The notes below the pieces were generated by a model. The model made no database searches. It was not told the origin of the DNA and worked only from the letters and a program-made list of their open reading frames with translations. The translations under genes were made by a program, and so were the position numbers. DNA of 64,000 bases from sequence record OZ346158.1, one strand, 5' to 3'. This document shows, piece after piece, positions 1-64,000 of this stretch; positions within the stretch are counted from its first letter, which is position 1; every line of letters begins with the position of its first letter. The stretch is from a phage.

Positions 1-333
1 AATGAAGGCGGCGTTAGTTTCAAAAATGGGAAAAAACCAGAAGCGCTTTTGAAGCGGATTTTCGAAATGTGTACGCGAGAAGGTGATTTGGTATTGGATT
101 CATTCGGTGGTTCGGGAACTACTGCCGCTGTAGCTCACAAGATGAAAAGACGTTGGATCTCCATCGAGATTGGTGATCATTGCCATACCCATATTATTCC
201 GCGCTTGGAAAAAGTGATCGATGGGGAAGATCAAGGTGGTATTTCTAAGTCTGTAAACTGGCAAGGTGGTGGTGGCTTCCGTTATTACAAACTTGCCCCG
301 ACCTTAATTGCGAAAGATAAGTCTGATCAATAA
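1..333 (+). CDS. DNA methyltransferase, C-terminal fragment (gene starts upstream of window)
   Basis: Frame open from nt 1; translation ...PEALLKRIFEMCTREGDLVLDSFGGSGTT... matches the AdoMet-binding motif I (D-x-F-x-G-S-G-T-T) found at the C-terminus of beta-class N6A/N4C DNA methyltransferases. Confidence 0.7.
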   Translation, partial: NEGGVSFKNGKKPEALLKRIFEMCTREGDLVLDSFGGSGTTAAVAHKMKRRWISIEIGDHCHTHIIPRLEKVIDGEDQGGISKSVNWQGGGGFRYYKLAPTLIAKDKSDQ

Positions 334-346
334 AGAGTACAATCAA

Positions 347-652
347 ATGATGAAACGTTATAAACCATACACTTTTGAAATCGATTTCGAACTTGACGAT
401 ATGTTCACTGTAGAAGCTCAGGCAGTTGTCCAGTTGCCAGACCCGGAGTGCCGTGATTCTGATGTTGACTATTACGGATTTAGACAGATCACTGATGTGC
501 ATGTTTACCACAACGGTGAAGAGGTGGACTTCCACCAACTGCCAAACGATATTCGCCACTCAATTTACAAACGTGCAGCCCGTGAACTAGAGTCCTATCT
601 GGATGCAGCGACGACAGCAGCTGCATTTGCCGAAGAAGTGGGAGGTTTCTGA
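347..652 (+). CDS. hypothetical protein
   Basis: ORF track 308..652; internal ATG at 347 lies just past the upstream stop (MMKRYKPYTFE...). Confidence 0.5.
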   Translation: MMKRYKPYTFEIDFELDDMFTVEAQAVVQLPDPECRDSDVDYYGFRQITDVHVYHNGEEVDFHQLPNDIRHSIYKRAARELESYLDAATTAAAFAEEVGGF

Positions 653-1050
653 TGATTACAGGTGTGAAGATTCTCCAATACCACTTAACCAAATTGGAAG
701 ATGCTGAAAAAGAGCTTGCAGAAGTTCTGAATAGTGGATATACTTTGCTATCATGCGCCTGCTCAGACACCTACGTTGTGTGGACACTTATCCGGAAGGA
801 AGAGCCTGCAGGGATCTTGGTGCCAAACCCTAAGATTATTAGTGAGGTGGATGACTATTCCCAGGACGGCCTGCCAGAAGGCTGGGAAGTATGGGAAGGT
901 GGTGAAAACCCTGCACCAGGTAAGTGGGTAAAATATAAACTACGTAGTGGTGCACAGTACGCTGACTACTCTGATGACCTAGACTGGAGTCATTCTTCAC
1001 CAGGATCGTCTGCAAGTTCATATGATATCGTTGCTTTTCAGGAAGAATAA
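652..1050 (+). CDS. hypothetical protein
   Basis: 132-aa ORF; start overlaps upstream stop (tgATGa), same-strand gene chain. Confidence 0.55.
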   Translation: MITGVKILQYHLTKLEDAEKELAEVLNSGYTLLSCACSDTYVVWTLIRKEEPAGILVPNPKIISEVDDYSQDGLPEGWEVWEGGENPAPGKWVKYKLRSGAQYADYSDDLDWSHSSPGSSASSYDIVAFQEE

Positions 1051-1062
1051 GGAGATAGTGTT

Positions 1063-1545
1063 ATGTCAGATTTTATGTGGAAAGTAGGTTACGCAGCTCC
1101 TGAAATGTGTGAGGCTTGCTTTGTGAAAATAGGCCGCGAGGATATCGACAAAGTGATCCTTAAGTTTCGTGATGTGGCTGTGATCGGCAACCGAGTGCTT
1201 AAGCACTTAAAGAATCTGAAGCTCACCAAAAAGAAATTCTTCGGGCTTTTCGAAGAGAAAGTTGATGCTTGGACCCATTGCATTCAGGAAGCTAAATCTC
1301 ACTACAGTGCTATCGTTACCCCAGAACGGGTAGCCAAGATGGAAGGACTCATCAACAGCACAGAGTTTGAGTGTCTGAAAGCTGCACTCGATAGTTATCC
1401 GAAATGCCTCAAGCACTTGGACAAGTATGTAGAAAAGGATGGGGAAATGTATCTCACCCTGGACGCATATTATGAGATGCAAGAAATTTTAAATTTAGAT
1501 TTGACATTGGTATCCACCGAGTATACAATAGGTATCCGGGTTTAA
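1063..1545 (+). CDS. hypothetical protein
   Basis: 160-aa ORF preceded by aaggag RBS-like sequence; followed by terminator hairpin. Confidence 0.55.
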   Translation: MSDFMWKVGYAAPEMCEACFVKIGREDIDKVILKFRDVAVIGNRVLKHLKNLKLTKKKFFGLFEEKVDAWTHCIQEAKSHYSAIVTPERVAKMEGLINSTEFECLKAALDSYPKCLKHLDKYVEKDGEMYLTLDAYYEMQEILNLDLTLVSTEYTIGIRV

Positions 1546-1550
1546 CACTA

Positions 1551-1578
1551 GGCCCTGCCCGAAAGGGTGGGGCTTTTT
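1551..1578 (+). terminator. rho-independent terminator (GCCCTGCCC-GAAA-GGGTGGGGC + T5)
   Basis: 9-bp stem with GAAA tetraloop followed by TTTTT; identical core recurs at about 13180. Confidence 0.7.
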
Positions 1579-2361
1579 GCATTAGGAGACAGCAAATTGA
1601 AATTTATCTACAAAGAACACTACCACAAAGGTGTTGTGTGGAGCCTATTTGACGGATCTGGTGGTGCAGTCATTGACTGGGCAAAAGCTGGATATCTGTG
1701 CCTGTGCTTTAACGCAGAAGGTGCTGACCACGGCAGTTATGCAGAGGTGATCACCGATCATCCAAATATTCACTATGTAGATTATTGGATTGATCCATGG
1801 TTCCCTCAGGAAACTTTCTGCATGTACCCAGCTCCGGACTTTGTTCTTGCATTTCCTCCGTGCACCCACTTAGCGGTGTCAGGTGCTGCACACTTTAAGA
1901 AGAAGCTGGCTAAGGACCCGTTGATCCAGATTAATGCTGTAAAGGATGCTCGGGTTGCAGAAGAGTTGGGAGAGATTTACGATTGCCCGTGGCATGTAGA
2001 GAATCCTGTGGGTGTTATGTCCACACTGTGGCGCAAACCTGATTACCGTTTTCACCCTTCTGACTATGGCGGGTATTTACCGGAGGATGATGTAAACCCC
2101 TGGTTTCCTGAATTTATAGCTCCACGTGATGCCTATCCAAAAATAACTTGCGGCTGGATAGGTAATGGATTTATAATCCCGGCCACAAAACCTGTCCCGC
2201 AAATAGTTGACGCGGTTAGCGGGTATTCCATGCAACACGCCAAGCTGGGTGGAAAGAGTGCAAGAACGAAGATGATCCGAAGCCTCACACCACGTGGCTG
2301 GGCAAAAGCCGTATTCTTAGCAAACGAGCCTGTAGTAAGGAGCAGAATTAATGGGAAGTAA
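1567..2361 (+). CDS. DNA (cytosine-5)-methyltransferase-like protein
   Basis: LFDGSGG (motif I FxGxGG), FPPCTHLAVSG (motif IV PC-type), VENPVG (motif VI ENV-like); true start may be TTG near 1597 after aggaga. Confidence 0.6.
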   Translation: MGLFALGDSKLKFIYKEHYHKGVVWSLFDGSGGAVIDWAKAGYLCLCFNAEGADHGSYAEVITDHPNIHYVDYWIDPWFPQETFCMYPAPDFVLAFPPCTHLAVSGAAHFKKKLAKDPLIQINAVKDARVAEELGEIYDCPWHVENPVGVMSTLWRKPDYRFHPSDYGGYLPEDDVNPWFPEFIAPRDAYPKITCGWIGNGFIIPATKPVPQIVDAVSGYSMQHAKLGGKSARTKMIRSLTPRGWAKAVFLANEPVVRSRINGK

Positions 2362-4429
2362 ATTTATGGCATCTGCATACAACCGTTTCGGTGAGCCAAA
2401 CCCGAAAGCAACTAAGTATAAAAGTGGGGGAAGTGTGAAACGAGACTATCGTGATGAAAAAGAGGTTGAAACTGTAGAGACTGTTTTAGAAAATACTAAA
2501 ATTGTCCCTGTTCCACAACAAAATATCGGTCTGATGGCTGCACAATATTTTGGTGTGCGATCAGCATTGTCTCAAGAAGACGGTGTGACAGTTACTGCAA
2601 CATATTTCCCATATTACGACCGCTACGGAAATCTGTCAGGTTTCAAAAAGCGTGACTGGACGATTCCTAAAGAGCAAAGGGGCCATTTCTCAGTTGTTGG
2701 CATAGTAAAGGCTAACTCTCAGATGTTTGGGCAAAAGCTGTGTGCATCTTCCAACAACCGTAAGCAAATTAACGTTTGTGAGGGGGAAGGTGATGTTATT
2801 GCAGCATGGCAGGCTGCATATCAGATACAAGTAAAAGGGATTCTCACCAACGCTAAAGCCCCGGCAAAGGTGAAGCAGTGGGCTAAAGAGGTCCAGGACG
2901 GGATCGATGCAGTTATCAACGGTGGTGATCTGGCAGGAAAACCCTGCCTACCTTTTGTTGGAATTAACTGTGGATGTGCAAACGCAGTAGATACTTTTGC
3001 AAACAATGAGAAGTTTATCCGTAGCTATGGAACAGTTGTGCTGGCAATGGATAACGATGCAGCTAACGAGGTAGAGAAGCAAAAACACGTCATTAAAGGT
3101 GTCGAGGCCACGCACAATATCGCAGCATTTTTGATGGCTGATAACGTTTACCACGTAGAATACCCTGGTGAAGTAAACGACCCTGACGGTGTAAAAGATA
3201 TCCGAGACATGCTGAAGGCTAAAAAGCTGGAAGATATTGTCAACATGTTCCGGCATCCTGTTAAATATGTGCCTGATGCTGTGTCGGATTTAGAAGACTT
3301 CTCTATCGAGTCTTTGCGGAAAAAGACTTCCAACGGGGTAGATATCAGCGCAGAGTTCCCAAAACTGCAAAAAATGCTAAAAGGCTTGCACAAAGGTACA
3401 CTCGTAATGCTTACAGGCCCATCAGGTGGCGGTAAAACAACCGTAGCTAAAAAACTGGAACACTGTATTGCAAGATACCTAATGGACCCGACATGCCCGA
3501 AGGCTGATGACTATGAAGAGGATGATCGTCTATGTATGATCCATCTTGAGGAGGACCCAGAGGAAGCAATTAACTCCTTGTATGCAAACCAGTTAGGGTT
3601 TGATGTTAAAGAGTTTGTTGAAGATCCTAGCCAGTTTTTAACTGATCAAGAACACGCAGAGATTCATCAGTCATGGGCAAAAGCTGGAAAAATCAAAGTG
3701 TTCAAACATTTCGGGTCTATTCCGGTGGATGAGTTGATTACCAAGCTTAAGCAAATGGTTTGCCTGTACCATTGCCGTTATATTGTGCTGGATCACCTGT
3801 CCATGGTAATTTCAGGGCTTAATGTTAAGGATGAGCGAAAAGAACTGGACATGGCTATGACCCAACTGGCTGCGTTTTGTAAGCAGTTTAATGTGTTTAT
3901 CTTGGTGATCGCTCACCTCAAACGTACAGAGATTGTGCCTCCTAAGGACAAGGATGGTAACCCGTTACCTTTCTGGTATCCTGTGCGAAAAGAGAATTTG
4001 CGAGGATCGGCGGGGCTTGAACAGTTGAGTTGGGTAGTCATAGGTGTCGAGGCCGAAGAAATGGTGGATCGTTCTCGTGGACGTGTCCGTCTGGTAGGTC
4101 TTAAAAACCGTCCAGCAAAAACTCTAGGTATTGCTGACACTTTGGTTATGGACCCGCACACAGGTAAGTTCCATGATGCCAGTAATTGGTACTGGGACAA
4201 AGAAATGCAAATGTTTACAGACGGAGAAGGTGGGGAGGTTGTTTGGAGACCTCAGGCTATGTTTGAGGATCAGGAGCATGCAGTTGTAGAAACACCTATG
4301 GGCAAGGTTGTGGCTGATAAGGTTGTAACACCCACTGTCAAGCCTATTGACACGCAGGAAGACCTCCAATACGATGATCCATCCTCTGATCCGGTCCCTG
4401 GTTTTGAGGATGATGAAACACCTTTTTAA
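2351..4429 (+). CDS. DNA primase/helicase (T7 gp4-like; TOPRIM + DnaB-type helicase)
   Basis: CEGEGDVIAAW (TOPRIM E-G-x-x-D), Walker A LTGPSGGGKTT, 692 aa, immediately upstream of DNA polymerase. Confidence 0.75.
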   Translation: MGSKFMASAYNRFGEPNPKATKYKSGGSVKRDYRDEKEVETVETVLENTKIVPVPQQNIGLMAAQYFGVRSALSQEDGVTVTATYFPYYDRYGNLSGFKKRDWTIPKEQRGHFSVVGIVKANSQMFGQKLCASSNNRKQINVCEGEGDVIAAWQAAYQIQVKGILTNAKAPAKVKQWAKEVQDGIDAVINGGDLAGKPCLPFVGINCGCANAVDTFANNEKFIRSYGTVVLAMDNDAANEVEKQKHVIKGVEATHNIAAFLMADNVYHVEYPGEVNDPDGVKDIRDMLKAKKLEDIVNMFRHPVKYVPDAVSDLEDFSIESLRKKTSNGVDISAEFPKLQKMLKGLHKGTLVMLTGPSGGGKTTVAKKLEHCIARYLMDPTCPKADDYEEDDRLCMIHLEEDPEEAINSLYANQLGFDVKEFVEDPSQFLTDQEHAEIHQSWAKAGKIKVFKHFGSIPVDELITKLKQMVCLYHCRYIVLDHLSMVISGLNVKDERKELDMAMTQLAAFCKQFNVFILVIAHLKRTEIVPPKDKDGNPLPFWYPVRKENLRGSAGLEQLSWVVIGVEAEEMVDRSRGRVRLVGLKNRPAKTLGIADTLVMDPHTGKFHDASNWYWDKEMQMFTDGEGGEVVWRPQAMFEDQEHAVVETPMGKVVADKVVTPTVKPIDTQEDLQYDDPSSDPVPGFEDDETPF

Positions 4430-4487
4430 TGTTTAACAAAGAGTGGGAGGGGTAGTACAACCGCCTCCCCTTTAAGGAGAACTGTAT

Positions 4488-6881
4488 ATGAGCATGTGGT
4501 CGTTCGACTTTGAGTCATCCGGTTTGCTGGAAGATCCAGATCTTTATTATCACTGCGGCCTGTTTAAAGAGCTGAATAAGAACCGTTTTATGCTGTTCCT
4601 TCCTCTAAATGACCGCACACACTACTCCGAAGAGGATATAGAGAAGGCTAAGAACTTTATTCTGGCAAAGAAAACTCTTCATAAAGATTTTGAAGTTCGC
4701 ATAGCAGATTTTTCGGAGTTGGAAGGTTGGCTTACAGGCAATTCCGACTGGTCACCAACAGCTTTGAACTGCCATAACTGCTACAGTTATGACTTTATGC
4801 TGATGGAAAGATTATCCGGTATTCATTTTGATATGTTCCGTGATCCTAAATGCATGGGGACTATCAACGACCACCAGGTTAACCTGTTTGATACGTTGGC
4901 TATGAGCCGAATCTTGTGGCCTGATCGCCCTTTACCAAAAGGTTGTCCGGACGCTGTATTCAACCCGGTTACTAAGAAAATGCAACCTGTTGGTCCTCAC
5001 GGCCTTATGGCATGGGGCTACGCCCTTGGTAACCAGAAAGTTCAAATTGATGACTGGCGCGATCTTCCGCTGTGGAAATATGTGGATCGTGTGTTCGAGG
5101 ACGTTATCATCCAGGAGTTGCTCTGGAAAGAGTTGGTAGCGGAATCAAAAGGTGTATTCTACGGCAAATCTGACATGCAGAACTTTATGTATGACCCTGC
5201 CAAAGAGAAGCCTAAAGGATTCAAGAAGATTACCTGGAAGAATGCATTACGCCGAGGCATGCTGCAGCATTTCCTGATGGAGCTGCAGGCTCGACAGGGT
5301 GTGTATTTCGACATAGATGGGGCTATTGCTTTACGTGACCGCTGCGATGCGTGGATGAAAGAGATCGCTGATCGTGTTGAACCACAACTTCCTTTAAAAG
5401 AGTTATCAATGTCTCAGCGGCCTAAGTTCCCTGAAAAGCCGTTTAACCAGGATGGGACAATCTCCAATAATGGTTGGAAATGGTTAAAAGATAAGCTTGG
5501 CTATCCTGTAGACATGAGCGCTTTAGAATTCAAAGCCCCGCCTAAGCGAGCATTTACCTCCACAGGAGATGTCAGCAAGATGGGGATAAAATGGTGCGAA
5601 GAGATGGGCTGCAAAGACCCCGACAAGATGGCTGATTTCTTGAGAGGTTATATTAAGGGCACCTCCACACCACAACCTTTACCTAAAGAGCTGATGGATC
5701 AGGCAATAAGTGATCTGCAGCAGAAGCGAATGCCTGACTGCAAGATACCTATGAAAATCAGCAATCAGGACGACATTAAGCGATACCTGATCAGTGCTGG
5801 TTGGCTTCCGACAATGTGGAGAACTAAGGATGTAACTAAGGACAGCAAGAAGAAAGCTCTACCTGATGCAGATGTTGATGCACGAGTATATGCATACATG
5901 GACGAGCTTTTAGAGTCAGAGTATTGTGACCTAATTATCAACTTCTGGAACAAAACTGATGCTAAGTTTCAGACAACAGTGCACAAGTTCCGAAGCTTTC
6001 CTAACTCCGAAAGGATTAAAAAGGAAGTGTTCGGGAAAATACGCAGAAAAGCCAGGGCACTTATTACTTCTCCGCAACTGAAAGATACGTTTGGACACCT
6101 ATGTCCGAATCTTGAAAAATTGAACGGAGAGATGGCTAAAGATATCGTCTTGTGGTTATCATTGCGAAACCGCAGATCGGTCCTTGATCCAATCAAGGAG
6201 GATAAGGTTGATACTGGTCTTCTTAATCACCCACGTTTGAAGATTGACCATAAGCTTCCTGCTAAAAGCTCTGGATTAACAAACACTTCCCGACAGAAAC
6301 ACAGTATTTGTGCAAACATGCCTAAACCATCTCCTAAAGTGGTTATGGGTAAAGAGATGCGTAGCTTGTGGGGTGTTCCTCCTGGATACTTTGAGATCGG
6401 TATTGACGGGTCCAACTTAGAGCAGCTTATCGGGGCTTGGGGTGCCTTTGAGTTCGACAACGGCTTGTACTATGATGTTGTAAGTAACGGGGACGCACAC
6501 CAAAACAATGCTGAGGCATATACAAAAGTAGCAGGCAGAGAGGTGTCTCGTAACGACGGTAAACCTATCACGTATGGGGTTATGTACGGGGCACAAAAAG
6601 ATAAAGTTGCAGATATGCTGGATATCTCCCCAGAGTTGGGGCAAAGGGTGATCGATGCACTTTGGGATGCCAACCCCGGTCTTAAGGGGCGCAAAGAGGA
6701 TCTGGAGAAATTCTGGGAAGCAACGGGTAAGAAGTTTATCTACTCTTTTGATGGTCATGCCATCTGGACCCGATCTAAACACTCTTTACTTAATGCATAC
6801 CAACAGAATGGTGGTGCATCGCTGTGTGACTTGGTTGGGATACTTATGCACCACCAAATGGTGAAGCGTGGGTGGTACGAT
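4488..6881 (+). CDS. DNA polymerase, family A (T7-like), exon 1 (ORF runs to in-frame stop at 6917 inside the intron)
   Basis: N-terminal 3'-5' exo motif FDFESSG; KPITYGVMYGAQ resembles motif B; tail GASLCDLVGILMHHQMVKRGW aligns with the segment just upstream of motif C in T7 gp5 as recalled. Confidence 0.85.
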
Positions 6882-7753
6882 GAAGGTGTTCGTCGTATTA
6901 TTTATTACCATAAATAACATTGTGGCTTCGTGCAGTGATGCACGTCGAAAACCTCTTTAATTGACGGGAAGGCTAAGTTGACTTTTACACCTAAACATGG
7001 TAAAAGCTCAATATGCTAATCCGCAGCGAAGACTAAAGGGGTGTAGTTAAAATGGCTAGATCAGTTGATTATCACGGATATACCGTGTTTGATGATGGAA
7101 CAATACCTTTATCGAAACGTGATCATACAACAATGTTCTGTTTTGATAATGGTCGAGGTTACCTTTGCGTAACCATGTTCATCGAGGGGAAGCAGTGCAC
7201 AAAAGGTGTCCACCACTTGGTTGCTGAATGCTTTGTATCAAACCCTGATCCTGAAAGGCTCACATGGGTGAACCATAAGGACGGAAACAAATACAACAAT
7301 GCATACTGGAACCTTGAATGGACCACCCCTGGTGGAAATATCAAACACGCTTATGATAATGACCTCAGAGTAAGGCCAGTCGGTGAGTATAATGCCAACG
7401 CTGTACTGACCGAGGATGAGGTAACGGAGATTTGCGAACTGTTACAAAGTGGTTTACGACAATGCGAGATTAGGGATCTTGGGTATCCTTATGAGACGGT
7501 CAGAGCCATAAAGCAAAGAAGACAGTGGAAACATATCTCTAAAAACTACACCTGGTAGTAACGTTCAGAGACTATCGAAAGCATAGCGCCAACATAAATT
7601 GGTGCGAAGAAGCGAGTAGAGTAGGCCAGCAAGTGCGGTCGAAATGGGAGGTGCCTTGGTAACAAGGTAGTGAGATAGTCCGATCCATACAGGAAACTGT
7701 ATGGCTGTGCACGTAATGGTGCGGGGTAGCTTAACGACCTACCTGAACTATTG
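6882..7753 (+). mobile_element. group I intron in DNA polymerase gene (boundaries proposed)
   Basis: Conserved core elements read directly: P-like AATTGACGGGAAGG (about 6958-6971), Q AATCCGCAGC (7018-7027), R GTTCAGAGACTA (7563-7574), S GAGATAGTCCGATCC (7672-7686), P9 hairpin with GAAA loop (7685-7704); in-frame stop just after the 5' junction; HNH ORF between Q and R. Confidence 0.8.
7052..7558 (+). CDS. HNH homing endonuclease (I-HmuI-like), intron-encoded
   Basis: VHHLVAECF...VNHKDGNKYNNAYWNLEW HNH motif; own RBS aaagggg; lies inside the polymerase intron. Confidence 0.85.
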   Translation: MARSVDYHGYTVFDDGTIPLSKRDHTTMFCFDNGRGYLCVTMFIEGKQCTKGVHHLVAECFVSNPDPERLTWVNHKDGNKYNNAYWNLEWTTPGGNIKHAYDNDLRVRPVGEYNANAVLTEDEVTEICELLQSGLRQCEIRDLGYPYETVRAIKQRRQWKHISKNYTW

Positions 7754-8107
7754 GATGAGTACCAACTTCAGGTCCCTGACACACCTAAGTATAAGACTGT
7801 GTACACCTTCGACACAATTGAAGAATTGGAAGCATTTAAGGCAGAGCAGGAGGCCAAACTTCATGTGTTCGACGGTCATAAGTACAAAAAGGCACGCAAG
7901 GATGAAAACGGAAACGAAGTGGTTGACAGAGACGGAAACACGGTGTACGATCCTATCCTGAACGATGACGGAAAGCTTGAACTTATCTGGAGCCCTGTGG
8001 GTGAAATGGTGGTGCATTGCTTCTGGCAAGCTTCTAAAATGATGGGCGTTCCATTCCAGATCACAGGTGAATACTTGTGCGGTCGTAACTGGGGTGATTG
8101 TCACTAA
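7754..8107 (+). CDS. DNA polymerase, family A, exon 2 (C-terminal part)
   Basis: Ends ...GRNWGDCH, the family-A C-terminal signature (T7 gp5 ends NWAICH as recalled); proposed junction gives ...KRGWYD|DEYQLQV resembling motif C WVHDEIQV. Confidence 0.7.
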   Translation, partial: DEYQLQVPDTPKYKTVYTFDTIEELEAFKAEQEAKLHVFDGHKYKKARKDENGNEVVDRDGNTVYDPILNDDGKLELIWSPVGEMVVHCFWQASKMMGVPFQITGEYLCGRNWGDCH

Positions 8108-8156
8108 TGTAAACTATCAGCACAGGGAGGTGCTGTTGAGCAAAGAGGAGACTTTT

Positions 8157-8441
8157 ATGGTAGTAGAGCCAACAAAAACATTTACATCCATGACCATTCC
8201 TGTTATTATGCAGGTGGAGTGTGTTCAGGTATCTCAAGTGTGGCCTGGCACCAAAATCCCAACAGGGCCTGATTTCTTTCAGGTTGGGAAAGTGTACAAT
8301 GTCTGGAAGGCACCAGATTGTTACCCTTTCATTAAAGATGACCGTGGGATGCTGTGGTATCTTGGAAATGACTTGACACTGCACCTTGGGAATGCTATTA
8401 TTGCAGTATTCAGACTTAACAAGAAGGAGACCGATCAATGA
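8157..8441 (+). CDS. hypothetical protein
   Basis: ORF track 8067..8441 overlaps polymerase end; internal ATG at 8157 preceded by aagaggag. Confidence 0.5.
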   Translation: MVVEPTKTFTSMTIPVIMQVECVQVSQVWPGTKIPTGPDFFQVGKVYNVWKAPDCYPFIKDDRGMLWYLGNDLTLHLGNAIIAVFRLNKKETDQ

Positions 8442-8665
8442 CGACTTTGGTTAAAGCTACCTTTGTAGAAGAAAAGATGACAGACCTGTCATTCTTTAAA
8501 GAAGGAAAGACCTACGAGGTTTATTACGATAAAGCTCGTGCAAACAAAATGATTAAAGACGAGGAAGGGGTTGCCTGGTATATCTCTCACCTGGCAAACG
8601 GTGAGTATCATATCTACGGAACCACTTTGCTTGCCAAGTTTGTAGTTGTTGAAGAGGACCTATGA
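8438..8665 (+). CDS. hypothetical protein
   Basis: 75-aa ORF, start overlaps upstream stop (ATGA). Confidence 0.5.
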   Translation: MTTLVKATFVEEKMTDLSFFKEGKTYEVYYDKARANKMIKDEEGVAWYISHLANGEYHIYGTTLLAKFVVVEEDL

Positions 8666-8856
8666 AAGTAAAGTATCTTGCTGAAGGTATGAATAGGTAT
8701 TTTACCCTTGGTGAAGAATATTGGCCCTTTACAAACAACGGTGATGTCTACGTGAAAGATAATTTCGGCACGCCGTGGTTTCTGCACTCTAATGGGCTGG
8801 GATACTCCATTTACTGCGGTGCAGTGAACAACACAACTCTTGCAGAGTTCGTTTAG
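8662..8856 (+). CDS. hypothetical protein
   Basis: 64-aa ORF, start overlaps upstream stop. Confidence 0.45.
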   Translation: MKVKYLAEGMNRYFTLGEEYWPFTNNGDVYVKDNFGTPWFLHSNGLGYSIYCGAVNNTTLAEFV

Positions 8857-8866
8857 AGGAGGTAGG

Positions 8867-9238
8867 ATGTTAGTAAAAGGTACCCATACAGTCAAACAAC
8901 GTATTGAAGTTGAGATTGATGATTGTGAGCTGAAGCATATTTTACGGTCATGCTCCAACGTTTTGCTCCTTAGTATTCTCCAGGAGCGAGCGGAGAACGA
9001 GTTCTTAAATGCACTGGCAGGCCGCCCTGGTGATTTCTGTGTGCGTAAGCGTGGTGACAACAAGTCATGGCTGTGGGAGATAGACGCAGAATGGGATTAC
9101 CATAAAAATGAGGGTATAGATGAACCTATTCGTGAATTGACGGACAACGAGGTTCAGATGTACAATGAAGTTTGTCAGTGGGCAAAAAGTCAACAAACTT
9201 ATCTTGATCCTTGGTGGATGATCGAAAATAGTCGTTGA
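8867..9238 (+). CDS. hypothetical protein
   Basis: ORF track 8840..9238; ATG at 8867 preceded by gaggaggtagg. Confidence 0.5.
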   Translation: MLVKGTHTVKQRIEVEIDDCELKHILRSCSNVLLLSILQERAENEFLNALAGRPGDFCVRKRGDNKSWLWEIDAEWDYHKNEGIDEPIRELTDNEVQMYNEVCQWAKSQQTYLDPWWMIENSR

Positions 9239-9314
9239 CAGGAAGTAAGATTAGATATAAGATGCTTCACACAAACAGAGCGTTGATTGTTTAACACTTA
9301 AGGAGACCGCTAAG

Positions 9315-9569
9315 ATGAAAATTACTCTGAAGCCAGAATGCGTTGAAAATGACCGAGCTTTTAAAGATTGCACAATCGGTGCAATTTATGAAGCAGAGTT
9401 TTGTGAGAACCCTTTGGTAAAAGCCCTTCTGGAAGAAGGGGCCCCTTTATCACAAGAAGAGATCGATGAGCTGGAAAACTCAGCACAGTGCCTTACCTTT
9501 AAAGATGATGAAGGAGACTCTGTCTGGTGCACTGTTAATGAAGTCGTTTTTGTAAAACCTGAACATTAA
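9315..9569 (+). CDS. hypothetical protein, paralog A (D-x-AF-x-DCT family)
   Basis: 84 aa; shares KPE/DY-x-E-x-D-x-AF-[KR]-DCT and D-[DE]-G-D-x-V-[WC]-CT with next gene; RBS aaggagac. Confidence 0.55.
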   Translation: MKITLKPECVENDRAFKDCTIGAIYEAEFCENPLVKALLEEGAPLSQEEIDELENSAQCLTFKDDEGDSVWCTVNEVVFVKPEH

Positions 9570-9632
9570 TACTTGACAACAGCGATAGGACCTAATACAA
9601 TGGTCCTATCAAAACGAAAGGGGACCACAACA

Positions 9633-9905
9633 ATGACCAAACAATACCAACGAATTAAAGCCAAGGTTAAGCCAGACTATCTGGAGAAGGACTCTGCTTT
9701 TCGGGACTGCACAGCTGACAAAGTTTACACAGGGGCCGTCCTGCTGAACGATGAACTTGAAGTAGATATTCTTGGTAAAGAGGCCACTATTAAGGACGAC
9801 CAAGGCGATTATGTTTGCTGCACCACACGTGAGCTAGAAATCTTAGAATACTTCGGTGAAATCTTCACCTCTCTTGATGATTACTTAGATGATGAGGAAG
9901 CGTGA
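9633..9905 (+). CDS. hypothetical protein, paralog B (D-x-AF-x-DCT family)
   Basis: ORF track 9573..9905; ATG at 9633 after gaaagggga; sequence similarity to 9315..9569 product. Confidence 0.5.
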   Translation: MTKQYQRIKAKVKPDYLEKDSAFRDCTADKVYTGAVLLNDELEVDILGKEATIKDDQGDYVCCTTRELEILEYFGEIFTSLDDYLDDEEA

Positions 9906-10294
9906 TGAAAAATATTTGGGATATCGATATCTTTGAAGCCTCTAAGCTTGATGGTGCTGATGGAGTGATTATGGTGTCTGATGGCAAGGCAACACTAACT
10001 TCTGGGGATATCATCTATGCCTTGGACGAGCTGGCGCTTCTGAAATCTACCGGTAACACTTTAGAGGAGCGTCTTCAAGGCTTCGCCTTCAAAGAAGGCA
10101 CAAATACCGCCATGATGTGCACCACACGGACAGTTCAAGTTGGTAACGGTGTCTATATGATCATTGCTGTGTGTCCTAAATTCAGCAACGTCAACAAAGA
10201 TGATGCTGACGCTGTCAACGATGTGGTTGTTCTCTTCGTGGGTGACGCTATGGCAGATCTGATGAATGCAGGAGAAGCAGCAAATGAAGACTGA
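9902..10294 (+). CDS. hypothetical protein
   Basis: 130-aa ORF, start overlaps upstream stop. Confidence 0.5.
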   Translation: MMKNIWDIDIFEASKLDGADGVIMVSDGKATLTSGDIIYALDELALLKSTGNTLEERLQGFAFKEGTNTAMMCTTRTVQVGNGVYMIIAVCPKFSNVNKDDADAVNDVVVLFVGDAMADLMNAGEAANED

Positions 10295-10586
10295 AAACAT
10301 CACCCCCGCAGGGTTCTTAAAAGTATACCGTGAACTGCTATATACTACAGAGGACAGTGTTCTAGAGTATCCAGAATATCTTTTGCTGTATAAGTATCTG
10401 CAGGAGGCTGGTGAAAATCTGCCAGTTAGTGCAGAAGGTGGTCCGAACTGGATATACAGCGCATGGAGAAAGGTTGACATTCTCCCCGACCCAGGTAAAG
10501 ATATGGTAGTTTGGCAGCTTATTAACAACATCGGGATTCCAATCTTTGATGAAGCTGTTAAAATCTATTTTGAACTTGACGATTAA
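10284..10586 (+). CDS. hypothetical protein
   Basis: ORF track 10266..10586; ATG 10284 after ggagaag. Confidence 0.5.
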   Translation: MKTENITPAGFLKVYRELLYTTEDSVLEYPEYLLLYKYLQEAGENLPVSAEGGPNWIYSAWRKVDILPDPGKDMVVWQLINNIGIPIFDEAVKIYFELDD

Positions 10587-10603
10587 TATCAGGAGACCTT
10601 AAG

Positions 10604-10849
10604 ATGACTGAAGTAGTTGCTCGCGCAGGACAGAAAGTACGTTGTGTTGAAGTAGGTTTTGGTGGCAAAGGGTGTCAAAACTTGACTCAAGGTAAGGAAT
10701 ACGCTGTTATTTCTGGTGGTGGCGACGAAAGTATTGTGTTCGAGGGCCACATCCTGGATGCTGAAAACTTTGAAATCTTTGACGACGATGGGGATCCGAT
10801 CACCTGCCTGCTGGACGGGAATTGGGGAACTTTCGAAGTGATTGGCTAA
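10604..10849 (+). CDS. hypothetical protein
   Basis: 81-aa ORF after caggagacc RBS. Confidence 0.5.
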   Translation: MTEVVARAGQKVRCVEVGFGGKGCQNLTQGKEYAVISGGGDESIVFEGHILDAENFEIFDDDGDPITCLLDGNWGTFEVIG

Positions 10850-10932
10850 CAAATACCTATTGTAATTTACAGAAGGGGATGCTAAAATAGTGTCTCCTTC
10901 TATGTTGTTCAAATAAAATCGGAGATTCCATA

Positions 10933-11298
10933 ATGGAACAAATGAACGATCAAGCGTCGGTTGCGATGAACGAGCAAGAACAACCTCAAGAATTTTTCTT
11001 AGGGTTAAGTAAAGATCAAGTGTCTCTTTTGCTAGTGCTTTCTTCTTTCATGGGAAGACTTCAGGAGCTCACACAACAACCGGAGGCTGAACAATTATTT
11101 CAGGCTCTGCGTGAAGAAGAAAAATATCGTCGTTTGGACTATGCCTTAGGTTGGGTAGCTCAACAACGAGATATGCTGATGGCCCTCTCTGGGACCACAA
11201 GTTTTGCAATGGGCCTGTTGGCTCAAGTTCAGGACAAATTAATTCAAGCAGGGTTTGCACACACGGCAAACACTAACGAAGAACAAGGAGACAAATAA
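10933..11298 (+). CDS. hypothetical protein
   Basis: 121-aa ORF after atcggagatt; no recognisable motif. Confidence 0.5.
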   Translation: MEQMNDQASVAMNEQEQPQEFFLGLSKDQVSLLLVLSSFMGRLQELTQQPEAEQLFQALREEEKYRRLDYALGWVAQQRDMLMALSGTTSFAMGLLAQVQDKLIQAGFAHTANTNEEQGDK

Positions 11299-12569
11299 TG
11301 AGCGTTATTCAACAATTCGCTAACCCGATGAATCCGCGTGAAACTGTTTTACTGGCTCACGGCATGATTAAACGCGTCAGCATCAAGCCTATCAAAGGTG
11401 CTGATCCTACAACAGGTATTAAAACCACTGTGTGGCAAGGTAAGAAAATTGAGTCCAGCCACACCATCTCTTTACTGATTTCTGAACTGGATTCCTCTGA
11501 TAACCTGCTTCAAGGTGGTGAAGAAGTCTGGATCAGCATGGGTGATAAACTGCTTAAACCGGGTCATCAAGACTCTGTCTCTGTTAAGATTGATGACAAG
11601 TGGGAAACCGTAACGCCAGGATGGATCGTAAATATCCCTTTGAAGGCAAACGAGCATAACGGTAAGACCTACTACAAGGGCTCACTGGCTAAGATGGTTA
11701 AGCTGGGTGCAGGGGAGGCTCCAGCAGCGACTCAGCAGCAAAAACAGCAACAAGGTGCACAATCACAAGGCCAGAAGCAGAAACCTCAGCAGAATGCCAA
11801 TCAGGACGTTTTACGCATCTATGGCGATGTGACTCAGATTGTTGGCAACGTGGTTACTGTTAATGACCACAAGATTGGCGAAGGTGCTATGGTTGTCACT
11901 GATGAGCAGCTTAAAGACCTGGTGGTAGGTGGTCGTGTTGCAGCCATTGTTGACAAAGACACCGGAAACATTATCAGTGGTTTCAAAGCCTACCCACCTA
12001 AGGCAGAGAACGGCACTCAAGGCTCTGGTGGCAAGCGTAAATCCTCTTACGACCCTATTGGTGTGGAGACGGGACATAGCATCAATGCGTTGCAAATCAT
12101 CCTGGATCGCGGGTTTAAGGTAGACGACCCACTAGGTGTGGCTAAAACACTGCACGTAGTCACCATTGAGCTTAAGAAAGAGTATGCTCAAGCCACCAAC
12201 CGAACTGAAGATGAAGTAGGTGCCAGTGTCGGTAATGCGGTGTTGAACGCTTGTCGCCGTATTGACAAGAAAACGAAAGTTGATGATTTTGCAGCGGCAA
12301 TTACTGCAGAAGCAAAAGATGTCTTGACTAATCTGGCTGAGCCGTTGTACGATTGGATCAAGAACGGTGCTGGGTCCACTGACCATCAAGAACCTCAAGC
12401 TGCCAAACAGGAAGCTGCTTCACAGCAAAATACTGTAGACGCTCCTCCTGTAAATGACGAGGAAGATGACCCAATGGATCAGAATCCAGCACAGTATGAC
12501 TTCTGTGATGACATACCTTTCGCTCCGGTGGGTTTGCAATATGGCAAAAGTAGAATCCACGCATTGTAA
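11298..12569 (+). CDS. putative ssDNA-binding protein with SSB-like acidic DDIPF tail
   Basis: Q/G-rich low-complexity linker ([20 protein letters not shown]) and C-terminal ...DFCDDIPF... resembling the bacterial SSB C-terminal DDDIPF tip; RBS aaggagac; in replication module. Confidence 0.4.
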
Positions 12570-13164
12570 GAGGTGCATCAAGTGTGGAGAGGTGAAAAAC
12601 CTCTCCGAGTTCTACAAACATCCAAAGATGTCTGACGGTCATCTTAATAAGTGCAAAGAGTGTTGCAAGAAGGCCAGCAGGGAGGCTGACCAATTTTCCC
12701 ACGACTCTTCAGAAAAAGGTGTGATCCGCGTGTTGTACAAGACTCAAAAGTGCAACAGTAAGAAGAGAGGTCACCCACCTCCGACTTACACCAAAAAAGA
12801 GTTTAAGGAGTGGCTATACCTAAACGGTTACAAAGAGTTGTATGATCAATGGGTAGCCAGCGGATACGACAAAAGGAAAAAGCCTTCTTGTGACAGGATA
12901 GATGATTTCAAAGGGTACTCTTTTGATAATATCCGTTTAACGACTTGGGGAGAAAATAAAGACAAGCAGACAGAGGATATTCTGTTACATAGAAGCACCA
13001 GCGGTAGACGGTGCAAAAATGTAAGGAGGTTGGACATGAATGGTAACGTTCTTAAAGAATGGGTATCCCACAATTCTTGCCGAAGAGAAACAGGGATATG
13101 TGTTGATTACTACATTCATGAAAAAATTCCAGCTCCCGATGGATACCTCTATGAATACTTCTAA
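12541..13164 (+). CDS. zinc-ribbon protein, possible degenerate HNH-type endonuclease
   Basis: N-terminal C-x2-C...SEFYK...C-x2-C arrangement common in phage freestanding HNH endonucleases; [12 protein letters not shown]...N...W resembles an HNH core with His replaced. Confidence 0.35.
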
Positions 13165-13179
13165 CATCTAGTTAACATA

Positions 13180-13208
13180 GCCCTGCCCGAAAGGGTGGGG
13201 CATTTTTG
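13180..13208 (+). terminator. rho-independent terminator (same hairpin as 1551-1578)
   Basis: GCCCTGCCCGAAAGGGTGGGGC followed by ATTTTT. Confidence 0.7.
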
Positions 13209-13226
13209 TATAAGGAGATCTGAAAA

Positions 13227-13643
13227 ATGACATTAGAAGATATCATTGTTAAGCCTGAGAACTATGACCAATACAACCTGTCAACTCAATCTGTAGACCT
13301 TGGATGCGCCACGGTCAGTGCGTGGCTGGTTAACGGAAAAGAGCTGGATAAATGCTTAGAAGCTCACATGTCTATTAACAAGTTTCTGGATGAAAATACT
13401 CACTGGCTTGAGGGTGCAGGCGTATATGCTTCATGGTTGGAGAGTATGGGATTCGACTACCAATCTGAAGAGGGGTGGTGGAGCTATTTAGCTATCTGCC
13501 CAGAGACGCTGCAATGCTTCATGAAATATTCTGAAGATTTAGAGTATCGCGCTGTGGTTGACAGTGCTATTGCCCGTTATAGCCGTAAACCTTTTTCCCA
13601 CGACATTAAAACTGTGGAAGAGTTTGTTGAAGTTTTCTGTTGA
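13227..13643 (+). CDS. hypothetical protein
   Basis: 138-aa ORF after aaggagatc RBS. Confidence 0.5.
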   Translation: MTLEDIIVKPENYDQYNLSTQSVDLGCATVSAWLVNGKELDKCLEAHMSINKFLDENTHWLEGAGVYASWLESMGFDYQSEEGWWSYLAICPETLQCFMKYSEDLEYRAVVDSAIARYSRKPFSHDIKTVEEFVEVFC

Positions 13644-13738
13644 CACAGGTTGAAAGGTGTGCAATTATAACTTCATAGACGGGAGGACGTGATGAACGAA
13701 GAAAACTGGGATGTATAACTAACAGGAGGCCACTGCCC

Positions 13739-13936
13739 ATGATTTATCGAATCCGTGTAAGAGAAGATGCACCAGGCTGTTACTTTGACTGGCGTGGGTG
13801 GTGGTTTCTCCACCCGATGGATGGACTCACAGATAGAATGCTGGATGCTGCCCTTTATACAGATACCGACATAGAATATAATCTCTATCTGAAGGACGGT
13901 ATAGATAACGGTCTATTTGAAGCAATTCCTGTGTAA
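13739..13936 (+). CDS. hypothetical protein
   Basis: 65-aa ORF after aggaggcc RBS. Confidence 0.45.
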   Translation: MIYRIRVREDAPGCYFDWRGWWFLHPMDGLTDRMLDAALYTDTDIEYNLYLKDGIDNGLFEAIPV

Positions 13937-14004
13937 GAGACTGTGATAGCCATGTTTTATGATCTTCCTGTAGCACCACCACCTGTTGAACCCGGAGAAC
14001 TAAG

Positions 14005-14430
14005 ATGATCTATGAAATGCCAAAACTGATTCGTGATGATGCCCAAAACGCTCACACCATTATTATGGGCAAACGTATGGATATTATTTGTCATAAAGAT
14101 TTCTGGGAAGGAAGTTACTTCACAGAGTATTTTGGTAAACTGGACAATGGTCTGCTGATCCAGTTCTACACCGATGCGGAAAACAACATTCACTGGGAGT
14201 TCGAAACTGAAGATATCCATAAACTTTTCACCTTCCTCGGTATTAAGGTCGAGGCCAAGTTTGAAGAAGGTGAGTGCGACGATTGTGGATTCTATGAGGT
14301 AACAGATTTCTACCTTCCAAGTGGTAAAAATCTCTACTACGAAAGCCACTTCGGCAACTCAAATATGCCACAGGGTTGGGATGAGTTTTTGGAAATTGCA
14401 GAAGAGGAGCTGGAATACCGTGATTATTGA
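14005..14430 (+). CDS. hypothetical protein
   Basis: 141-aa ORF after ccggagaac. Confidence 0.5.
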   Translation: MIYEMPKLIRDDAQNAHTIIMGKRMDIICHKDFWEGSYFTEYFGKLDNGLLIQFYTDAENNIHWEFETEDIHKLFTFLGIKVEAKFEEGECDDCGFYEVTDFYLPSGKNLYYESHFGNSNMPQGWDEFLEIAEEELEYRDY

Positions 14431-14878
14431 TACTGTAAAGGGAGATCTAATCTCCATTTTCAAGAAAGGGTCAGGCCACATGATCCACGGTTGTAACTGC
14501 TTTCACACAATGGGTGCAGGTATAGCGAAAGATATTGCCCGTGAGTTCCCTCAAGCACTGGCAGCCGACAAAGAGACTGCTTATGGTAATCTAGACAAGC
14601 TGGGTATGTTTTCTTGTTGGGAGCATTTTGCCAAGGCCAGGGTCGTATATGGAATCAACCTGTATACCCAGTTCTACCCAGGGCCCAATGCTGAATACTT
14701 CTCAATCATGAAAGGTTTTGAGCGAGTCAACGAGGTATTCAAAGGTATGTCATTGCCGTTCTACATTCCTAAAATCGGATGCGGTATTGGAGGTCTAAAG
14801 TGGAAACATGTAGAAGATGTAATTAATCTTGCAACCACAGATATTGATGTGGTTGTAGTAGAGTACAAAAAGTGTTGA
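14420..14878 (+). CDS. macro-domain protein (ADP-ribose binding / ADP-ribosyl hydrolase-like)
   Basis: VIIDTVKGDLISIF...HMIHGCNCFHTMGAGIAKDIAREFP, the macro-domain N-terminal signature; GTG start at 14420 after gaggag. Confidence 0.65.
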   Translation: MIIDTVKGDLISIFKKGSGHMIHGCNCFHTMGAGIAKDIAREFPQALAADKETAYGNLDKLGMFSCWEHFAKARVVYGINLYTQFYPGPNAEYFSIMKGFERVNEVFKGMSLPFYIPKIGCGIGGLKWKHVEDVINLATTDIDVVVVEYKKC

Positions 14879-15129
14879 CGACCATCTTCTGAGGTGATAT
14901 AGTTTCCACAACAACTAAGAGAGGAGAGCACTGTGGAGACTAAAATCTTAATTCTTGCTGTGGTAGATACAACCGAAGGAGCTATATTCGAATCTGCAGG
15001 AGGGTATTTCTACCTACCATACGGAAAAAGAACTTCCGAGCCAAGTAAAGATTCAATCCTCAAAGTGTTCCCGTGTGCTTTCTGGCTGGAGATTTTGGTA
15101 TAAGATTGCAGATGATTTGGGAGAGAATT

Positions 15130-15324
15130 ATGAGAAACAAGAAAGAACTTTACTCTGGTGAGTGGATCAACGATCAACAGGTGGGAGAGGTAACCTGCTT
15201 CCGATGTTTTACCAGGTACAATCTTAAAACTGCACCAAAAAGTGTTCCAAAGACTGATGGTTATTATATAAAAGAACCTCATTGCCCAAAATGTAAATGC
15301 CGATTGTACTGGAGCAATCTGTAA
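15130..15324 (+). CDS. small zinc-ribbon protein
   Basis: CFRCF...CPKCKC paired CxxC; ATG 15130 after gggagag. Confidence 0.45.
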   Translation: MRNKKELYSGEWINDQQVGEVTCFRCFTRYNLKTAPKSVPKTDGYYIKEPHCPKCKCRLYWSNL

Positions 15325-15328
15325 GAGG

Positions 15329-15356
15329 TTGACATCTGAAAACTGCAGTGTATAAT
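15329..15356 (+). promoter_or_regulatory. sigma70-like promoter (TTGACA-16-TATAAT)
   Basis: Perfect -35 and -10 hexamers with 16-nt spacer upstream of gene 15388. Confidence 0.6.
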
Positions 15357-15387
15357 ATACGCATAAACTAACAGAGAGCGATGTATT

Positions 15388-15579
15388 ATGGTAATTTTTA
15401 ACCGAGATGGTATCATAGTTAGACAGCACCCGTTCCTTGAATACTATCAAATTGAGCAATGGTGCTACGGGGATTGCAGTCACTCCTATGGGCAAAGTTG
15501 GGGATACCGTACAGTTTTTGAATCCACAGACCTTGACAAAGTAAGACAGAAAGTTTTAGAACTTATTAACAACAAGTGA
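15388..15579 (+). CDS. hypothetical protein
   Basis: 63-aa ORF downstream of consensus promoter. Confidence 0.5.
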   Translation: MVIFNRDGIIVRQHPFLEYYQIEQWCYGDCSHSYGQSWGYRTVFESTDLDKVRQKVLELINNK

Positions 15580-15586
15580 GTATGAT

Positions 15587-15919
15587 ATGGTAACATTAGA
15601 AAGACGTAAAGCTATTGCCGCCACACTGGCAGACATCTTTTGGGATTGTAATTTAAAATCTACCCGAAATTGTGGCGCATCTGTAGATGTATTATTCCCA
15701 CGGCCTACTATTGTTGCAATGGGCAACCTTCTTGATGTGGTATATGGAGCATGGGACAAGGAAGGTGGATTCTATATCTGGCAACCTGACTACGGGACTT
15801 GGAAAGAGGTTAGTGGTTCTACGGACTTCACTCCTGCAGTGGCTAAAATGGATGGCTGGAAAATCTATGTCGGTAACGACATGGAACTGAAAGGCGAAAT
15901 TGTTTACTGGTTACCTTAA
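15587..15919 (+). CDS. hypothetical protein
   Basis: 110-aa ORF. Confidence 0.5.
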   Translation: MVTLERRKAIAATLADIFWDCNLKSTRNCGASVDVLFPRPTIVAMGNLLDVVYGAWDKEGGFYIWQPDYGTWKEVSGSTDFTPAVAKMDGWKIYVGNDMELKGEIVYWLP

Positions 15920-15939
15920 GAAAGTGCAGGAGATAAAGT

Positions 15940-16185
15940 ATGAACAAAGGGTGGACATTTGTAGACGGCGTTGAAAACATGCCTCTAGGAAAGTATATTG
16001 TAGCCATGGCAGATGAGAATGGCAAGGTTGATTTCGGAGCTTGCGAGATTGTTCTTGCAGGATCTGGTGACCATGTGCACAAAACTGGGATAATTAACGG
16101 TCATTTCTACTTTGATTACAACCCTGTTGTGGCGTATATGGCTATGCCAGAGTTAGAGCTCCCAAAGGAGGGTGCAGATGTTTAA
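15940..16185 (+). CDS. hypothetical protein
   Basis: 81-aa ORF after caggagata. Confidence 0.5.
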   Translation: MNKGWTFVDGVENMPLGKYIVAMADENGKVDFGACEIVLAGSGDHVHKTGIINGHFYFDYNPVVAYMAMPELELPKEGADV

Positions 16186-16375
16186 GCTTAAATCTGCATG
16201 GAACATCGCTGTGGGGGATGAGATCCGCATCCCAGGTGGAAAGACCATTATGAAGATATCACGTATCGAGTATGAAGGTGATCGTGTATTTCATATCTTT
16301 GCAGAAGATGGTCGAGAAATTTATATACAGGCAGGCTCTCACATCTATATCAGTAAGAAAGGGGACGACAAATGA
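16178..16375 (+). CDS. hypothetical protein
   Basis: ATG 16178 after aaggaggg. Confidence 0.5.
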   Translation: MFKLKSAWNIAVGDEIRIPGGKTIMKISRIEYEGDRVFHIFAEDGREIYIQAGSHIYISKKGDDK

Positions 16376-16704
16376 CAGAGATCATCGTTTCAACTGCAGG
16401 GTATGTATTCCTGACAATCATTGCGTTGGCTATTCTGGTGGCGGTGTATGGATTTGTTATCCTGCCTATTCTTGAGACATTTAGCTTGTGTCGGTGTTGG
16501 AGAAAAGCTTACGGACCACAACCGTGGAAAGACTGGTTTCATTTGGTGCGTATAGCGTTCTCTTATGCCTATGATCACTCCAGCAGTGCATGCGTAACCG
16601 GGTACCATGCCTACAACTGGAACTGGGAAGGGCTTGGGAGATGGACTGTTACAAAAACTATACCCTTACGGTTGTATAAAGGAAAGAACACACTGGGAGC
16701 CTGA
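16372..16704 (+). CDS. hypothetical membrane protein
   Basis: Hydrophobic segment AGYVFLTIIALAILVAVYGFVILPIL; start overlaps upstream stop. Confidence 0.5.
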   Translation: MTEIIVSTAGYVFLTIIALAILVAVYGFVILPILETFSLCRCWRKAYGPQPWKDWFHLVRIAFSYAYDHSSSACVTGYHAYNWNWEGLGRWTVTKTIPLRLYKGKNTLGA

Positions 16705-16739
16705 TATTTTAAGTTATCAGATTGCCAGAGATCAGGAGG

Positions 16740-17200
16740 ATTTCTAAAATGGATTTCCTCCTTTTGATATTTTACCTACCAGGATATTTTAAAATCCTTA
16801 GAAAATCAGAAAATGGATCGAAAACTAAAATGGATTTTTCAGAGCAGGCACGACGAGATGAACCACTCATCCTATCGTCTGCACCATATTCCAGACCACC
16901 ATTACAGATTTCCCGCACATGCTCACATCCTTCTACTAGAACTTCCCCCACTTACCCTTGACCTTTTATAGTAATAATCCAACCACTACCTTGAAGTTGT
17001 GGCGCAGCTTTCCAAGTACTCGATCTGTTTTTCGTTTCAAAGATTTAATTTTCTGAAAATTTTTCTCGATAAATTTCTCAGTACTCGATCTGTTTTTCGT
17101 TTTCTGAATCGGATTTTCTGGAAATCGTTCCGGCTCTCGACCTGAAATTTTTGGGGACGAAATCGATTTTTCGTTTTCAGAAATGGATTTTTAAAATTTC
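16740..17200. repeat. AT-rich iteron-like direct-repeat region (AAATGGAT and (T)CTCGATCTGTTTTTCGTTT families)
   Basis: AAAATGGAT at about 16747, 16811, 16827, 17192; CAGTACTCGATCTGTTTTTCGTTT exact at 17014 and 17079 with degenerate copies through 17180; no ORF. Confidence 0.6.
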
Positions 17201-17295
17201 TATATGGGAATATTTTAGTGGATACTATTTTATAGGAAATTGTTACGGAGGGTAATTAGCGTGCTAATTAAATTTATTAAATGCGAGGAGTTCTC

Positions 17296-17530
17296 ATTTA
17301 GAATTTTGAATGATAATCATTCTCGTTTGCAGAATAACGGGCAGGCCCGGTGATTGTCTCCCGGCCCCTACTGCCCCGGCTTGTTATTATAGTAACACAC
17401 AGGACAAAGAAAGCAAGAAGTTTTTGCATAAATTTTTAGACGATAATGATAATCGTTCTCATTTCATGCAGCGCCCATCCCCGGTGGTTGTCTCCCCCGT
17501 CACCGGTGCCTGCCGTCCTTTCAATAGGTA
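17296..17530. repeat. duplicated structured GC-rich element (core CCGGTGATTGTCTCCC)
   Basis: Two direct copies (about 17296-17380 and 17440-17520) each with GATAATC..TTCTC..TTT..TGCAG leader and CCGGTG(A/G)TTGTCTCCC core; inverted third copy near 26461. Confidence 0.55.
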
Positions 17531-17706
17531 TATTTTGCCACCTGGCGGGGCCGCTGTCAACACTTTTCAAAAAAAAAATTCTAACCTGATGCGCTGACCG
17601 CTGCAACCTGGCAGGGCCTAACTGACCAGGTAGGAGAGAATGAAGGCTTGCAAACCTGGTGGGCCTATGCTATAGGATAGGTAACAATTGAAGAGGAGGT
17701 ACAAAA

Positions 17707-17883
17707 ATGGAAGGTAATATGATCCCCCTGGAAAATGTAGCTATTAATGACGCTGAGGCTATCGCCCTGGTTGAAAAGGCTATGGCGGGAGCGTTGGAAC
17801 ATAAAGAAGAGTACGAAAAAATGGTGGTTAACCTGGCAGGGGCGGCGGCTGGAGAATTCTACCCAAAAAATAATTTTAACTAA
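17707..17883 (+). CDS. hypothetical small protein (58 aa)
   Basis: ATG after gaagaggagg RBS; below ORF-track cutoff; TTGCAA-17-TATAGG promoter-like upstream. Confidence 0.45.
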   Translation: MEGNMIPLENVAINDAEAIALVEKAMAGALEHKEEYEKMVVNLAGAAAGEFYPKNNFN

Positions 17884-17968
17884 TGGTTGACAGCTCGGAC
17901 AGTTCTTGTTATTCTTATCCTCGCAAGGTGAACAACACCACACCAATTAACAGAGAGGATAAAAAATC

Positions 17969-18166
17969 ATGAACGCCTACGGAATTAAAGTACGTCGCAA
18001 CACTCGCCAGGTGGTCACCAATCAAGTGATTTGCCGGGTGGATGTAACCATCAACAACGGGCAAGGCCTTTATAAATTTCGTCGCGGTCATAGCTATACC
18101 CTGCAACAGCTTAACCGTTGCGCCCTGACAAAAGGTCAGATCAACCACTGGTTTAATAAAAAATAA
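17969..18166 (+). CDS. hypothetical protein
   Basis: 65 aa; RBS agagaggat. Confidence 0.5.
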   Translation: MNAYGIKVRRNTRQVVTNQVICRVDVTINNGQGLYKFRRGHSYTLQQLNRCALTKGQINHWFNKK

Positions 18167-18168
18167 TG

Positions 18169-18197
18169 TTGACATAGGGTCTGACACAAAATACACT
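18169..18197 (+). promoter_or_regulatory. sigma70-like promoter (TTGACA-17-TACACT)
   Basis: Upstream of gene 18230. Confidence 0.5.
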
Positions 18198-18229
18198 GAA
18201 ATCACAAAAGACACTAAGAGGATAAAATC

Positions 18230-18628
18230 ATGAAAACCACTACCTTTAATTTTGATAATGCGGACTTTTCTTTTTCTGATGTCAAGAACTGCCGCCGTGA
18301 TCGTGGATTTTACAAGGCTTATAATCTGGTGGGCCTGGACGATGACAATAATTTGCACGAAGTAGCTGAGATCCGGTATTATGCCGCCGCCAGTGGTAAC
18401 ACTCACTACTGCGTGTTTTGGATTCACGACAACAAGAACAATAAGTACGGTTATACTGGCGGCAAGGCGAGCGGTCACGGTTACGATAAAGCTAACGCAG
18501 CACTTGAGAGCGCATTAAATGCTATGGGGATCACTGCCGACGGCTGGATCTACGAAGAAGAGTTTTTGTCGGCACTTGCTGACCACCTGGGCTATAAAAA
18601 GCACATTGTGACATGCGCCCACGAATAA
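18230..18628 (+). CDS. hypothetical protein
   Basis: 132 aa; RBS aagaggat. Confidence 0.55.
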   Translation: MKTTTFNFDNADFSFSDVKNCRRDRGFYKAYNLVGLDDDNNLHEVAEIRYYAAASGNTHYCVFWIHDNKNNKYGYTGGKASGHGYDKANAALESALNAMGITADGWIYEEEFLSALADHLGYKKHIVTCAHE

Positions 18629-18711
18629 AAATCATTGACACGCTGCAAAATTTAAGTAAACTAGACACAAAAGGCGGGAATGTTTCCCGCCAGCACAAAG
18701 GAAAAAAGATC

Positions 18712-19107
18712 ATGAATAAGAACGTACGCCGCATCATGAACGAACTGGCAAACGATGAAAAAATTATTGACATGCATTTAGTCAACATTTGCCGCCGTTG
18801 TGTAACATATAACAACCGCGCCGCAAAAGCGCGTGAGATGAACGCAAAAGGCACCTTAAAGCCCTTTCAGGTGGTTGTAAAATCTATAACCAGTGCAGCA
18901 GGCCAGGCGCATGACCACAACAACGGGAGCACTAATATTGATCCGTCTTACGTAATGAAACGGATCCGGACTTGCAAGAATAAAGAGCAGGTGTATAATG
19001 TCATAGACTGGTTGGATTCTATGGGCGATGTGGTTTACAATAGGTTTTCTGCAGCTATCGAGATCCAGCTTGACAGGTTGGACGGTAAAGTACTGAAAAC
19101 TTACTAA
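18712..19107 (+). CDS. hypothetical protein
   Basis: ORF track 18613..19107; ATG 18712 after aaaggaaaaaag; upstream TTGACA at about 18635. Confidence 0.5.
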   Translation: MNKNVRRIMNELANDEKIIDMHLVNICRRCVTYNNRAAKAREMNAKGTLKPFQVVVKSITSAAGQAHDHNNGSTNIDPSYVMKRIRTCKNKEQVYNVIDWLDSMGDVVYNRFSAAIEIQLDRLDGKVLKTY

Positions 19108-19155
19108 GATTATTTTTAGATGGCCTTGACTTCAGGGCCATCAATAAAGTAAACT
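19107..19155 (+). repeat. 48-bp intergenic cassette copy 1 (hairpin GATGGCC-TTGACTTCAG-GGCCATC + AATAAAGTAAA)
   Basis: Near-identical sequence at 19737-19788 and 23478-23527, each directly after a stop codon. Confidence 0.7.
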
Positions 19156-19308
19156 AATCCCAGTTAAGCGAAAAAGGAGGCTTGAAGATGAGCACTACAC
19201 GCCAACACACAAAGGTAACGATTATCGTTTGCATCATTGGTTACATCCTGGCGCAAATGTTGATGGGTAGCGCCAATGATTTCGCAAAATTTTTCTTAGA
19301 CTTTTAAT

Positions 19309-19335
19309 TGACAAGCTAACTTAAATCAGTATAAT
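19309..19335 (+). promoter_or_regulatory. sigma70-like promoter (TTGACA-16-TATAAT)
   Basis: Consensus hexamers upstream of gene 19388. Confidence 0.6.
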
Positions 19336-19387
19336 ACTAAGCACATAAACGGGAAAACTTCCCAGAACACCAAAAGGAGAAAACATT

Positions 19388-19738
19388 ATGAATACTTCCA
19401 TCACTATGACCGCCGAAGAAAAAGCCCTGCAGATCGCCGCTCTGAAAAAACAGATTGCAGAACTTGAAGACAAGATCGACAATTTTGAAATCGACGAAGA
19501 CAAGTACGACGATAAATATGATGAATGGTTAGACGAGATCTACGGCGAAATTATGATCGGAAACATTTCTTTTCTTCCGTCGCGTATCCTCAAGGAGCTA
19601 GATCCTATCGCTTACCGCTGCGGATTTAGCGACTACATCGACAGCCTGGATATTGAGGACGATGAAGAATACCAGGAATTACAGACAGAGTTAGAAGAAG
19701 CAAAAGAAGAGCTTGCAGAACTGGAAGAAAACGAGTAA
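19388..19738 (+). CDS. hypothetical acidic coiled-coil protein
   Basis: 116 aa, highly acidic (E/D-rich), RBS aaaggagaaaac. Confidence 0.55.
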   Translation: MNTSITMTAEEKALQIAALKKQIAELEDKIDNFEIDEDKYDDKYDEWLDEIYGEIMIGNISFLPSRILKELDPIAYRCGFSDYIDSLDIEDDEEYQELQTELEEAKEELAELEENE

Positions 19739-19788
19739 GATTATTTTTAGATGGCCTTGACTTCAGGGCCATCAATAAAGTAAACTTT
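19737..19788 (+). repeat. 48-bp intergenic cassette copy 2
   Basis: Identical hairpin plus AATAAAGTAAACT as copy 1. Confidence 0.7.
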
Positions 19789-19827
19789 ATACTGTTAACA
19801 CTGAACTAATGCATAGGAGTTAAAACC

Positions 19828-20073
19828 ATGGCAGCACTAATCACCAAATATTATGCCCCTACCAACACCAAAAGCGCCCGTATCATGGTAAAAGGCTTCG
19901 GACGTAAAAAGGTGTACACCTGGGATTATGCCTTAGACACGGAAGACAACTACACCAACGCGATGACCGATTTTATTAATGATCTGAACACGCGGATCTT
20001 GACAAATTATAAAATTACCGATATTGCCTATATAGGGGAAGGCGGGATCTGTTTTGTCGGTATCGTCAAATAA
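19828..20073 (+). CDS. hypothetical protein
   Basis: 81 aa; RBS ATAGGAGTTAAAACCATGG identical to that of gene 24445. Confidence 0.55.
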   Translation: MAALITKYYAPTNTKSARIMVKGFGRKKVYTWDYALDTEDNYTNAMTDFINDLNTRILTNYKITDIAYIGEGGICFVGIVK

Positions 20074-20148
20074 GCTGTTTTTTCGGTGGTCCTGGTAGCA
20101 GGGCCATCTATAAAGATAGTTTATCAATACAATGAAAGGAGAAAGTAC

Positions 20149-20502
20149 ATGATCAGCGGGGCAAGTTTTATTATTGGCGCTATTGCTACGGCTTTAATTG
20201 TAAACAAGATCCAATCTAAAAACGAAAAAGATAGCAACGCCCTTACAGAATACCCGTTTTGGGTATTCAACGACAATGAAGACTATATTATCAAGTACAA
20301 GAATGAGAAGGGCGACCAGGTAACACCTCGACCGATCCCGGCTTACAAGATGCAAGAAACACTATACCGCCTAAAGGCTGGAGGCGCAAAAATCGTAGAC
20401 TTTTGGGGATACGATCACACAGATCAGGAAGTTATAAAGCGCCGTATCCGGGCTATTCAGGCCAATATTGAAGTTAGCAAGGGGGGAATATATGAAGATT
20501 AA
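20149..20502 (+). CDS. hypothetical membrane protein
   Basis: ATG 20149 after gaaaggagaaag; N-terminal TM helix ISGASFIIGAIATALIV. Confidence 0.5.
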   Translation: MISGASFIIGAIATALIVNKIQSKNEKDSNALTEYPFWVFNDNEDYIIKYKNEKGDQVTPRPIPAYKMQETLYRLKAGGAKIVDFWGYDHTDQEVIKRRIRAIQANIEVSKGGIYED

Positions 20503-20689
20503 TTTTGAGAAGATTGTAAAGCGATCTCATGCTTCCGAAGAGCTGCCGGAACGCCGCCAGCGCAACAATAAACTGAATAAGCCAAAAAGATTTGGGAAGA
20601 TCTGGCGGAATCATTATGATCGCAAATTACCGGGCCTGCTTTTGGAACGTGAACGACAGGCGGAACGATACCGCCACAAAGGCAAATAA
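20492..20689 (+). CDS. hypothetical basic protein
   Basis: ATG 20492 after aagggggg; Arg/Lys-rich. Confidence 0.45.
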   Translation: MKINFEKIVKRSHASEELPERRQRNNKLNKPKRFGKIWRNHYDRKLPGLLLERERQAERYRHKGK

Positions 20690-20695
20690 CAACCA

Positions 20696-20725
20696 ACGCC
20701 CCGCCATTGTGCGGGGCTTTTTATT
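20696..20725 (+). terminator. rho-independent terminator
   Basis: GCCCCGC-CATTGT-GCGGGGC followed by TTTTTATTT. Confidence 0.7.
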
Positions 20726-20871
20726 TCTATCCTACAAATAGCGCCCCTGGTTGGCCCTGTAAGCGCCAAAAAGGCCCCACCTATGCAATCGCCCCCCCTT
20801 TAACCTGAAAACATCGCTTAGGGCCGTTTTATGGCGTTAAAAATATCATTGACAGTGATTTTATTTAAAGC

Positions 20872-20899
20872 TTGACATCTTAAACAGGTTAGCTATACT
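20872..20899 (+). promoter_or_regulatory. sigma70-like promoter (TTGACA-16-TATACT)
   Basis: Upstream of gene 20932; second TTGACA at about 20849. Confidence 0.55.
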
Positions 20900-20931
20900 A
20901 ACCACATCAAAGAGAGAAAGGAGTAAACGCC

Positions 20932-21192
20932 ATGCGTAAATTAAAAAATTTTGATAAAGTTGATGTTGTCCTGAATAATTTTTACTACTGCAACAACAAG
21001 GCCATTTGGTGGCGTGATAGTTCCACCGATAAAGTCAAGGCGCGCTTTCTCCAGGGGCACTGGCAAGGCCGCCCAGTGATTAAAATCATGGGGCAATTGG
21101 TAGCGTTTAAAAATTGCCGCCGTGTTGATGACGTTGAAGAGATCTTGAATATTTTACGCCACAATAATTTAAAAAATAGTGTTGACAAGTAA
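20932..21192 (+). CDS. hypothetical protein
   Basis: 86 aa; RBS aaaggagtaaacgcc. Confidence 0.55.
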   Translation: MRKLKNFDKVDVVLNNFYYCNNKAIWWRDSSTDKVKARFLQGHWQGRPVIKIMGQLVAFKNCRRVDDVEEILNILRHNNLKNSVDK

Positions 21193-21209
21193 ATCTCAAT
21201 AAGTATACT
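21182..21209 (+). promoter_or_regulatory. sigma70-like promoter (TTGACA-16-TATACT)
   Basis: Overlaps 3' end of gene 20932; followed by GGCGGGAAGTTTTCCCGCC hairpin and gene 21267. Confidence 0.55.
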
Positions 21210-21266
21210 TAAGCACACAGGCGGGAAGTTTTCCCGCCACTAACAAAGAAAATAGGAGAAAATATC

Positions 21267-21890
21267 ATGACCACCGTTAACATTACCACAGGTTGCAATT
21301 TATCTTTCGACGTGCTGACCGACGAACAAAAAGAAAAAGCTATTGAAATGGTCCGCGAAAGAGAAGAACACAGCGGAGAGGATTTTTTCGCAGAAAGTGT
21401 AATTGAATATTATAAAGAACAAGTTTTTCCAGAGTACGGCCTTGAAGATACCGATGTACATTGGTCCGGCTTTTGGTGTCAAGGCGATGGCGCGTCAATT
21501 AATGCTGAAAATGTAGACTTAGAGAAATTCTTGCGTAAAGTCAAGGCCCTGACCAAGTTCCGATCAATTCGTCACTTGTTCGGCACAATGCACGATGGCG
21601 AACTATCAGCCAGTGTTGAACGCGACAAGTACAGCCATTACAGCCATGAAAACACTGTAAGCGGATATATTGATACTACCTGGCTAGATCTGACCGCAAA
21701 ACAAGAAAATAAAGTAGAAGATCTGGAAGAGCTGATCACCGAGACGGTACGGGAGCTATCCCGCAAGGTTTATGTAGACCTGGAGGAGGCCTATCTTGAA
21801 CAGTTTACTACCGAAAACCTGATCGGCCTTATTGAAGCCAATGATTGGCGGTTTGATGTGGATGAATATGGAGAAATGAGTTTTTCATAA
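21267..21890 (+). CDS. hypothetical acidic protein
   Basis: 207 aa; RBS ataggagaaaat. Confidence 0.55.
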   Translation: MTTVNITTGCNLSFDVLTDEQKEKAIEMVREREEHSGEDFFAESVIEYYKEQVFPEYGLEDTDVHWSGFWCQGDGASINAENVDLEKFLRKVKALTKFRSIRHLFGTMHDGELSASVERDKYSHYSHENTVSGYIDTTWLDLTAKQENKVEDLEELITETVRELSRKVYVDLEEAYLEQFTTENLIGLIEANDWRFDVDEYGEMSFS

Positions 21891-21981
21891 ATAAAGTGTT
21901 GCAATAATCTAAAAACCTGCTATATTAAAACTTAAGGGGGAGAGATGACTTGCCCCCACACAAAACAAAGAGGAAAACATC

Positions 21982-22362
21982 ATGAAAAACACTACTAAAG
22001 CTATTGACACCGTTATGTTTAACCTGGTTACATTCCGTGAAGATATGAAAGATCTTCCACGTGAAACAGTGTGCGACCATATCGAAAACTATCGCAAACT
22101 AATCAAAGAGTTGCCTTTAAAACGTGACCAGTACGCGGCTAACGCTATGCTTAACGCCATGATCAAGAAAATGATTCAGTGCGATTTGACTTTAGCTTAT
22201 GATTATGCAGGTGGTCGTTTTGCAGTATACAATCAGCCCGTGCCTGGTATGAGCACCACAGAAGAATTGCACGCGTTAAATCTAAAACAAGACGTATGGG
22301 ATAACATGCCCCGCGTGGTGGTGTGGGCAGAAAGCGGAAAGATTTACGGCGATAATTTTTAA
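21982..22362 (+). CDS. hypothetical protein
   Basis: 126 aa; RBS aagaggaaaac; followed by terminator hairpin. Confidence 0.55.
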   Translation: MKNTTKAIDTVMFNLVTFREDMKDLPRETVCDHIENYRKLIKELPLKRDQYAANAMLNAMIKKMIQCDLTLAYDYAGGRFAVYNQPVPGMSTTEELHALNLKQDVWDNMPRVVVWAESGKIYGDNF

Positions 22363-22371
22363 TCAGGTAAC

Positions 22372-22398
22372 AGGCGGCATATTTGCCGCCTTATTGTT
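22372..22398 (+). terminator. rho-independent terminator
   Basis: GGCGGCA-TATT-TGCCGCC followed by TTATTGTT. Confidence 0.6.
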
Positions 22399-22426
22399 AA
22401 ACAGAACTGCAAAAGAGGTACATAGA

Positions 22427-22798
22427 ATGGAATTTATTATTTTGGCTGTAGTAGTTGCCTTGTTCAACGCCTGGATCGCTGGCAAGATAGGTAGATCCGC
22501 TTTTCTATGGTTTGTTATATCTATTTTCCTGGGAGTGGTTGCAACTATTGTATTGGTTATCCTTGCAATTGTTGACAAGGGGAATAATAGAAAGGGTAAA
22601 GTATTTTCAGACCTGTACGACGCTCAAACGTTTGTCAACGCCTATTATAGTGATCTTCCAGTCTCCCTACGTTGCAGCCTTGCACAACAGGTTTTCGATG
22701 AAGCTAAAACCAGAGATCACGCCCATGAGATTTGTTTAACTGAGGCGGATCGCCTATTTGAGAGGAATAGAAAATATGTGGACCAGCCGTTTAAATAA
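22427..22798 (+). CDS. hypothetical membrane protein
   Basis: ATG 22427 after aaagaggta; two predicted TM helices. Confidence 0.5.
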   Translation: MEFIILAVVVALFNAWIAGKIGRSAFLWFVISIFLGVVATIVLVILAIVDKGNNRKGKVFSDLYDAQTFVNAYYSDLPVSLRCSLAQQVFDEAKTRDHAHEICLTEADRLFERNRKYVDQPFK

Positions 22799-22851
22799 TG
22801 CCACGTTAATTAACCCCTTTAGTGAAGATTTGAAGCCAGCCGCCTGGCGGG

Positions 22852-23136
22852 ATGGATTCAATAACGAAAGCTTTATTTTCAGGCCTGATCTTAAGGAATT
22901 TTATAACAATGGATCGAACAACGACAGAGATAATTTTTCTTGTAATGTGCGTGGTGATAATACTCCTGGGGGCCATTGCAAACCACGTCACTGCTAACAG
23001 GAGGAAAGGGGAGACGATGACACCCAAGGATAAGCCCCGTACCGATAAGGCGCGCCGTGTTATGGTATGGCTTGAGATCATCGCCCTTGAAATATTGTTA
23101 GGCGTAGGGATGTATTTTATCGCTGTAAGTAATTGA
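22852..23136 (+). CDS. hypothetical small membrane protein (start uncertain)
   Basis: Hydrophobic segments; best RBS aggaggaaagg precedes internal ATG near 23016. Confidence 0.35.
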   Translation: MDSITKALFSGLILRNFITMDRTTTEIIFLVMCVVIILLGAIANHVTANRRKGETMTPKDKPRTDKARRVMVWLEIIALEILLGVGMYFIAVSN

Positions 23137-23276
23137 TAACGGCCCCGATCCCTGGGGCCTAACTTTTCAAATTTTTTTCTCCCTGAGTGTTGCAATCCGA
23201 TCCAGAATATGGATAATAACAATCAACGGGGAGACACTCCCCACCGCATAGACAAAGTTCCAAAAGGAGAAACAAA

Positions 23277-23477
23277 ATGAGCAACAATATCCGCGTTATT
23301 AACTTCAAAAAAGAAGAAAAAATTGCCGTGCTGATTGACGGTCAAGAAATCTTTAAAGGTGATTATGAAGATCATCAAACGGCGATTAGTATCACTCGCG
23401 TGATTGGTTACCATAATTTTTACCCTCAAGGCGCTGAGGCAGCAGTAAAACGAATTAAAGAGATTGTAGGCCTGTAA
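23277..23477 (+). CDS. hypothetical protein
   Basis: 66 aa; RBS aaaggagaaac; preceded by GGGGAGACACTCCCC hairpin. Confidence 0.55.
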   Translation: MSNNIRVINFKKEEKIAVLIDGQEIFKGDYEDHQTAISITRVIGYHNFYPQGAEAAVKRIKEIVGL

Positions 23478-23527
23478 AATTTATTTTTAGATGGCCTTGA
23501 CTCCAGGGCCATCAATAAAGTAAATTT
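23478..23527 (+). repeat. 48-bp intergenic cassette copy 3
   Basis: GATGGCCTTGACTCCAGGGCCATCAATAAAGTAAAT, one mismatch relative to copies 1 and 2. Confidence 0.7.
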
Positions 23528-23568
23528 AAACCCTGTTAAAATAATCAGTGCAAAAAGGAGTAATGATC

Positions 23569-23868
23569 ATGTTTATCCAGGCTAATAATCTTTATTTCTT
23601 TGATGGTCAGATCGTAGACGGCGTGGAGGTGGAAATCACCGGGTGCCCTGGCGGTCAGGTTATGACTTTTCGGAATAATGCCTTTGATGATTCTCATATC
23701 GTTATGAGAATGGAAGTTAGTAAGCTGGATGACAAGAAAACACTCATTGATTATTCCGTGAAAGATCATCCAGACTACCACATGATCTATGGTGATTTGT
23801 GCATTGTTGACCGTGACAAGGTGGGCGGCATTGTGATCGCTATTGTGAACGATGTTTTCTCAAACTAA
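23569..23868 (+). CDS. hypothetical protein
   Basis: ORF track 23548..23868; ATG 23569 after aaaggag. Confidence 0.5.
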   Translation: MFIQANNLYFFDGQIVDGVEVEITGCPGGQVMTFRNNAFDDSHIVMRMEVSKLDDKKTLIDYSVKDHPDYHMIYGDLCIVDRDKVGGIVIAIVNDVFSN

Positions 23869-23885
23869 TTTCAGCAGGTGATTTT

Positions 23886-24236
23886 ATGAAAGTAAAACTA
23901 TATTACCTTAATGAGCTTAACCCCCTTGCCCAGGTCCGCGCCATGGCTAATACCTTGATTTGTGAGAAATCTGTATATTGTGTTGAGCTTAACTCCATGC
24001 GTGAACGTCTCAAAGGTGGTTACTTTGACATCCATGCTGCAATCAACGGCCTGAATATGGAATTTATCCGCTTACGTAACAGCCGCCAGAATCTGGGAAG
24101 AATGGAACAAGATCCGGCCCACCTTCGTAAGCTGGTTATTGAAAATCATCTAATGTTTAATGCCGATGGTGATTATTACCATTTTCACCGTAAACGCTGG
24201 TACCGTAGCGGCAATATAGGAAAGAATGCAAAATAA
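23886..24236 (+). CDS. hypothetical protein
   Basis: 116 aa; followed by terminator. Confidence 0.5.
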   Translation: MKVKLYYLNELNPLAQVRAMANTLICEKSVYCVELNSMRERLKGGYFDIHAAINGLNMEFIRLRNSRQNLGRMEQDPAHLRKLVIENHLMFNADGDYYHFHRKRWYRSGNIGKNAK

Positions 24237-24271
24237 GGCCCCTGGCAGGGCCTGCAGCGATATAATCACAT

Positions 24272-24306
24272 AAAGGCTATGCGGTTGCATAGCCTTTATT
24301 ATTTTG
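24272..24306 (+). terminator. rho-independent terminator
   Basis: AAAGGCTATGC-GGTT-GCATAGCCTTT followed by ATTATTTT. Confidence 0.7.
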
Positions 24307-24444
24307 GCGTTACAGCGGCCCCCAAGGCGCTTAAAAAAATTTTTAAAGAAGTACTTGCATCAAGTCCTACAATATGGATAATAAAGGGTGTCGGGGGGGC
24401 GGTGAGGCCTCCAATCATTAACCGGATAGATAGGAGTTAAAACC

Positions 24445-24729
24445 ATGGCTATTGTTACCGTTGGCGATGTAGTAGAAATGGAAGCCAAATACTTAAAAGC
24501 TGGTATGCATATCATACGGAATGATCAAGAATTGTTATTAACCATGGTTGAATATAATCCCGGTCAGGATTATCCAAGCATTGACTACTTTTTCCAGTAT
24601 GTTGATGAAGAATTAAAAGAGGATGAGGCTTATCAGGGTGAATTTTGTAATTTCTTTTGCCCTGATGAGGTTGTAAAAGTTATCTATCAACCTGGCGTAC
24701 CTTTCCCGCTGCACGCTATCAACAAATAA
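24445..24729 (+). CDS. hypothetical protein
   Basis: 94 aa; RBS ATAGGAGTTAAAACCATGG. Confidence 0.55.
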   Translation: MAIVTVGDVVEMEAKYLKAGMHIIRNDQELLLTMVEYNPGQDYPSIDYFFQYVDEELKEDEAYQGEFCNFFCPDEVVKVIYQPGVPFPLHAINK

Positions 24730-24784
24730 ACCTGGCGGGGCCGAAAAGGCCCCCAATTATGAAAATAAAGAGAGGCAAATCATC

Positions 24785-25018
24785 ATGATGGAACAAATTA
24801 AACGCGCCGAGGCTATTAATGGCAACGTGATCTATTTTGTCAGCAAAAACGAAAAAGGCGTACCCTATGCGGCGGTAATAGTACAGCCTGACGGCGATTA
24901 TTGGTGTACTGTGTACGGCGCTTATTCTTTTGGGCGTCCAGTGCATGATAAAATTTTGAAAGTAGCGAACCCTACCGGGAAAAATATCACAGCAGAAAAA
25001 TTTTTTGAAAATAGTTGA
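24785..25018 (+). CDS. hypothetical protein
   Basis: 77 aa; RBS aaagagaggcaaatcatc. Confidence 0.55.
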   Translation: MMEQIKRAEAINGNVIYFVSKNEKGVPYAAVIVQPDGDYWCTVYGAYSFGRPVHDKILKVANPTGKNITAEKFFENS

Positions 25019-25042
25019 CATGACCATATAAGACTGTAGTAT
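25015..25042 (+). promoter_or_regulatory. sigma70-like promoter (TTGACA-16-TAGTAT)
   Basis: Upstream of a 59-aa ORF at about 25090..25269. Confidence 0.5.
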
Positions 25043-25779
25043 ATAAATCAAAGGGGCAAGCCCCACCAACCACAAAGAGGATAAAAATCATGGCTATTAT
25101 TGCAAAGACTGAGATCGTAGGCTTGGATTCTATTCTCCTCGCATATGAGGAAGCTATAGAAATGTATGTGGTTTCCTATGGTGAGTATATCCGTGAATAT
25201 AAATCTATTGATCTGGCTTTTGAATGTTATATTCGCCAGGTTAATAAAGCGTACGATGATTATCGTTAAAATAGTTTGAAAACAAACAACCATCTTACAA
25301 AGCATAATACATAAGGCGGTGGAATGGTCCGCCACCTGGAACAAGAAGAGGAAAACAAAATGAAACAGAAATTAATTGATGCGGTGATCCTGGTTATTGC
25401 CCTGGGTATTGGCCTGATTGCAACCATGGCTAATGTGATCTTGTCTTCCAACGGTATCGGGTGAGGTTGGCAAATGATCACTAACAAAACAGGCAAGCGG
25501 AATTTTTACTCAACTTACAGATCGGCAAGCCTGAGATCTGGTATTGCACTAAAACACCACGTGACGAAATGAAAGACTTCACCGCCACGCTGCAACGGGT
25601 AAAGATATCCATCACGCAGAAAAAGGCCTTGATAGTGGTGGAAGGTGAGATCCCTCAAACCGTTGTTATAGTTGAGCGTACAGCATAGTTTAATTTATAC
25701 CGATACCCGAAAATTAACCAACAAAGCATAAACAGGCGGTTACCGCCGCCTTAAACGTAGCAGAAAGAGGATAGACACA

Positions 25780-26064
25780 ATGAAAAAGATGATCGCAGTG
25801 GTTGCCCTGGTTGTTGGACTTAATGCGCCTGTAATGGCTAAAGAGCTGGCAAAAGAGGTTAATCTAACGGATATTCATGCCGTCAATCGAATCGGGGTTA
25901 CTTATCGCTTATGCCTTGCCGCTAAAACTTTTAAGGACGGCACGACAGAGTACTACGGATTCGAAGGTGTCCGGTGCGGTGAACTTGCTCGCGACCTTAA
26001 GGAAGATCCAGACCTGGAGGATCTGCCCATCACCGTAAACGGGAAAACTTACGTAAACCGTTAA
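25780..26064 (+). CDS. hypothetical secreted protein (signal peptide)
   Basis: N-terminus MKKMIAVVALVVGLNAPVMA is signal-peptide-like; RBS aaagaggat. Confidence 0.55.
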   Translation: MKKMIAVVALVVGLNAPVMAKELAKEVNLTDIHAVNRIGVTYRLCLAAKTFKDGTTEYYGFEGVRCGELARDLKEDPDLEDLPITVNGKTYVNR

Positions 26065-26212
26065 CCATGATAAAGATAATCATCACCTTGGCATCGTGGC
26101 GGGATCGCTGGCGCTCTTTCTCCTTATGGTTAGGTATGTGCTGATCGGTATTGTCCTGGTAGTCAGTGATCTATTGGAAACGGTTGGCACCTTGTTTTAA
26201 AGAGCGGTAAAA

Positions 26213-26404
26213 ATGAATATCGAACAAGTTAGAAAGGTATTGGCGGTACTGCGTTATCATAATCATAGAAAGGTCATAGACGATCCTGATTATGTCGATT
26301 CAAGCCTGGAAGGGGATACACTACAAGCCATAAGTAACATGCAAGAATTGCTAAAGCGCATGACAGAGAAAAACCGACCGGACTACATAGGCGAAAAAAT
26401 ATAA
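26213..26404 (+). CDS. hypothetical protein
   Basis: 63-aa ORF. Confidence 0.45.
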   Translation: MNIEQVRKVLAVLRYHNHRKVIDDPDYVDSSLEGDTLQAISNMQELLKRMTEKNRPDYIGEKI

Positions 26405-26615
26405 TCCTTATAAACTACAAAACAGGGCTTGCAATGGTCCTGTTTTTTGTTATACTTGTTTCACGGCAGGCGCCTGGCGACGGGGGAGACAATCACCGGG
26501 TGTGCCTGCTATATAAAAACTATAAAAACCGTTGACATCTGCCAGGTGGTGGGGTAGCATTTATCTCGAAGGGGGCAAAAGCGCCCACACAACAACCGGA
26601 AGAGAGGAAAACGCC

Positions 26616-26888
26616 ATGTTAAGCTGGATTAACCAAGAAGTTGAATCACGTTTCAATGCTATTTGGGATCTCATCGAAAAAGAGGACGGAACATCAAGCC
26701 CTTATCTCAATAATCTTGAATTCCATTTCGTGGAAGCGATGAACGCAGAACATGATCACGAAGGTGGTGCGGATGAATTCGCTAAAGGATATGGCTTCAA
26801 CAATGCCAACGAAATGATCGAGGCGGTTGTACTCCAGGCTGAGGAAGATTATCAATTAAAAACGCTTGAATTCTGCCGCCGTAAGTAA
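26616..26888 (+). CDS. hypothetical protein
   Basis: ORF track 26532..26888; internal ATG after gaagagaggaaaac; upstream TTGACA at about 26532. Confidence 0.5.
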   Translation: MLSWINQEVESRFNAIWDLIEKEDGTSSPYLNNLEFHFVEAMNAEHDHEGGADEFAKGYGFNNANEMIEAVVLQAEEDYQLKTLEFCRRK

Positions 26889-26950
26889 TAAGATAATGAC
26901 ACGGGCCAAAAGGCCCACTAAACAAAAACCACATAAAGAGGAAAAACATC

Positions 26951-27214
26951 ATGAAACGTCTTGATCAGCTCAAATTAGTTCAATATATGGCTTATCGTGT
27001 TCTTGAAGTCCAGAAAGGTAGCAAAAAAGAGGTTTGCGAGAAAGCTTATAAGATCTTCACTCGCAAAAAAGATGATTGGATGTTACGCCAGACCAAAAAA
27101 GCCGATATCTTGGGGTACCTGGAAGAAGAGATCCGGCTTGAAGAGCAAGAAGAGATCCGCCGCAGTGAGGCAGATTATCAGGCAGCTTGGGAAAACTGGA
27201 TGAATAACAAATAA
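26951..27214 (+). CDS. hypothetical protein
   Basis: 87 aa; RBS aaagaggaaaaac; preceded by GGGCCAAAAGGCCC hairpin. Confidence 0.55.
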   Translation: MKRLDQLKLVQYMAYRVLEVQKGSKKEVCEKAYKIFTRKKDDWMLRQTKKADILGYLEEEIRLEEQEEIRRSEADYQAAWENWMNNK

Positions 27215-27280
27215 TACAACAAGTTACATGGTCAGGGGCAATAAAGCCCCTTGATCACATAAAAATTATGCCATCCTTGG

Positions 27281-27309
27281 TTGACAGGGATCGGCAGTTT
27301 TGCTATATT
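27281..27309 (+). promoter_or_regulatory. sigma70-like promoter (TTGACA-17-TATATT)
   Basis: Upstream of gene 27359. Confidence 0.55.
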
Positions 27310-27358
27310 CTTTTTTGAAGGGAAGTTGTAAGAAAATTAACTAAGAGGTAAAAACACC

Positions 27359-27778
27359 ATGAACATTAAATCTAATAATCCGGCATATAGCTTTGATAAC
27401 GCTTTTTGTCACGGTCCGGCGGCGAAAGGATTCGAAATCGATGGTAAACTAGTTATTGTCAATGTTGACGGGGAAGAGGTTGCAGTATATCCGGTGGCAG
27501 ACGTTAAAAGCCGTCTACAATGCCGCATCGATGTTACCGCCTACCAGCTTGATCCGGTCCGGGTAGTTGCCCTGGTCCTGGAAGAAGAAATTAAAGCAAT
27601 GCACCACAGCAACAAGTTTATTGGTGACGCTCAAGATAATATGAAGGTGTGCCGCCATAAAGTTAATGAAGTGCTTAAAGAATATGGCTTTAAAGATCTG
27701 ATGATCAAACGTGAGGAAAAATTCCGCTACCGTAACGACCTGGCAAATCGGATTTTTGAAATATACGAATCATTATAA
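27359..27778 (+). CDS. hypothetical protein
   Basis: 139 aa; RBS aagaggtaaaaac. Confidence 0.55.
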   Translation: MNIKSNNPAYSFDNAFCHGPAAKGFEIDGKLVIVNVDGEEVAVYPVADVKSRLQCRIDVTAYQLDPVRVVALVLEEEIKAMHHSNKFIGDAQDNMKVCRHKVNEVLKEYGFKDLMIKREEKFRYRNDLANRIFEIYESL

Positions 27779-27796
27779 TTTCTTAACTGAATTATC

Positions 27797-27824
27797 AAGG
27801 GGCTTAAAGGCCCCTTTCTTTTTG
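27797..27824 (+). terminator. rho-independent terminator ending the + strand block
   Basis: AGGGGC-TTAAAG-GCCCCT followed by TTCTTTTTG. Confidence 0.7.
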
Positions 27825-28544
27825 TCTGCTCTTCTCCTACCATAAACGGCCCTACCTGGCAAGTGGAATAATTGACTAGCCATCAATCCCACATACTGTA
27901 CAAATATACATGGAAAATAACTATTGCATAATTTTTCATTGTGTGGTAGCAAGTCCATTTTTACCCGTTTTCTCTCCCAAAAGTGCACGTAATGCCGCTA
28001 TTGCACAAATTTTAACCTGATGCACATCTCCAATATCTTGTCAACAACTAAAAATCTTTATAAGTCATACACTTACACAGCATCGAAAGCGTGTTCTACG
28101 CGAAAAATCGAGTATAACTATAGCCGCCAGATCTCAGAATTCACGTACGCACGCCATTCTATAGCCTGCAAAGTATTTATTCCAACCACAGAATAACGGA
28201 ATAGTCAATACCTGCATAAAATAATTATTCGTGTAAACTGCATAACATAAATCAGCTCAGGTGTCAACATTTTTCGTAAACAGTCCGAAATTATCACGAT
28301 GAGTTATCATAAACAGAGAAATCTTTAGTCGTCTAATGTTTACTGTACATTACTATACTGACTGGAATCATTAGATGACTAATACAATAGAACAAATTAA
28401 TAATGTAATTATTTTACCTGTAACAATAAGGCAACTATGCAAACGAATGGCATGGCGCGACGGAGTCGCGACATAATATAAAAGCAGTAACCATCACCCC
28501 CGTGATAGTTTGTCTGCAAACTATTAATCAGATCATAGTTGCCT

Positions 28545-28584
28545 TGTATTTAGTTAATCATGACATAACAAGCAAGGCAACTAT
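28545..28584. repeat. 12-bp perfect inverted repeat ATAGTTGCCTTG / CAAGGCAACTAT with third copy at about 28429
   Basis: Read directly; hairpin or operator-like, at the 3' end of the - strand gene block. Confidence 0.6.
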
Positions 28585-28591
28585 AGATATA

Positions 28592-28849
28592 CTAAACCAT
28601 AGCTTCAAAAGGAGTCATGAACGAATAAACGGCATCATCATCTGCTTCAGGGAATGCTCCCAAAGACTTCATATCTGAACCCTTGACAAATACAAGGTTT
28701 TGATCAAAGGCTTCTTGGGGGTCAATCCGATACATATTTCGTAGAATATCGCTTACCTCCTCATCAAGAGGTGAGTATGCTGTGCACGTTTTTCCGATCA
28801 AGCTTTGAGAATCAGGGTATCCACCTGAAGTTTTAAAATAAACAATCAT
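28592..28849 (-). CDS. hypothetical protein (possible distant member of small paralog family)
   Basis: 85-aa ORF. Confidence 0.45.
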   Translation of the reverse strand: MIVYFKTSGGYPDSQSLIGKTCTAYSPLDEEVSDILRNMYRIDPQEAFDQNLVFVKGSDMKSLGAFPEADDDAVYSFMTPFEAMV

Positions 28850-28940
28850 ATAGTATCACCTCTGGTAAGAGATTGGGATTCCTTTCCCACAAATAATTAC
28901 AAATCTTCCTTATCGAGGAAGTATGCTAATCCAAGCAGGA

Positions 28941-29210
28941 TTATTCCTCTACAATCTCATACACATCAGGAGTTACAATCAATTCTTCTCCGTTACCCGG
29001 TGCAACAAACACCACCAAACCTTCAGGTGTGTGCTTTTTAGCCATCTCGATAACATCTTCTCGCAGAGCTGGCTCCATCAGATCAAAACCTTCACCCAGG
29101 GCATCACGAACCACCTTCATATAGTCCACTGGTTGTGCTTCAACAATCATGCCTTCAACCAGTCCACAGTTTTTGTCTGCCAGCTCAGTTTTGAATAATT
29201 TAATTTTCAT
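28941..29210 (-). CDS. hypothetical protein, MK[VI]K-x-[LF] paralog family member
   Basis: Starts MKIKLF, ends EIVEE; RBS gaggag; family resemblance to 30467, 30711 and 34360 genes. Confidence 0.55.
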   Translation of the reverse strand: MKIKLFKTELADKNCGLVEGMIVEAQPVDYMKVVRDALGEGFDLMEPALREDVIEMAKKHTPEGLVVFVAPGNGEELIVTPDVYEIVEE

Positions 29211-29347
29211 TTAGAGGTCTCCTCAATTATTTGATATTAATAGCCGTAACCTAACACATTAACTACAACTGCGATTGCAAACATAATTTCAAAGCATGCA
29301 ATCTCTACATTTGGGACTAATTTCTTAATCACACCCATTGTAGCACC

Positions 29348-29665
29348 TCATTTTCCAAAGTCAATCTTTACTTTGCCTTTCCCCTTACCTTTCTTTCCAC
29401 CGCATTTAGCCAGCTGACGTGCTGCAACATCTACCATACGGTCAGTTGCCTCGTAAGCATCACTACCTTTAGCCTTGGCAATAACTTCTTTTCCAGAATT
29501 GTCAAAAATGAACGCCATAACTTCCTGGTGATCATTTTCAACTTTTACACTCACACGTGCATAGTTGGCAGAGGGGTGCAAACGCTCCAGTTTAGACATT
29601 TTGTTGGAAATGAAAGACACCATACCTTCAGTGATTTCTACGTTGCCAGTGATTTCAATTTGCAT
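29348..29665 (-). CDS. ribosome hibernation-promoting factor / RaiA (YfiA) family homolog
   Basis: MQIEITGNVEITEGM...KLERL...ARVSVK...D...ARQL parallels bacterial HPF/RaiA (MQLNITG...EITEAL...KLE...KHK) as recalled. Confidence 0.7.
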   Translation of the reverse strand: MQIEITGNVEITEGMVSFISNKMSKLERLHPSANYARVSVKVENDHQEVMAFIFDNSGKEVIAKAKGSDAYEATDRMVDVAARQLAKCGGKKGKGKGKVKIDFGK

Positions 29666-29747
29666 AACGTGTTCCTTTTAAAGAAGAGGGAACCAAACCC
29701 TCTTTGAAAACAATGATACTAAATCTGAAGCGTTGTGTCAACAGTTT

Positions 29748-30038
29748 TTACAGATTGTTGTCGATAGTTTTTAAAATATCCACAGCAAGATCTGCCATTT
29801 TTCGAACATACTCTGCAAACTCAACAGGATCCTTGATCAAAGAATTCACAGGGTCGTACCCTAGAGCGTTCAAAATGGCTGCAGCATCTACAACCTTCTC
29901 ATCATTTGCGAAGATCTCTCCATCAAACTTGTAGGTCCATTTTGAGTCAATCTTGGCAGGGAAGGATTGGTCAACGCTTGTTACACCATCCTTTTTAAAC
30001 GCTCCGGTGTTATCAGTGTCCAGAACTAAATCCATCAT
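29748..30038 (-). CDS. hypothetical protein
   Basis: 96-aa ORF. Confidence 0.5.
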   Translation of the reverse strand: MMDLVLDTDNTGAFKKDGVTSVDQSFPAKIDSKWTYKFDGEIFANDEKVVDAAAILNALGYDPVNSLIKDPVEFAEYVRKMADLAVDILKTIDNNL

Positions 30039-30055
30039 GTTAGTACCCCACTGTT

Positions 30056-30454
30056 TCAGTTTAGCTTTTCTTCAACAACCCCATAGCTCGGGACAGAGTC
30101 AAGAGCTTTCTGGTTTAAAAGTGGTGTAGCAGAATCTGCAAACGGTGTCCAAGTTTTTGTTCTGGCATTCCAGTAATGCTTCACTCTGGAATCTGGATGC
30201 ACTATAACAAAAACTTTTTCACTTGTCAACACATTAATTTCTTCTACACCCTTGCTGATAATTTCTCCGTCATAGCCCCCAGTCTGGTATCCTTCGTACC
30301 AGGTTCTTGCATAGGCATAGCCAGCTTGCCAGCATGCAGCCTCCTCCGAGGTGGAGACTACGTAGAAGTCTTTCTCAAATTCTGGAATACGCCCTTGCTT
30401 TATGCTCCAAGCTCCGCGAATTTTCATTGTAACTTTGAACAGTTTATTTTTCAC
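30056..30454 (-). CDS. hypothetical protein
   Basis: 132-aa ORF. Confidence 0.5.
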   Translation of the reverse strand: MKNKLFKVTMKIRGAWSIKQGRIPEFEKDFYVVSTSEEAACWQAGYAYARTWYEGYQTGGYDGEIISKGVEEINVLTSEKVFVIVHPDSRVKHYWNARTKTWTPFADSATPLLNQKALDSVPSYGVVEEKLN

Positions 30455-30466
30455 AACGGTTACCCA

Positions 30467-30721
30467 TCACAGCTCTACAATATTTGCATCTGACCCTACC
30501 CCAAAGGCATAATAGGACTCTTCCCCGAAATAATATTCAGGTGCACCAGCGGTGATCAGGTCTGCTCCTAAGATAAACACTACGTTGTGGCCTACATAAC
30601 TGTGATGTTGCCGAACAGGATCATCCCACGGCAACCCTTCAAAGTATACCGCAGGAACGACCTTTCCCTTCAGGAAGGATTGTCCCAAGTAGACGTTAGA
30701 ATCAAGAATTTTAACCTTCAT
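30467..30721 (-). CDS. hypothetical protein, MKVK-x-L paralog family member
   Basis: MKVKILDSNVYLGQ...GADLITAGA...IVEL. Confidence 0.55.
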   Translation of the reverse strand: MKVKILDSNVYLGQSFLKGKVVPAVYFEGLPWDDPVRQHHSYVGHNVVFILGADLITAGAPEYYFGEESYYAFGVGSDANIVEL

Positions 30722-30938
30722 GATTGTCCTCCACTATCTCTACATCCTCACCTAGGGCAAAGTTGTAGGTCCACTGACTGTCAAAGCATTCCTGAGATGC
30801 ACCAGCGGCAATAAGATCTGCCCCTTTTATTTTTAAAAGGTCGGGGTAATCTTCGTTAGGGACAGCAGTAAACACTTTCCCCACTAAGGGCTCCTGACCA
30901 ATATAGAAGCTCGAATCTAAAACTTTAACTTTCATCAA
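30711..30938 (-). CDS. hypothetical protein, MKVK-x-L paralog family member
   Basis: MMKVKVLDSSFYIGQ...KGADLIAAGA...EIVED. Confidence 0.55.
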   Translation of the reverse strand: MMKVKVLDSSFYIGQEPLVGKVFTAVPNEDYPDLLKIKGADLIAAGASQECFDSQWTYNFALGEDVEIVEDNHEG

Positions 30939-31222
30939 CGGTCTCCATCAGGTGGTTGTGGGACGTAAACACTGTTACGAATATCGTCCGCAGTATAGTA
31001 ATAAGTGTCTCCAACCCTATCTCTGGCTGCAATGTACTCTGCTATACCAATAAGTGCCATTGATTTGGTGGCGTATCTTCCCCACTCGTTAGCTCCCCAG
31101 TAGAATTTAGACCAGTAAGGAATAAGACCGAACAAATATACCTTTTGACGAACTTCCCAGTAAGTGCCTTTTCCGACAAGTTTAAACTCGACTTCACTAC
31201 TGTTAATCTTTTTCATTATCAA
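30935..31222 (-). CDS. hypothetical protein
   Basis: 95-aa ORF in overlapping-stop chain. Confidence 0.5.
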   Translation of the reverse strand: MIMKKINSSEVEFKLVGKGTYWEVRQKVYLFGLIPYWSKFYWGANEWGRYATKSMALIGIAEYIAARDRVGDTYYYTADDIRNSVYVPQPPDGDR

Positions 31223-31515
31223 TCTCCCTCTACCGTGGTAGGATTGTCAGTAAGAAATTGAGCATTGGCTGGAGGCACGCCTGACATTTTCCACACAACC
31301 ATAAGTTTGTAACCAGGCACTCTATTAAGTGCAGATCGAGTAGAGTTTGTGCACGTATACTTTCGCTTTCCAAACCCGTTCTCCATCATAATCCAGTACC
31401 CAGTATCTTTGTCACCAGGTATCGGTAGACCACCTTCATCAACCCACTGAATGGACCACGGCACGATGGCTACAGCTTTATATTTAAACTTTTTAAACCA
31501 CTCAAAAAGTTTCAT
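31219..31515 (-). CDS. hypothetical protein
   Basis: 98-aa ORF. Confidence 0.5.
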   Translation of the reverse strand: MKLFEWFKKFKYKAVAIVPWSIQWVDEGGLPIPGDKDTGYWIMMENGFGKRKYTCTNSTRSALNRVPGYKLMVVWKMSGVPPANAQFLTDNPTTVEGD

Positions 31516-31610
31516 AATTCAGCCTCGCATAGACATAATCACTATAAACAGGCAAACAATGAATCCGAATGCCACGCCACCCATAAACGTTAATATTGAT
31601 GCAATCATAG

Positions 31611-31796
31611 TCAATCAGCCTCGCTTGGCAACTCTTCTACCTTAACATGCCGAAAAGTGTTACCGTAATGGTTGATCCATGACATCAGCTCGCTTTCTTG
31701 CTCTTCCTCTGGGATGAACTCTCGAATGCTGACAAGTTTTAAGAAAACCCAATCACAATCTGCACCCATTCTACCAGACAGGCAATAGTGCTTCAT
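31611..31796 (-). CDS. hypothetical protein
   Basis: 61-aa ORF. Confidence 0.4.
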   Translation of the reverse strand: MKHYCLSGRMGADCDWVFLKLVSIREFIPEEEQESELMSWINHYGNTFRHVKVEELPSEAD

Positions 31797-31814
31797 AAAA
31801 CCCTCCCGCCTGGT

Positions 31815-32009
31815 TTAGAATATTGCTTCTTCCATTGCGCCTGAGAGCAACAAAGAGGTGATCTGGCTAACATTCATCTCAGACTCTACTTCCTCCCCTT
31901 TGAAAGGTTCGCGGCAGAATAGGACTGTTTCAGGACTTTTACTTCGAACAATATAATACAAATCATTCAATGTGTTGTAGTAATAAGTGTTAAAACGTAA
32001 GTTTTTCAT
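31815..32009 (-). CDS. hypothetical protein
   Basis: 64-aa ORF. Confidence 0.4.
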   Translation of the reverse strand: MKNLRFNTYYYNTLNDLYYIVRSKSPETVLFCREPFKGEEVESEMNVSQITSLLLSGAMEEAIF

Positions 32010-32293
32010 TTTCTAGTCCTCTTCTTAGATTTTTGGGGAGAAACGCTTTCTGCAATACGAGACAGACGTTCTTCTGAAGCCTTACCTACTCCAGGTTTTT
32101 TGAGTGGATTATCTTTATGACCACAATCCAACTGGATATTGGATACCTCTCCAACTTTGTAAGTCAATTCTAGCAAAAGGTTGTCGTCCTTGTCAAATGT
32201 TTTTACGATAAATTTTTTATCGTTCTCCTGAACTTCATATCTGGTACCTGCAGTATACAGCATGGTGCCATCAGCATAGGATATCCAAATCAT
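32006..32293 (-). CDS. hypothetical protein
   Basis: 95-aa ORF, start/stop overlap with neighbours. Confidence 0.5.
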   Translation of the reverse strand: MIWISYADGTMLYTAGTRYEVQENDKKFIVKTFDKDDNLLLELTYKVGEVSNIQLDCGHKDNPLKKPGVGKASEERLSRIAESVSPQKSKKRTRK

Positions 32294-32637
32294 TGAGCCT
32301 CCTTTTGCTGCAACAGCATTAACTCTTTGTTAGAAATCTTTACTGCTGTTTTTATTGTTCCATCTTCACGAAACCACGACCAGAACTCTACAGTGTCACC
32401 ACTATCAAGTAAAGCATGCCCATGGTAAAAATCTTTGTCCTTAGACAGTTTCTCATCTATATCTGCATCAACACATTCGTGATCCATAGCATTTTGCCTG
32501 AACGCATCGGTTATGCCAATGCACGCCTTGCTCTCAAGACTGGTATATCCGATATCTTTTAATTCAGTTTCCCAAGTCCAGTACCCTATAAAAGCTAAAA
32601 CAGCTACCCACAGTAATAACGTTTTAATCTTTGGCAT
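32290..32637 (-). CDS. hypothetical protein with N-terminal signal/TM segment
   Basis: MPKIKTLLLWVAVLAFIGYWTW hydrophobic N-terminus. Confidence 0.5.
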   Translation of the reverse strand: MPKIKTLLLWVAVLAFIGYWTWETELKDIGYTSLESKACIGITDAFRQNAMDHECVDADIDEKLSKDKDFYHGHALLDSGDTVEFWSWFREDGTIKTAVKISNKELMLLQQKEAQ

Positions 32638-32699
32638 TCTCTCTACCTCTTTCTTAGTTTATTTCACTATGGCACATCCTTTGTGCCATATCTCAACTA

Positions 32700-33170
32700 C
32701 TACTTAAATAGTAGTTCAAAATAGTGCAAAATTAACAGAAGTTGAACTACACCTAGTGCAACGGCGAGTATGTTAATCTTAGAATCGAAAAACTTCTTAA
32801 CTTTTACTCTAAAAGGTTCCTTAATGTCCTTTACGATCCTATCTATAGATGACCTCATATCTCTGATTACCATCCTGAACATTAAAGACGGATGCTCCCC
32901 CATCTCTGTAACGGAATCGAAAACATACTCTCTTCGGTCATAAGGGCCGCCAGCTCTGCGTATTAACCTCTCCACAGAGACCTCGAACGTCACACCTGTA
33001 ACGTAATCATCTATAACAAGTCGTGACGGGTCTTTACCTTTACTGTCAAGAGGTATCAAAGTTATCTTTCCAGATTTTGTTAAAATTTCCCCTTTTTCAA
33101 GCAAGGTGTACCAATGCTCTCTGCCAAGACTGTTGAGGCACGTTTTTACATATTTAACAAACATCGTCAC
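32700..33170 (-). CDS. hypothetical protein with C-terminal TM segment
   Basis: 156 aa; C-terminal LAVALGVVQLLLILHYF. Confidence 0.5.
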   Translation of the reverse strand: MTMFVKYVKTCLNSLGREHWYTLLEKGEILTKSGKITLIPLDSKGKDPSRLVIDDYVTGVTFEVSVERLIRRAGGPYDRREYVFDSVTEMGEHPSLMFRMVIRDMRSSIDRIVKDIKEPFRVKVKKFFDSKINILAVALGVVQLLLILHYFELLFK

Positions 33171-33370
33171 CCCTCATCACACGTCTGATATAACCACTCT
33201 ATGAAATCTTGATACCATTCGCCCTCTGAGCGCTCCGTAGGCCAATAATCTTCACCCTCTCGTGCATTAAAATCTGAGTATTCAACTTTCCACTCCTTTA
33301 CCAGCTCGTGGAGAAGGTTTTCAGCCTGTTCTAAAGATTTATTTTTTACCATTGCTGTCTCCTTTTTCAA
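33167..33370 (-). CDS. hypothetical protein
   Basis: 67-aa ORF; a likely ATG start lies a few codons in, after aaaaaggagaca. Confidence 0.45.
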   Translation of the reverse strand: MKKETAMVKNKSLEQAENLLHELVKEWKVEYSDFNAREGEDYWPTERSEGEWYQDFIEWLYQTCDEG

Positions 33371-33571
33371 GATAGTTATACATCAGAACTGCACCACCTA
33401 AGATGGCTACCAGTAACAATATCCCAGATAGCATCTCAATAAACATGGCTTGAAACACTGGAAGGTCTCCCTAAATTAACGCACCATTTTAAATACATGC
33501 TCTTTTCCCATAAAGGTGCCTGGCTAAGATCTGCGTAGAACGCAATCTCTTTAAGAACAGTATAGATAGTT

Positions 33572-33799
33572 TTAGGTGCGGTCTCCATCCCTACTCTCCT
33601 TCCTGATATTCTTGTAGTAATCAACTAGGCACATTATTACGATGAAGATAACAACAGGCCAAAAAGGTGCAGCAGTGATGATGGTGATAAAATCATCAAA
33701 CTTCACCCTTCGTCTGGACACGATGCATACACCTGTCAAGAATACCGCTGTTATAACGGACATTACCAGGTAACCTATTAGCACAACATTTATACTCAT
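33572..33799 (-). CDS. hypothetical small membrane protein (2 TM)
   Basis: Two hydrophobic helices (VVLIGYLVMSVITAVFLTGVCIV, AAPFWPVVIFIVIMCLV). Confidence 0.5.
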   Translation of the reverse strand: MSINVVLIGYLVMSVITAVFLTGVCIVSRRRVKFDDFITIITAAPFWPVVIFIVIMCLVDYYKNIRKESRDGDRT

Positions 33800-33829
33800 T
33801 GGTCCTCCCTTTGTAGGTTAAATTGTATA

Positions 33830-34363
33830 CTACAAATGGTCGCTGAGGGTGTCAAGAAAATTATCCCGTTCTTTCTCAGAGTTTTCATGTGTGTAGCTGA
33901 AAAACATATCGAGAATAACCTTATTGATATATTCCAGCTCCTCTGTGTTCAGATGCTTAGCAGGATCTACAATGACATCCCAAATATCATACAGACCACA
34001 CTCATGATACCCATAACGCCACTCAATTGTCAAGCTGAGCGGCAAATCTTTACCTTCACAAACAACCTTCCATCTACATATGTTGGTATCTGGTCGTACC
34101 TGTGCACGGTACACCTGCACAAAATCCAATTTGAATTTGAGGTACTCGTCATACAATTTAAGCACAAAGCTCTCGATTTGTGGAGACACTTTTGCAGCAA
34201 ACTGTGCGTATTTGTACTTGCACTGGATGATCTTTCTGCGTTTTGCAGTTAAATTTTTTGCCGCCAGTTGTTCTTCAGTGTATCTCCACCTACGATCAAC
34301 AAACGCAACAGGGTCTTTGTCCCCATAGAGGTCTTCCCAGTTAATCAGAAGCATACCTGTCAC
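33830..34363 (-). CDS. hypothetical protein
   Basis: 177-aa ORF. Confidence 0.55.
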   Translation of the reverse strand: MTGMLLINWEDLYGDKDPVAFVDRRWRYTEEQLAAKNLTAKRRKIIQCKYKYAQFAAKVSPQIESFVLKLYDEYLKFKLDFVQVYRAQVRPDTNICRWKVVCEGKDLPLSLTIEWRYGYHECGLYDIWDVIVDPAKHLNTEELEYINKVILDMFFSYTHENSEKERDNFLDTLSDHL

Positions 34364-34593
34364 TCCTCCACAACTTCAAGGCCTTTACCGCCTCGCTCTG
34401 GCAGATTACTTAAAGATAGGTAATACATATAATCAGGAGAGATCCTGCCAGACTCTGCACCTGCAGCTAGTAAATCCTTCCCTTTAACCAGGACAACATT
34501 CTCGTTTGCAGATAGCCGTTTTGCTTCCACAATTTTACCAACACAGTCAACCAAGGAAGGGTACCCTAAATCTGTAAGAAATTTAACTTTCAT
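34360..34593 (-). CDS. hypothetical protein, MKVK-x-L paralog family member
   Basis: MKVKFLTDLGYPSL...KGKDLLAAGA...EVVEE. Confidence 0.55.
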   Translation of the reverse strand: MKVKFLTDLGYPSLVDCVGKIVEAKRLSANENVVLVKGKDLLAAGAESGRISPDYMYYLSLSNLPERGGKGLEVVEE

Positions 34594-34630
34594 GCTACCT
34601 CCTACCTACCGTCCCTGGTAAGATAAATTA

Positions 34631-35029
34631 TTACTGAACAGAGCGCGGTGCTGGGAAGGATAACTCTTCTAAAGAGAAGATTTCATTTCCTACCACCCAA
34701 GTTGCTGGGTCATCTGGATCAACAGGTTGGATAATCATTACCTCATCCGCCTCGCACACACGTTTCCCACCCATAGTAGCGTCAGCCACTAACATACGCG
34801 GCTCTTCAGAAATGCACAGGTAGCCACCTCGGCCCACTGTTCCTTCCACGGGATCCTGCCCTTTGACCACAATGAATACCTTCTCTCCTGTGGAGATATT
34901 ACTTTTCACACTAACAGTTTGACCAACTTTAGATGTACCGATCTTGGTGGCTTCAAACATTAAATCCCGAATTACTGTTGCATAGTTGCCGGACACTTTC
35001 TTACCTTCTTTAGTAATCTCAATCTTCAT
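34631..35029 (-). CDS. hypothetical protein
   Basis: 132-aa ORF. Confidence 0.5.
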   Translation of the reverse strand: MKIEITKEGKKVSGNYATVIRDLMFEATKIGTSKVGQTVSVKSNISTGEKVFIVVKGQDPVEGTVGRGGYLCISEEPRMLVADATMGGKRVCEADEVMIIQPVDPDDPATWVVGNEIFSLEELSFPAPRSVQ

Positions 35030-35301
35030 AATCTAGGCTCCTTAAATGAATCTATGTAATCAATTAAATCCCAAGCATCGCGATGGGCTGTCAGAGGGTA
35101 TACTTCTCCGAGAGGGATCATAGCAATAAGTCTATCAAAAACCCAGTCTGGACGCAACATTTTATGGTGATATTCCCACTCACCTTCCACAGATTTTTTC
35201 TGAGTGATCAGGATCTCTGTGTAGTGTTTCGCCTGTCTTGAGTAGATTGAAAATGACTTGTACATAAATGACCCCCTCTTGTTGAAAACAACAATACACA
35301 A
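35026..35301 (-). CDS. hypothetical protein
   Basis: 91-aa ORF. Confidence 0.5.
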   Translation of the reverse strand: MCIVVFNKRGSFMYKSFSIYSRQAKHYTEILITQKKSVEGEWEYHHKMLRPDWVFDRLIAMIPLGEVYPLTAHRDAWDLIDYIDSFKEPRL

Positions 35302-35616
35302 CTACCAGGTTACTGTCAAGTAGGCAACCGTATTATTTTTCTCTGGGGAGATGCCAACAACATCTACCTGCAGACCTCCTGCCCTTAAATCTCCAACAAT
35401 GTGCGGGAAGTAATCTGAGAGATGCGAGGGTAGATTTATCGAAAATCCGCACCCCAGAAAGCCTGCTAACGCTTTATTTTGTATCTCCCCTACAATCGCA
35501 TCATAAATGGAGTTAAGCTCGTCAGGGAGCGTTACAGGGCGTTTTAGCGCTAGCTGGTGTAATTTGTCCTTAGCACTCATTTTCATTTCAGGTCTACCTC
35601 TGGGGGTGCCAACCAC
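35302..35616 (-). CDS. hypothetical protein (start probably internal, near 35586)
   Basis: ORF overlaps upstream gene by about 34 nt; internal Met codons available. Confidence 0.45.
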   Translation of the reverse strand: MVGTPRGRPEMKMSAKDKLHQLALKRPVTLPDELNSIYDAIVGEIQNKALAGFLGCGFSINLPSHLSDYFPHIVGDLRAGGLQVDVVGISPEKNNTVAYLTVTW

Positions 35617-36116
35617 ATAAACGGCGGCAAGTCTAAACGGTTTTTCTTATCCCACACAAAATATGCATATGCTTGCCCGTCAGTTCTGCCGTTTGATTGA
35701 AATGATGGACGCTTAGATATTGTGATCACAGTAGTAGGTGCATTATCAAGCCACCATTCAAATCTGGCTTTGCTTTCCAGAAAATTAAGACGCAAAAGCA
35801 TAATAACTACGTCAGCATCTTTCAACGCCTTGTCTACAAACTCACGAGCCAGGCTGTATGGTGGGTTGGTGATAATACAGTCAACATGGTTGTATTCTGT
35901 ATTCAGATAGTCAACACCTTCTTGTATTTCTCCCCATGCAGATCCTAACGGCATACGGGAGTAGAACACACCTGAGGCACTATTCCTGCAAGGCTCTAAG
36001 TAGGTCCAGTCTTCTGGGAACGGAATAAGGTCATACAGCCCTTCTGCACACCACTCCGGTGTCACATACTCATCGTAGGCGTTACGTTGTTCATCAGGTT
36101 TTCTAGCACAAGTCAT
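35583..36116 (-). CDS. DNA N6-adenine methyltransferase (small phage Dam-like)
   Basis: IITNPPYS (motif IV NPPY) and LEPCRNSASGVF (AdoMet-binding region). Confidence 0.7.
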   Translation of the reverse strand: MTCARKPDEQRNAYDEYVTPEWCAEGLYDLIPFPEDWTYLEPCRNSASGVFYSRMPLGSAWGEIQEGVDYLNTEYNHVDCIITNPPYSLAREFVDKALKDADVVIMLLRLNFLESKARFEWWLDNAPTTVITISKRPSFQSNGRTDGQAYAYFVWDKKNRLDLPPFMWLAPPEVDLK

Positions 36117-36167
36117 GCAAATCTCCAGATCATAAAAGCCCTCCGAAGAGGGCTTTAGAATTAATGT

Positions 36168-37217
36168 TTAAGCTTCTTCGACAATTCCTGCACCCAGGAT
36201 TTTTTCATTGAGCTCTTTTGCTGTTTTAATAATATTGTCCACCAGACGCTTGCGAGTCTTATCTTTCACCTTAACCTCTTCACCGCCGTTCAGAGTAGTC
36301 TTCAATTGAGACAGAATATCCTGAAGTTCAACGACAGAGAATCTCTGCAGATCTTCTGAAGTAATCTCACTCAGGGCAATTCTGACGGTCTCGCCACTTT
36401 CCATCTGCAGATTCAGGAACACAGTGTGAACATCACCTTTCGAACCACCCGCTTTTGCAGATTCAACAGCATGAACTAACTCATCTAAAGATGTGCACTG
36501 GTGAATCTCCGGAAGACCTGCTTCACCTAACACGCCTTCTTCATCACCTTTTGCCAGAAGCTTTTTCGGTTTTTGTCCGTTCTGGATGCGTTGTATGTTG
36601 CCTTCATCCAGAATAATAGCTCCAGTGCGTGCTGCCAGCTCTTCTCCGTCCAACCACACTTCGCCACCAGCTGTGATGGATGCGATCTCATCTTCTGTCA
36701 GCACCCCACCGTAGTATTTTTCGATCAGGCGTTCAAAACGTTTTTTCCAGTAGCTGACCTGAGTATTCATGTTCACACCGTTACCATAAGTGCCACCTTG
36801 ATAGTAGTGGAACATAAACTCTGTGTCCGGAGCCACAGTACGTTCTTTACAACCAAGCCATAAGATTGTTCCAGCAGAGCAGCACATCCCTTCAGCATGT
36901 GCAACAACGCTTGCCTGAGACTCTCGGAATGCCTGCAGATAAGCCATTGCAATGTGCACGCAACCCCCAGGACTATTGATGATCACCCGAATGCTTTCTT
37001 CCGGCTGAGCCATACGGATCGTCTGCAGACGAGACATATGATCTTGTAAGTCTTCCAAATCGTCGATATAAAGAACGTGGTCAACAACAGGTGTTGGGTA
37101 GCTGTATGTTTCCATGATACCGCCCGGCATACCGAACATTTTATTACTCATAGGTTCGAAACCGTTCTGTTTTTCTTTCATGCCGTGTACCATGGTTCTG
37201 CGAGGTGTTAAATTCAT
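36168..37217 (-). CDS. ClpP-like serine protease
   Basis: IINSPGG and GMCCSAGTIL match ClpP catalytic-region motifs (INSPGG ... G-x-AAS-x-G); long C-terminal extension. Confidence 0.7.
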   Translation of the reverse strand: MNLTPRRTMVHGMKEKQNGFEPMSNKMFGMPGGIMETYSYPTPVVDHVLYIDDLEDLQDHMSRLQTIRMAQPEESIRVIINSPGGCVHIAMAYLQAFRESQASVVAHAEGMCCSAGTILWLGCKERTVAPDTEFMFHYYQGGTYGNGVNMNTQVSYWKKRFERLIEKYYGGVLTEDEIASITAGGEVWLDGEELAARTGAIILDEGNIQRIQNGQKPKKLLAKGDEEGVLGEAGLPEIHQCTSLDELVHAVESAKAGGSKGDVHTVFLNLQMESGETVRIALSEITSEDLQRFSVVELQDILSQLKTTLNGGEEVKVKDKTRKRLVDNIIKTAKELNEKILGAGIVEEA

Positions 37218-37277
37218 GAGAAATCCTTAATATTGGAAGTTGAAAGCTATTTATTTAAACCTGATTCACATTTACCT

Positions 37278-37589
37278 TTATTTAGCAATCACTATGGAAT
37301 ACTTACGATTGTCAGAAGCATCACAACTCAATGATTGCCAGTCTACCACATACCACGTATCATTGTCAACAATTACTTTATCGCCTGTTCTGTAGCAAGT
37401 GCTGCTTTCAATAATTCGAGACTCGATAAAGAATCTGTGTCGGCGCTCACGTAGCAACGCTAAGTTAATTATATTACCACCGCTGTCCTTGGTCCACACA
37501 TTCTTGGATCCCTTATTTGCCAAAATTGTCTCGCCGTTATAGACAAACAGGCAGTATATTTTATTCAGTTTCTCTTGTATTGTAGCCAT
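37278..37589 (-). CDS. hypothetical protein
   Basis: 103-aa ORF. Confidence 0.5.
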   Translation of the reverse strand: MATIQEKLNKIYCLFVYNGETILANKGSKNVWTKDSGGNIINLALLRERRHRFFIESRIIESSTCYRTGDKVIVDNDTWYVVDWQSLSCDASDNRKYSIVIAK

Positions 37590-37690
37590 ACTGTCCTTCT
37601 CTCTGTTTTGTCCGATAATAATATCTAAAGCTTACCTATTTGTCAACAACTGTTTTAGATATTTAAGGGTGGAATAACCACCCTTCTGTA

Positions 37691-38479
37691 TTACTCGGAA
37701 ACAGGGGTCCAAATATGATTTGCACGATCCTCAATAAGATTGAGTGCGATCTGACGACCCAACCCAGAACGAACGACATCGTCTGGACTATCAAAGCTGA
37801 TCATTCCAACCTCAGGATCTGGATGACGAGTAAAGAAATCCGTCACCCATGCAAGGCCAGATTTACCAGGGATGTCACGTTGGCTATTATCACCCATAAT
37901 TACAAGGGTGGCTTGATCAGAGATCCTTGTGATAATTGACAACATTTCTTCAGGGTTAGTTTGCTGTGCCTCGTCAATCAGGACAAAGCATCGCTCATCG
38001 AAACTACGACCACGAATGCTTTCAACTTCACAAATCTCGATACGGCTGTTCTGACCGTCTCCCAGCATTGCGGCAAAAGCACCTTTGCCAACACGACGAC
38101 AAATCGTGTCCATCATGCTTCGAAGATAGGGCCACAGTTTCTGCATTGCATTTCCAGGTTTAAATCCTGAAGTCTTTCCTGTCTGAACGTAAGGACGTGC
38201 AACAATAATCTTATCAATCTCGTTCTTACGCAGAAGATCACCTGCATATGCAGATGCCATGAATGTCTTACCGGATCCAAACACACCGTTTACAATAATA
38301 ATCTTACGTGACCCTAGATAATCAAGATACTTTTGCTGCTTCTTATTCATTGGTCGGAGAGCTGGAGCGGTGTGCTCTCTTTCGTCAGCAAATTTCTCAG
38401 CAGCCTTACGCAGGCGATCAGATTTGCGAGCCTCTCTAGCTTCATCACGCATGCGTTTTGTTTCTTTAGCTCGACCCAT
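37691..38479 (-). CDS. phoH: PhoH-like ATPase
   Basis: Walker A GVFGSGKTF, Walker B-like VLIDEAQQT, PhoH-type length and layout. Confidence 0.8.
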   Translation of the reverse strand: MGRAKETKRMRDEAREARKSDRLRKAAEKFADEREHTAPALRPMNKKQQKYLDYLGSRKIIIVNGVFGSGKTFMASAYAGDLLRKNEIDKIIVARPYVQTGKTSGFKPGNAMQKLWPYLRSMMDTICRRVGKGAFAAMLGDGQNSRIEICEVESIRGRSFDERCFVLIDEAQQTNPEEMLSIITRISDQATLVIMGDNSQRDIPGKSGLAWVTDFFTRHPDPEVGMISFDSPDDVVRSGLGRQIALNLIEDRANHIWTPVSE

Positions 38480-38517
38480 GTTGGGACTCCTTTCAGATTG
38501 AGATGTGCCAAGTACTT

Positions 38518-38868
38518 TTACTGCAACAGTTTTTCAATAGCCGCTTCCATGCTGCTTGCAACAGCCTGAACTCGGATATTCATCTCTTCTTGGTGGATCA
38601 GCTCCTTAAGCTCTTTAATGGTAAATTCTTTAGAGAAACCTTCCACCATAATCTTGTGCAAGGCTTCTTGCGTGTCTACTTGCAAGAACTTTTCCAGTTT
38701 GTTGGCAGAGGCTTCTAAATCAGCCCGAATACGAGGGTCATCTGTGCGATTCAGCATTAGGCGTAAGCCATCAAGATTAGTAGAAATAGCATCTGCATGT
38801 TGAGTAACTAACCGTGGCAAAATGAGATCTACAAACTTATTAGCCAAATCGATACGTTCTTGTGTCAC
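38518..38868 (-). CDS. hypothetical protein
   Basis: 116-aa ORF; GTG start overlaps stop of upstream small ORF (GTGA). Confidence 0.5.
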   Translation of the reverse strand: MTQERIDLANKFVDLILPRLVTQHADAISTNLDGLRLMLNRTDDPRIRADLEASANKLEKFLQVDTQEALHKIMVEGFSKEFTIKELKELIHQEEMNIRVQAVASSMEAAIEKLLQ

Positions 38869-38978
38869 TGTTGCACCCCCTCTTCATCTTCATGATGTTT
38901 CTTTTCACGCTTGTGTTTTTTCTTAAGCTCAAGCGCAATCTCTTTCTTGTACGCCTTCTTCAAGGCTTTTTTAGCCAT
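38865..38978 (-). CDS. hypothetical small lysine-rich protein (37 aa)
   Basis: ATG preceded by agaggagg; MAKKALKKAYKKEIALELKKKHKREKKHHEDEEG; below ORF-track cutoff. Confidence 0.35.
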   Translation of the reverse strand: MAKKALKKAYKKEIALELKKKHKREKKHHEDEEGVQQ

Positions 38979-39040
38979 TTGGCACCTCCTCTGCTTTCAT
39001 TACGGCAATTATAACCAACTCAACAAAGCTTTGTCAACAA

Positions 39041-39514
39041 CTAGTCTACCTGAACCCAACCGCCTGATACTTTTTTAAACATTCTTTGGTTATCACTGCC
39101 TCGGAACGGTTTCTTGGTTGGTAAATCTTTTACATACTTACCGTCAATGATGATATCAGCCAGTTTAAGAACATCACTAGAGATATGGTCAAATGTGAAC
39201 CCAGTATATACAAGAATAGTTTTCTTGTCACCAAATTTTTCCTTAATTTTCTCCATCAGGCTAATAATATCTGGCTCATTATAGTATGCTAAGGGTTCTC
39301 CACCCAGCAGAGAGATACCGCACACAGACGGGTTATCTAAATCTGACAAGATTTTTTGCAAGTCTTCTTCAGTGAACTCCCTCCCCTTATCTTTTGACCA
39401 AAATGCCTGATTAAAGCAACCAGGGCAAGCGTGTGGGCACCCAGATACCCACAAGGCAGTTCTAATACCTGGTCCTTCGGTGTAAGATATTTCTGTGTAT
39501 CCAGCAATGTTCAT
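39041..39514 (-). CDS. nrdG: anaerobic ribonucleotide reductase activating protein (radical SAM)
   Basis: CPHACPGC radical-SAM cluster motif, 157 aa, adjacent to nrdD. Confidence 0.85.
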   Translation of the reverse strand: MNIAGYTEISYTEGPGIRTALWVSGCPHACPGCFNQAFWSKDKGREFTEEDLQKILSDLDNPSVCGISLLGGEPLAYYNEPDIISLMEKIKEKFGDKKTILVYTGFTFDHISSDVLKLADIIIDGKYVKDLPTKKPFRGSDNQRMFKKVSGGWVQVD

Positions 39515-39690
39515 AGATACTCCGCATCACATTTAGGGCAATGCCAAATAAAATCGTCTAGTGCCTTGCACCAACGAAGATTACAACTACAGCCGCACTT
39601 GCAAATTTTATAAATACCTGATGACATACTGCACCTCCTAGCTCACTGTGTGTCAATAATATGCCACATCCTTGTGGCTTTTGTCAAGAA

Positions 39691-40935
39691 TCAGCAACCA
39701 CAACTTCCGTAGTGCTTAACTCGCTCGATAACTTCCGCTTGCTTACCTTTATTGTAAGGACGGGAGTTAGGACTGGAAAGGTATCCAGACACACGTCGAA
39801 TTACACTGATCGTTCCCTCTTCATGGTTTCCACACTCTGGGCATACAAAGCCTTTAGCTGTTGCACTGAACTCACCAGAGAAACCACACTTGAGACATTT
39901 ATCCACAGGTTGGTTAATACCAAAATACATAATGTGTTTATACCCGAAGTCAACAAGAGCCTCTAAAGCATCCAGGTTGTTTTTCAGGTTAGGTGTTTCT
40001 ACGTATCCGATGTTGCCACCAGAGGAGATCATAGCAAAACCTTCCTCATACTCCCACTTATCAAAAGGAGAGCTATTTATCCATACTGGCTGATGGAAAC
40101 TGTTGGTGAGATATTCATGCTCGTGCTTCAACACTTCCGGATATTCACGATCCAGACAGGTTGCAGCTTTATAGCATAGACTCTCAGAAGGAGTGCCGTA
40201 CAAGCTAAATGCTAGTCTACTTTCCTTCTTGTATCGCTCACAAGCATCTCTCATGTGCTGAAGGATTCCAAGAGCTAAAGCCTTGTCACCCTCTCTGCCC
40301 AAAATCTGACAGGTTTCATACACACCGATATACCCAATACTGATGGAAGCGTACCCGTCATAGAAGAGTTTATCAATACTCTCTTCAGGATCCAGGCGAG
40401 CAAGAGCGCCTTCACACCACATGATGGGGTTCTGCCCTGCCTTTGTTCCTTTTAGACGATTAACCCTTACAAGGTGAGCCTCGTATGCAAGATCCAAGTA
40501 TTCGTCAAGAACTGCAAAGAAATCAACACCTTCCGTCTTGGCTTTTGCCGCAATCATTGGCAGGTTAAGGCTAACAACGCCTAAGTTAAATCTGCCAAGG
40601 TATTTCTCCTCGCCTGTTTCCAAGTCATTGTATTTGCTAAGAAAACTCCTGCAACCCATGCTAGTTACTTTGCCATCTGTCGAGCCTGTCACTTTTCTAT
40701 TTAGTGGTACAGATACGAAGTCAGGATAGATACGTTCTGCACAGCATTCCAGAGCTAATCGTTTCAAATCATAGTTAGGATCCCCAGGGTTCATGTTGAC
40801 ACCCTCTTCCAGGAAGAACAGCACTTTAGGGAACACAGGTGTGATACGTTCTTCACCAAGACCCATTTTGTGGACTTTCAGGTAGTTTTTGGTAATCATT
40901 CTACCAAAGACCGAGGTATCCAGTCCTAAACTCAA
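39691..40935 (-). CDS. nrdD: anaerobic ribonucleoside-triphosphate reductase, exon 2 (C-terminal part; 5' end approximate)
   Basis: FSLYGTPSES, C-terminal Cys cluster and glycyl-radical motif IRRVSGYL; frame continues from intron. Confidence 0.85.
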   Translation of the reverse strand: MSLGLDTSVFGRMITKNYLKVHKMGLGEERITPVFPKVLFFLEEGVNMNPGDPNYDLKRLALECCAERIYPDFVSVPLNRKVTGSTDGKVTSMGCRSFLSKYNDLETGEEKYLGRFNLGVVSLNLPMIAAKAKTEGVDFFAVLDEYLDLAYEAHLVRVNRLKGTKAGQNPIMWCEGALARLDPEESIDKLFYDGYASISIGYIGVYETCQILGREGDKALALGILQHMRDACERYKKESRLAFSLYGTPSESLCYKAATCLDREYPEVLKHEHEYLTNSFHQPVWINSSPFDKWEYEEGFAMISSGGNIGYVETPNLKNNLDALEALVDFGYKHIMYFGINQPVDKCLKCGFSGEFSATAKGFVCPECGNHEEGTISVIRRVSGYLSSPNSRPYNKGKQAEVIERVKHYGSCGC

Positions 40936-41747
40936 TGTGATGAATGGAGTCTGCTGTCTCCTCCCTGTGTTTCCACAGGGCCAGACTATCTCTTACTCTA
41001 CTTCAATAAGATAATAACCCTTTATTGTGAGATGCTTACCTTCGGCATTTCCTTCGATAGCCCTATGAACGTTACCTACGTTCAAATTTAAGGCTTTTGC
41101 ACAGGCATAGAGTGAAGGATATTCACCAACCAAGGTTTTACCTTTGTATGCCTGCACTTTCCTATAGCACTTACCTGGACAAAGTCCTGTTCGGAAAGCA
41201 TGTCTCTTATTATCTTCCGGCAAAACCCACTCTAGGTTAGACGGATGATCATTCAATGTATTGCCATCTTTATGATTCACTTCCCAGTTTTCAGGGTCTA
41301 CTGGGACATCTGGCAAACAATACAAGGCAACAACCCTTGAGGTTTGGATTCGAATCTTTTTGCCTTTGTGGTTGAAAGAGTACATATAACGGCGTTTAAC
41401 ATGCTTGTTACCTTTTCCATAACCTCCCCACAATATTGGGTGTAGCATTCCACGTTTTCCGTATACGTTTCCAACCTCATCAATCACATAGTTTGATTCT
41501 TCACCATTAAGAATGATCTTTTTCATAGAGCCTCTCCATTTCGAAGTTAGTATTTCAACTAACCCCTACACTACTTGGTTCAGAAATGTTTGTCAAGCAT
41601 CTCTGCCTTTCGTTAGTCGTTACAACCGTTCCAACTCCTGTAAGAACTAGTCACGGGATTGGCATAGCTTTCGCCTTAGCGTTCCCCGTTAGCCGGATTT
41701 ACCGACCCCTCTTATGAGGTTAGGAGAGTTTTACAACGGCCAGTTTG
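40936..41747 (-). mobile_element. group I intron in nrdD (boundaries approximate)
   Basis: On - strand: R-like GUAACGACUAAC (about 41610-41622), S-like GAGAUAGUCUGG (40981-40992), P9 hairpin CCCTGTG-GAAA-CACAGGG (40963-40980); HNH ORF embedded. Confidence 0.7.
40993..41526 (-). CDS. HNH homing endonuclease, intron-encoded
   Basis: SRVVALYCLP...VNHKDGNTLNDHPSNLEWV HNH motif; RBS ggagagg; between the two nrdD segments. Confidence 0.85.
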   Translation of the reverse strand: MKKIILNGEESNYVIDEVGNVYGKRGMLHPILWGGYGKGNKHVKRRYMYSFNHKGKKIRIQTSRVVALYCLPDVPVDPENWEVNHKDGNTLNDHPSNLEWVLPEDNKRHAFRTGLCPGKCYRKVQAYKGKTLVGEYPSLYACAKALNLNVGNVHRAIEGNAEGKHLTIKGYYLIEVE

Positions 41748-42611
41748 TTAACCGTTGACAGAAGTTAACGTATTGATTTGATAGAGCAAAGTCTGCATGC
41801 TGTCAAATACGTCTTTATCTGTCATTTGCATTGCAACAGTCTCAGCATCTGGCAACCAATGTTCCTGGCAAAATTTAAGGTTCTTCTCATAGGTCGCTTC
41901 AGCATACTGTGCCAGATAATGATCAATATGGCTCATAGTCTGACCACCATATTGAGCACTAGCTACCGCACTAGAGATTTGGCTAAGGATTGTTGTTGCA
42001 ACCCCTATTGACTTCGGCTTACTGACATGGGCGTTACCAATGTTGAATCCGTTTTCCAACATATCTGGATAATTTACCAAACAACAGTTTGTTAACGGAC
42101 TGATCAAGTAGTCAAGATCATGCACATGGATGAATCCTTTATTGTGCTCTTCGGAGACACGGTCTGGCAGGATCTGTGTTGATGCAAGGTGTTTGCTAAG
42201 AATACCTGCAAGCAGGTCGCGATGAGTGTGTACATGATTAGTAGGCTTATTTGCGTTTTCTTTTGTAAATTCATCACAAGTTCGATCCAAGAAGCCACTA
42301 ATATCTGCAAGCAGTTTTCCACCTGCCTCTCTGTTATTATCTCTTGTCTGTCTATACTGGATGTATTCTCTGGCTGCACATTTTAAACCCATATCCATAA
42401 GAGCATCTTCAACAAGGATATGGATATTTTTTACAGAGATCGTGCACTGGTCGGTTGGTAGATTGTTAGCAACAACTTCATTAACCGCGCAGGCGATCCG
42501 GTAAGCTTCTTCTTCAGTATGTCCAGACTCAAGTAAGGCGGACTCTGCCGCCTTGATCACCTTAATTCCGTTATAGAACTCTTCTCTACCGTCCCGTTTT
42601 ACAACTTTCAC
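41748..42611 (-). CDS. nrdD: anaerobic ribonucleoside-triphosphate reductase, exon 1 (N-terminal part incl. ATP-cone; 3' junction not pinpointed)
   Basis: ATP-cone start MKVVKRDGREEFYNGIKVIKA; ORF ends at a stop just inside the intron. Confidence 0.8.
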   Translation of the reverse strand: MKVVKRDGREEFYNGIKVIKAAESALLESGHTEEEAYRIACAVNEVVANNLPTDQCTISVKNIHILVEDALMDMGLKCAAREYIQYRQTRDNNREAGGKLLADISGFLDRTCDEFTKENANKPTNHVHTHRDLLAGILSKHLASTQILPDRVSEEHNKGFIHVHDLDYLISPLTNCCLVNYPDMLENGFNIGNAHVSKPKSIGVATTILSQISSAVASAQYGGQTMSHIDHYLAQYAEATYEKNLKFCQEHWLPDAETVAMQMTDKDVFDSMQTLLYQINTLTSVNG

Positions 42612-42886
42612 TTTTTCTCTCCAAAACCATTCTTAACAAAAGAGATGAAATCGTCGGCACCGCCTATATGGACACTGTCAAGATCGCTTTCTAAGAAGAT
42701 CTGCGGCAACGTTCTGGGGACAATTGGACTGCACTTCTCAATAAGCTCTTCTTTTGTGTAGCCCTCGCCAAGTGTCTTATATACAAAAGGCAGACCTTTG
42801 CTGATTGCAAATTCTTTTGCTCTGACACAATGTGGGCAGTTATCCTTACCGTAAATGATGATGAAAAAAGATTTTTCGCAGCTCAT
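42608..42886 (-). CDS. glutaredoxin / NrdH-like redoxin
   Basis: CPHC active site in IIIYGKDNCPHCVRAKE; 92 aa; between nrdB and nrdD. Confidence 0.75.
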   Translation of the reverse strand: MSCEKSFFIIIYGKDNCPHCVRAKEFAISKGLPFVYKTLGEGYTKEELIEKCSPIVPRTLPQIFLESDLDSVHIGGADDFISFVKNGFGEKK

Positions 42887-42889
42887 ATA

Positions 42890-43978
42890 TTAAAACTCCC
42901 AAATTTCTTCTTCAGCGTCGTTAACAGTTGTGTTGACGCGGTAGTCAGTGTTCGACATTTCTTGGTTCGCCGTCTGTTGTAATGAAGGTTTCATCCACAC
43001 CTGCATAAACGGTAGCGGGTCCTTTGTTGGCGGCACAAAGTCTTTGTCGATGTCGTAGTAATCATAAATCGGTGAGCAGTTATAGTCAACCCACTCTTTA
43101 AGCAACGGTGAGTTAAGACCTATAATCGCTCTTCCTTCGCTGAAAATATAGTCACTCCAACCGTACTCTTTGGTTCGTACTTCATCAAGAATCTCTTTTA
43201 ACTCCCCCTTTATCTCAAGGAAGCTTTTCTCCCATGCGGGATCATTAAGCAAGATATCAATGATGGCAAAATCACCTTTCGAATGTAGCATTTCGTCAAG
43301 CATGATTTTTTGAACAAGCTGCGCCACCTGAACAAAGATACCCTGTTCAGCTACTGCGAAAGTGCATGCAAAACTTGCAATAAACTCAATACTTTCCAGA
43401 GCTAAAAGCGCAAAAAGCGCTCTAAGAATGCATTTCCGCACAATATCTTCTTCAACACTAGAAGGATCCAGGCGGTATTTTGCACCAATAACCTCAAGCT
43501 CTTGCATGTATTTGACAATAACGCCGGATCTGCTCAGAACGTTTTGGTTTTCCTGAATCTCTTCTATAATCTCACGGGCATTGGGGAGGCATTGTCTAAC
43601 AATCTCTGAGTAAGTTAGTGCGTGAAGAACTTCAATCTCTGACTGTTTCATCAATAGAGTGAAAAGCTCACTATTAGTGATGAATGGTGAAAAGAGGCAG
43701 ATGATCGATCTTGCCGCAACGCTATCAGCCTCCCATTGCCACATCAAGGTCTGCACCATCACGTCATAAGTTGACTTTGAGCATGTTACAAAATCTGAAA
43801 TAGATTGCGACAAATCCACTTCATCCTCTGCCCAATCTTGCTCTTTTTGTTTTTTGTATAGTTCAAACAGTTGTGGATATTTTTTGTTGATAGAGTCGTA
43901 CATACCCATTTGCTGTCCCAGAAACAGCGGATAGTCACCAGTTTTATGAGCGGTGTTCTCAGCATTAAATACAGCCAT
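42890..43978 (-). CDS. nrdB: ribonucleoside-diphosphate reductase beta subunit (class Ia R2)
   Basis: Ferritin-like R2 fold with E-x-x-H pairs; ATG at 43978 after gaggt avoids overlap with nrdA (ORF track 42890..44038). Confidence 0.85.
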   Translation of the reverse strand: MAVFNAENTAHKTGDYPLFLGQQMGMYDSINKKYPQLFELYKKQKEQDWAEDEVDLSQSISDFVTCSKSTYDVMVQTLMWQWEADSVAARSIICLFSPFITNSELFTLLMKQSEIEVLHALTYSEIVRQCLPNAREIIEEIQENQNVLSRSGVIVKYMQELEVIGAKYRLDPSSVEEDIVRKCILRALFALLALESIEFIASFACTFAVAEQGIFVQVAQLVQKIMLDEMLHSKGDFAIIDILLNDPAWEKSFLEIKGELKEILDEVRTKEYGWSDYIFSEGRAIIGLNSPLLKEWVDYNCSPIYDYYDIDKDFVPPTKDPLPFMQVWMKPSLQQTANQEMSNTDYRVNTTVNDAEEEIWEF

Positions 43979-44016
43979 TATTCTACCTCTAAAATGGGGC
44001 CGAAGCCCCTTTAAAA

Positions 44017-46332
44017 TTATAGTGCACAGCTTTCGCAATACGGATCTTCAACTGAACTATCTGCAATCAAAGGATAGTTCTTTCTGGTTTCATCTTCAGC
44101 CTGTTTCTTGGCATGAAGTTCCTCTGCCAAGGAGTCACCAGCACCAACCCTAGAGTTTAAATAATACCATGTCTTCATCCCGAATTTAGTGGCACGGATA
44201 AGGTACCCTAACTGCTCCTTCATTGAAATTTTACCATCTTTCAACTTGGTGTAGTCTATGTATAAATCCGCGCTGATTGCCTGACCTGTGAATTTTTGAA
44301 TCACGGCATACATATCGATCATGTCGTTAGTATCAACGTCCCAAGCCGAGGTATAATACTCTTTCAACTCATCATAGTCAGGAACGATAAACAGCACCTG
44401 CCCTTGTGGCGACTTTTTAAAGATAATGTGCTCACGGACAGGATAAACCCCGTTAGTGGTGTTTGTTGCCAGCGAAGAGCTTTCATTAGGCATATATGCT
44501 TCAAGAACGCTATTACGTAGCCCACCATTCTCAATGATTTCTTTACGTAACCCTTCCCAATCCTGTTTAAGAGAAGGATCTTTCACCACGCTATCGACCT
44601 CTTTGTTATAGGTGTCGATTGGTAACCAACCTTCTGGATATTTTGTTTTATGCATCCACTCGCAGACACCACGCTCTTTTGCCAACCGTAAACTTGCCTT
44701 ATGCAAGCTGTAGCTGTGAAGTTCTGCAAGATCGTGAACGAGCTGTTTACTTTCAGGAGACCCGTAAGTAACCTTGTGGCTGGCAATAAAATGTGCAACA
44801 TTGGTAAGGCCAACCCCGATGGATCTGCGTTTTTTAACTGTGCTTTCCATATTTTCATACGGATATGTCATGATTTCCATAACATTGTCAATCATAAGCA
44901 CCGTATAGTATGCAACATCCTCATACTCCTCTGGAGTAACCCTCCCAGCTACAAGAGATGACAGGAAGCACAATGCAACCTCTCCATCATCAGCATCGTA
45001 CTTGAAGATATTACGCATATCTGAATAGCCTTTTGTCGGGAGGGCTATTTCTGCACACAGGTTGCTTGAATAGATCACATCTTTAAAAGGTGTATGTCTA
45101 TTCATCTCATCTGTCCAGTATACGTACAGCCTTCCCACCTCAGTGCGCTGCGTGATCAGTTCAACAGCAAGATCTCTAGCTCGGATCCATGTTTTAGGAA
45201 TACTGTCATCTTTAGCAATACGATCAACCTCTGCATCAAACTCCTCCATAGACATGGTGAAGATACCCTCATGCAGTTGAGGCGCGTGCTTATAAGAAAC
45301 AAGCATCCAATCTAAATTCTTAGCCACACGGTTGATAAACGACCTATTAATACCGATGGAGTAGTCCATGGTGTTGATTCTTTTTGAAGCAACAGTCATA
45401 GGGTTTCTCAAACGGATTAGCTCATCAATCTGCGGGTCCAGTGCAAGGAATGATACTGTTGCAGAACCACCACGTGATTGTTGTCTGTTCTCCTTAACCC
45501 CAGCATCAATACCTCGATAATATGGAATCTTACCCATATGTTTAATAGTGTTACCACGAACACCATCGCCTGCAGATCTTGAGGATAAGTAGTAGCCGAT
45601 ACCTGCTTGGTTAACCGTCATTGTGTACGCAACTTCACGTGCCACACCAATAGATTTTGCTGTATCGTCAGCTTTTATTACACAACAAGATGCATACCCT
45701 GTCTTACCTGTGCGCAGCCCGTTTAAGTACGGTGTTGGGGCATTGATCTTTAAGTCGGACAGATAAGTGTATAATTTTACAACATCGTTGATACGACGTT
45801 CTTTCGGCATATTCTTCATGACAGCCATTGCTATCCCCATAAACATCATCTGGGGAGATTCAAACAAGGTGTCTTTAAGAGTATCCTTGATCCCGTATTT
45901 GTCGCGAAACTGTTTAAGGACTGCATAGCCATAACCGAGATCTTTACTGTGGTCAATAACAGCGTCTAAAGTGTTTAGCTCGGTAAAGCTATAACCCATA
46001 TCCTCCCAATAACCTTTCTCAACCATGTCATTGTAAAATGATGGTAAGGAAGGGATCTTTGTAAACCCTCCAAAAGCCTCTTTATAGATCTGACCAATAA
46101 GAACACGACCAGCCATACGGGAATGTGCTTCGTCTTTACGGCTAACACAAGAGTCTATAATAGCTTGGTTAACTTCTTTGGTTGTACATCCATCATACAA
46201 CCGCTTGTAGGCATCCAGTGCAATATGTGACCAATTGCCGTTACCATCGTCACCGAAAATAGCTGCCTTATTTAAACGTTCTGGATCGAATGCCACTTCA
46301 CATCCGTTGCTTTTAATTACCTTGGTGATCAA
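44017..46332 (-). CDS. nrdA: ribonucleoside-diphosphate reductase alpha subunit (class Ia R1)
   Basis: ATP-cone N-terminus, active-site SNLCAEIALPT, C-terminal CESCAL, 771 aa. Confidence 0.9.
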   Translation of the reverse strand: MITKVIKSNGCEVAFDPERLNKAAIFGDDGNGNWSHIALDAYKRLYDGCTTKEVNQAIIDSCVSRKDEAHSRMAGRVLIGQIYKEAFGGFTKIPSLPSFYNDMVEKGYWEDMGYSFTELNTLDAVIDHSKDLGYGYAVLKQFRDKYGIKDTLKDTLFESPQMMFMGIAMAVMKNMPKERRINDVVKLYTYLSDLKINAPTPYLNGLRTGKTGYASCCVIKADDTAKSIGVAREVAYTMTVNQAGIGYYLSSRSAGDGVRGNTIKHMGKIPYYRGIDAGVKENRQQSRGGSATVSFLALDPQIDELIRLRNPMTVASKRINTMDYSIGINRSFINRVAKNLDWMLVSYKHAPQLHEGIFTMSMEEFDAEVDRIAKDDSIPKTWIRARDLAVELITQRTEVGRLYVYWTDEMNRHTPFKDVIYSSNLCAEIALPTKGYSDMRNIFKYDADDGEVALCFLSSLVAGRVTPEEYEDVAYYTVLMIDNVMEIMTYPYENMESTVKKRRSIGVGLTNVAHFIASHKVTYGSPESKQLVHDLAELHSYSLHKASLRLAKERGVCEWMHKTKYPEGWLPIDTYNKEVDSVVKDPSLKQDWEGLRKEIIENGGLRNSVLEAYMPNESSSLATNTTNGVYPVREHIIFKKSPQGQVLFIVPDYDELKEYYTSAWDVDTNDMIDMYAVIQKFTGQAISADLYIDYTKLKDGKISMKEQLGYLIRATKFGMKTWYYLNSRVGAGDSLAEELHAKKQAEDETRKNYPLIADSSVEDPYCESCAL

Positions 46333-46559
46333 TTTGCTTCCTCCACTTCACTAACGTATTTATCAAGGCAGGTATCAGTATCTTGCTGGATAAAAGTATC
46401 CTCTTCTACAGAGATATTTATAATTTTACCTGTATACTCGTCATAATAGACATCATCATACATTTTAATATCGTTTGTCAGGCCATTGAACCAAAGCCAA
46501 CCAACATACTCTGCCCGACTTGCAAAACCAAGATCCTTCCACTTGGAGTTATGACTCAT
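46329..46559 (-). CDS. hypothetical protein
   Basis: ORF track 46329..46637; ATG 46559 after aaggtgg avoids overlap. Confidence 0.5.
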   Translation of the reverse strand: MSHNSKWKDLGFASRAEYVGWLWFNGLTNDIKMYDDVYYDEYTGKIINISVEEDTFIQQDTDTCLDKYVSEVEEAN

Positions 46560-46569
46560 CTTCACCACC

Positions 46570-47070
46570 TTAGCTTTCAATACCGAATAATTTTTCCAGG
46601 CGATGCAGATCTTCAAAATTGAAAGGTTCATCAACAATATGAATATCTTCAGCCTTTTCAGATTGTTTTGTATACTTTCTTACATTAACACGATCCTCTA
46701 CGGGGATATCATACGGGAGATCTTGAACAAGCATTGCCTCACCAGGTGCTTTATCTACATCTAAAATATCTACACCGTTATACATTTGTGGGTATCTAAA
46801 GTCTGCACGCATGACACCAGCAAATACATCTGCCTTTCGATAATGTGTTGGCTTATTTTTGCATCGAACGTTTTTTCCACGAAGAACATCAATACTTTTT
46901 AAATCAAACCCTACGGCAAAGAGTGCAGCTCGGAGACCGTTTCGTGTGCGAACGTTAAACCCGGGGACGGTAGATAGAAAATCTAAAGTAACTGAAATAA
47001 ATGTCTTTTTAGGAATCATAACATTACTCATATCTGTCTCCATTTCTGGCTCACCAACAAAGTGAGCCAT
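46570..47070 (-). CDS. hypothetical protein
   Basis: 166-aa ORF. Confidence 0.5.
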   Translation of the reverse strand: MAHFVGEPEMETDMSNVMIPKKTFISVTLDFLSTVPGFNVRTRNGLRAALFAVGFDLKSIDVLRGKNVRCKNKPTHYRKADVFAGVMRADFRYPQMYNGVDILDVDKAPGEAMLVQDLPYDIPVEDRVNVRKYTKQSEKAEDIHIVDEPFNFEDLHRLEKLFGIES

Positions 47071-47129
47071 TATTATAGATTATCTAATACTATTAGTCAA
47101 CACAAAAGTTACCTATCGCTGTGATAGGA

Positions 47130-48113
47130 TTAACCTTTCACGAAGTGGTTATTAAGCAGTTGTCTGTGCTGAACCCACCCACAAAAGTTGGCAGACCAGA
47201 ATTTACCATCACGGTCTTGATGGGTTACACCTTCCTGCCAAGTACTGATGTCTTGTGTGATTTCACATGAAGACAGGTAGTAGTTTAAACGTTCCATTGC
47301 GTTATCGTGATCCATAGGTGTTGCCTGGTGCTCGTAAGGGCTTGCATGAATACGATCCCCACCAATCAATTTTTTAGCCACACTATCTGCCTTTTCAAAC
47401 GTGCTGTCAATATTTCGATAAGATACTTGTGCACAGCAACTAGCACTGATAGACAGAGCTTCTTTAGTATCGAGAATGCAGAGCTTTCCTTCTGTGTCAC
47501 GTACAGCGTAGTTAAACTCTCCGTCCAAATAAACGTGCTCTACATATGGGGTGTGCCATTGACCCGGTTTAAGGATTTCAGGAGTGCTATTCTCAAGAGC
47601 CTCCCACATACAATTAGCTAACATCTGAATCGTAGGATCCGCATCGTGCCAGCAACGGAGGTGGAAAAAATTATTCCACTCGGTGCTTGTTACAACTGTT
47701 TTCATGCGCTGGAACGGCTCCACTAAGCGGTTACATACTTGCTTATGGTAACCAGCAAGGGCGAACTTCTCTGCATGCCAAGCGGCGTTTTTTGCAGCTT
47801 CTTTCCAAAACTCTTCAGGAGTTAGCTCCATGTCAGTGTACTCTACACGGATCTTTTGATCGTGTTCCCCACCATCTTCCATTCCTCGCTTATTTACACC
47901 GAAGCGAACTGGCATTGCCGGATTCTCCACAATCTGTTGCAGCATCTTGCCGACAGGTACTGCACGGGAAGACATGGCGTTTCGGCTGAACACTCGGTGC
48001 GTCATAAGCTCTGAGTGAATAATTCGAGGATACTCTAGTTCAAAAGTGGTGATACGCTTACCTTTCTCGGAAATGCTGTCAGCAATAATCTTTGCAGTGC
48101 ACAGTTTTAGCAT
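47130..48113 (-). CDS. thyX: flavin-dependent thymidylate synthase ThyX
   Basis: ThyX signature HRVFSRNAMSSRA (R-H-R-x7-S). Confidence 0.8.
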   Translation of the reverse strand: MLKLCTAKIIADSISEKGKRITTFELEYPRIIHSELMTHRVFSRNAMSSRAVPVGKMLQQIVENPAMPVRFGVNKRGMEDGGEHDQKIRVEYTDMELTPEEFWKEAAKNAAWHAEKFALAGYHKQVCNRLVEPFQRMKTVVTSTEWNNFFHLRCWHDADPTIQMLANCMWEALENSTPEILKPGQWHTPYVEHVYLDGEFNYAVRDTEGKLCILDTKEALSISASCCAQVSYRNIDSTFEKADSVAKKLIGGDRIHASPYEHQATPMDHDNAMERLNYYLSSCEITQDISTWQEGVTHQDRDGKFWSANFCGWVQHRQLLNNHFVKG

Positions 48114-48313
48114 TATTTAGCTCTCCTTGTTTTAATTTTGGAAATTTCGTCTGGGTTTATGTTGGCCTTAAATGCAAGGTATCTGTTGAACATGTCAGAG
48201 CACATATCTTGGGTGATCCTAGAGGCATACACTAGCTTACCTCCTAGATCATACACCTCTAGCCAGTCACCGTATCTGACTACAGGATCGCCACCTTTAG
48301 AACATCTGCCCAT
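48113..48313 (-). CDS. hypothetical protein
   Basis: 66-aa ORF. Confidence 0.45.
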   Translation of the reverse strand: MGRCSKGGDPVVRYGDWLEVYDLGGKLVYASRITQDMCSDMFNRYLAFKANINPDEISKIKTRRAK

Positions 48314-48314
48314 T

Positions 48315-48908
48315 TCAAATACCTTCTAAAAATTTTCCTATTTTATACCAGCTATTAGCGGTATAGTCAACACTGACCTTTAACTCCTCGAATTGCTCAT
48401 AAGGCGTATCTTTTAGGATTTTAATAACTTCAGGTCGTGAAGCGAATTGGTTCAGGTATTCATGCCTGTCGTCAATTATAACATCTACAGCCACATTCCC
48501 TTTGAAATGTGTGGCGTAGAAGCCGTGGCCCTGGGTGTGATCGTCCAGATCCATAAAATCACTGGTCCAACGCTTTAAGAACCTTGATTTAGATGCAAGG
48601 TGACCTTTCTTGCATACCGAGATAAATGCAAGCTTGTGACCACGAGCCACCAAATCTTTCATAACCTCAATAGCCCCCTCTTCAGGCTTAAGGAAGTCGT
48701 AGAGGAACGGATCACTCCAGAAATCAAAAGGTCCTATGATGTTTTCTTTGGGACGATCAGGCCAATACTTTGACAGATCGTAATACATTAGCCCATTAGA
48801 AGGTTTAGCTACTGTCTTACTGGCTGGACCATACAAACGCTCCAACCACTCCCACCATGCTGTTCCTGAATCTACCAGTGTCAGATCTACATCAATTCCG
48901 ATTAACAT
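48315..48908 (-). CDS. HAD-family hydrolase, putative 5'(3')-deoxyribonucleotidase
   Basis: N-terminal IGIDVDLTLVDS (HAD motif I D-x-D-x-T), later VIIDDR. Confidence 0.45.
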   Translation of the reverse strand: MLIGIDVDLTLVDSGTAWWEWLERLYGPASKTVAKPSNGLMYYDLSKYWPDRPKENIIGPFDFWSDPFLYDFLKPEEGAIEVMKDLVARGHKLAFISVCKKGHLASKSRFLKRWTSDFMDLDDHTQGHGFYATHFKGNVAVDVIIDDRHEYLNQFASRPEVIKILKDTPYEQFEELKVSVDYTANSWYKIGKFLEGI

Positions 48909-49516
48909 TCTTCTTGGGCCTCTTTAGCATCAATATACTTGCACACAATCTCCGATGCACACTCCCAAGGTGCACCTTCAGGGTTTACAACATCAAACTC
49001 AACCCCTTTTATTCCGTTCTTTTCCAGACTTAGATAGGTTCTGGAATCATTTCCCCAGTCATATCCTACACGGTGAATACGGAACAACAACAGATCTCCA
49101 CCTGTGCTGTATGCGTACTCGCTAAGGCATGCCAGCTCCTCTTTGAATCCCCCATCGGAGTAAACAATAACCCCTTTACCTTCAGGGAAATCTTTCTTCA
49201 AAGATGCGACTGCGGCTTTACCGAAAGCATCTTCACCAAAGATAGGTTTAATCAGATTTTCACTACAATGGATCATCCATTCTCGCGGAGAAACATGCTT
49301 GCCGTCTATCATTAAGAAAGGGCAAGGCTCTTCTTTGTAGTGGCGGTCATAAAGTGCATTCCAGAGTTGAGGAGTTACACCAGCTGCCTTAATTGCCACA
49401 CTGAAGAGCATTTCCTTAACCTCACGGTGGTGTGAGTTAGGAATAGCTTCCAACAAGAGATCTGCAATGTGATCCTTACCACTGCTGGGTGGGGCGTTAA
49501 GAACAATAATATCCAT
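48902..49516 (-). CDS. P-loop dNMP kinase-like protein
   Basis: IIVLNAPPSSGKDHIAD resembles the T4 gene 1 dNMP kinase P-loop (SGKD); nucleotide-metabolism neighbourhood. Confidence 0.45.
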   Translation of the reverse strand: MDIIVLNAPPSSGKDHIADLLLEAIPNSHHREVKEMLFSVAIKAAGVTPQLWNALYDRHYKEEPCPFLMIDGKHVSPREWMIHCSENLIKPIFGEDAFGKAAVASLKKDFPEGKGVIVYSDGGFKEELACLSEYAYSTGGDLLLFRIHRVGYDWGNDSRTYLSLEKNGIKGVEFDVVNPEGAPWECASEIVCKYIDAKEAQEEC

Positions 49517-49719
49517 TAAAAACCTCCGTGGTATTCTTCAACTGCATCAATAATACTTTTACACTTATCTACCAGCTCGTTAGCCACTACAGCATCGTCT
49601 TCCCAAACAGCCTCCTCAATCTGATCAAGCAATGATCGCATCTTACTCATCATTTCTGGGATAAAGTTTTCTGAAAAGCTGTCTGGAATTGTTAACTCTA
49701 GTGTCATTTCGGTCTCCAA
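49516..49719 (-). CDS. hypothetical protein
   Basis: 67-aa acidic ORF. Confidence 0.45.
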   Translation of the reverse strand: METEMTLELTIPDSFSENFIPEMMSKMRSLLDQIEEAVWEDDAVVANELVDKCKSIIDAVEEYHGGF

Positions 49720-49734
49720 TCATACTATGCGTTA

Positions 49735-50193
49735 TTAGAAGTTTGTTTTTACACGTCCCTTCTCATCAACCTCGTTGTTAGCTAAAAGCGTTACAAAGTC
49801 TGTGAAACGAACATGAAGAACCCTTTTCTTATCAAGGTATCCTAAAGCCACCCCTGAGAAATTTAGCATCAAAGGGGCTAAAGAAGCTCTGGCACTGAAA
49901 TGCTGTTGTTCTACCCTTCCAACACCCTTAGTGTAGGATGGGTTAAGATTGTAAGTTCTGAATCCCAGTTTTGTTGGAGCTTTAGAATTAAAAACGACTT
50001 TATAGCGTTTCTTACTCAACTTATGCTCCAGGATAAGCATTCCCTTATCACCTTTGATAAGTTGAAAATCTGTAAAGTGCTCTTTTAAGACGAAAGGTAG
50101 TGCCAGTCCCATCGCCTGTCCTCTTTGTACCGCTGTCTCACCAAAAGCTTTTGCATCAGTAAGTTCTTTGGTCAAGTCTATGCTTTTGATCAT
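49735..50193 (-). CDS. hypothetical protein
   Basis: 152-aa ORF. Confidence 0.5.
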   Translation of the reverse strand: MIKSIDLTKELTDAKAFGETAVQRGQAMGLALPFVLKEHFTDFQLIKGDKGMLILEHKLSKKRYKVVFNSKAPTKLGFRTYNLNPSYTKGVGRVEQQHFSARASLAPLMLNFSGVALGYLDKKRVLHVRFTDFVTLLANNEVDEKGRVKTNF

Positions 50194-51004
50194 ACCTGGT
50201 CTCCAAAATGTATTGTAGTTCTTTCTTACCTATACTCTTCATTCCAGCAGTCTTACCTGCTTCTTCTTGAAAAGAAGAATAGCATTCAGCAAACACTCTG
50301 TCAACACCGTTAACTAAAGATTTTATGAAATATGTTGATTCTTCAGATTTTGGGTCATCATCCCCCAATACTTTTCCAGCATTATACCCAACACGTCTTA
50401 CACAGAAGTCGTAGTCATCTGGTGTGCTAAAAGAAAATAACTTATTCTCTCCAATCTCTACAGGATCCCTATTGCACGCCTTTTTCTCCCAAATTTGGAA
50501 AACACATGGCACGTCATAAGGTTTGCCATTAAGTAAAAACGAATTCTTAGGGCACCTTTCGCTGTAGACAAGGTGCATCGACATGTCCAGTTTGTTTGCA
50601 AAAAATATTTTTTCAAATGTCCGTGGCAAGATGAAGGCTATAGCCCCTCCAAGCTCTAGCAATGATGCACAATGGTTAAAGAATTTGCAAGCTAAGGATG
50701 AATTCTTGCCAAATGGTGGGTTACCTATGAAGACATCTGCCTTGGGATGCACCTCCAAGAAGTTTGCCTGAATGCACGGTGTTGGTCCTTCAAATTCAGG
50801 ATCTGGTACTAAATCGTACGACAGTATCTCTGAAAATAGTTTTGAAAAAGAACCCCTTCCAGCAGAAGGCTCAACGTATGCACAATTCCCATACTTATCT
50901 TTTACTTTACCAACAAGATATTCTGCATACTCAGGGTTTGTGTAGTATTTGTCGTTGGACTCTTTCTTGCTCAAAGTGCCTCCAAAAGGAAAAGGGAGGC
51001 GCAA
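50156..51004 (-). CDS. DNA N6-adenine methyltransferase
   Basis: YVEPSAGRGSF (motif I) and FIGNPPFG (motif IV NPPF). Confidence 0.7.
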   Translation of the reverse strand: MRLPFPFGGTLSKKESNDKYYTNPEYAEYLVGKVKDKYGNCAYVEPSAGRGSFSKLFSEILSYDLVPDPEFEGPTPCIQANFLEVHPKADVFIGNPPFGKNSSLACKFFNHCASLLELGGAIAFILPRTFEKIFFANKLDMSMHLVYSERCPKNSFLLNGKPYDVPCVFQIWEKKACNRDPVEIGENKLFSFSTPDDYDFCVRRVGYNAGKVLGDDDPKSEESTYFIKSLVNGVDRVFAECYSSFQEEAGKTAGMKSIGKKELQYILETRYDQKHRLDQRTY

Positions 51005-51019
51005 GCCTCCCTATAATTG

Positions 51020-52003
51020 TTAGATTATCTGAATCAGGGTATTTTTCATTTCTTCTCTGGTGCGGATGTTGTTACGGTCACGAACAACAGATCCACAACC
51101 TTCGCAGCGGTATGTTTTAAATGCACTCAGTTGAGTATACGCCAAAGCTTCTTCCTCGTGAAGGTGTTCTCCACCACAGCGTGGGCAACGAACTTTTGGC
51201 TCCTCATCCTGGTAGTACAATGACATGTTGGGGTGCTGCTTAGCAAACGGGCGAGCCAGCAAATACAGGCCTTCCAGAGATAGGATATCGCCAACATTGT
51301 ACTCCCGCATCTGTTTAAACGCCTCAAGATCACCGTGAACACACTTGATCCACATTTCAAATGTGTGGTCAATCAGTTTCTGTCGGGCAAGTTGGAAGTA
51401 TTTGCATGCATACTCCAAAGTGTTTGCATTCAAACGGAATGCCTTCTTGATCATTTTAAGGGTGTCAACCTCTTTGTAGGGGCTTGTTGGAGGCAATCCG
51501 TGAAATGCAAATCGTTGGTTGGCCCACCCACAGTCAAAACCTGAATTGTGGGCTACTGCGACATCACATTTATCCAGATAATACCACAAATCCTGAATCA
51601 ATTCGAGATCATTGTGAATATCCTCATCCCACATTTTGTAATCAGGAAGAGCGCAGTCAACCACACTAGGACTGTCTAACCACTTACCTGCGAAAGTTAG
51701 CATGTAGGGCATAATTTCAATACCGCAGGTTTGAATGTTGGTCTTATAGTGCCCAAAGAACCAGCCGTTTGTTGGAGATGTCTCTGTATCATACACCCAA
51801 ACTTTAGCACCTTTGTGCTCTTCAAGGAAGCGCTCCGTTGCTTCTCCTACAATCTCTGACATATTCTCTTGTGCACGTTTAAGCTGTAGTCGGATCCAGC
51901 TCTCACGTGACTCACGGCCTAAAAATTCACGAGCAATTTGTCTATTAGTGTATCCCTGTTGCTTTAGTGTTAAAATTTGCTCAAGAGTTAACTTTGTCAT
52001 CAT
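51020..52003 (-). CDS. DnaQ-like 3'-5' exonuclease with N-terminal HTH and C-terminal zinc ribbon
   Basis: VYDTET (Exo I), AHNSGFD (Exo II), DEDD-type; N-terminal LTLKQQGYTNRQIAREF HTH-like; C-terminal CPRCG...CEGCG. Confidence 0.6.
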   Translation of the reverse strand: MMTKLTLEQILTLKQQGYTNRQIAREFLGRESRESWIRLQLKRAQENMSEIVGEATERFLEEHKGAKVWVYDTETSPTNGWFFGHYKTNIQTCGIEIMPYMLTFAGKWLDSPSVVDCALPDYKMWDEDIHNDLELIQDLWYYLDKCDVAVAHNSGFDCGWANQRFAFHGLPPTSPYKEVDTLKMIKKAFRLNANTLEYACKYFQLARQKLIDHTFEMWIKCVHGDLEAFKQMREYNVGDILSLEGLYLLARPFAKQHPNMSLYYQDEEPKVRCPRCGGEHLHEEEALAYTQLSAFKTYRCEGCGSVVRDRNNIRTREEMKNTLIQII

Positions 52004-52015
52004 CGTTAAGATTCC

Positions 52016-52237
52016 TTAGTAAAACTGAAGAATGTCTTTTAAAGCGAAGTCACGATATTCGCCCTTGTCTACATCGAAGGCACGCATCAACCACTGCTCT
52101 TCTTTATGATACTCTGTAGAGCCAAACCATAAATTAGGCTCAGTAACGCAGCGATCTGCAACAACACCTTTCCAGTTACGGTATTTCATCCTGATCAGAA
52201 CTGAATCGCAAGGATTGAATACCTTTTTCATCCCCAT
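52016..52237 (-). CDS. hypothetical protein
   Basis: 73-aa ORF. Confidence 0.45.
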   Translation of the reverse strand: MGMKKVFNPCDSVLIRMKYRNWKGVVADRCVTEPNLWFGSTEYHKEEQWLMRAFDVDKGEYRDFALKDILQFY

Positions 52238-52781
52238 AGAAATCTCTCTCCTCAGTTTTCTTTATAAACTCCTGCATGTAGAACTCAATAGCCTCATGCT
52301 TGGTGCACTCCGGATTAATGACAAGATTGAGATCTGATTCTGCTCGTGCAATGATCGTAGCTTTAGAGCATCTCCTCAAGAACTTTGTCATATCATCTCT
52401 GTAGTTTTTGTGGAGCGGGAAGTCGCTGTAGTCTTTCTCCAAATAGTCAGCCATCCGGCGCAACGCCTCTGATAAACTGCAATCTGTATACTCGTTACAG
52501 TATTTCATCCAGTATTTAAGCACATACCCCTCAAAGGTATTAGTGCATTGGGACAAAACACCCCTGCAACGACCAGTCAGATGGTCATGATCCAAACAAG
52601 GCTTACGAAGTGGCTCGCACAAGATAGGATCAAGACCATCCTGCTCCTCTGACAATTCTTTTCGAAAGTTGGCTATGTCCTTAGAATCTTTTAACCACCC
52701 GTTATGAACGGGGGCTTTGACAGCTTTCTTTCTTATTTTACGCTTTGCGATAATCCCTCCAGATGCGCCCTGCCTATCCAA
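52176..52781 (-). CDS. endonuclease VII-like junction-resolving nuclease
   Basis: CLDHDHLTGRCRGVLSQCTN matches the Endo VII zinc-binding/catalytic signature (DHDH-x-TG-x-x-RG); start uncertain. Confidence 0.6.
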   Translation of the reverse strand: MDRQGASGGIIAKRKIRKKAVKAPVHNGWLKDSKDIANFRKELSEEQDGLDPILCEPLRKPCLDHDHLTGRCRGVLSQCTNTFEGYVLKYWMKYCNEYTDCSLSEALRRMADYLEKDYSDFPLHKNYRDDMTKFLRRCSKATIIARAESDLNLVINPECTKHEAIEFYMQEFIKKTEERDFYGDEKGIQSLRFSSDQDEIP

Positions 52782-53362
52782 TAAGCATCTGCGAGATCGG
52801 CCTTACCTTGTACCAAATTGATCCCATCTAGGAACCCAGGTTCAGATACTTCGCAGGCCTTAACCATCAACTTTTTATCCATCGTAACAGGTTTCTTCAC
52901 AGTATGCTCTTTACCTGTCTTTTTGTCAAGCTTTTTCTTCTCCTCGAAAGCAAGTTCCTCAGGAAGATGACCACGAGCAAACTTTTTGGCAGTTGTTGGT
53001 GTCACTGTGTGGACCTTAAACAGGCCGTCATTTTCACAATCAGCTAAGGCATCCCAAAGCATAACTTCAAGACCGTAAAACAACCCAGCCAGTTCACGTG
53101 TGGCATCCCCGCGTGATCCAAAGGAAAGCCCTTCCATAACTACAGTGTCAACGCCGTGCGTGTGGATATAATATCTGACCTGTTTGCAGATCCAGTCAAT
53201 ACGCTCAGCAGCTGTTGCAAAAGAAACCGTCCCTGGTTTCTTCTCTTTTGCAGATGAGCTTTGAGTTCGTAACACAACCTTATGAACAGGCTTTCCATCG
53301 TCCCATACAACGCAAGCTGTGTGTGTCAACGACTGGTCTATGGATAATAGACGCTCTCTCAT
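52733..53362 (-). CDS. RuvC-like Holliday junction resolvase
   Basis: LSIDQSLTHTACVV (RuvC motif I-like), ...ADLADAYWIGRAHL C-terminal catalytic Asp region. Confidence 0.55.
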   Translation of the reverse strand: MRERLLSIDQSLTHTACVVWDDGKPVHKVVLRTQSSSAKEKKPGTVSFATAAERIDWICKQVRYYIHTHGVDTVVMEGLSFGSRGDATRELAGLFYGLEVMLWDALADCENDGLFKVHTVTPTTAKKFARGHLPEELAFEEKKKLDKKTGKEHTVKKPVTMDKKLMVKACEVSEPGFLDGINLVQGKADLADAYWIGRAHLEGLSQSVK

Positions 53363-53694
53363 GCTTCCTCATCCTCCTCTCCTTCATCAGGAGCATAAGC
53401 CTTATCTTTGAACAATACGAGAGAGCAAAGCTTAACATCTGTTTCCACACTGGTGAACATGCATAACCGCTCGCCCTCAATCAGCTCACAATCCTCTTTT
53501 AAAACAGCAGACCATACACGGTCATCTGCGTAATCATCCGTGTACAGGATGTATGAAATGGTGTCATCTTCATACAACCGCCACATACCTGTGGCAACAA
53601 CGAATGTATTTTTTGTTTTAAGTGTCCCTGTTGTGTGATCATCCTCAAAAACAGCTTCCATAATTGCGTTATCTACAGAATTTTTAGTCATCAA
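53359..53694 (-). CDS. hypothetical acidic protein
   Basis: 111-aa ORF with acidic C-terminus. Confidence 0.5.
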   Translation of the reverse strand: MMTKNSVDNAIMEAVFEDDHTTGTLKTKNTFVVATGMWRLYEDDTISYILYTDDYADDRVWSAVLKEDCELIEGERLCMFTSVETDVKLCSLVLFKDKAYAPDEGEEDEEA

Positions 53695-54830
53695 ATTGCT
53701 CCAACATTTCTAAGAACGTTAACAAGTTTTGTTTGATCATTGAATGTTCGCTTCATATACAAACAGTCAAAAATTATACTCATCCATTGACCTACAGAGA
53801 TTCTACGATCAATACCATTGAAGTCAGTATACTTAACAACACCTTTCGGGAACCACTTCTTGTACTGATCAATAATAGCCACCCACATCTCCTTTGGAGT
53901 GCTGCACTGAGACAGTAGGTAGAATGCTGAGGCATCTCCGAACTTACCCTTACCGATAAGTCCTTGATACGGCTTGATGTTGTCAGCAGAGTCACCACAC
54001 AGCATTTGGTATCCGAAGAACAGCATTCCGTAACCACCAACCTCTCCATTAGGCTTCATGAAGATGTTCCCCATACCGTTATCGATCAGCATAGGGGTTT
54101 CCCTTACAAAATCTCCCTTATCGTTTCGCATGGGATCGAACACAAGCCCCGGTAGTGTTCTTTGGTCCTTATCAATAGAGATAATAAACTTGTTGAACTT
54201 ACCTGTTTTTTGGTAGTGGTTCCAACCTTCAAATTGCTGGATAGCTAACCAGTCATCAGCCTCGATACCGTTGATCACTTGAGCATTATACTGCTTTTGG
54301 AGATACTGTCTTGCATCTCCAAGCAGCAGTGGTCGAAGAGTATTGTTACGGTTGGCTTTGTATCTTTCCGGCATTGGAAGATCTAGTCTGAAGTTACCTG
54401 TGCCTCCCAACACCCCGACACATCGCTCTTCCGGAATACCAAGATAGTTAAGAACTGCATTTGCCTTACATTTTATTGTGTGCAAGCAGTTCTCTACAGG
54501 GTCAGGTGTTTGGATATCCAAGACATCAAAATCTTCACGTGTCCACGGAATAAACTCCTTACCAGACTTTTTACATGCGGCTTCACGGTTGGTATTCTCA
54601 GCTTTTAGCCAACCACCAACGGTGTTCTTCTGCCGCCCCCAGAACTCTGTTCGTGTTTTAAACATCTTCTTACGTCCGGAGGCTTTGTGTGTTACCTCAA
54701 TTGTCCTTTTTTCACAACTTGCTGCAGCTTGATATGCAACCTGATCGAAGTCATAATAAACTATAGCGTCAGGTTCAAGAAGATCAGCCAGACAATCTAT
54801 GGACTCAATAAGTGGATATTCTCTACTCAA
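53691..54830 (-). CDS. 5'-3' exonuclease / flap endonuclease (FEN family)
   Basis: GIEADDWLAI (G-x-EADD) and LCGDSADNIKPYQG (GD-x-SDNIPG-like) FEN motifs. Confidence 0.7.
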   Translation of the reverse strand: MSREYPLIESIDCLADLLEPDAIVYYDFDQVAYQAAASCEKRTIEVTHKASGRKKMFKTRTEFWGRQKNTVGGWLKAENTNREAACKKSGKEFIPWTREDFDVLDIQTPDPVENCLHTIKCKANAVLNYLGIPEERCVGVLGGTGNFRLDLPMPERYKANRNNTLRPLLLGDARQYLQKQYNAQVINGIEADDWLAIQQFEGWNHYQKTGKFNKFIISIDKDQRTLPGLVFDPMRNDKGDFVRETPMLIDNGMGNIFMKPNGEVGGYGMLFFGYQMLCGDSADNIKPYQGLIGKGKFGDASAFYLLSQCSTPKEMWVAIIDQYKKWFPKGVVKYTDFNGIDRRISVGQWMSIIFDCLYMKRTFNDQTKLVNVLRNVGAI

Positions 54831-55131
54831 AGACCCTCCTGTTAGTTATTCTGCAAGATGGTTGGATGCTGTAATGGAATGCATCATCACTCTCTGCAAT
54901 AAGTGACTCAACATCCCAATACTTTTCAAAAAGGAACGGATTAGACCCCCAGTGGTGGGTTATTTTCATCAAGGAGTCTGGTATCATATAACCACAGATC
55001 TTAATTACATCGCCAGGTTGAATTGTGTTTTCATGAAGGTTGCTTGCCTTCTTCAGAATCATACCTTTATGATTCTCGTTTGCATACAACTGGACAATAT
55101 CTTTATCTTCAACAATAAAAATTTTAAGCAT
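54823..55131 (-). CDS. hypothetical protein
   Basis: 102-aa ORF. Confidence 0.5.
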   Translation of the reverse strand: MLKIFIVEDKDIVQLYANENHKGMILKKASNLHENTIQPGDVIKICGYMIPDSLMKITHHWGSNPFLFEKYWDVESLIAESDDAFHYSIQPSCRITNRRVFE

Positions 55132-55190
55132 ACCTAGTTCTCCTAGTTTATAGATATCTGACCGATAATATCAGATTAATAACACTTTTG

Positions 55191-55484
55191 TCAAGACTTT
55201 TTAGTCTTTCTTGGAGAGCTTTTTGTTGATCTTTTCCTTTTGTGGTAGATTCCAAGTGCAGCGTTTTCTTGGGCGCACGTTTTAACAGTTCTCAGACAAG
55301 AACTTTCAGCTTTAGGCAGGTTTAACTCCCACCAACCAAGCCAGTAAAGTTCTGATTCAGACAACTGCTCAGATTCAGCCTTCCGATACAAGGATTGCAT
55401 ACCTCTGATGATGTCGTCCAGAGGTGTATCGAATACAAAAGCTGTCTTATCAAATTTCTCTTTTAAAGGTTTCTTAGCCATCAA
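55191..55484 (-). CDS. hypothetical protein
   Basis: 97-aa ORF with basic C-terminus. Confidence 0.5.
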   Translation of the reverse strand: MMAKKPLKEKFDKTAFVFDTPLDDIIRGMQSLYRKAESEQLSESELYWLGWWELNLPKAESSCLRTVKTCAQENAALGIYHKRKRSTKSSPRKTKKS

Positions 55485-55938
55485 GGTAACCCTCTATCCA
55501 CGAAAAGTCAGTCTTCCATTCTGGAACTTTACTAAGCTCACGCCACTCTGCAAAGCAGTCTCGGTAATACGCCTCTGCCATACCCTTGGTGATCTTATTC
55601 ACCTTAGCCAACTGACTAACTGCCTGAGCATACTTTCCACGGATATTTGCTAACCCAGGATGCACAGATGTGTGACAATCTGGGCACAACGCTATCAGTC
55701 CGACAAGCCGGATCACTCCCTCTTCGAAAGTGTAAAGTTCATGACACTCCACTGGGTGTTTGCTGCCTTTACCGCCGCACACCTCACAGGTGTAGTTGGC
55801 TTCTCTATAGCACTTCTTGCGGATCTTATCCCACTCACTCTTCTTTACAGCGTTTCGGAGGTTATTATACCAAGCTGTTTCTGGGATCAGTTGCACAATA
55901 AGCCTGCGTTCAGACTTCATTAAACGTCCGTCTTCCAC
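55474..55938 (-). CDS. hypothetical zinc-binding protein
   Basis: CEVCGG...H...CPDCH metal-binding arrangement. Confidence 0.45.
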   Translation of the reverse strand: MEDGRLMKSERRLIVQLIPETAWYNNLRNAVKKSEWDKIRKKCYREANYTCEVCGGKGSKHPVECHELYTFEEGVIRLVGLIALCPDCHTSVHPGLANIRGKYAQAVSQLAKVNKITKGMAEAYYRDCFAEWRELSKVPEWKTDFSWIEGYLDG

Positions 55939-55947
55939 GTATCCCCC

Positions 55948-56154
55948 TTATTCAAAGAAATGGGTGCGAGGGCAGGAACCTGCCTCGCCTTGTTTCACAA
56001 GCTCGTAGAGCTCACCTTGGCTTGTCTCATAAAGGCAAATACGTTTACCATTGTCCCGATATACATCGACAAGATACGCTGTTTCACCTGCAAACACGAC
56101 ACCACAGGCCAGACATGCTGCCATGAACAAAATTGCCAACAGAAAATCTTTCAT
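55948..56154 (-). CDS. small signal-peptide/lipoprotein-like protein (spanin candidate)
   Basis: MKDFLLAILFMAACLACGVVFAG hydrophobic N-terminus with Cys; near endolysin. Confidence 0.35.
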   Translation of the reverse strand: MKDFLLAILFMAACLACGVVFAGETAYLVDVYRDNGKRICLYETSQGELYELVKQGEAGSCPRTHFFE

Positions 56155-56222
56155 GGTTAAACCCTCCCTAACATTGTATGAGGTAACAATACCACGTCCG
56201 TGTGGTCATGTCAATGATACTG

Positions 56223-56921
56223 TTACAATCTTTCAGCAAGAGCCTTTGCGTAACACGCTTCAGCAGACTCTTTGGTGTCAAACCTGCCTAGCGTTTTTCC
56301 TCTGAAAGTTACTTTCCATTTGCCCCTATCTGCTTCAAATCTGACACCTCTAGATTTATCCCTCCCTAAAGGCTGTCCACGATATTCCCTGACAAACGTG
56401 CCACTTTCAAAAGACTTTTGAGCAGCAAGGGCCTCTTCTAAGGTATCGTATTCTCCTAGGTCTTTCTTATAGTAATGACCTACCTTACCAAAAGCAGCAT
56501 ACCTTCCAGTTCTAGCATGAAAATATACACCCAAGTGTCCAGTGTTAGATTTAGGTATCTTGCGTGCCAGGCATCCGTCATCTGCCGCCTTTTTTGCGTT
56601 TTCTTCTGGTGTTAACAGTTGTAGGTTTTCTATCCTGTCATCAGCAACACCATCGGAATAGAAAAGTGGCTTTATGTGATCAACTTCGTACCCTTCTGGA
56701 ATTGGTCCATAATGCATCTCCCACACCAATCTATGCCTGTAGTAATGCACGCCGCGATAGATTATATCCCTGTACCCGTCCATGTTAGTACATCCAGCCT
56801 CCTTTCCCATCAGTTGAGGTTTGTTTTTTGGTGGGGACTTCCAAAACAACCTTCCAGTGCCTGTATCGTATCTAAAGACACTCCACCAGTCAATCCCGTT
56901 ACTCATCTGTAACAACTCCAC
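56223..56921 (-). CDS. HNH homing endonuclease with tandem AP2 DNA-binding domains (freestanding)
   Basis: HRLVWEMHYGPIPEGYEVDHIKP...ENLQLLTPEEN HNH core; two AP2-like repeats (GVYFHARTGRYAAFGK..., GVRFEADRGKWKVTFRGK...). Confidence 0.8.
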   Translation of the reverse strand: MELLQMSNGIDWWSVFRYDTGTGRLFWKSPPKNKPQLMGKEAGCTNMDGYRDIIYRGVHYYRHRLVWEMHYGPIPEGYEVDHIKPLFYSDGVADDRIENLQLLTPEENAKKAADDGCLARKIPKSNTGHLGVYFHARTGRYAAFGKVGHYYKKDLGEYDTLEEALAAQKSFESGTFVREYRGQPLGRDKSRGVRFEADRGKWKVTFRGKTLGRFDTKESAEACYAKALAERL

Positions 56922-57387
56922 CTGCCTTCTTAAAGATCTCCAGCATCTTGTCTATACTTTCTGCTCGCTGATTGTACAGCTTTCCAGCCCCTGGCGGTGG
57001 TGGGAAGCTTGCCCAGCGGCTGCGGCATTTATAAATGGCCTGATGAATACGCCCTTCATCAATGTCGGCGAGAGCCTTGCACTCACGGATCAGTTGCAAC
57101 GCAATCTTGTCCTGACTGTCAGGGCCAAAATCTGGTAATCCTAACTGTTTCATGTAGTGTTTAGCAAACTTCTCCAAAACCTGGTAACGCCCAGCAGCGG
57201 AGGAGGTAAGTTTAGCATTTAGCTTAACGTAAACACCGGGATGCTTGCTGTAATCGCTGAACAGCTTGCCTCCGACTATGACATCGTACCCCCGATCCTT
57301 GGTAGGTTGTCTACCATTATCTGTGCCTTCCGAATATGCGATCATATCCAAGAAAGCTTTTCGTTGAACATTTTTATCAAGTTTCAT
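56899..57387 (-). CDS. endolysin (lambda R-type lytic transglycosylase)
   Basis: QRKAFLDMIAYSEGTDNGRQPTKDRGYDVIVGG...FSDYSKHP nearly collinear with lambda R (QRKAFLDMLAWSEGTDNGRQKTRNHGYDVIVGG) as recalled. Confidence 0.85.
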   Translation of the reverse strand: MKLDKNVQRKAFLDMIAYSEGTDNGRQPTKDRGYDVIVGGKLFSDYSKHPGVYVKLNAKLTSSAAGRYQVLEKFAKHYMKQLGLPDFGPDSQDKIALQLIRECKALADIDEGRIHQAIYKCRSRWASFPPPPGAGKLYNQRAESIDKMLEIFKKAGGVVTDE

Positions 57388-57511
57388 TTTTCATACTCTC
57401 CAGTTTACTCATAACTAACCCGATCAACAACACTGCATAGTGTGGTTATGTAGGTGCCAATTGAAAAACCATCATTCAATTGGCTACCGTTACCTACTGA
57501 ACCTCCCTACA

Positions 57512-58795
57512 TCATTCCAGCACCTCCCAAGTGTCTGGGTTAACATTTCGGACGCAGATACCGACAGGGAATTGGTAGTTGTTGTCTTCTGTCCTTGCTT
57601 GATATTTGAAGGTGACAAACTTGCCGATCATTTCCTGCATCCTGTCATAGCTACGCTCCTCGTGCGTGCCTTTCATCTTCATTTTAACAATAACACCTTC
57701 CTTGTCAACACAGATAAGAACACCTTCATCATTCTTATCTTTCTCAACGTCAATAACTTTCACCTCTGCGTCGTTGAACTTTTTCCATTTCAATGCTTCA
57801 GATGTTCGCTGACCGTACTCGTATTTACCGCAGAAATTACGCATGATAGTACCTTCATATCCTTCGGACATGAATATACCAACAGATTCTTCGCAATGAT
57901 CAACTGTGTACGCAAGCTCTGCGTCAACAACCTTGATATGGTCAAGCATCAGAGTGGTAACGGTATCCTCTGCATCCATAAGATCCTTGCAGCGTCCAGA
58001 CTCTGTTTCTGGATCCCACCACACCTTGTCGCTAGGAATATCAAAAATGTGATACTCCAGATCGTAGCTACAGTACCCACCGTAACGCAAATCATCACGA
58101 ACAGGCTCAACATCGACAGGAATATCTACCTTGTTGAAGTTTTTGTATGTTGATAAGCCTGCCTTAATTGCTGCATGACGGCGTTTTTTATCTGCCTCAT
58201 AGTCTTTATCGATCTCGGCCTGAATCTCTTCCTGTGTGCGCCACCGTTTAGCAAGAGACACTATTTTCTGCAAAGGAAGACCATGAATGTATAGTTCCCC
58301 ATCAAGTTGTTTAATCCCAGTGGTAGAATGGAAAGAACGAAGTTGCTCTAAAAGCTTTCCTTGAATAGGGTAGGACTTATTACCACGGGAAATAAATTTA
58401 GGCTCACCATTTTGGAAAACAACAAGCAGACGAAGGCCATCTAACTTACGCAAGATCCAGCAAGGTAATTTAAGTGCCTTGCCACGCTTCAGGTAGTCAT
58501 GCACCAGCATGGGTAAAAGATCAACACCCTGCTCGCAATCTTCCATGTTTTCAACATACCCCAGACGGACTTGTTTTTCCCACTTGCTGATAGCCTCAAG
58601 CTCGGCCTGTTGCTCAGCTGTAGTCTCGTTGGCACGACCTACGTTCTTAGGTGTGCATACCGTCTCTTTGTACTGCAGTTTACCATCAAGCTTGCCAAAC
58701 TCTACGATAACCTTATCACCATCCGTGAATACTTTCCACTGTTGGTAGCTGCCATCTTTATTCAGTGCGTACAGTGTTGTTTTGATCTGATGCAT
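57512..58795 (-). CDS. ATP-dependent DNA ligase
   Basis: Motif I KLDGLR (K-x-DG-x-R), DGELY, EGTIM, KWKKF nucleotidyltransferase motifs. Confidence 0.85.
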   Translation of the reverse strand: MHQIKTTLYALNKDGSYQQWKVFTDGDKVIVEFGKLDGKLQYKETVCTPKNVGRANETTAEQQAELEAISKWEKQVRLGYVENMEDCEQGVDLLPMLVHDYLKRGKALKLPCWILRKLDGLRLLVVFQNGEPKFISRGNKSYPIQGKLLEQLRSFHSTTGIKQLDGELYIHGLPLQKIVSLAKRWRTQEEIQAEIDKDYEADKKRRHAAIKAGLSTYKNFNKVDIPVDVEPVRDDLRYGGYCSYDLEYHIFDIPSDKVWWDPETESGRCKDLMDAEDTVTTLMLDHIKVVDAELAYTVDHCEESVGIFMSEGYEGTIMRNFCGKYEYGQRTSEALKWKKFNDAEVKVIDVEKDKNDEGVLICVDKEGVIVKMKMKGTHEERSYDRMQEMIGKFVTFKYQARTEDNNYQFPVGICVRNVNPDTWEVLE

Positions 58796-59064
58796 TACTC
58801 GGCCTCTTCCTTAAAAATTTTAAACATCTCTTCTTTACTCATTACCAACCAGTCTCCCATAAAGTCAACTAGCCAATCTCCCTGGTACAAGACAAGGTTA
58901 CCAAAAGGCTCGACAAGCTCACACATGCGACGAAGATCTCTGGTCCGAACAGGTGACGATGTAAACACACCTGTATCAATCCACCGTTGCAGATCAGATA
59001 CTGATGAAGAGCTTCCGTCAAACTGATGTGCTTCTACAGGTTTAGCAAGATTAAATAACGGCAT
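58795..59064 (-). CDS. hypothetical protein
   Basis: 89-aa ORF. Confidence 0.5.
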   Translation of the reverse strand: MPLFNLAKPVEAHQFDGSSSSVSDLQRWIDTGVFTSSPVRTRDLRRMCELVEPFGNLVLYQGDWLVDFMGDWLVMSKEEMFKIFKEEAE

Positions 59065-59359
59065 TGCAGTCCTCCTTCTGTAGTAGGTCTTTTATAGGAT
59101 AAACAAGTAAGTGTGGGTCGTAATAACGTATAGTCCTATTCTGCCACACTATGAACTTTATTACAACCAAATTTACAATATCTTTATCACCATGTAGCCC
59201 AACACACACATTTGTCCATATTTTGTGGTTGAAGACCTTGCTATCGATGTAGATTTTAGTGTCAAACTTATCTTCCATTCTACCAATAAGTTTGATCAGC
59301 TCCTTCATCTGGTCGCCAAACACAGCATCTTTTTCAAGATCTCTGGAATGCTTGTACAT
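59051..59359 (-). CDS. hypothetical protein
   Basis: 102-aa ORF. Confidence 0.5.
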   Translation of the reverse strand: MYKHSRDLEKDAVFGDQMKELIKLIGRMEDKFDTKIYIDSKVFNHKIWTNVCVGLHGDKDIVNLVVIKFIVWQNRTIRYYDPHLLVYPIKDLLQKEDCNAVI

Positions 59360-59421
59360 AACTGACTACCTCACTGCATACTTTCCATAATAAGTAAAGC
59401 CGGGTAATCCCGGCTATGTTG

Positions 59422-60135
59422 TTAAATATACTCTGTTACATCCTTGAAGCTCGAAGGCTTCATAATCTTACCTTTACTGTCAAGGAATATAATAACTTTA
59501 TTGCCGTTGTAGAACTCCTCTTTAGCAACGAAACCTTCGTAGCGACCACCAAAACGACGCTCAAGATCTTTAATCTCCAACTCGATGAGTTGTTCAGCAG
59601 GCATATCTGCACTGGCACCGTGTGAATGCCGTAGATGGTTGATCCGTGCAAACTTACTGTCATTAGATTTTAGAACCTTCCGCATCATCCCACACACATC
59701 CCCGCTAAGCTGGAACAGCAAAGCTGTTGATAACTCCGCTAGTCGGTAAGCTGACGCTCTTTGCTTGGATGTGTTTTTCGCAGCGATCAGTGTATCATAG
59801 AACTCACCGATCTTGAACTTAAGACCTCGCGGATTATCAAACAGGTTTGACCACTTTTCGTGGTTATCATTAACAAGATAAGCTGCATAACTTGTGACAA
59901 CGTGAAGATCGCAGGCCTCTTTTAGCAGGTGATCTCCACCATCACCTTTCTCCAGCTCTTCCAAAACCTCATTGAACTCTTCCTCAATGAAGCTAAGCTG
60001 TAATTCGAATGGTGTGTATGATTTTTTCACTTTAGCTGCCACACGGTTCCAGTTTTCCACCCAGTTGGCAGACCAAAGGTAGTTTTCAGGCTGGGACAGT
60101 TTTTCCAGGTTGTCGATCAGTTTAGTATTCAGCAT
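59422..60135 (-). CDS. putative MazG-like nucleotide pyrophosphohydrolase
   Basis: EEEFNEVLEELEKGD resembles the MazG E-E-x-x-E metal-binding helix; weak. Confidence 0.35.
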   Translation of the reverse strand: MLNTKLIDNLEKLSQPENYLWSANWVENWNRVAAKVKKSYTPFELQLSFIEEEFNEVLEELEKGDGGDHLLKEACDLHVVTSYAAYLVNDNHEKWSNLFDNPRGLKFKIGEFYDTLIAAKNTSKQRASAYRLAELSTALLFQLSGDVCGMMRKVLKSNDSKFARINHLRHSHGASADMPAEQLIELEIKDLERRFGGRYEGFVAKEEFYNGNKVIIFLDSKGKIMKPSSFKDVTEYI

Positions 60136-60148
60136 TAAAGGTCTCCTT

Positions 60149-60910
60149 TTAAAGTTCCATAAAGTTTTCTACAGTTTCAATAAATGCTTTATCAGAGAAA
60201 GCGTCAACAGCACCGTTAAACCATACAGGGATCCCGCGATCCTCATATTGATAAAGGTCGCTACGTGAAATGCCACTTCCATCTGCACTCTGCGAATCAT
60301 ACTTGTTTACAATCAGCAGTTTTGTGCCTTTACAAGTAGCAGGAAACAATTCCCAGTTAAAATTAATAACTGTGTTAGAACAACCTACCAGGATCACCAT
60401 ATCATTGCTTGTGAGAGATGTCAACAGGTCATACATGTCTGTATACTTAGGAGCAACCTCACCGAAGAACACTACATTGGGCTTAACCCAGGTATACTTG
60501 CCTGTATCTACCTCCGTGTATCCGATATTTTTAATTACATCATTACCTTCAGCATCTTCGTAGGTGATTTCAGGCAAATACCCGTGGACATGTAAAATAT
60601 CTTCATGTTTTACACCAGCACGCTCCAGCAAATCATCTACATTGGTAGTAAGGTTGATCACACGACCAGACCAGCGGGAATACCACTCAGCGATCCGAAG
60701 ATGTGCAAGGTTAGGATCAACACTGCCCAGAGCTACACGACGTGCATTGTAAAAGTCATGCACCTTATAGTAGTTCTTGGCAAAGGTGTGGATGTTGCAC
60801 ACCTCATCGATGCTGAAATTCTCCCACATTGCAGTGCTACCAGATCGGAAAGTGGGAATACCAGATTCAGCGCTCAAACCAGCACCGGAGATAATAATCA
60901 GTCGTCGCAT
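60149..60910 (-). CDS. Sir2-family NAD-dependent deacetylase-like protein
   Basis: ISGAGLSAESGIPTFRSG (Sir2 NAD-binding G-A-G-x-S-x-x-S-G-I-P-x-F-R) and ...HVHGYL. Confidence 0.8.
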   Translation of the reverse strand: MRRLIIISGAGLSAESGIPTFRSGSTAMWENFSIDEVCNIHTFAKNYYKVHDFYNARRVALGSVDPNLAHLRIAEWYSRWSGRVINLTTNVDDLLERAGVKHEDILHVHGYLPEITYEDAEGNDVIKNIGYTEVDTGKYTWVKPNVVFFGEVAPKYTDMYDLLTSLTSNDMVILVGCSNTVINFNWELFPATCKGTKLLIVNKYDSQSADGSGISRSDLYQYEDRGIPVWFNGAVDAFSDKAFIETVENFMEL

Positions 60911-60918
60911 AAGTGTCC

Positions 60919-61269
60919 TCAGTAGATGTTTTGTTTAATCTCTATTCCAAACTTCTTGAATGAGTCAGCAGCAAGCATAAATTTACGAGCTGCCGATGGA
61001 TTAGAAGTATGCACGAAAATAATCACGTTGTCAATAAGTGGTGGCTTTCCGAATACAAGTTTCTCCTCTAGCGCAGAGAAGCAGTCGTACCCTTCAAGCA
61101 CTTCACCTAGATCATTGTCAAAATGCCACTCAGAAACGCGCCTGTAGAGCTTTCTATTATCGTTAATAAAATCCATGAACTCAGAAGAGTTCTTCAGCCA
61201 AAGAGCATCTTGGATTCCGTAATTTGACGGATCTCTCAAGTCATCTAGCCACACAATCAACTTCTTCAT
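60919..61269 (-). CDS. hypothetical protein
   Basis: ORF track 60919..61299; ATG at 61269 overlaps RNA ligase stop (ATGA). Confidence 0.5.
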   Translation of the reverse strand: MKKLIVWLDDLRDPSNYGIQDALWLKNSSEFMDFINDNRKLYRRVSEWHFDNDLGEVLEGYDCFSALEEKLVFGKPPLIDNVIIFVHTSNPSAARKFMLAADSFKKFGIEIKQNIY

Positions 61270-62201
61270 TGCATATAGTCCTCGTTGTGAAAATAGCAAT
61301 CAAGTATCTCACGGCGTTCCTGCTCCAGGAGGCAGTTCCACACATCTTCTGTGTAATTGCTACGAATGAAGTTTACCATGCCATAAAACTCTTCGTCAAT
61401 ACGTTTAAAGATATCATCATCCCAAATCTTCCAAGCTTTACCCCTCATTACGGCCTTCCGTGCCAAATAGTATGGAGACTTGATCTTCAGCTGCAGGTCA
61501 TAAGGGTAGTAAGGCTTACGGATCATATACCCTTCGCCCCTTGTTTCTGCAGCTAATTCTTTTGCATAGCTGAACGGGATTTCACGCAAAGTGTGAGGAC
61601 GTTTTGCACCAAGGTATTTGGCAATCCCATCTAAAGCTGCTTCTGGTAGCATTATTCCAGAATCATTATATCTGCAACCTATCAAATATGCGCCATGGTC
61701 TTCTTGAACAATATGCGGATCTGAAGGGTGACAAATTTCAAACATGAATGTCATGTTTTCATTGCCCATAACCTTCTTGATAAGATCTAAATTACCACAT
61801 TGCTCTTGGATGGTTTCCTTTGCAAGGTTACAATATGGAGAATCAAGAGACCCGGTTGTTGAGAACAATAGGTCACCTTTATGAGATGATACCACACCAA
61901 GGAATCCGTTCTTTTTCTCTACCGCAGTCACAAGCTTATTGTCAGGCAGGTTGGTGGAGTTTTCTCCCAAGTTAAACACTTTTGTGAAGGGCCATGCCAC
62001 AACATTTCCTTCATTACCTACAACAATGCCTCGGCACTCCAGTAAACGAGGGGACAAATGCCATAAATTGTTGTAAAATACTTTTCTAGCATATTTATAG
62101 ATCTTTAACCCGAGATCTGGGTAATACCTACTGGTTACAAGACCTTTGTCAACTAGGTCGTCTGCATTAAAATACTTCATCATACGTTCCTCATTTGTCA
62201 T
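61266..62201 (-). CDS. RNA ligase, T4 Rnl1-like
   Basis: LLECRGIVV / KVFNLGEN / KKNGFLGVV parallel T4 Rnl1 ALECRGIMF / KFFNLNEN / KEDGSLVST (motif I K-x-[DN]-G) as recalled. Confidence 0.75.
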   Translation of the reverse strand: MTNEERMMKYFNADDLVDKGLVTSRYYPDLGLKIYKYARKVFYNNLWHLSPRLLECRGIVVGNEGNVVAWPFTKVFNLGENSTNLPDNKLVTAVEKKNGFLGVVSSHKGDLLFSTTGSLDSPYCNLAKETIQEQCGNLDLIKKVMGNENMTFMFEICHPSDPHIVQEDHGAYLIGCRYNDSGIMLPEAALDGIAKYLGAKRPHTLREIPFSYAKELAAETRGEGYMIRKPYYPYDLQLKIKSPYYLARKAVMRGKAWKIWDDDIFKRIDEEFYGMVNFIRSNYTEDVWNCLLEQERREILDCYFHNEDYMQ

Positions 62202-62244
62202 TTTGTCAGTCTATCCTGCCACACAAATAACCTAGTGTCAACAC

Positions 62245-62273
62245 TTGAAATTAACAAAACAGTTAGATATACT
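62245..62273 (+). promoter_or_regulatory. sigma70-like promoter (TTGAAA-17-TATACT) in divergent intergenic region
   Basis: Upstream of + strand kinase gene; - strand RNA ligase diverges from the same region. Confidence 0.5.
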
Positions 62274-62301
62274 ATCGTTGAAATTAAAACGGAGGGTCAC
62301 T

Positions 62302-62712
62302 ATGTCTAAAATGCTATATATCGTGCGTGGTCTACCAGGGTCTGGCAAATCAACACTGGCAAATGCGCTATCTTTAGAGGGTCTGTATCCACATTTTGAG
62401 AACGACATGTTCTGGTATGACGATGACGGCAATTACAACTGGGATGCAAGTAAAGTAACACTCGCAGCGAAATGGTGCAAAGATAACGTAGAAGATATGA
62501 TGCGTATGGGATACGACCGTATCGTGGTAAGTAATACGTTTACAAAAGAAAAACATGTGCAGGAATATGTTGACATGGCAATCAGTCATGGGTATAGTTA
62601 TACCGTGATCGTGGTTGAAAACCGCCACGGTAATAAAAGCATTCATGATGTTCCAGACAAGGTTGTGGATCGTATGGAACGCCAGCTTAAAAACTGCATT
62701 AAACTTAAATGA
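62302..62712 (+). CDS. P-loop polynucleotide kinase-like protein (AAA_33-type)
   Basis: Walker A GLPGSGKST near N-terminus; ATG 62302 after ggaggg (ORF track 62245..62712); next to RNA ligase and phosphatase. Confidence 0.55.
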   Translation: MSKMLYIVRGLPGSGKSTLANALSLEGLYPHFENDMFWYDDDGNYNWDASKVTLAAKWCKDNVEDMMRMGYDRIVVSNTFTKEKHVQEYVDMAISHGYSYTVIVVENRHGNKSIHDVPDKVVDRMERQLKNCIKLK

Positions 62713-62719
62713 GGAATGT

Positions 62720-63274
62720 ATGAAATACTTTGTAACAAGCGACACACACTTTCTCCACCAGCGGGTCATGGAGTTTGATTCATGTCAAAAACACAGATCT
62801 CAGTATGATCACAATCTTGACAGTATGAATGCGGGAATCATCGCCGAATGGAACTCTGTTGTGTCACCTGCAGACACTGTGTTCCACTTGGGAGATATTG
62901 CGTGCACTAATGATAAGAATATCAACAACTTACTTCCAGATATTCTAAATATGTTGAACGGACATATTATTCTTGTTCGTGGCAACCATGACACACGGAC
63001 GACTGTCAGAATTATGAAAGAGTTCGGTCATGAGGTTGTAGATTATTACGAGCTTCGCCACAACAAGAATTTGATCTGTATGAGCCATTACCAATTTGCA
63101 AAGTGGAACAGAAAGCCTCACGGATCAGTCCAACTGTTCGGTCATGCTCACGGAACCACACAACAGTTGTTTGGCAGGCAGCTTGATGTCGGTTGGGATG
63201 TGTGGGGGAGACTCTTACCATTAGAAGAGGCATACCGTATTGCAATGAGTCTTGCTATTGACAGCGGGGAGTAA
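62720..63274 (+). CDS. calcineurin-like metallophosphoesterase
   Basis: VTSDTHF, GDIACTND, RGNHD, GHAHG metallophosphatase motifs; ATG 62720 (ORF track 62615..63274). Confidence 0.65.
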   Translation: MKYFVTSDTHFLHQRVMEFDSCQKHRSQYDHNLDSMNAGIIAEWNSVVSPADTVFHLGDIACTNDKNINNLLPDILNMLNGHIILVRGNHDTRTTVRIMKEFGHEVVDYYELRHNKNLICMSHYQFAKWNRKPHGSVQLFGHAHGTTQQLFGRQLDVGWDVWGRLLPLEEAYRIAMSLAIDSGE

Positions 63275-63321
63275 TCCCTGCTATTTTAAAGAAAATTGCC
63301 ACACAAGGAGAATCAGGAGAT

Positions 63322-63672
63322 ATGAAAGATGGGGATAAGCTGCTATATCTTAAAGTCCCCCTTGAAATACTGTCTATGTCAAAAGTTTTGAATGACACAA
63401 CTGGGGAGGTTGTTGTTCTTGACTTGTATGACAAGATCGTATACTGCTACCTGCACAACTGGTATAAGCTTGGAGGAAGTTCACGCTTCACACCCAGCAC
63501 AAGGAAAATTGCAGCAGATGTTGGGATAAAGAAAACAAAAGCAGCAGCGTGCGTTAAAACTTTAGAATGTGCAGGAGTGGTTGAAATATCCACACAAGGG
63601 AGAGGTAAAAGATGCACATTTTCCAAAGTTTTGCCACCAGAAGAGGTTATTCGAATGTCAACAACTGGTTAG
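63322..63672 (+). CDS. putative HTH DNA-binding protein
   Basis: STRKIAADVGIKKTKAAACVKTLECAGVV helix-turn-helix-like segment; followed by iterons. Confidence 0.45.
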   Translation: MKDGDKLLYLKVPLEILSMSKVLNDTTGEVVVLDLYDKIVYCYLHNWYKLGGSSRFTPSTRKIAADVGIKKTKAAACVKTLECAGVVEISTQGRGKRCTFSKVLPPEEVIRMSTTG

Positions 63673-63749
63673 ACCAGTAAAAACTTAAATATCTGTACTA
63701 TAAGGATTCGTATGTTTTATGTTCGCTCTGGAACAGAGGTTAGTAACTG

Positions 63750-63830
63750 TCCGTGATACGGACACTACTGTCCGTCACGCGGACACATCTGCCCGTAATA
63801 CGGACACTAACTGTCCGTGATACGGACACA
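63750..63830. repeat. four tandem palindromic iterons (CTGTCCGTGATACGGACAC family) followed by AT-rich tract
   Basis: CTGTCCGTGATACGGACAC at about 63757 and 63808 (exact), variants CTGTCCGTCACGCGGACAC and CTGCCCGTAATACGGACAC between; each has GTCCGT/ACGGAC dyad. Confidence 0.7.
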
Positions 63831-64000
63831 TAAAGAATATAACTAAAATAACTAAATAATAAAAAATAAAAGATCTAGTACTTATGGTACTAAGTACATA
63901 TACTTAACTTATGTAGAATATACTAGATCCTAAGTACCATGTTTTAAATTTATTACTTACTATGGGTAGTGTCGGCCCTTCATTGGCACTCGCCTACGAG

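Follow-up and report, generated by a model that had tools for sequence, protein, structure and literature searches.

Host regulators are known to have sites on phage DNA in the case of the cargo genes of temperate phages, and the stx1 promoter represents a Fur box on such a phage. Classical Fur repression acts at the promoter. In E. coli, the regions fepA-fes, fepD-entS and fepB-entC as well as the multi-box aerobactin iucA contain the 7-1-7 palindrome (TGAtAAT-n-ATTaTCA) in tandem arrays. The lambda nutL/nutR and HK022 putL/putR leader elements are inverted copies that are found shortly downstream of outward-facing early promoters in a terminator-dense region. Temperate lambdoid coliphages carry a Fur box together with sitABCD (PMC6969025). 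The elements analysed here resemble the boxes at sitABCD and stx1 in that what appears to be a site of the host iron regulator is found on phage DNA, but whereas the temperate-phage boxes control a prophage cargo gene, these lie in a core non-coding region of two lytic subfamilies, beside early promoters and iteron-like repeats. To judge from the sequence, the known kinds behind the element are host-regulator operators and promoter-proximal leaders, and the notable point is a lytic lineage that keeps Fur boxes in its control region. Searches of the literature turned up neither the element itself nor Fur boxes in these phages nor a Vequintavirinae transcriptome, and the rV5 paper gives only ORF 198 for the region and lists no promoter there.

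The DNA studied is a stretch of 64,000 nucleotides (the window; sequence record OZ346158.1) of a virulent, rV5-like Vequintavirus. The region of interest shares 99% identity with Escherichia phage JeffSchatz and 93% with rV5, a Vequintavirus with a genome of about 137 kb. The initial annotation had described a GC-rich repeat with two direct copies and an inverted third one, and this repeat is real and far beyond chance. The window contains exactly three occurrences of the sequence CCGGTG(A/G)TTGTCTCCC (17347+, 17481+ and 26484-), and the 16-mer CCGGTGRTTGTCTCCC is matched at the same three places without any mismatch (17347-17362 (+), 17481-17496 (+) and 26484-26499 (-)), the chance expectation for an exact match being ~6e-5 in 2 x 64 kb by our own arithmetic. 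An nhmmer search of the window with a profile of the element recovered these three places and nothing else. When aligned in pairs, copies 1 and 2 agree in 73 of 85 columns, and copy 2 agrees with the reverse-complemented copy 3 in 71 of 91. The first two copies are found within one intergenic gap of about 700 bp (16961-17707), the third within an intergenic gap of 210 bp (26404-26616). Also the arms described for copy 3 are where they had been placed (GGCAGGC at 26465-26471 and GCCTGC at 26504-26509), and the leader GATAATC-TTCTC-TTT-TGCAG precedes copies 1 and 2 and is absent at copy 3. ARAGORN detected no tRNA or tmRNA gene in the window, and Pfam and PHROGs searches assigned no function or known family to the neighbouring proteins. 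The coordinates of the features are given in Table 1.

Table 1. Features at the two loci of the window. Bit scores of Fur boxes come from a matrix built without the window's own boxes; promoters and Fur boxes are predicted.
Feature	Position	Strand	Remarks
Iteron-like AT-rich direct repeats, three	17006-17191		65-74 bp (TCTCGATC + TTTTTCGTTTT); downstream of the leftward promoters
Weak Fur-like box AATGCGAGGAGTTCTCAT	17280-17297		16.6 bits
Candidate weak promoter, doubtful	17306-17335	+	TTGAAT-N18-CAGAAT; encloses Fur box 1; 8/12, under scan threshold
Fur box 1 AATGATAATCATTCTCGT	17309-17326		22.6 bits; the leader of copy 1 in the initial annotation
GC-rich element copy 1	17338-17381	-	core GGAGACAATCACCGG read at 17361-17347
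Promoter P1	-35 17416-17411, -10 17394-17389	-	TTGCTT and TACTAT; 16-nt spacer ending TGt; read from sequence
Fur box 2 GATAATGATAATCGTTCTCAT	17442-17462		27.1 bits (matrix site 17445)
GC-rich element copy 2	17468-17518	-	core GGAGACAACCACCGG read at 17495-17481
Promoter P2	17532-17560	-	TTGACA-N17-CAAAAT, TG before -10; 10/12 matches in scan
Terminator-like hairpin of upstream gene	26419-26446	+	its loop contains the -35 of P3
Promoter P3	26429-26456	+	TTGCAA-N16-TATACT, TG before -10; 9/12; predicted start near 26463
GC-rich element copy 3	26464-26509	+	core GGAGACAATCACCGG at 26485-26499
Next promoter	26532-26560	+	TTGACA-N17-TAGCAT; serves gene 26616-26888

In an alignment of the homologues, the near-invariant core positions are GAnAAnCACCG ... 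GC(C/U)(C/U)GC.AU, and fully invariant are AA-CAC plus one G. The invariant positions of GAnAAnCACCG are identical in paralogous and orthologous copies, and although paralogues within one genome diverge more than orthologues, these bases are nevertheless kept. The 5' arm is swapped wholesale between two types, AUAGCGGGGAGAAUUGACCCGG at the first locus and GGCACCUGGnGACGGGGG at the second, with a conserved 3' half; copy 2 of the window carries the second-locus type. No DNA resembling the element was found in E. coli genomes, and none of 185,579 bacterial and archaeal species genomes contains the 20-base core pattern, so the element was not captured from a host. A scan of IMG/VR with CCGGTGNTTGTCTCC gave mostly chance matches inside a prophage coding sequence, and the true relatives were only L019, L058, L076, L082, L104 and L111.

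The initial annotation had reckoned with the case that the element is not conserved in related genomes, but its conservation is very wide. The module of promoter, core, Fur boxes and iteron-like repeats spans no fewer than seven genera of the Vequintavirinae and Stephanstirmvirinae, and in blastn the segment from the Fur box to the core shows 70-88% identity in other genera and in the second subfamily. The segment is present in phAPEC8, anhysbys, ZCKP1 and SD2 (Stephanstirmvirinae), in phiTE, CR3, PcCB7V and F5M1E (Certrevirus), in GAP31 and GE_vB_MG (Seunavirus), in a Mydovirus and in Av-05, and only a part of it in an Aeromonas Plateaulakevirus. In the direction of the window's plus strand, iteron-like repeats of 65-100 bp are followed at these loci by one to six Fur boxes, the GC-rich element and, on the opposite strand, a sigma-70 promoter. 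At 8-11 kb downstream, anhysbys, ZCKP1, CR3, F5M1E and EspYZU08 have a second locus in the inverse orientation, in which the arrangement from promoter to core is always the same, and in Certrevirus and Seunavirus the core of this locus is followed downstream by Fur boxes and a single iteron-like unit. The two loci face outward and bracket a block of small early genes. As the second locus of the relatives has matching parts, the unit can be regarded as promoter, core, Fur boxes and iterons, present twice and pointing away from the early block. In rV5-like phages, copies 2 and 1 belong to two units in tandem at the left locus, and Fur boxes have been lost from the right locus.

All three predicted promoters P1, P2 and P3 read the element in the sense GGAGACAAnCACCGG. 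The start of P1 is predicted near 17382; a simple promoter scorer picked TATAAT here, 3 nt further on, and the P1 orthologues of the relatives have TTGnnn-N16/17-TAnnnT at equal distance. A promoter of the P3 type also precedes the second-locus element in anhysbys, KKP_3264, CR3, CR9, GEC_vB_MG and EspYZU08. In the three units of the window, the core begins 24-36 nt downstream of the -10 (36 nt in the case of copy 2), and 24 of the 26 homologues, from at least seven genera, have TTGnnn-N16-18-TAnnnT upstream of the core on the GGAGACAA strand, with a -10 that ends 24-30 nt ahead of the core. Across the alignment, the TTG is retained, as are the A and T of the -10, whereas the spacers are unrelated and vary freely, which is the pattern expected of a working promoter. 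The orientation of the core relative to its own promoter is constant at both loci, even though the loci are mutually inverted. With its position shortly downstream of a sigma-70 -10 and on a fixed strand, the core would be the early-transcribed leader of that promoter and comprise about +20 to +50 of the predicted transcript.

The starts, ends and strand of these transcripts are predicted ones. Transcripts from P3 would run with their leader into the promoter at 26532 and the gene behind it. On the other side, the leftward transcripts of P1 and P2 meet no gene, all annotated genes being on the plus strand; in an annotated relative, the plus strand carries all genes from primase/helicase and DNA polymerase to about fifty small hypothetical genes. 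In the window, further early promoters are followed by a short GC-rich hairpin from about +4, then by a CA-rich tract and a ribosome-binding site, and some of these leaders start with GGGGAGA as the core does (an example is found at 23190). As these promoters also begin with a GC-rich 5' segment, the design of promoter plus leader is a local rule, and the element appears to be a larger relative of the ordinary early leader that has no gene.

The GATAATC..TTCTC "leader" of the first two copies is by its sequence a Fur box. Boxes 1 and 2 are 7-1-7 palindromes, for which the consensus is TGATAATnATTATCA, and they agree with the classical 19-bp Fur consensus GATAATGATAATCATTATC at 15 and 17 of the 19 positions, respectively. 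A weight matrix made of 28 distinct boxes, exclusively from phage loci, was used to scan both strands of a 40-kb stretch of E. coli MG1655 that surrounds the enterobactin cluster, and nine of the ten best matches fell within the fepA-fes, fepD-entS and fepB-entC intergenic regions (729 bp in total), where the known Fur operators are situated. In the window there are seven sites of at least 14 bits, compared with 0.3 in shuffles, and four of at least 18 bits, compared with none. Fur box 1 is orthologous to the core-adjacent box in 19 relatives, and conserved arrays of one to six boxes are found in phages of Escherichia, Klebsiella, Salmonella, Cronobacter, Enterobacter, Pectobacterium and Aeromonas. 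The many additional "Fur boxes" of L104 proved to be ATGAGA-type gene starts.

The phage boxes share the palindrome and the tandem arrangement with the E. coli boxes, but they are found 50-110 nt downstream of the promoter start and not over the -35 and -10, their consensus favours the symmetric variant TGAGAAT-n-ATTCTCA, and their carrier is a virulent phage. Relative to the well-supported promoters they are positioned at about +50 to +110, and an overlap with -35 and -10 exists only in the case of the weak and doubtful plus-strand promoter. The boxes thus agree with the Fur-box family in every sequence test, and they are unusually placed with respect to the supported promoters. In the window, Fur boxes occur at the left locus only, and as copy 3 has none, the link to Fur is not obligatory; downstream of the second-locus core they are present in CR3, CR9, GEC_vB_MG and EspYZU08. 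The earlier alternative of a protein-binding site or a small structured RNA thereby holds in its first half, as the leader is identified as a Fur box by a cross-validated matrix and the core is conserved in its primary sequence like a recognition site, and the RNA half has found no support.

It is tentatively suggested, with a confidence that stays somewhat short of even, that the element is the conserved early-transcribed leader belonging to a host sigma-70 promoter and acts in cis, as a leader or operator, with Fur as an iron-dependent brake downstream. The window contains three such predicted promoter-leader units, two in tandem that are directed leftward at 17.3-17.6 kb and one that is directed rightward at 26.4 kb. 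The core would act in cis on the transcription from its own promoter, which is supported by the fact that its orientation and distance are tied to that promoter, and its reader, whether it recognises leader RNA or a non-template DNA site, may be a conserved component of the host, be it RNA polymerase or one of its factors. The same invariant bases in ancient paralogues and in all genera argue for such a conserved host-side reader and against a fast-evolving phage protein. Fur-Fe bound 50-110 nt downstream could then constitute an iron-dependent roadblock to elongation that decides whether transcription stops after the leader or runs on, which would be into the last early genes in the rightward direction and across the iterons in the leftward direction. 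Specific variants of this picture, such as antitermination or pausing, are much less likely than the general form.

A leader of this kind calls nut and put to mind, with which it shares the inverted copies shortly downstream of outward early promoters and the terminator-dense surrounding. Unlike put, there is no conserved stem-loop pair, and unlike nut, there is no boxA/boxB and no N-like protein was identified; GCUAUUCU resembles the nut boxA GCUCUUUA weakly (5/8 by eye). Also, the leftward transcripts have no genes to express here. The likeness of the geometry is thus an analogy and not a membership, as the defining RNA features were looked for and are absent. Several other signals were compared with the core by eye on the basis of their consensus sequences and rejected: in the case of a sigma-70 pause element there is a -10-like GACAAT whose T is not conserved, the GTC of a T7-type primase site is absent in GAP31, and a sigma-54 promoter, DnaA box, IHF site, ops/RfaH, boxA, Ter sites, an IscR site and complementarity to RyhB or to the 16S 3' end all fail at key positions.

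An unlikely but serious alternative to the leader is a plain DNA operator, in which the 30-bp core duplex just downstream of the promoter is occupied by some protein of phage or host, other than Fur, that thereby represses or blocks transcription. The conservation of primary sequence without a conserved fold would suit such a site, and at the second locus of CR3 and GEC_vB_MG a second CAGGTCCGGT is found 31 bp from the one within the core, like direct-repeat subsites. A simple operator would not need an asymmetric site that keeps a fixed orientation and distance with respect to the direction of transcription, however, and the invariant bases that are shared by paralogues more different than orthologues also speak against it, as does the lack of a candidate regulator gene nearby.

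The neighbourhood of iteron-like repeats raises the question of replication. Homologous repeats of 90-100 bp (GGTTCTCGATCG..AAATCGAGATCG..GAAAAAATTTTT) are found in relatives at the place that corresponds to the repeats of the window, and in every genus GATC-rich iteron-like repeats with A/T tracts follow directly downstream of the leftward units. The promoter may therefore be associated with an origin, its G-rich transcript forming an R-loop or a primer or opening the AT-rich iteron region, and T4 oriE/oriF, the T7 primary origin and the ColE1 RNA II have in common with the present locus a promoter that is directed into an AT-rich iteron region and a G-rich transcript. The predicted leaders indeed contain 42-50% G, the Aeromonas phage that has no core still keeps the promoter, a purine-rich leader, the Fur boxes and the iterons, and one iteron-like unit follows the second-locus Fur boxes in CR3 and GEC_vB_MG. 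However, in contrast to the transcription-dependent origins the second locus has few or no iterons, and there are none at the right-hand copy of the window. The GC skew drops from about 0.13 to 0.02-0.07 at 17-21 kb and never inverts its sign, which is no origin signal, no initiator gene was recognised among the neighbours with Pfam and PHROGs, and the formation of an R-loop leaves the invariant ACAAnCACC unexplained. Fur boxes are, to our knowledge, not known as components of origins. An origin function is thus a candidate that we regard as rather improbable for the element.

Less likely still is an arrangement of two promoters that are face to face, in which a Fur-repressed promoter on the plus strand has its start at the foot of the element and converges on the minus-strand promoter, and the core is the overlap of sense and antisense RNA, as in the pairs IS10 RNA-IN/OUT and P22 ant/sar. 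Fur box 1 is positioned exactly between both hexamers of the candidate plus-strand promoter, which is the classical geometry of repression, and in Vequintavirinae the conserved block is unbroken from TTGAAT through the core. The hexamers match at 8/12 only, though, and the site is not listed by the promoter scan. This promoter is doubtful, as the TTG is missing in Stephanstirmvirinae and as the second locus keeps C(A/T)GAAT with neither a -35 nor an adjacent box. In addition, copies 2 and 3 of the window have no credible promoter in the plus sense.

The core had been described as an imperfect hairpin, and a free-standing structured RNA, a stabilising 5' stem-loop or a trans-acting sRNA with a conserved seed might be imagined as its function, but this is very unlikely. 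Inverted repeats do exist, and the part of the claim that concerns stability beyond shuffles holds in the window for copy 3 only, which has a z of -3.3 in comparison with dinucleotide shuffles, whereas copies 1 and 2 have -0.6 and -0.8. Among 26 homologues compared with dinucleotide shuffles, the mean z is about -0.95. Clearly stable folds (z about -3) are those of copy 3, its orthologue L111 and four first-locus copies of Certrevirus, and they speak for a structure, as does the fact that short GC 5' hairpins are common at the early promoters of this phage. The other 20 homologues, and hence most copies, are no more stable than shuffles, with z between -1.6 and +0.7 and positive values for the second-locus copies of CR3 and GEC_vB_MG. 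RNAalifold found no shared fold in a MAFFT alignment and gave three trivial pairs. If pairing were selected, each 5' arm would fit its own 3' arm best, but cognate duplexes of the arms have -16.28 and non-cognate ones -16.48 kcal/mol (permutation P = 0.63), and the arms are therefore not co-evolving. Covariance across related phages, which had been proposed as a check, thus gave no compensatory support. Rfam had no match at the gathering threshold in the window and none that was relevant at E <= 1 in five related loci.

Not even the strand of such an RNA can be chosen from folding, as the fold energy favours each strand in 13 of the 26 homologues, and counts of G-U versus A-C by eye are in conflict, with copy 3 and GE_vB_MG favouring the GGAGACAA strand and phiTE the opposite one. 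There is no intrinsic terminator (a GC stem followed by a T run) on or following any copy, the sole one nearby being located upstream of copy 3, and hence no discrete small RNA is predicted. A sequence that is conserved without a fold would suit the seed of an sRNA, but no complementary target was found in E. coli at the sensitivity of BLAST. Stabilisers of the ompA type share the GC-rich segment at the 5' end of the predicted transcript, as do the other early promoters, but they need the stem and not the sequence, whereas in the present element it is the sequence that has been kept, and not the stem. It had been stated correctly that the loop is conserved more than the stem, and for this very reason the hairpin reading fails: the conserved feature is the primary sequence, not a hairpin.

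That the element is part of a protein-coding gene can practically be dismissed, as the ORF 17310-17597, although open and annotated as a hypothetical protein in several relatives (bas55_0100, rV5 ORF198, FV3_00182), shows 9/8/7 substitutions over codon positions 1/2/3 among five Vequintaviruses and thus no third-position excess, has its ATG inside Fur box 1, is lost as a frame in other genera by our reading of the alignments, and is left unannotated in phage nimi. The hypothetical protein that is annotated over the region in many records is thus probably not a gene. A small conserved ORF that starts in the leader was considered as well and rejected, as the frame shifts between anhysbys and GE_vB_MG and the substitutions have no codon bias.

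What has been found is a high-quality Fur-box array in the core non-coding control region of a large and strictly lytic group, kept from phages of Escherichia to phages of Aeromonas, and this group, with the relatives of rV5, phAPEC8, PVP-SE1, CR3 and phiTE, serves in biocontrol and therapy. That Fur gates both borders of the early region in rV5- and phAPEC8-like phages, together with a new, fold-independent leader element of 30 nt that the transcription machinery of the host reads, that the arrays of Fur-Fe halt the outward-moving polymerases or let them pass, on one side across an origin of the iteron type, and that early expression and replication are in this way coupled to the iron supply, is a far-reaching proposal that we consider possible but unlikely in its entirety. 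The core of 30 nt, which is conserved in sequence rather than in fold and locked to its promoter, is a tractable candidate for a new cis-acting transcription signal. If Fur binds, the infection would sense iron, and as iron is in short supply in the gut and infected tissue, this would affect the performance of such phages in therapy; the replicating phage DNA might in that case also titrate Fur and thereby derepress the iron uptake of the host.

At the left of the two outward-facing promoter/core loci, an annotated ORF starts within Fur box 1 and extends across copies 1 and 2 of the GC-rich promoter-leader element. Relatives carry it as a hypothetical protein, but as its substitutions are spread over the three codon positions without bias (9/8/7), it is probably not a gene. 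In genera besides Vequintavirus, the position of copy 2 is occupied by some 85 nt of conserved non-coding sequence (CGCCACCCCACGGCGwAAAGGCGGGGCUAACrUACC..GGUyGGAAGGUGrAUCGCCGGUAG), which is absent from the window. The block has its own promoter (TTGCAA/TTGACG-N17-TATATT/CATAAT) that reads it on the minus strand, and in this sense RNAalifold gives 16 pairs, of which one is a compensatory AU/GC pair and another an invariant G-U. Rfam returned no matches for the block, which is a candidate for a new ncRNA.

Near the left locus of the window there are three AT-rich direct repeats that are homologous to the iterons of relatives, the latter being longer and GATC-rich with A/T tracts. These repeats resemble an origin or a region with several sites for protein binding, and no initiator gene was recognised near them. 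At the junction of the plus-strand early block with the minus-strand genes, about 0.8 kb have no convincing ORF, and the rV5 paper shows a box labelled 'non-coding' in this area.

Coordinates of the features (in the window unless a related phage locus, L, is named)
Feature	Position	Remarks
Annotated ORF	17310-17597	hypothetical protein in relatives: bas55_0100, rV5 ORF198, FV3_00182
Block of about 85 nt	L135 1640-1740; L123 2650-2745; also L122, L125-L128, L130, L132-L134	
Direct repeats	17006-17191	65-74 bp each; units TCTCGATC + TTTTTCGTTTT
ORF-poor stretch	27816-28590	
Early promoters of common layout	starts 18635, 19308, 21182, 21899, 23190, 25015, 26532	
51-nt repeat family	19105-19155, 19736-19786, 20071-20121, 23476-23526	two copies identical
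GC-rich motif	17541-17558, 17606-17618, 17645-17655, 17832-17849, 24241-24258, 26543-26551	CCTGGyrGGGCC or CCAGGTGG

In OY757067.1 (Klebsiella phage vB_Kpn_K23PH08C2), sequence and feature table are out of register at 4031-7113, and of the ten tRNAs that the table lists there, none is found by ARAGORN or Rfam. The phiWec189 record LC739538.1 begins at the equivalent of window position 17464; its linearisation point falls exactly between Fur box 2 and copy 2 and is either a real terminus or a break of the assembly within the repeat. WPEC2 (PV691511.1) has 159 kb, about 10 kb above the length of its relatives, and the relative position of its two promoter/core loci differs. MG065635.1 and about 17 further 'Campylobacter phage' records share 92-99% identity with rV5-like phages of E. 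coli, and their host label C. jejuni is probably wrong.

The early promoters have a common layout, in which the -35 element, often situated within the loop of a preceding hairpin, is followed by the -10 element, a short GGGG..CCCC hairpin from about +4, a CA-rich tract, the ribosome-binding site and the ATG. Within or close to the promoter spacers of the early region, a GC-rich motif recurs that contains the Dcm/EcoRII site CCWGG, and the motif is present also at early promoters of the Certrevirus relatives CR3 and phiTE and of anhysbys (Stephanstirmvirinae). The 51-nt repeat is itself a promoter (TTGACT-N18-TAAACT), and the loop of a palindrome, GATGGCC..GGCCATC, holds its -35 element; the arrangement could represent an operator-like layout serving a set of early genes.

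Follow-up and report, generated by a model that had tools for sequence, protein, structure and literature searches.

What kind of region is the run of small genes at 17650-27825, and what distinguishes it from the rest of the window, that is, the whole stretch of 64,000 nucleotides analysed here (OZ346158.1)? A sequence-only reading had described about 30 small genes, many with a sigma70 promoter and a GC hairpin of their own, as a host-takeover module transcribed by host RNA polymerase. The window belongs to a Vequintavirus; it matches 209 phage records and is 98.3% identical to Escherichia phage JohannBauhin. Our preferred reading, to which we give a probability of about 0.6, is that the block is a variable accessory-gene array of an rV5-like E. 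coli myovirus, in which small ORFs are joined by a repeated composite cassette. In the proposed order, a stop codon and an A-rich tract would be followed by sigma70-type −35 and −10 boxes, a GC-rich stem-loop, an A/C-rich unstructured leader and a strong Shine-Dalgarno sequence, AAGAGGA, 7-8 nt before ATG. Transcription starts, timing and RNA half-lives are predictions throughout.

The small genes and their products

The expected number of genes was borne out: 17707-27778 contains about 29 small ORFs on the + strand, which correspond to the 30 CDS that the JohannBauhin annotation has there. They were called from the ORF and a PHROG match (g3, g4, g6, g7, g10), from a PHROG match (g11, g14, g16, g17, g19-g21, g26-g28), from a PHROG match and a hydropathy scan (g5, g8, g15, g22, g24) or as stated.

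17707..17883, +, g1, 58 aa; GAGGAGG ribosome-binding site; phrog_21957, unknown function
17969..18166, +, g2, 65 aa, basic; phrog_7119
18230..18628, +, g3, 132 aa
18712..19107, +, g4, 131 aa
19188..19307, +, g5, 39 aa, one TM-like segment
19388..19738, +, g6, 116 aa, very acidic
19828..20073, +, g7, 81 aa
20149..20502, +, g8, 117 aa, N-terminal TM-like segment
20492..20689, +, g9, 65 aa, T7 gene 1.1 family (PF08200, 41.2 bits, cut-off 21, E 2e-10)
20932..21192, +, g10, 86 aa
21267..21890, +, g11, 207 aa, acidic
21982..22362, +, g12, 126 aa, matches phi92 gp227
22427..22798, +, g13, 123 aa, two TM-like segments; 'putative holin' in JohannBauhin
22776..22997, +, g14, 73 aa
23017..23137, +, g15, 39 aa, TM-like
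23277..23477, +, g16, 66 aa
23569..23868, +, g17, 99 aa
23886..24236, +, g18, 116 aa, missing from Gotham and navn
24445..24729, +, g19, 94 aa
24785..25018, +, g20, 77 aa
25090..25269, +, g21, 59 aa
25360..25464, +, g22, 34 aa, TM-like
25474..25688, +, g23, frameshifted in the window (ORFs 25474-25572 and 25569-25688)
25780..26064, +, g24, 94 aa, signal-peptide-like N-terminus
26067..26200, +, g25, small hydrophobic ORF, frame disrupted in the window; missing from MiataMamis and JLBYU08
26213..26404, +, g26, 63 aa
26616..26888, +, g27, 90 aa
26951..27214, +, g28, 87 aa
27359..27778, +, g29, 139 aa, missing from Gotham and EdH4

Every one of the 29 products is assigned to a PHROG of unknown function, and the T7 gene 1.1 family is the only curated Pfam match among them; these matches lend no functional support to a host-takeover role. 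A search for PDB or Pfam relatives of g3 found none, and there is no solved structure among the relatives of the 29 products. The C-terminal ORF of g23 matches positions 34-72 of phrog_5988. A crude hydropathy scan marks a TM-like or signal-like hydrophobic stretch in seven products, in line with the suggestion that several are membrane or secreted proteins.

Promoters along the coding strand

There are 15 intergenic sigma70-type promoters in 17650-27825. Scores are given out of 12; sites with an rV5 name, except the first, rest on consensus, the rV5 listing and conservation.

17887..17915, +, TTGACA-17-TATTCT (10/12), rV5 P195A; hexamers kept, spacer replaced in relatives
18169..18197, +, TTGACA-17-TACACT (10/12), rV5 P195
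18635..18662, +, TTGACA-16-TAAACT (10/12), rV5 P194
19308..19335, +, TTGACA-16-TATAAT (12/12), rV5 P192
20872..20899, +, TTGACA-16-TATACT (11/12), rV5 P186
21182..21209, +, TTGACA-16-TATACT (11/12), rV5 P185
21899..21926, +, TTGCAA-16-TATATT (9/12); hexamers invariant
23190..23217, +, TTGCAA-16-GATAAT (9/12); scan and conservation
24355..24382, +, promoter-like TTGCAT-16-GATAAT (8/12); hexamers invariant in 12 genomes
25015..25042, +, TTGACA-16-TAGTAT (10/12), rV5 P174
26532..26560, +, TTGACA-17-TAGCAT (10/12), rV5 P168
27281..27309, +, TTGACA-17-TATATT (11/12, TG), rV5 P164

The five promoters named beforehand, at 19308 (given as 19309), 20872, 21182, 25015 and 27281, all exist, with scores of 12/12, 11/12, 11/12, 10/12 and 11/12. 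In 12 related genomes of 85-99% identity, variable columns number 4/90 in the −35 box, 9/89 in the −10 box and 73/249 in the spacer, compared with 42% of third codon positions. Some spacers are wholly replaced in relatives while the hexamers stay. This near-constancy of the hexamers beside variable or substituted spacers makes the sites look like real host-RNA-polymerase promoters. From consensus and conservation we infer that host sigma70 RNA polymerase would start transcription at some 15 sites in the array. According to a statement made for the sister genus (PMC7344957), this phage family has no RNA polymerase of its own.

These promoters were already listed for rV5 (Kropinski 2013), and a concentration of sigma70 promoters with UP elements in a 'likely early' short-ORF region has been published for rV5 and Certrevirus. 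Sites scoring at least 10/12 number 11 on the + strand of 17650-27825 (9 intergenic, 2 intragenic) and 0 on the − strand, with 1.7 expected per strand. Their enrichment is not peculiar to this block: there are 8 such sites in 1-11900 (1.6 expected), 7 in 11900-17650 (1.0 expected) and 24 on the − strand of 30400-62000 (4.8 expected), so that the coding strand is enriched across the whole window. Since sigma70 sites of equal quality are also found upstream of replication and other genes across the window, promoter type does not mark the block as early. The timing of the array is probably early; our literature search found no transcriptome of any Vequintavirus.

Hairpins in the leaders

What is special to the block is the hairpin, not the promoters. 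The GC hairpins that had been noticed in the leaders are there in excess: intergenic DNA holds 20, against 2.6 ± 1.6 in shuffles (maximum 7, 200 shuffles), and coding DNA is not enriched (13 vs 9.8). The window has 39 strong GC hairpins in all, 21 of them in 18-28 kb. A GGCGGGAA-N3-TTCCCGCC hairpin occurs at 18673-18691 and 21220-21238, and GGGG(C)...(G)CCCC hairpins at 25053-25064, 21936-21957, 23228-23242 and elsewhere.

18673..18691, +, leader hairpin GGCGGGAATGTTTCCCGCC (g4), 10 nt past −10, ~+5 of predicted mRNA; variants refold, loop-flipped form in one relative
19352..19364, +, weak leader hairpin GGGAAAACTTCCC; conservation and position
20698..20717, +, intrinsic terminator, 7 GC pairs + TTTTTATTT; loop-flip variant in 2 relatives
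21220..21238, +, leader hairpin GGCGGGAAGTTTTCCCGCC, 10 nt past −10; most relatives loop-flipped
21936..21957, +, leader hairpin GGGGGAGAGATGACTTGCCCCC, 9 nt past −10
22372..22391, +, terminator-like hairpin (rV5 t184), invariant in 12 genomes
23141..23159, +, terminator-like hairpin (rV5 t181); alternative stems GGCCCC/GGGGCC, GCCCCC/GGGGGC
23228..23242, +, leader hairpin GGGGAGACACTCCCC, 10 nt past −10
24236..24253, +, hairpin AGGCCCCTGGCAGGGCCT at g18 stop; hairpin scan and conservation
24270..24299, +, terminator (rV5 t177), 13-bp stem; T-A / T.G / C-G series at 24278/24291
24395..24412, +, leader hairpin; GGAGG/CCTCC and GGGGG/CCCCC alternatives in relatives
24737..24753, +, hairpin GGGGCCGAAAAGGCCCC between g19 and g20, without promoter or T-run
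25053..25064, +, leader hairpin GGGGCAAGCCCC, 10 nt past −10
25315..25336, +, g22 leader hairpin; cassette 80% similar to phi92 cassette
25734..25751, +, g24 leader hairpin; hairpin scan and conservation
26419..26446, +, terminator, 11-bp stem + TTTTTTGTT; hairpin scan
26571..26586, +, leader hairpin GGGGGCAAAAGCGCCC, 10 nt past −10
26903..26916, +, g28 leader hairpin GGGCCAAAAGGCCC; hairpin scan and conservation
27229..27257, +, hairpin (core GGGGCAATAAAGCCCC) 3' of g28, left boundary of g29 cassette
27797..27816, +, terminator (rV5 t164), end of array, right boundary of g29 cassette

At seven promoters (g4, g11, g12, g16, g19, g21, g27) the hairpin begins 9-10 nt past −10, which puts it at about +4 to +6 of the predicted mRNA; folded from a predicted start, the RNA has 3-5 unpaired nt at its 5' end. 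A strict promoter-plus-hairpin scan gave 6 composites against 0.25 in shuffles, namely 5/7 of this main class and one weak site at 27187. Outside the block, only 3/40 coding-strand promoter-like sites of the window have a hairpin so placed. The cassette is not uniform: four (g2, g3, g10, g29) have a promoter without a hairpin, and several (g13, g20, g24, g28) a hairpin without a recognisable promoter.

Across the 12 genomes 17% of stem positions vary, against 64% in the hypervariable loops, and nearly all hairpin variants in relatives refold, with alternative or compensated stems at 24278/24291, 24397/24410 and 23141-59. Counted by column, covariation involves few pairs (5), and indels affect this number. 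Thirteen stem pairs switch between Watson-Crick and G.U and three switch to A.C (p=0.02); as G.U is favoured over A.C, selection acts on pairing in the sense RNA. The sequence-only reading had passed over this conserved component of a PeSL-like cassette, and likewise the terminators and the recombination-prone character of the block.

A further six hairpins are ordinary terminators; with their T-runs they would act as terminators or attenuators that split the array into about seven units. Attenuation could also be the main role of the leader hairpins, as terminator activity has been demonstrated for a stem-loop by the PeSL authors (PMC2839356) and the annotators of EdH4 label the leader hairpins terminators. 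We prefer a role in the message itself. The remaining hairpins would be transcribed into sense RNA, where they most likely obstruct RppH and RNase E near the 5' end and thereby slow 5'-end-dependent decay, and most likely also insulate the ribosome-binding site structurally from upstream RNA. Such 5' stem-loops and obstacles to RNase E scanning are treated in PMC3997798 (refs 92-95) and PMC9943677. RppH might still act on the roughly 4 unpaired nt at the 5' end, and protection may thus be incomplete.

Repeated motifs and exchange of genes

The AAGAGGA-N7-8-ATG ribosome-binding motif recurs along the block. The conserved leader motif that had been pointed out corresponds to the AAGAGGAAAAC-ATC-ATG families (repeats D3, D7, D9), and the 19-mer said to be shared by two genes is indeed present twice (0.04 expected).

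19105..19155, +, D1 copy 1; 10-bp-stem hairpin 19119-19142 enclosing −35 TTGACT, then TAAACT (9/12)
19736..19786, +, D1 copy 2, 51/51 identical to copy 1; hairpin 19750-19773 and promoter TTGACT-18-TAAACT
19813..19831, +, RBS context ATAGGAGTTAAAACCATGG copy 1 (g7); repeat search
20071..20121, +, D1-variant repeat; hairpin 20085-20108
23476..23526, +, D1 copy 3; hairpin 23490-23513 and promoter TTGACT-18-TAAATT
24430..24448, +, RBS context ATAGGAGTTAAAACCATGG copy 2 (g19); repeat search
26928..26953, +, g28 leader and RBS CCACATAAAGAGGAAAAACATCATG; indel comparison

Two D1 copies (51 nt, 100% identical) flank g5-g6, and in the D1-variant hairpin the three changed stem positions still pair, two as G.U wobbles and one with Watson-Crick pairing restored.

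Divergence and mosaicism are both higher in the block than in the replication module, and comparison of the sequences indicates that it is a recombination-prone variable region. Gene insertions and deletions have their junctions at the −35 box, the ribosome-binding site or hairpins; 4/7 inspected indel junctions lie within directly repeated cassette motifs, and the other 3/7 show none of these motifs. MiataMamis has a 548-bp insertion just upstream of the 20872 promoter, bounded by two TTGACA boxes. The ribosome-binding site and start of g22 (25346..25362) are a hot spot: in relatives one or two additional genes stand here between repeats of AGAAGAG-N-TAAACACCATGAAA. In Gotham an additional gene of 295 bp is found at 26928..26953 between repeats of the CCACATAAAGAGGAAAAACATCATG motif, and the g29 cassette, missing from Gotham and EdH4, is bounded by the hairpin 27229..27257 and the terminator 27797..27816. 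Because the same short motifs recur between unrelated ORFs, the −35 box, hairpin and leader/RBS motifs may serve as recombination substrates through which ORFs are inserted, deleted and swapped, as proposed for PeSL.

The description of PeSL cassettes in T4-like phages (PMC2839356) matches the cassettes of the window feature by feature, and indel junctions at cassette motifs are likewise found in the window's relatives. The promoters, as rV5 predictions, and the PeSL-type layout were already known. Phage phi92, of another subfamily, follows the same promoter-hairpin design: 7 kb of it carry 11-12 composites with the gap unchanged, and the GGCGGGAA..TTCCCGCC hairpin family occurs there too. Some of the similarity to phi92 does not extend beyond the cassette (window positions 18654-18716 and 25313-25363); the 18673 hairpin cassette is 78% similar to a phi92 cassette, and a cassette plus ORF start in MiataMamis is 92% identical to one in phi92. 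Distant homologues of g11 in unrelated high-GC viral contigs are without the cassette. The phi92 record annotates gp227 as similar to rV5 gp179.

Gene content and promoters of the small-gene block

The region 17650-27825 (+ strand; the block) closes a long + strand array whose opening genes encode helicase, methyltransferases, primase and DNA polymerase, and corresponds roughly to genes 196 to 164 in the numbering of phage rV5. The phage is a Vequintavirus, an E. coli myovirus of the rV5 type; its block shares 98.3% identity with Escherichia phage JohannBauhin (Bas53) and is matched by 209 phage records. The JohannBauhin counterpart has 30 CDS, all annotated as hypothetical except one putative holin. 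A terminator at 27797 is situated just downstream of the block, and a non-coding gap of ~770 nt falls within 27826-30400 of the window. In the related records Gotham and EdH4 the array ends ~1-1.5 kb from the genome terminus; it is not within the terminal repeat.

We counted ~29 small + strand ORFs (g1-g29, numbered in order), in agreement with the ~30 genes of an earlier sequence-only reading. The small membrane or secreted products proposed there are represented by seven proteins with a TM-like or signal-like hydrophobic segment in a crude hydropathy scan. Every product belongs to PHROGs of unknown function in a profile search. Pfam, PHROG and PDB searches of the products found no function, the sole exception being g9 (20492-20689), which passes the Pfam threshold for PF08200 (41.2 bits against a cut-off of 21), the T7 gene 1.1 family, itself without an assigned function. 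A PDB search with three of the larger proteins found no relative with a solved structure. Two genes that are intact in relatives are disrupted in the window: g23 (25474-25688) is split into ORFs 25474-25572 and 25569-25688, and g25 (26067-26200) has an early stop in the ATG frame. They are either pseudogenes or sequencing errors. The best public match changes by segment (1-10176, APECc02 and WalterGehring, 97%; 17650-27825, JohannBauhin, 98%; 28400-36000, rV5_ev168, 99.4%), and therefore the phage is a mosaic of known Vequintavirus lineages.

The five promoters named in the sequence-only reading are all present, with 10-12 of 12 matches to TTGACA/TATAAT. Sites with at least 10/12 matches number 11 on the + strand of the block, nine of them intergenic, and none on the − strand, with 1.7 expected per strand. 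When conserved 8-9/12 sites are included, there are 15 predicted intergenic promoters for 29 genes; transcription starts in the block are predicted, not mapped. An AT-rich upstream tract is present at the intergenic sigma70 sites, for example the A-rich AAAAATAGTGTTGACA. Translation signals are equally repetitive: the ribosome-binding motif AAGAGGA(A/T)AA-N-ATG recurs as had been claimed, and the 19-nt context said to be identical at two genes, ATAGGAGTTAAAACCATGG, occurs exactly twice. It is important to note that promoter-like sites are enriched on the coding strand window-wide and are not peculiar to the block, and the same genome-wide spread of sigma70 promoters has been noted for rV5 (Kropinski et al. 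2013, PMC3606486).

Promoter-like sites on the coding strand outside the block (window positions, strand, found, expected)
1-11900, +, 8, 1.6
11900-17650, +, 7, 1.0
30400-62000, −, 24, 4.8

Nine of the block promoters and four of its hairpins, the latter as terminators, are already listed in Table S4 of PMC3606486, and the Gotham record has 13 predicted promoters annotated in the block. For the sister genus Certrevirus, an 'early' promoter AAAA-N3-4-TGTTGAC-N17-19-TATAAT has been described, and such promoters, with a UP-like tract, are concentrated in a 'likely early' region of short ORFs in phage CB7 (Buttimer et al. 2020, PMC7344957). Given these three sources, the promoter part of our finding is already known as prediction: the sites or their type are the same, and the same 'likely early' inference was drawn there from short ORFs. 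Those papers deal with promoters and canonical terminators only, and describe neither the leader hairpins without U-tracts nor the fixed promoter-hairpin spacing, the D1 repeat or the recombination at cassettes taken up below.

Block features in the + strand array that correspond to rV5 predictions (PMC3606486, Table S4)
17887, promoter, P195A
18169, promoter, P195
18635, promoter, P194
19308, promoter, P192
20872, promoter, P186
21182, promoter, P185
25015, promoter, P174
26532, promoter, P168
27281, promoter, P164
22372, terminator, t184
23141, terminator, t181
within 24270-24299, terminator, t177
27797, terminator, t164

We aligned the block among 12 Vequintavirus genomes of 85-99% identity; phi92 was the only further comparison. 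The promoter hexamers hardly vary, and some spacers are wholly replaced in relatives with the hexamers retained. Retention of hexamers despite spacer replacement is the signature expected of real promoters.

Variable alignment columns in the block among 12 genomes (hairpin 25053-25064 is mis-registered in these counts)
-35 hexamers, 4/90
-10 hexamers, 9/89
Promoter spacers, 73/249
Third codon positions, 42%
Other intergenic, 30%
Hairpin stems, 17%
Hairpin loops, 64%

The proposal that the block is a host-takeover module driven by host RNA polymerase stands in part: host-type sigma70 promoters with conserved hexamers are there, and the searches of the products argue neither for nor against host takeover. 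The 'likely early' label for the block is already published as a prediction, and the literature searched yielded no transcriptomic study of a Vequintavirus. The putative late motif of rV5, TGGTAAAATA, has only two one-mismatch + strand matches in the block and is uninformative on timing. Takeover and early modules of other phages are the SPO1 terminal redundancy, the T5 pre-early genes and the T4 early genes; like the block, they are densely packed with small genes, of which many have a strong host-type promoter of their own and a strong ribosome-binding site, although we found no homology to them beyond the one T7 gp1.1-family ORF. To our knowledge, wherever a virulent phage relying on the host polymerase has been studied (T4, T5, SPO1), its small-ORF arrays with consensus sigma70 plus UP promoters are early, and the RB49 arrays of this kind are likewise early (PMC2839356). 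The block could instead be a grab-bag of accessory or anti-defence 'moron-like' genes, expressed at any time when sigma70 polymerase is on hand or at middle times, with no role in host shutdown. Comparable sigma70 sites precede replication and other genes window-wide (and genome-wide in rV5), every product is of unknown function, and the genes are dispensable, since gene content differs between close relatives. Against this, the analogy with early arrays elsewhere would favour early expression, the g9 product is a member of a family encoded in the early region of T7, and the CB7 authors hold the same 'likely early' view. On balance we regard the grab-bag explanation as somewhat unlikely.

Leader hairpins and their possible role

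GC hairpins, reported for the leaders by the sequence-only reading, are indeed abundant. The 2.3 kb of intergenic DNA in the block contains 20, whereas dinucleotide shuffles give 2.6 ± 1.6; in coding DNA they are not enriched (13 vs 9.8). Of the strong GC hairpins in the whole 64-kb window, 21/39 lie within 18-28 kb, and outside the block a GC hairpin is found within 45 nt of only 3/40 coding-strand promoter-like sites. The hairpin, not the promoter, is thus the feature specific to the block. The strict composite, a promoter with a GC hairpin 5-14 nt downstream, occurs six times vs 0.25 in shuffles.

Hairpin classes of the block (+ strand)
Class A, leaders of g4, g11, g12, g16, g19, g21 and g27: hairpin starts 9-10 nt past the -10 (the g6 hairpin is weak and lies 16 nt past it)
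Class B (D1), copies at 19105, 19736 and 23476, variant at 20071: 51-nt repeat, four copies, whose 10-bp stem encloses the -35 TTGACN
Class C, 20698, 22372, 23141, 24270, 26419 and 27797: hairpin followed by a T-run
Class D: hairpin after a stop codon, without T-run or recognisable promoter

The six class C hairpins are ordinary terminators, which split the array into ~7 units. Leader and D1 hairpins have no U-tract, and A/C-rich sequence follows them. When the start is set 7 nt after the -10, class A transcripts are predicted to fold with 3-5 unpaired 5′ nucleotides, and the Shine-Dalgarno sequence beyond the A/C-rich leader is mostly unpaired. Could promoter-like and hairpin-like strings be chance in AT-rich phage sequence? 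A loose 9/12 threshold does still give 33.5 sites in 14 kb of shuffles. Nevertheless, the 11:0 strand bias, the 6-fold excess at ≥10/12, the 8-fold excess of intergenic hairpins and the conservation of hexamers and stems across genomes exclude chance, to which we assign a practically negligible probability.

Variation among the 12 genomes largely leaves the stems paired. Column-wise covariation counts, in which hairpin 25053-25064 is mis-registered, are weakened by indels inside the hairpins, and we relied on refolding of variants instead: nearly all refold. Examples of compensated or alternative stems are 24278/24291 (T-A, T.G or C-G), 24395 (GGAGG/CCTCC vs GGGGG/CCCCC) and 23141 (GGCCCC vs GCCCCC), and D1 varies between genomes in the loop only, including the last base of the -35 hexamer. 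Watson-Crick pairs of the window that vary in relatives become G.T at 13 pairs and A.C at three (p=0.02); without the Watson-Crick restriction the ratio is 16 vs 3. As G.U pairs can form solely in + strand RNA, the hairpin structure is selected in the sense transcript. The preference for G.U in the + sense rules out a duplex-DNA palindrome as the selected form, and likewise leader hairpins acting as − strand terminators. Six distant IMG/VR homologues of g11 lie on unrelated high-GC contigs that lack the promoter-hairpin unit and yielded no covariation data; the same search gave only two close loci.

The hairpins at 18673, 20698, 21220 and 24270 are present as the exact reverse complement, i.e. 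with the loop flipped and the stem unchanged, in some genomes (orthologues L003-L019). Such loop flips suggest template switching at extruded inverted repeats during replication.

What do the leader hairpins do? E. coli mRNAs gain stability from 5′-proximal stem-loops, which also hinder scanning by RNase E (PMC3997798 refs 92-95; PMC9943677). Class A hairpins may therefore have a protective and insulating role at the 5′ end, which is the reading we favour from their position. As in the known stabilisers (ompA, papA and T7 gene 10 leaders), a stable hairpin would lie only a few nucleotides from the 5′ end of the mRNA, with an unstructured leader and then a strong ribosome-binding site after it; unlike in those stabilisers, the function is deduced solely from position. 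Protection is said to have a limit on unpaired 5′ nucleotides (work of Emory and colleagues in 1992), and the predicted 3-5 nt would be at its upper limit.

The hairpins might on the other hand be mere terminators or attenuators that damp read-through from upstream and have no role at the downstream mRNA 5′ end, as they were first read in the PeSL cassettes of T4-like phages (see below) and are annotated in EdH4. T-runs follow the six class C hairpins, three of which are t184, t181 and t164 of rV5, with t177 within 24270-24299. The EdH4 annotation calls the 18673-type and 25053-type leader hairpins terminators, and a PeSL stem-loop stopped transcription in a lacZ assay (PMC2839356). Selection on sense-RNA pairing is equally compatible with terminators. 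We nevertheless favour protection over pure termination, because class A hairpins have no U-tracts (D1 hairpins have none either), because efficient terminators 9-10 nt past the -10 would abort their own transcripts at ~+25, and because the hairpin is tied to the -10 and not to the upstream stop codon: the gap is 9-10 nt here, with a mode of 10 in phi92, a coupling unexpected of a terminator. Pure termination is for these reasons rather improbable. Attenuation of read-through as such is a live alternative that can coexist with 5′ protection.

Sequence-specific regulator sites, either DNA operators (D1 over the -35) or nut/boxB-like RNA for an antiterminator, would explain why D1 forms a near-palindrome of 24 nt with the -35 at its centre and why the GGCGGGAA..TTCCCGCC stem is repeated in this phage and in phi92; downstream terminators would be available for override. 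A binding site should hardly have loops that are the most variable class of columns (64%) or stems that differ wholly between cassettes (GGCGGGAA, GGGGC, GGGCC, GGGGAG), and D1 and its variant stay paired through G.U wobbles that are mismatches in duplex DNA. No Rfam family was matched in a scan of 16-31 kb, which gave one sub-threshold chance match only. Because of the hypervariable loops and G.U-maintained stems we consider regulator binding very unlikely and reject it as the main explanation.

A possible portable promoter-hairpin cassette

We consider the intergenic regions as cassettes consisting of a stop codon, A-rich tract, sigma70 promoter, GC hairpin, A/C-rich leader, Shine-Dalgarno sequence and ATG. 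Gene content varies at eight spots among the 12 genomes, and four of the seven indel junctions inspected (the whole survey being seven events) are bounded by directly repeated cassette motifs; the other three are not. Divergence in the block also exceeds that in the replication module (mode 90-95% vs 95-99% identity), as does mosaicism, with pieces shared with Phapecoctavirus, Justusliebigvirus and jumbo phages.

Indel junctions bounded by cassette repeats (+ strand array)
20849, two TTGACA boxes
25352, AGAAGAG-N-TAAACACCATGAAA ribosome-binding-site and start repeats
26941, CCACA-Y-AAAGAGG leader repeats
27222-27791, two GGGGC..GCCCC hairpins around the g29 cassette

Phage phi92 (Justusliebigvirus, Stephanstirmvirinae), from another subfamily, shows this design too. 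Its small-gene region around the g12 homologue has 11-12 promoter-hairpin composites in 7 kb, with the layout TTGACA-N16-17-TAnnnT, ~10 nt ending in CACATAG, hairpin (GGCGGGAA..TTCCCGCC or GGGCGGCAATAGTGCCGC type), A-rich leader and Shine-Dalgarno sequence. The window segments 18654-18716 and 25313-25363 match phi92 cassettes at 78-80%, and the flanking ORFs are unrelated. MiataMamis (L004; 11694-11981) and phi92 (L022; 12050-12334), which belong to different subfamilies, are 92% identical over 288 nt, from the cassette stop codon and -35 into the ORF (phi92 gp244). This looks like recent horizontal transfer of one promoter-hairpin-ORF unit.

Comparable units are the promoter-early stem-loop (PeSL) cassettes of the T4-like phages RB49/phi1, PST and nt-1 (Arbiol et al. 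2010, PMC2839356; Comeau et al. 2014, PMC4122927). Each combines a stop codon, an AT-rich tract, a sigma70 promoter, a GGGG..CCCC stem-loop that can take any of five positions, a Shine-Dalgarno sequence and a start; PeSLs cluster among ORFans, where recombination through them gives rise to indels (PMC2839356), and promoter, terminator and mini-circle activities have been demonstrated (PMC2839356, PMC4122927). The description made for RB49/phi1 fits the block feature by feature, so we read the block as a PeSL-like variable region. The intergenic order is the same, including the consensus sigma70 promoter; the stem-loop varies in position, lying over the -35 (D1), after the -10 (seven cases) or after the stop codon (others); the cassettes are concentrated among small ORFans of a hyperplastic region; and indel junctions fall within cassettes at 4/7, three junctions being different. 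Unlike in PeSLs, the predicted transcript includes the hairpin of the dominant class, which keeps a constant distance of 9-10 nt from the -10. The genome, moreover, is not T4-like (Straboviridae) but a Vequintavirus (Vequintavirinae). As this is an unrelated myovirus lineage, the block works like PeSLs and is an analogue, not a demonstrated homologue or a member by descent. No PeSLs in rV5-like phages were found in the literature searched.

A further-reaching interpretation is that Vequintavirinae and the phi92 group have one portable cassette in common (sigma70 promoter, 5′-proximal GC hairpin selected in sense RNA, unstructured leader, strong ribosome-binding site), which would serve both as a transcript-stabilising or insulating unit and as a handle for recombination, by which ORFans move within these phages and from one to another. 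We hold this tentatively, with a probability of about 0.45. If it is true, the cassettes are an independent, non-T4 instance of PeSL-type modular shuffling, which would not be peculiar to T4-like phages, and the cassette and ORF start shared by MiataMamis and phi92 would be a recent example. It could then be a general route by which large virulent phages gain and express small accessory genes, and would offer a compact conserved promoter-hairpin-leader unit for payload genes in rV5-like therapeutic phages. Host-takeover or anti-defence functions could be screened for in the ~29 ORFs, which form a defined pool. In the literature searched we did not find the fixed promoter-hairpin spacing, sense-strand hairpin selection, D1 repeat, cassette-bounded indels or sharing with phi92 described for rV5-like phages. 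For now the value is modest, since the promoters have been published before, and both timing and function are at the prediction stage.

Sequences adjoining the block

On the − strand, 29741-29713 has an 11/12 promoter (TTGACA-17-TATCAT) with the hairpin AAGAGGGTTTGGTTCCCTCTT 8 nt further on and AGGAACACGTTATG after that. The opposite array here repeats the cassette design, perhaps to serve a small gene.

A stretch of 6.44 kb present in JohannBauhin (record ~91820-98259) and in every other relative checked is missing from the window at 28595/28596, where the junction cuts the bas53_0148 homologue 9 nt before its 3′ end. The absent part includes the rest of the 'non-coding' region, the homologue of the 459-bp direct terminal repeat of Gotham and 17 small − strand genes. 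Consequently, the Gotham repeat could not be mapped on the window. Either the phage is a deletion variant, natural or from the laboratory, or the assembly has collapsed here.

Just upstream of the array, 16770-17650 is ~0.9 kb of AT-rich, repeat-rich sequence with little coding potential (tiny ORFs are annotated in JohannBauhin), and could be an origin or regulatory region. It has three tandem units of ~65-74 nt (17006-17191), AAAATGGAT(T/C) motifs scattered through it and GATAAT..CCCGGTG(A/G)TTGTCTCCC in two direct copies (17318-17362 and 17446-17504). The motif CCCGGTGATTGTCTCCC is found at 17334-17362 and 17462-17504 (+) and, inverted, 9 kb away at 26476-26518, in the spacer upstream of the 26532 promoter, with arms that are 77-86% complementary; sites on both sides thus roughly bracket most of the array. 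Finally, CCTGGCRGGGCC has six copies with at most one mismatch (0.9 expected), at 17541, 17607, 17832, 24241 and 24731 (+) and 27848 (−), all within or adjoining the block. A CCWGG (Dcm) site forms part of it, and a Dcm-like methyltransferase is among the products of the phage.

Follow-up and report, generated by a model that had tools for sequence, protein, structure and literature searches.

Intercistronic elements in phages and bacteria

In the PeSL (promoter-early stem-loop) cassettes of the T4-type phages RB49/phi1, PST and nt-1/KVP40 (Arbiol et al. 2010, PMC2839356; Comeau et al. 2014, PMC4122927), the stop codon of the gene upstream falls within AT-rich sequence, and the stem-loop contains G·T pairs and may overlap the -35 box. 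One PeSL stem-loop reduced lacZ expression to the same degree as rrnB T1, and the same authors speculated on a recombination protein that binds the stem-loops (PMC2839356; PMC4122927).

A second group of elements is formed by the RNase III signals of T7 early mRNA (R0.3, R0.5, R1, R1.1 and R1.3), which are intercistronic, lie inside an operon and fold to a common plan: a GC-rich upper stem of 9-10 bp, a loop of 4-5 nt, an asymmetric internal loop and an AU-rich lower stem. RNase III needs about 11 bp between cut and loop; UA/UG is its optimal distal box, the U·G being stringently required, while at position 2 of the proximal box GC and CG are forbidden and AU or UA preferred. Internal loops lead to single-strand cuts, by which protective 3' hairpins are left.

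Finally, the REP/BIME-type palindromes of bacteria are imperfect, intercistronic, found just after stop codons in operons, and stabilise the upstream mRNA; REPs are high-copy chromosomal elements, present in both orientations and with a consensus different from that of the cassette described here.

The closest of the known systems is the PeSL. Both are repeated intergenic motifs (~50-100 bp) among small, non-essential early genes, with an upstream stop codon within an AT-rich stretch, sigma70-like -35 and -10 hexamers, a stable stem-loop with G·T pairs and possible overlap with the -35, and then an SD and a start codon; in both, a module lying between two cassettes in one phage is replaced by a single chimeric cassette in a close relative. 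However, the cassette belongs to the Vequintavirinae, with one transfer into the Stephanstirmvirinae, shows no sequence similarity to the T4-type PeSLs and, rather than a simple Gn-loop-Cn stem, has a two-tier fold of ~20 bp in which the internal loop is conserved and the lower stem covaries. The plan of the T7 signals is also that of the cassette, although no sequence homology with the T7 sites was found and the cassette, unlike these, overlaps promoter-like hexamers. With REP/BIME elements it shares the potential to block 3'-5' exonucleases; it differs from REPs in being present as four same-strand phage copies with a two-tier, RNase III-like structure.

The reading that we favour, at about even chances of being correct, is that of a PeSL-type composite intercistronic element of the Vequintavirus early region, which would act at three levels, namely those of RNA, transcription and evolution.

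Four copies of the cassette

The window, i.e. the whole 64-kb stretch of DNA analysed, is from a Vequintavirus, an rV5-like E. coli phage with 99.4% identity to phage MaxBurger. A covariance model search found exactly four cassette copies in it, on the + strand only (table 1), so that a preliminary description of three was right as to the sites and missed the fourth, diverged one. The 24-nt core GATGGCCTTGACTTCAGGGCCATC is exact at 19119-19142 and 19750-19773 and has one mismatch at 23490-23513, with zero matches expected in shuffled sequence; the ~50-base cassette between small early genes is a real feature, beyond chance. Copies 1 (19105-19155) and 2 (19736-19786) are identical, as had been claimed, and are so over 51 nt, whereas the single mismatch attributed to copy 3 holds for the core only, 5 of the 51 positions being different from copy 1 over the full cassette (90% identity). 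The link of each copy to a stop codon is confirmed as well: each of these copies begins on the TAA of the upstream open reading frame (19105-19107, 19736-19738 and 23475-23477); copy 4 (20071-20121) is 69% identical and likewise lies on a stop codon.

Table 1. Positions of the cassettes and neighbouring features in the window, with sequence details or the basis of the assignment (dG in kcal/mol; bits, covariance model score)
Feature	Position	Strand	Details or basis
Cassette copy 1	19107-19155	+	dG -20.7, z -5.0; 80.7 bits on +, 36.8 on -
Copy 1, lower stem	19107-19116 / 19146-19155		
Copy 1, internal loop	19117-19118 / 19143-19145		
Copy 1, upper stem	19119-19128 / 19133-19142		
Copy 1, tetraloop	19129-19132		ACUU
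Sigma70-like motif, copy 1	19126-19155	+	TTGACT (19126-19131), 18-nt spacer, TAAACT (19150-19155)
Predicted RNase III cleavage, copy 1	19145/19146	+	13 nt 3' of tetraloop, after internal-loop AAU; analogy with T7 R1.1
Gene module between copies 1 and 2	19156-19737	+	Comparative genomics
Module, 39-aa ORF	19188-19307	+	
Module, perfect sigma70 promoter P19308	19308-19335	+	TTGACA-16-TATAAT
Module, 5'-UTR hairpin	19350-19364	+	
Module, 116-aa ORF	19388-19738	+	
Operon	19308-20727	+	P19308, 116-aa gene, copy 2, 81-aa gene, copy 4, 117-aa and 65-aa genes, terminator
Cassette copy 2	19738-19786	+	Upper stem 19750-19759 / 19764-19773; dG -21.1, z -5.6; 82.9 bits
Sigma70-like motif, copy 2	19757-19786	+	Equivalent of copy 1 motif
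Cassette copy 4 (diverged paralogue)	20070-20124	+	dG -28.2, z -8.3; 73.3 bits
Copy 4, upper stem	20085-20094 / 20099-20108		GGUGGUCCUG/CAGGGCCAUC; loop GUAG; 13-bp lower stem
Operon-end canonical intrinsic terminator	20698-20717	+	Followed by T-tract
Cassette copy 3	23477-23527	+	Upper stem 23490-23499 / 23504-23513; loop ACUC; 11-bp lower stem; dG -23.6, z -5.4; 82.3 bits
Sigma70-like motif, copy 3	23497-23526	+	-10 = TAAATT
Predicted RNase III cleavage, other copies	19776/19777, 20111/20112, 23516/23517	+	Equivalent positions

Structure and constraint of the hairpin

The sense-strand RNA folds into a 10-bp upper stem (GAUGGCCUUG/CAGGGCCAUC, including one U·G) closed by a tetraloop, a 2/3-nt internal loop and a U-rich/A-rich lower stem of 7-13 bp. 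The 7-bp stem of the preliminary description, with TTGACT in its loop, is not upheld: with a stem of 10 bp and a loop of 4 nt, TTG is paired and only ACT is looped. Because of the G·U pairs the fold is strand-specific, with energies from -20.7 to -28.2 kcal/mol (z -5 to -8.3) on the + strand and from -9 to -15 on the - strand, and covariance model scores of 73-83 and 30-40 bits, respectively. Copy 4 ranks fourth among the most stable 64-nt windows of the + strand. Strand-specific RNA structure, RNase III-like geometry and a role in recombination had all escaped the preliminary description.

Over 31 distinct copies, 98.7% of cells are paired, against 33-57% with the partners slid, and the covariation score is 0.196 against at most 0.06. 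Compensatory changes are found at four lower-stem pairs (G-C/A-U, U-A/C-G, U-A/G·U/A-U and A-U/U-A); in the upper stem three pairs vary, exclusively via G·U. Single natural variants retain pairing, C to U yielding G·U and G to A yielding U-A, and the structure of copy 4 is preserved via compensatory and wobble changes. Variable sites amount to 6.7% in the cassette, 18.7% in other intergenic DNA, 27.3% at codon position 3 and 5.9% at codon positions 1 and 2; constraint on the cassette is strong and equals that on the latter. The high identity among copies 1-3 could, nevertheless, result partly from gene conversion instead of selection.

That constraint as strong as at non-synonymous sites, together with the 3' arm CAGGGCCAUC and the following AUAAAG, invariant even among diverged paralogues, might suggest a binding site for a phage or host protein, either an RNA-binding regulator of the flanking cistrons or a DNA- or cruciform-binding recombination factor of the kind imagined for PeSLs. 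We consider this very unlikely, and just as improbable that sequence recognition beyond structure would account for the conservation: no candidate protein was found, the neighbouring genes being all of unknown function; 25-45 nt separate the end of the hairpin from the next start codon, and the ribosome-binding site is left uncovered, so that a translational operator is unlikely; and the strand asymmetry due to G·U pairs argues against a DNA cruciform.

Likeness to RNase III processing signals

A single operon, which like the T7 early operon runs from a perfect promoter to a canonical terminator, encloses copies 2 and 4; its genes and terminator have annotated orthologues in phage Murica. At its top the cassette stem has the closing pair, U-A and U·G, exactly as in R1.1 and corresponding to the canonical distal box, and position 2 of its proximal box is A-U, as in R1.1. 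From predicted cut to loop there are 10 bp plus a loop position, like natural R1.1. The 2/3-nt internal loop is smaller than that of R1.1, R0.3 and R0.5 (~4/5 nt) and equals that of R1, which also has AAU at the 3' side. From this matching geometry we infer recognition of R1.1 type.

Several features do not favour such recognition. In copy 4 the distal box is UA/CG (as is that of T7 R0.5) and proximal-box position 2 is G·U, both non-optimal; position 3 is G-C in the cassette and A-U in R1.1; and copies 1 and 2 have a short lower stem (7+2 bp) that is rich in A and U. Furthermore, the conserved U of the U·G is the first T of TTGACT, so that constraint on a -35 could explain the same base. A literature search for transcript-end, cleavage or reporter results in any rV5-like phage found none.

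According to the composite reading, in read-through sense transcripts all four copies fold as a two-tier hairpin of ~50-60 nt, the conserved core, which host RNase III would recognize in the manner of the T7 early signals. As with the latter, one cut would be expected, here on the 3' side of the internal loop, whereby the upstream cistron would retain the 10-bp hairpin, capping its 3' end against exonucleases, with a probable stabilizing effect on its mRNA, and the downstream cistron would be freed as a separate mRNA.

The putative promoter component

In copies 1-3 the best -10-like hexamer, TAAACT or TAAATT, stands 18 nt from the -35-like one, with 9 of 12 consensus matches. The hexamers first proposed, at ~17 nt, fit less well: GTAAAC matches at only 3 of 6 positions at 17 nt, and TAAAGT lies at only 13 nt. 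On paper the promoter is weak: genuine local promoters have TTGACA and a spacer of 16-17 nt, those of PeSLs are near-perfect, and 9/12 matches are frequent, 15 kb containing 62 of them where 36 are expected. Nor is it the conserved core of the cassette, since copy 4 keeps the fold without either hexamer, a further difference from PeSLs, and so does the copy-1 variant of L016/L038, with TTGATA and a 20-nt spacing.

It might then be argued that the hairpin alone is functional, be it an RNase III site or some other signal for processing or stability, and that TTGACT and TAAAYT start no transcription, being by-products of stem and flank sequence or relics of an ancestral promoter. Besides the promoterless copy 4, the intact fold of the L016/L038 variant, the 18-nt spacer and the commonness of 9/12 matches, the -10 positions are part of the lower stem, one of them covarying with its partner, and the list of 33 promoters compiled by the rV5 authors omits the motif. 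We nevertheless regard this as unlikely. In the KKE7M cassette, TTGACT-18-TAAATT lines up, exactly in register, with TAAACT, the genuine -10 of the promoter that muut and UAB_1 have at this place; the loop bases AC of TTGAC are near-constant while the next two vary freely; column 56, an A of the -10, is fixed even when its pairing partner drifts; and cassettes occupy sites where neighbouring genes have promoters of their own. TAAACT also serves as the -10 of a genuine promoter at 18635.

The composite reading would retain, in copies 1-3, a modest sigma70 promoter made of a T-rich upstream stretch, TTGACW lying half within the stem, an 18-bp spacer and TAAAYT, from which the next gene may be transcribed; copy 4 would have lost this part or never had it. 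The preliminary idea of a combined hairpin and promoter is reasonable in this respect, matching the PeSL class and the -10 register in KKE7M, although the anatomy was misread.

Termination

A more classical PeSL function, close to the preliminary description, would be that of an early promoter with a stem-loop attenuating or terminating upstream transcription and insulating modules, with no role for RNase III. The stem-loops described over -35 boxes and the PeSL stem-loop comparable to rrnB T1 lend it some weight, as do the labelling of copy 4 as a terminator by the Murica annotators and the PhagePromoter calls of copies 2 and 3 in phage Gotham. Yet, as had been correctly noted, no U-tract follows the stem, and this holds on either strand; an intrinsic terminator is ruled out on this ground. 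The label ‘terminator-like’ is also unsupported by the terminator scan, which makes no call at the cassettes and calls canonical U-tract terminators nearby at 20698, 24270, 26419 and 27797; ARNold-type tools call none at the cassettes in rV5 or EdH4. Moreover, a covarying AU lower stem and a conserved internal loop would be superfluous for a simple attenuator, and the operon enclosing copies 2 and 4 has a canonical terminator of its own. We hold this function to be quite unlikely.

Recombination and distribution among relatives

Being imperfect palindromes repeated in intergenic DNA right after stop codons and homogenized within genomes, where paralogous copies share derived variants, the cassettes might also be seen as a selfish or neutral repeat (REP-like or resembling a miniature transposable element) that spread in the early region and is kept by gene conversion without function for the phage. 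This is extremely unlikely: there are just four copies, which all share one orientation and keep their syntenic positions across more than 110 genomes; their number changes solely by loss of a flanked module; compensatory changes keep the fold in copy 4 and its orthologues; and the element was not found outside this phage group, save where carried along with a gene.

The composite reading assigns the cassettes a role in module exchange. Since near-identical copies of ~50 bp flank small early genes, homologous recombination between them would delete or insert the intervening module, and recombination with similar promoter sequences of other phages would have the same outcome. ECP26, magaca and contig L015 have lost precisely the 631-bp module that copies 1 and 2 enclose, and have a single chimeric cassette, with the left flank of copy 1 and the right flank of copy 2. 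Comparison of these genomes shows the cassette, to judge from such exchange junctions, as a crossover point for gain, loss and swap of gene modules. The phi92-like phage KKE7M has acquired the part of the module from promoter to cassette, one crossover lying in the promoter that is shared and the other in AATAAAGTAAA of the cassette.

Genomic setting and copy number

Between 17000 and 25000 the window shares 99.4% identity with Escherichia phage MaxBurger and has matches in 139 phage records, nearly all from Vequintavirus (rV5-like) myoviruses, coliphages in wide use for therapy and as models. Every credible gene from ~15000 to 28000 lies on the + strand, and it is among the small early genes of this region that a ~50-bp intergenic repeat, the cassette, is found (table). 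The preliminary description had reported three copies, and the three matches to their 24-nt core were confirmed (shuffled sequences give an expectation of 0 matches); a fourth, diverged copy, 69% identical, had been overlooked and was recovered both by a repeat search and by a covariance model. Copies 1 and 2 agree at every one of 51 nt, and copy 3 shows 90% identity. For the covariance model 20 copies were used; in the 64-kb window it retrieves these four, which score 73-83 bits on the + strand as against 30-40 bits for the reverse complement, and a search of the whole window with the filters off gave no fifth. In MaxBurger, BLAST places the copy-1 query at three positions and the copy-4 query at one, which suggests, on sequence matches, four cassettes in the entire genome of that phage.

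In all four copies the TAA stop codon of the upstream ORF is both the start of the cassette and the base of the lower stem of its hairpin, and the next SD and ATG follow 25-45 nt past the cassette end. The cassette is an overlooked element of rV5-like phages. Its annotation is inconsistent, being that of a promoter in one genome, of a terminator in another and of nothing in most, and a literature search on rV5-like phages turned up neither a transcriptome nor a study of RNase III nor an account of the element. The operon of copies 2 and 4 also includes a 65-aa gene, whose orthologue in Murica carries the note 'T7 gp1.1-like'.

Coordinates of the cassettes and of other features of the window
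Feature	Position	Strand	24-nt core	Predicted RNase III cut
Cassette copy 1	from 19107	+	19119-19142	19145/19146
Cassette copy 2	from 19738	+	19750-19773	19776/19777
Cassette copy 4	20071-20121	+		20111/20112
Cassette copy 3	from 23477	+	23490-23513	23516/23517
Early promoter with -10 TAAACT	18635			
Promoter P19308	19308			
Further early promoters	25015; 26532			
Hairpins following early promoters	18673-18691; 19350-19364; ~21218-21238; past 25015 and 26532			
Canonical terminators called by scan	20698; 24270; 26419; 27797			
65-aa gene	20492-20689	+		
Gap before 126-aa gene	21912-21984			
Two neighbouring strong hairpins	24237-24300			
Duplicated terminator hairpin	1552-1578; 13180-13206			
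Three direct repeats	17006-17191			
Tandem array	63744-63829			

A conserved, strand-specific hairpin

The repeat is real, under selection and strand-specific. Folding gives a two-tier hairpin, in which an upper stem of 10 bp (GAUGGCCUUG/CAGGGCCAUC, one U·G included) carries a loop of 4 nt and is separated by a 2/3-nt internal loop (UA/AAU), present in all copies, from a lower stem in which a U-rich 5' flank and an A-rich 3' flank form 7-13 pairs, so that each hairpin has 17-23 bp in total. From the loop downward the upper stem reads G-C, U-A, U·G, C-G, C-G, G-C, G-C, U-A, A-U and G-C. The stem of 7 bp described previously is actually part of this longer one, and TTGACT, which had been placed in the loop, therefore has its TTG paired within the stem. 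With free energies of -20.7 to -28.2 kcal/mol and z-scores of -5.0 to -8.3 on the + strand, the cassette hairpins rank among the most stable local structures of the window; the opposite strand reaches just -9 to -15 kcal/mol, because the G·U pairs turn into C·A mismatches there.

Among 31 distinct copies from 14 sources, standard pairs occupy 98.7% of the pair cells (33-57% with slid partners), and the covariation score is 0.196 vs at most 0.06. Two-sided changes are seen at four pairs of the lower stem, one of which, C-G to U-A, occurs among copy-4 orthologues. In the 5' arm of its upper stem, copy 4 itself departs from copies 1-3 three times, each time by a transition that preserves the pairing while the 3' arm is unchanged, and natural variants elsewhere are likewise still paired (G·U in copy 3 of EdH4, U-A in copy 3 of A141). 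Rare exceptions are a 5-nt deletion in copy 1 of Gotham and a broken closing pair in one metagenomic copy. When seven genomes are aligned, 6.7% of the sites in the cassette are variable, vs 18.7% in other intergenic DNA, 27.3% at third codon positions and 5.9% at first and second positions; in a lineage with only ~85% overall identity, copies 2 and 3 are almost unchanged. The cassette ranks among the most constrained non-coding sequences of the rV5-like early region.

Terminator and promoter motifs

The hairpin had been called terminator-like, although it was also said to have no U-tract, a point that is borne out on both strands: the stem is followed by AAUAAAGUAAA on the + strand and by UAAAAAUAAU on the - strand, neither of which is a U-tract. 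An intrinsic (Rho-independent) terminator is rejected because this tract is missing, and the terminator-like label is unsupported; furthermore, a terminator scan skips the cassettes yet calls canonical terminators nearby. The annotations of rV5 and EdH4 call other terminators in the region and not the cassettes, and the cassette sequence is absent from the promoter and terminator tables of the rV5 genome paper; the Murica annotation labels copy 4 a terminator. Elsewhere in the window, one canonical terminator hairpin (GCCCTGCCCGAAAGGGTGGGGCTTTTT) occurs twice, 11.6 kb apart and 96% identical, and the operon with copy 3 ends in what looks like a bidirectional terminator-like region, made of two neighbouring strong hairpins that are stable on both strands (-29 and -33 kcal/mol).

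The genuine early promoters of the window consist of an A-rich upstream stretch, TTGACA, a spacer of 16-17 nt and TAnAnT, followed by a GC-rich 5'-UTR hairpin and an SD. In copies 1-3 a T-rich stretch precedes TTGACT-18-TAAAYT, with 9/12 consensus matches, a score that is common by chance. A conserved promoter role sits uneasily with copy 4, which is without the hexamers, with the -10 positions, which belong to the covarying lower stem, and with a variant that combines TTGATA, a 20-nt spacing and an intact fold. These features would suit an element that acts as RNA only, a reading considered unlikely; on the side of a promoter, a genuine promoter (at 18635) has TAAACT as its -10, the AC of TTGAC in the loop is conserved while the next two bases vary, and the cassette -10 is in register with a genuine -10 when the phages KKE7M, muut and UAB_1 are compared. 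A single-strand or N4-type hairpin promoter was set aside on general knowledge, an RNA polymerase of their own not being known in these phages (the source statement concerns the related phage CB7).

Resemblance to RNase III processing signals

Substrates of E. coli RNase III span about two helical turns, with at least 11 bp from cut to loop; UA/UG is optimal in the distal box, where U·G is stringent, AU/UA is favoured over GC/CG at position 2 of the proximal box, GC/CG is also excluded at position 4, and internal loops limit the enzyme to one strand, so that a protective 3' hairpin remains (PMC1540722, PMC3867540). The cassette agrees with the length rule when the loop position is added to its 10-bp upper stem, as in the natural T7 site R1.1. 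From the loop, the distal box of copies 1-3 reads G-C, U-A, U·G (C-G, U-A, U·G in R1.1), and that of copy 4 is UA/CG, shared with T7 R0.5. At proximal-box position 2, where no copy has GC/CG, copies 1-3 have A-U and copy 4 has G·U; position 4 is an A·A mismatch within the internal loop, the asymmetry of which, in all copies, is the feature associated with cleavage of one strand. Weak points of the fit are the UA/CG and the G·U (position 2) of copy 4, and a G-C pair at position 3.

The RefSeq record of T7 is without RNase III site annotation, and the early intergenic gaps in which we take the sites to lie, following the map of Dunn & Studier, were folded instead. T7 sites and cassette alike have a GC-rich upper stem of 9-10 bp, a loop of 4-5 nt, an asymmetric internal loop and an AU lower stem, and R1 shares with the cassette the 2/3 internal loop with AAU on its 3' side; the stretch chosen from the 0.6/0.7 gap gave no hairpin. 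Copies 2 and 4 are enclosed in one operon, with the perfect promoter P19308, three intergenic gaps and the canonical terminator at 20698, a layout akin to that of the T7 early operon. A promoter combined with an attenuator, in which RNase III is not involved, is with the RNA-only element one of the two main rival readings and is judged slightly less likely than the latter. By resemblance and rule-checking, the cassette is predicted to be an RNase III-type processing signal, and the cut would fall after GGCCAUCAAU and before AAAGUAAA.

Comparison with PeSL cassettes

Judged on sequence features, the closest described class is that of the promoter-early stem-loop (PeSL) cassettes of T4-type phages, the definition of which fits in most respects. 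PeSLs are repeated intergenic motifs among small non-essential early genes of a hyperplastic region; they combine a near-consensus sigma70-like promoter (-35/-10, ~17-nt spacing, AT-rich upstream) with a stable stem-loop, containing G·T pairs, that is placed before, inside or after the promoter, and they include the upstream stop codon, with SD and start codon downstream (PMC2839356, PMC4122927). Crossovers inside them lead to indels or replacements between related phages, and promoter and terminator activity as well as mini-circle formation have been demonstrated (PMC2839356, PMC4122927). The four cassettes have the same setting, among small early-region ORFs without assigned function. As in one PeSL subclass, their 10-bp, G·U-containing stem overlaps the -35; as in PeSLs in general, they include the upstream stop codon and are followed by SD and start, and a module has been lost, leaving one chimeric cassette (ECP26, magaca and contig L015), or gained, with one junction in the promoter and one in the cassette (KKE7M). 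Unlike PeSLs, they belong to another phage group, without sequence similarity, their promoter motif is much weaker, with an 18-nt spacer, and one copy is promoter-less; moreover, the PeSL stem is a simple Gn-loop-Cn, whereas the cassette hairpin is two-tier and RNase III-like.

The cassette is best read as a PeSL-like composite, the conserved core of which is an intercistronic RNA hairpin. The full composite, i.e. RNase III-type processing and stabilization, a modest promoter in copies 1-3 and a recombination linker, has about an even chance of being correct. That ~50 nt would encode three overlapping signals, for promoter, RNase III processing/stability and recombination linker, is put forward more tentatively; if true, the role of PeSL-type stem-loops in general would be RNase III processing rather than termination, the post-transcriptional organization of early operons in large myoviruses would be that of T7, and modules crossing between phage subfamilies could bring along the signals for their transcription and mRNA processing. 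Should the RNase III reading be right, processing between cistrons in the style of T7 reaches a large myovirus, and the 'terminator' activity ascribed to PeSL stem-loops merits re-examination.

Most strong sigma70 early promoters of the window are themselves followed, ~10 nt past the -10, by a short GC-rich hairpin with which the predicted transcript would begin (e.g. GGCGGGAA..UUCCCGCC) and then an SD, a layout found again in the phi92-like phage UAB_1. Such hairpins may be 5'-terminal stabilizers, or PeSLs of the 'stem-loop downstream of the -10' subclass.

Distribution

Across the collections searched, with the metagenomes covered by the matches listed, the element is limited to Vequintavirus and KKE7M. 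In viral contigs, 15 loci were retrieved, with real copies in only two, both Vequintavirus-like contigs; metagenome contigs gave at least 120 stretches, with real copies at five Vequintavirus-like loci among the 80 matches listed. None of 12 matches in bacterial genomes is a cassette, these being unrelated Pseudomonas or Rhodospirillales hairpins that have the forced stem alone. Orthologous cassette positions were sought in other genera and none was found, the 134-aa upstream gene being restricted to Vequintavirus, and BLAST with copy 4 as query revealed no wider distribution. In a permissive Rfam scan of 17000-26000 no family reaches its gathering score at the cassettes, where the best matches have 22-23 bits (gathering scores 50-80; E 0.9-3.3). 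In the gap before the 126-aa gene there is a weak Rfam match to Clostridium-PBP RNA (37 bits vs a gathering score of 94, E = 0.035), probably by chance.

The 10-bp stem of the cassette, GATGGCCTTG-N4-CAGGGCCATC, is found a single time per genome in 12 species (L145-L156; Pseudomonas, Halopseudomonas and Rhodospirillales, mostly pseudomonads); with at most 32 bits it is unrelated to the phage cassette, and may be a conserved hairpin adjoining a conserved gene. About 20 UNVERIFIED GenBank records (MG0656xx, 'Campylobacter phage'; e.g. L007 and L159) are labelled as phages of Campylobacter jejuni and share 90-98% identity with genomes of E. coli phages (Vequintavirus or Justusliebigvirus); the host given in them is probably incorrect.

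Recombination at the cassettes

In ECP26, magaca and contig L015 a single cassette follows the 134-aa gene, and the 631-bp module that copies 1 and 2 bound in the window (ORFs of 39 and 116 aa, promoter P19308) is missing. This cassette is chimeric, with the left flank of copy 1 and the right flank of copy 2, and differs among the three in lineage-specific variants, suggesting that the loss occurred more than once. Within one genome, paralogues have derived variants in common (e.g. copies 1 and 2 of the window, the ACAC loops of EdH4), which indicates exchange between copies.

KKE7M, a Justusliebigvirus and hence of a different subfamily, shares with the window, at ~90% identity, the promoter, the 116-aa gene and the cassette. 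Among its relatives, the corresponding slot is empty in muut, with a single promoter TTGACA-16-TAAACT, and holds an unrelated gene followed by TTGCAA-16-TAAACT in UAB_1 and A150. In KKE7M the left junction lies inside a promoter that is near-identical between the two subfamilies and the right one inside AATAAAGTAAA, so that the cassette TAAATT exactly takes the place of the genuine -10, with an unchanged distance to the 5'-UTR hairpin that belongs to the next gene. Together, these alignments show short conserved regulatory sequences serving as crossover points, at which early-gene modules are lost, gained and moved between subfamilies. Such movement bears on the spread of accessory genes, possibly including anti-defence genes. 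MITE-like transposition was set aside on general knowledge, because the copies are few, syntenic and all in one orientation.

Three states of the slot that precedes the gp242-like gene occur in the four Justusliebigvirus genomes (UAB_1, muut, A150 and KKE7M), namely empty, with a 71-aa gene or with the Vequintavirus module, and a second variable slot is found a few hundred bases upstream of the first. The junctions of these slots lie within near-identical early promoters; module shuffling in phi92-like phages is, by these alignments, mediated by promoters.

Other repeats of the window

Three direct repeats of 47-57 nt each, spaced by 65-74 nt in a T-rich stretch that has no convincing ORF, may be the counterpart of a 'non-coding' box on the rV5 genome map. 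Towards the end of the window, four tandem units of 21-22 nt, each a small inverted repeat (TGTCCGTnnnACGGACA), form its most stable local structure on both strands (-30 and -35 kcal/mol) and could be an operator or iteron array.
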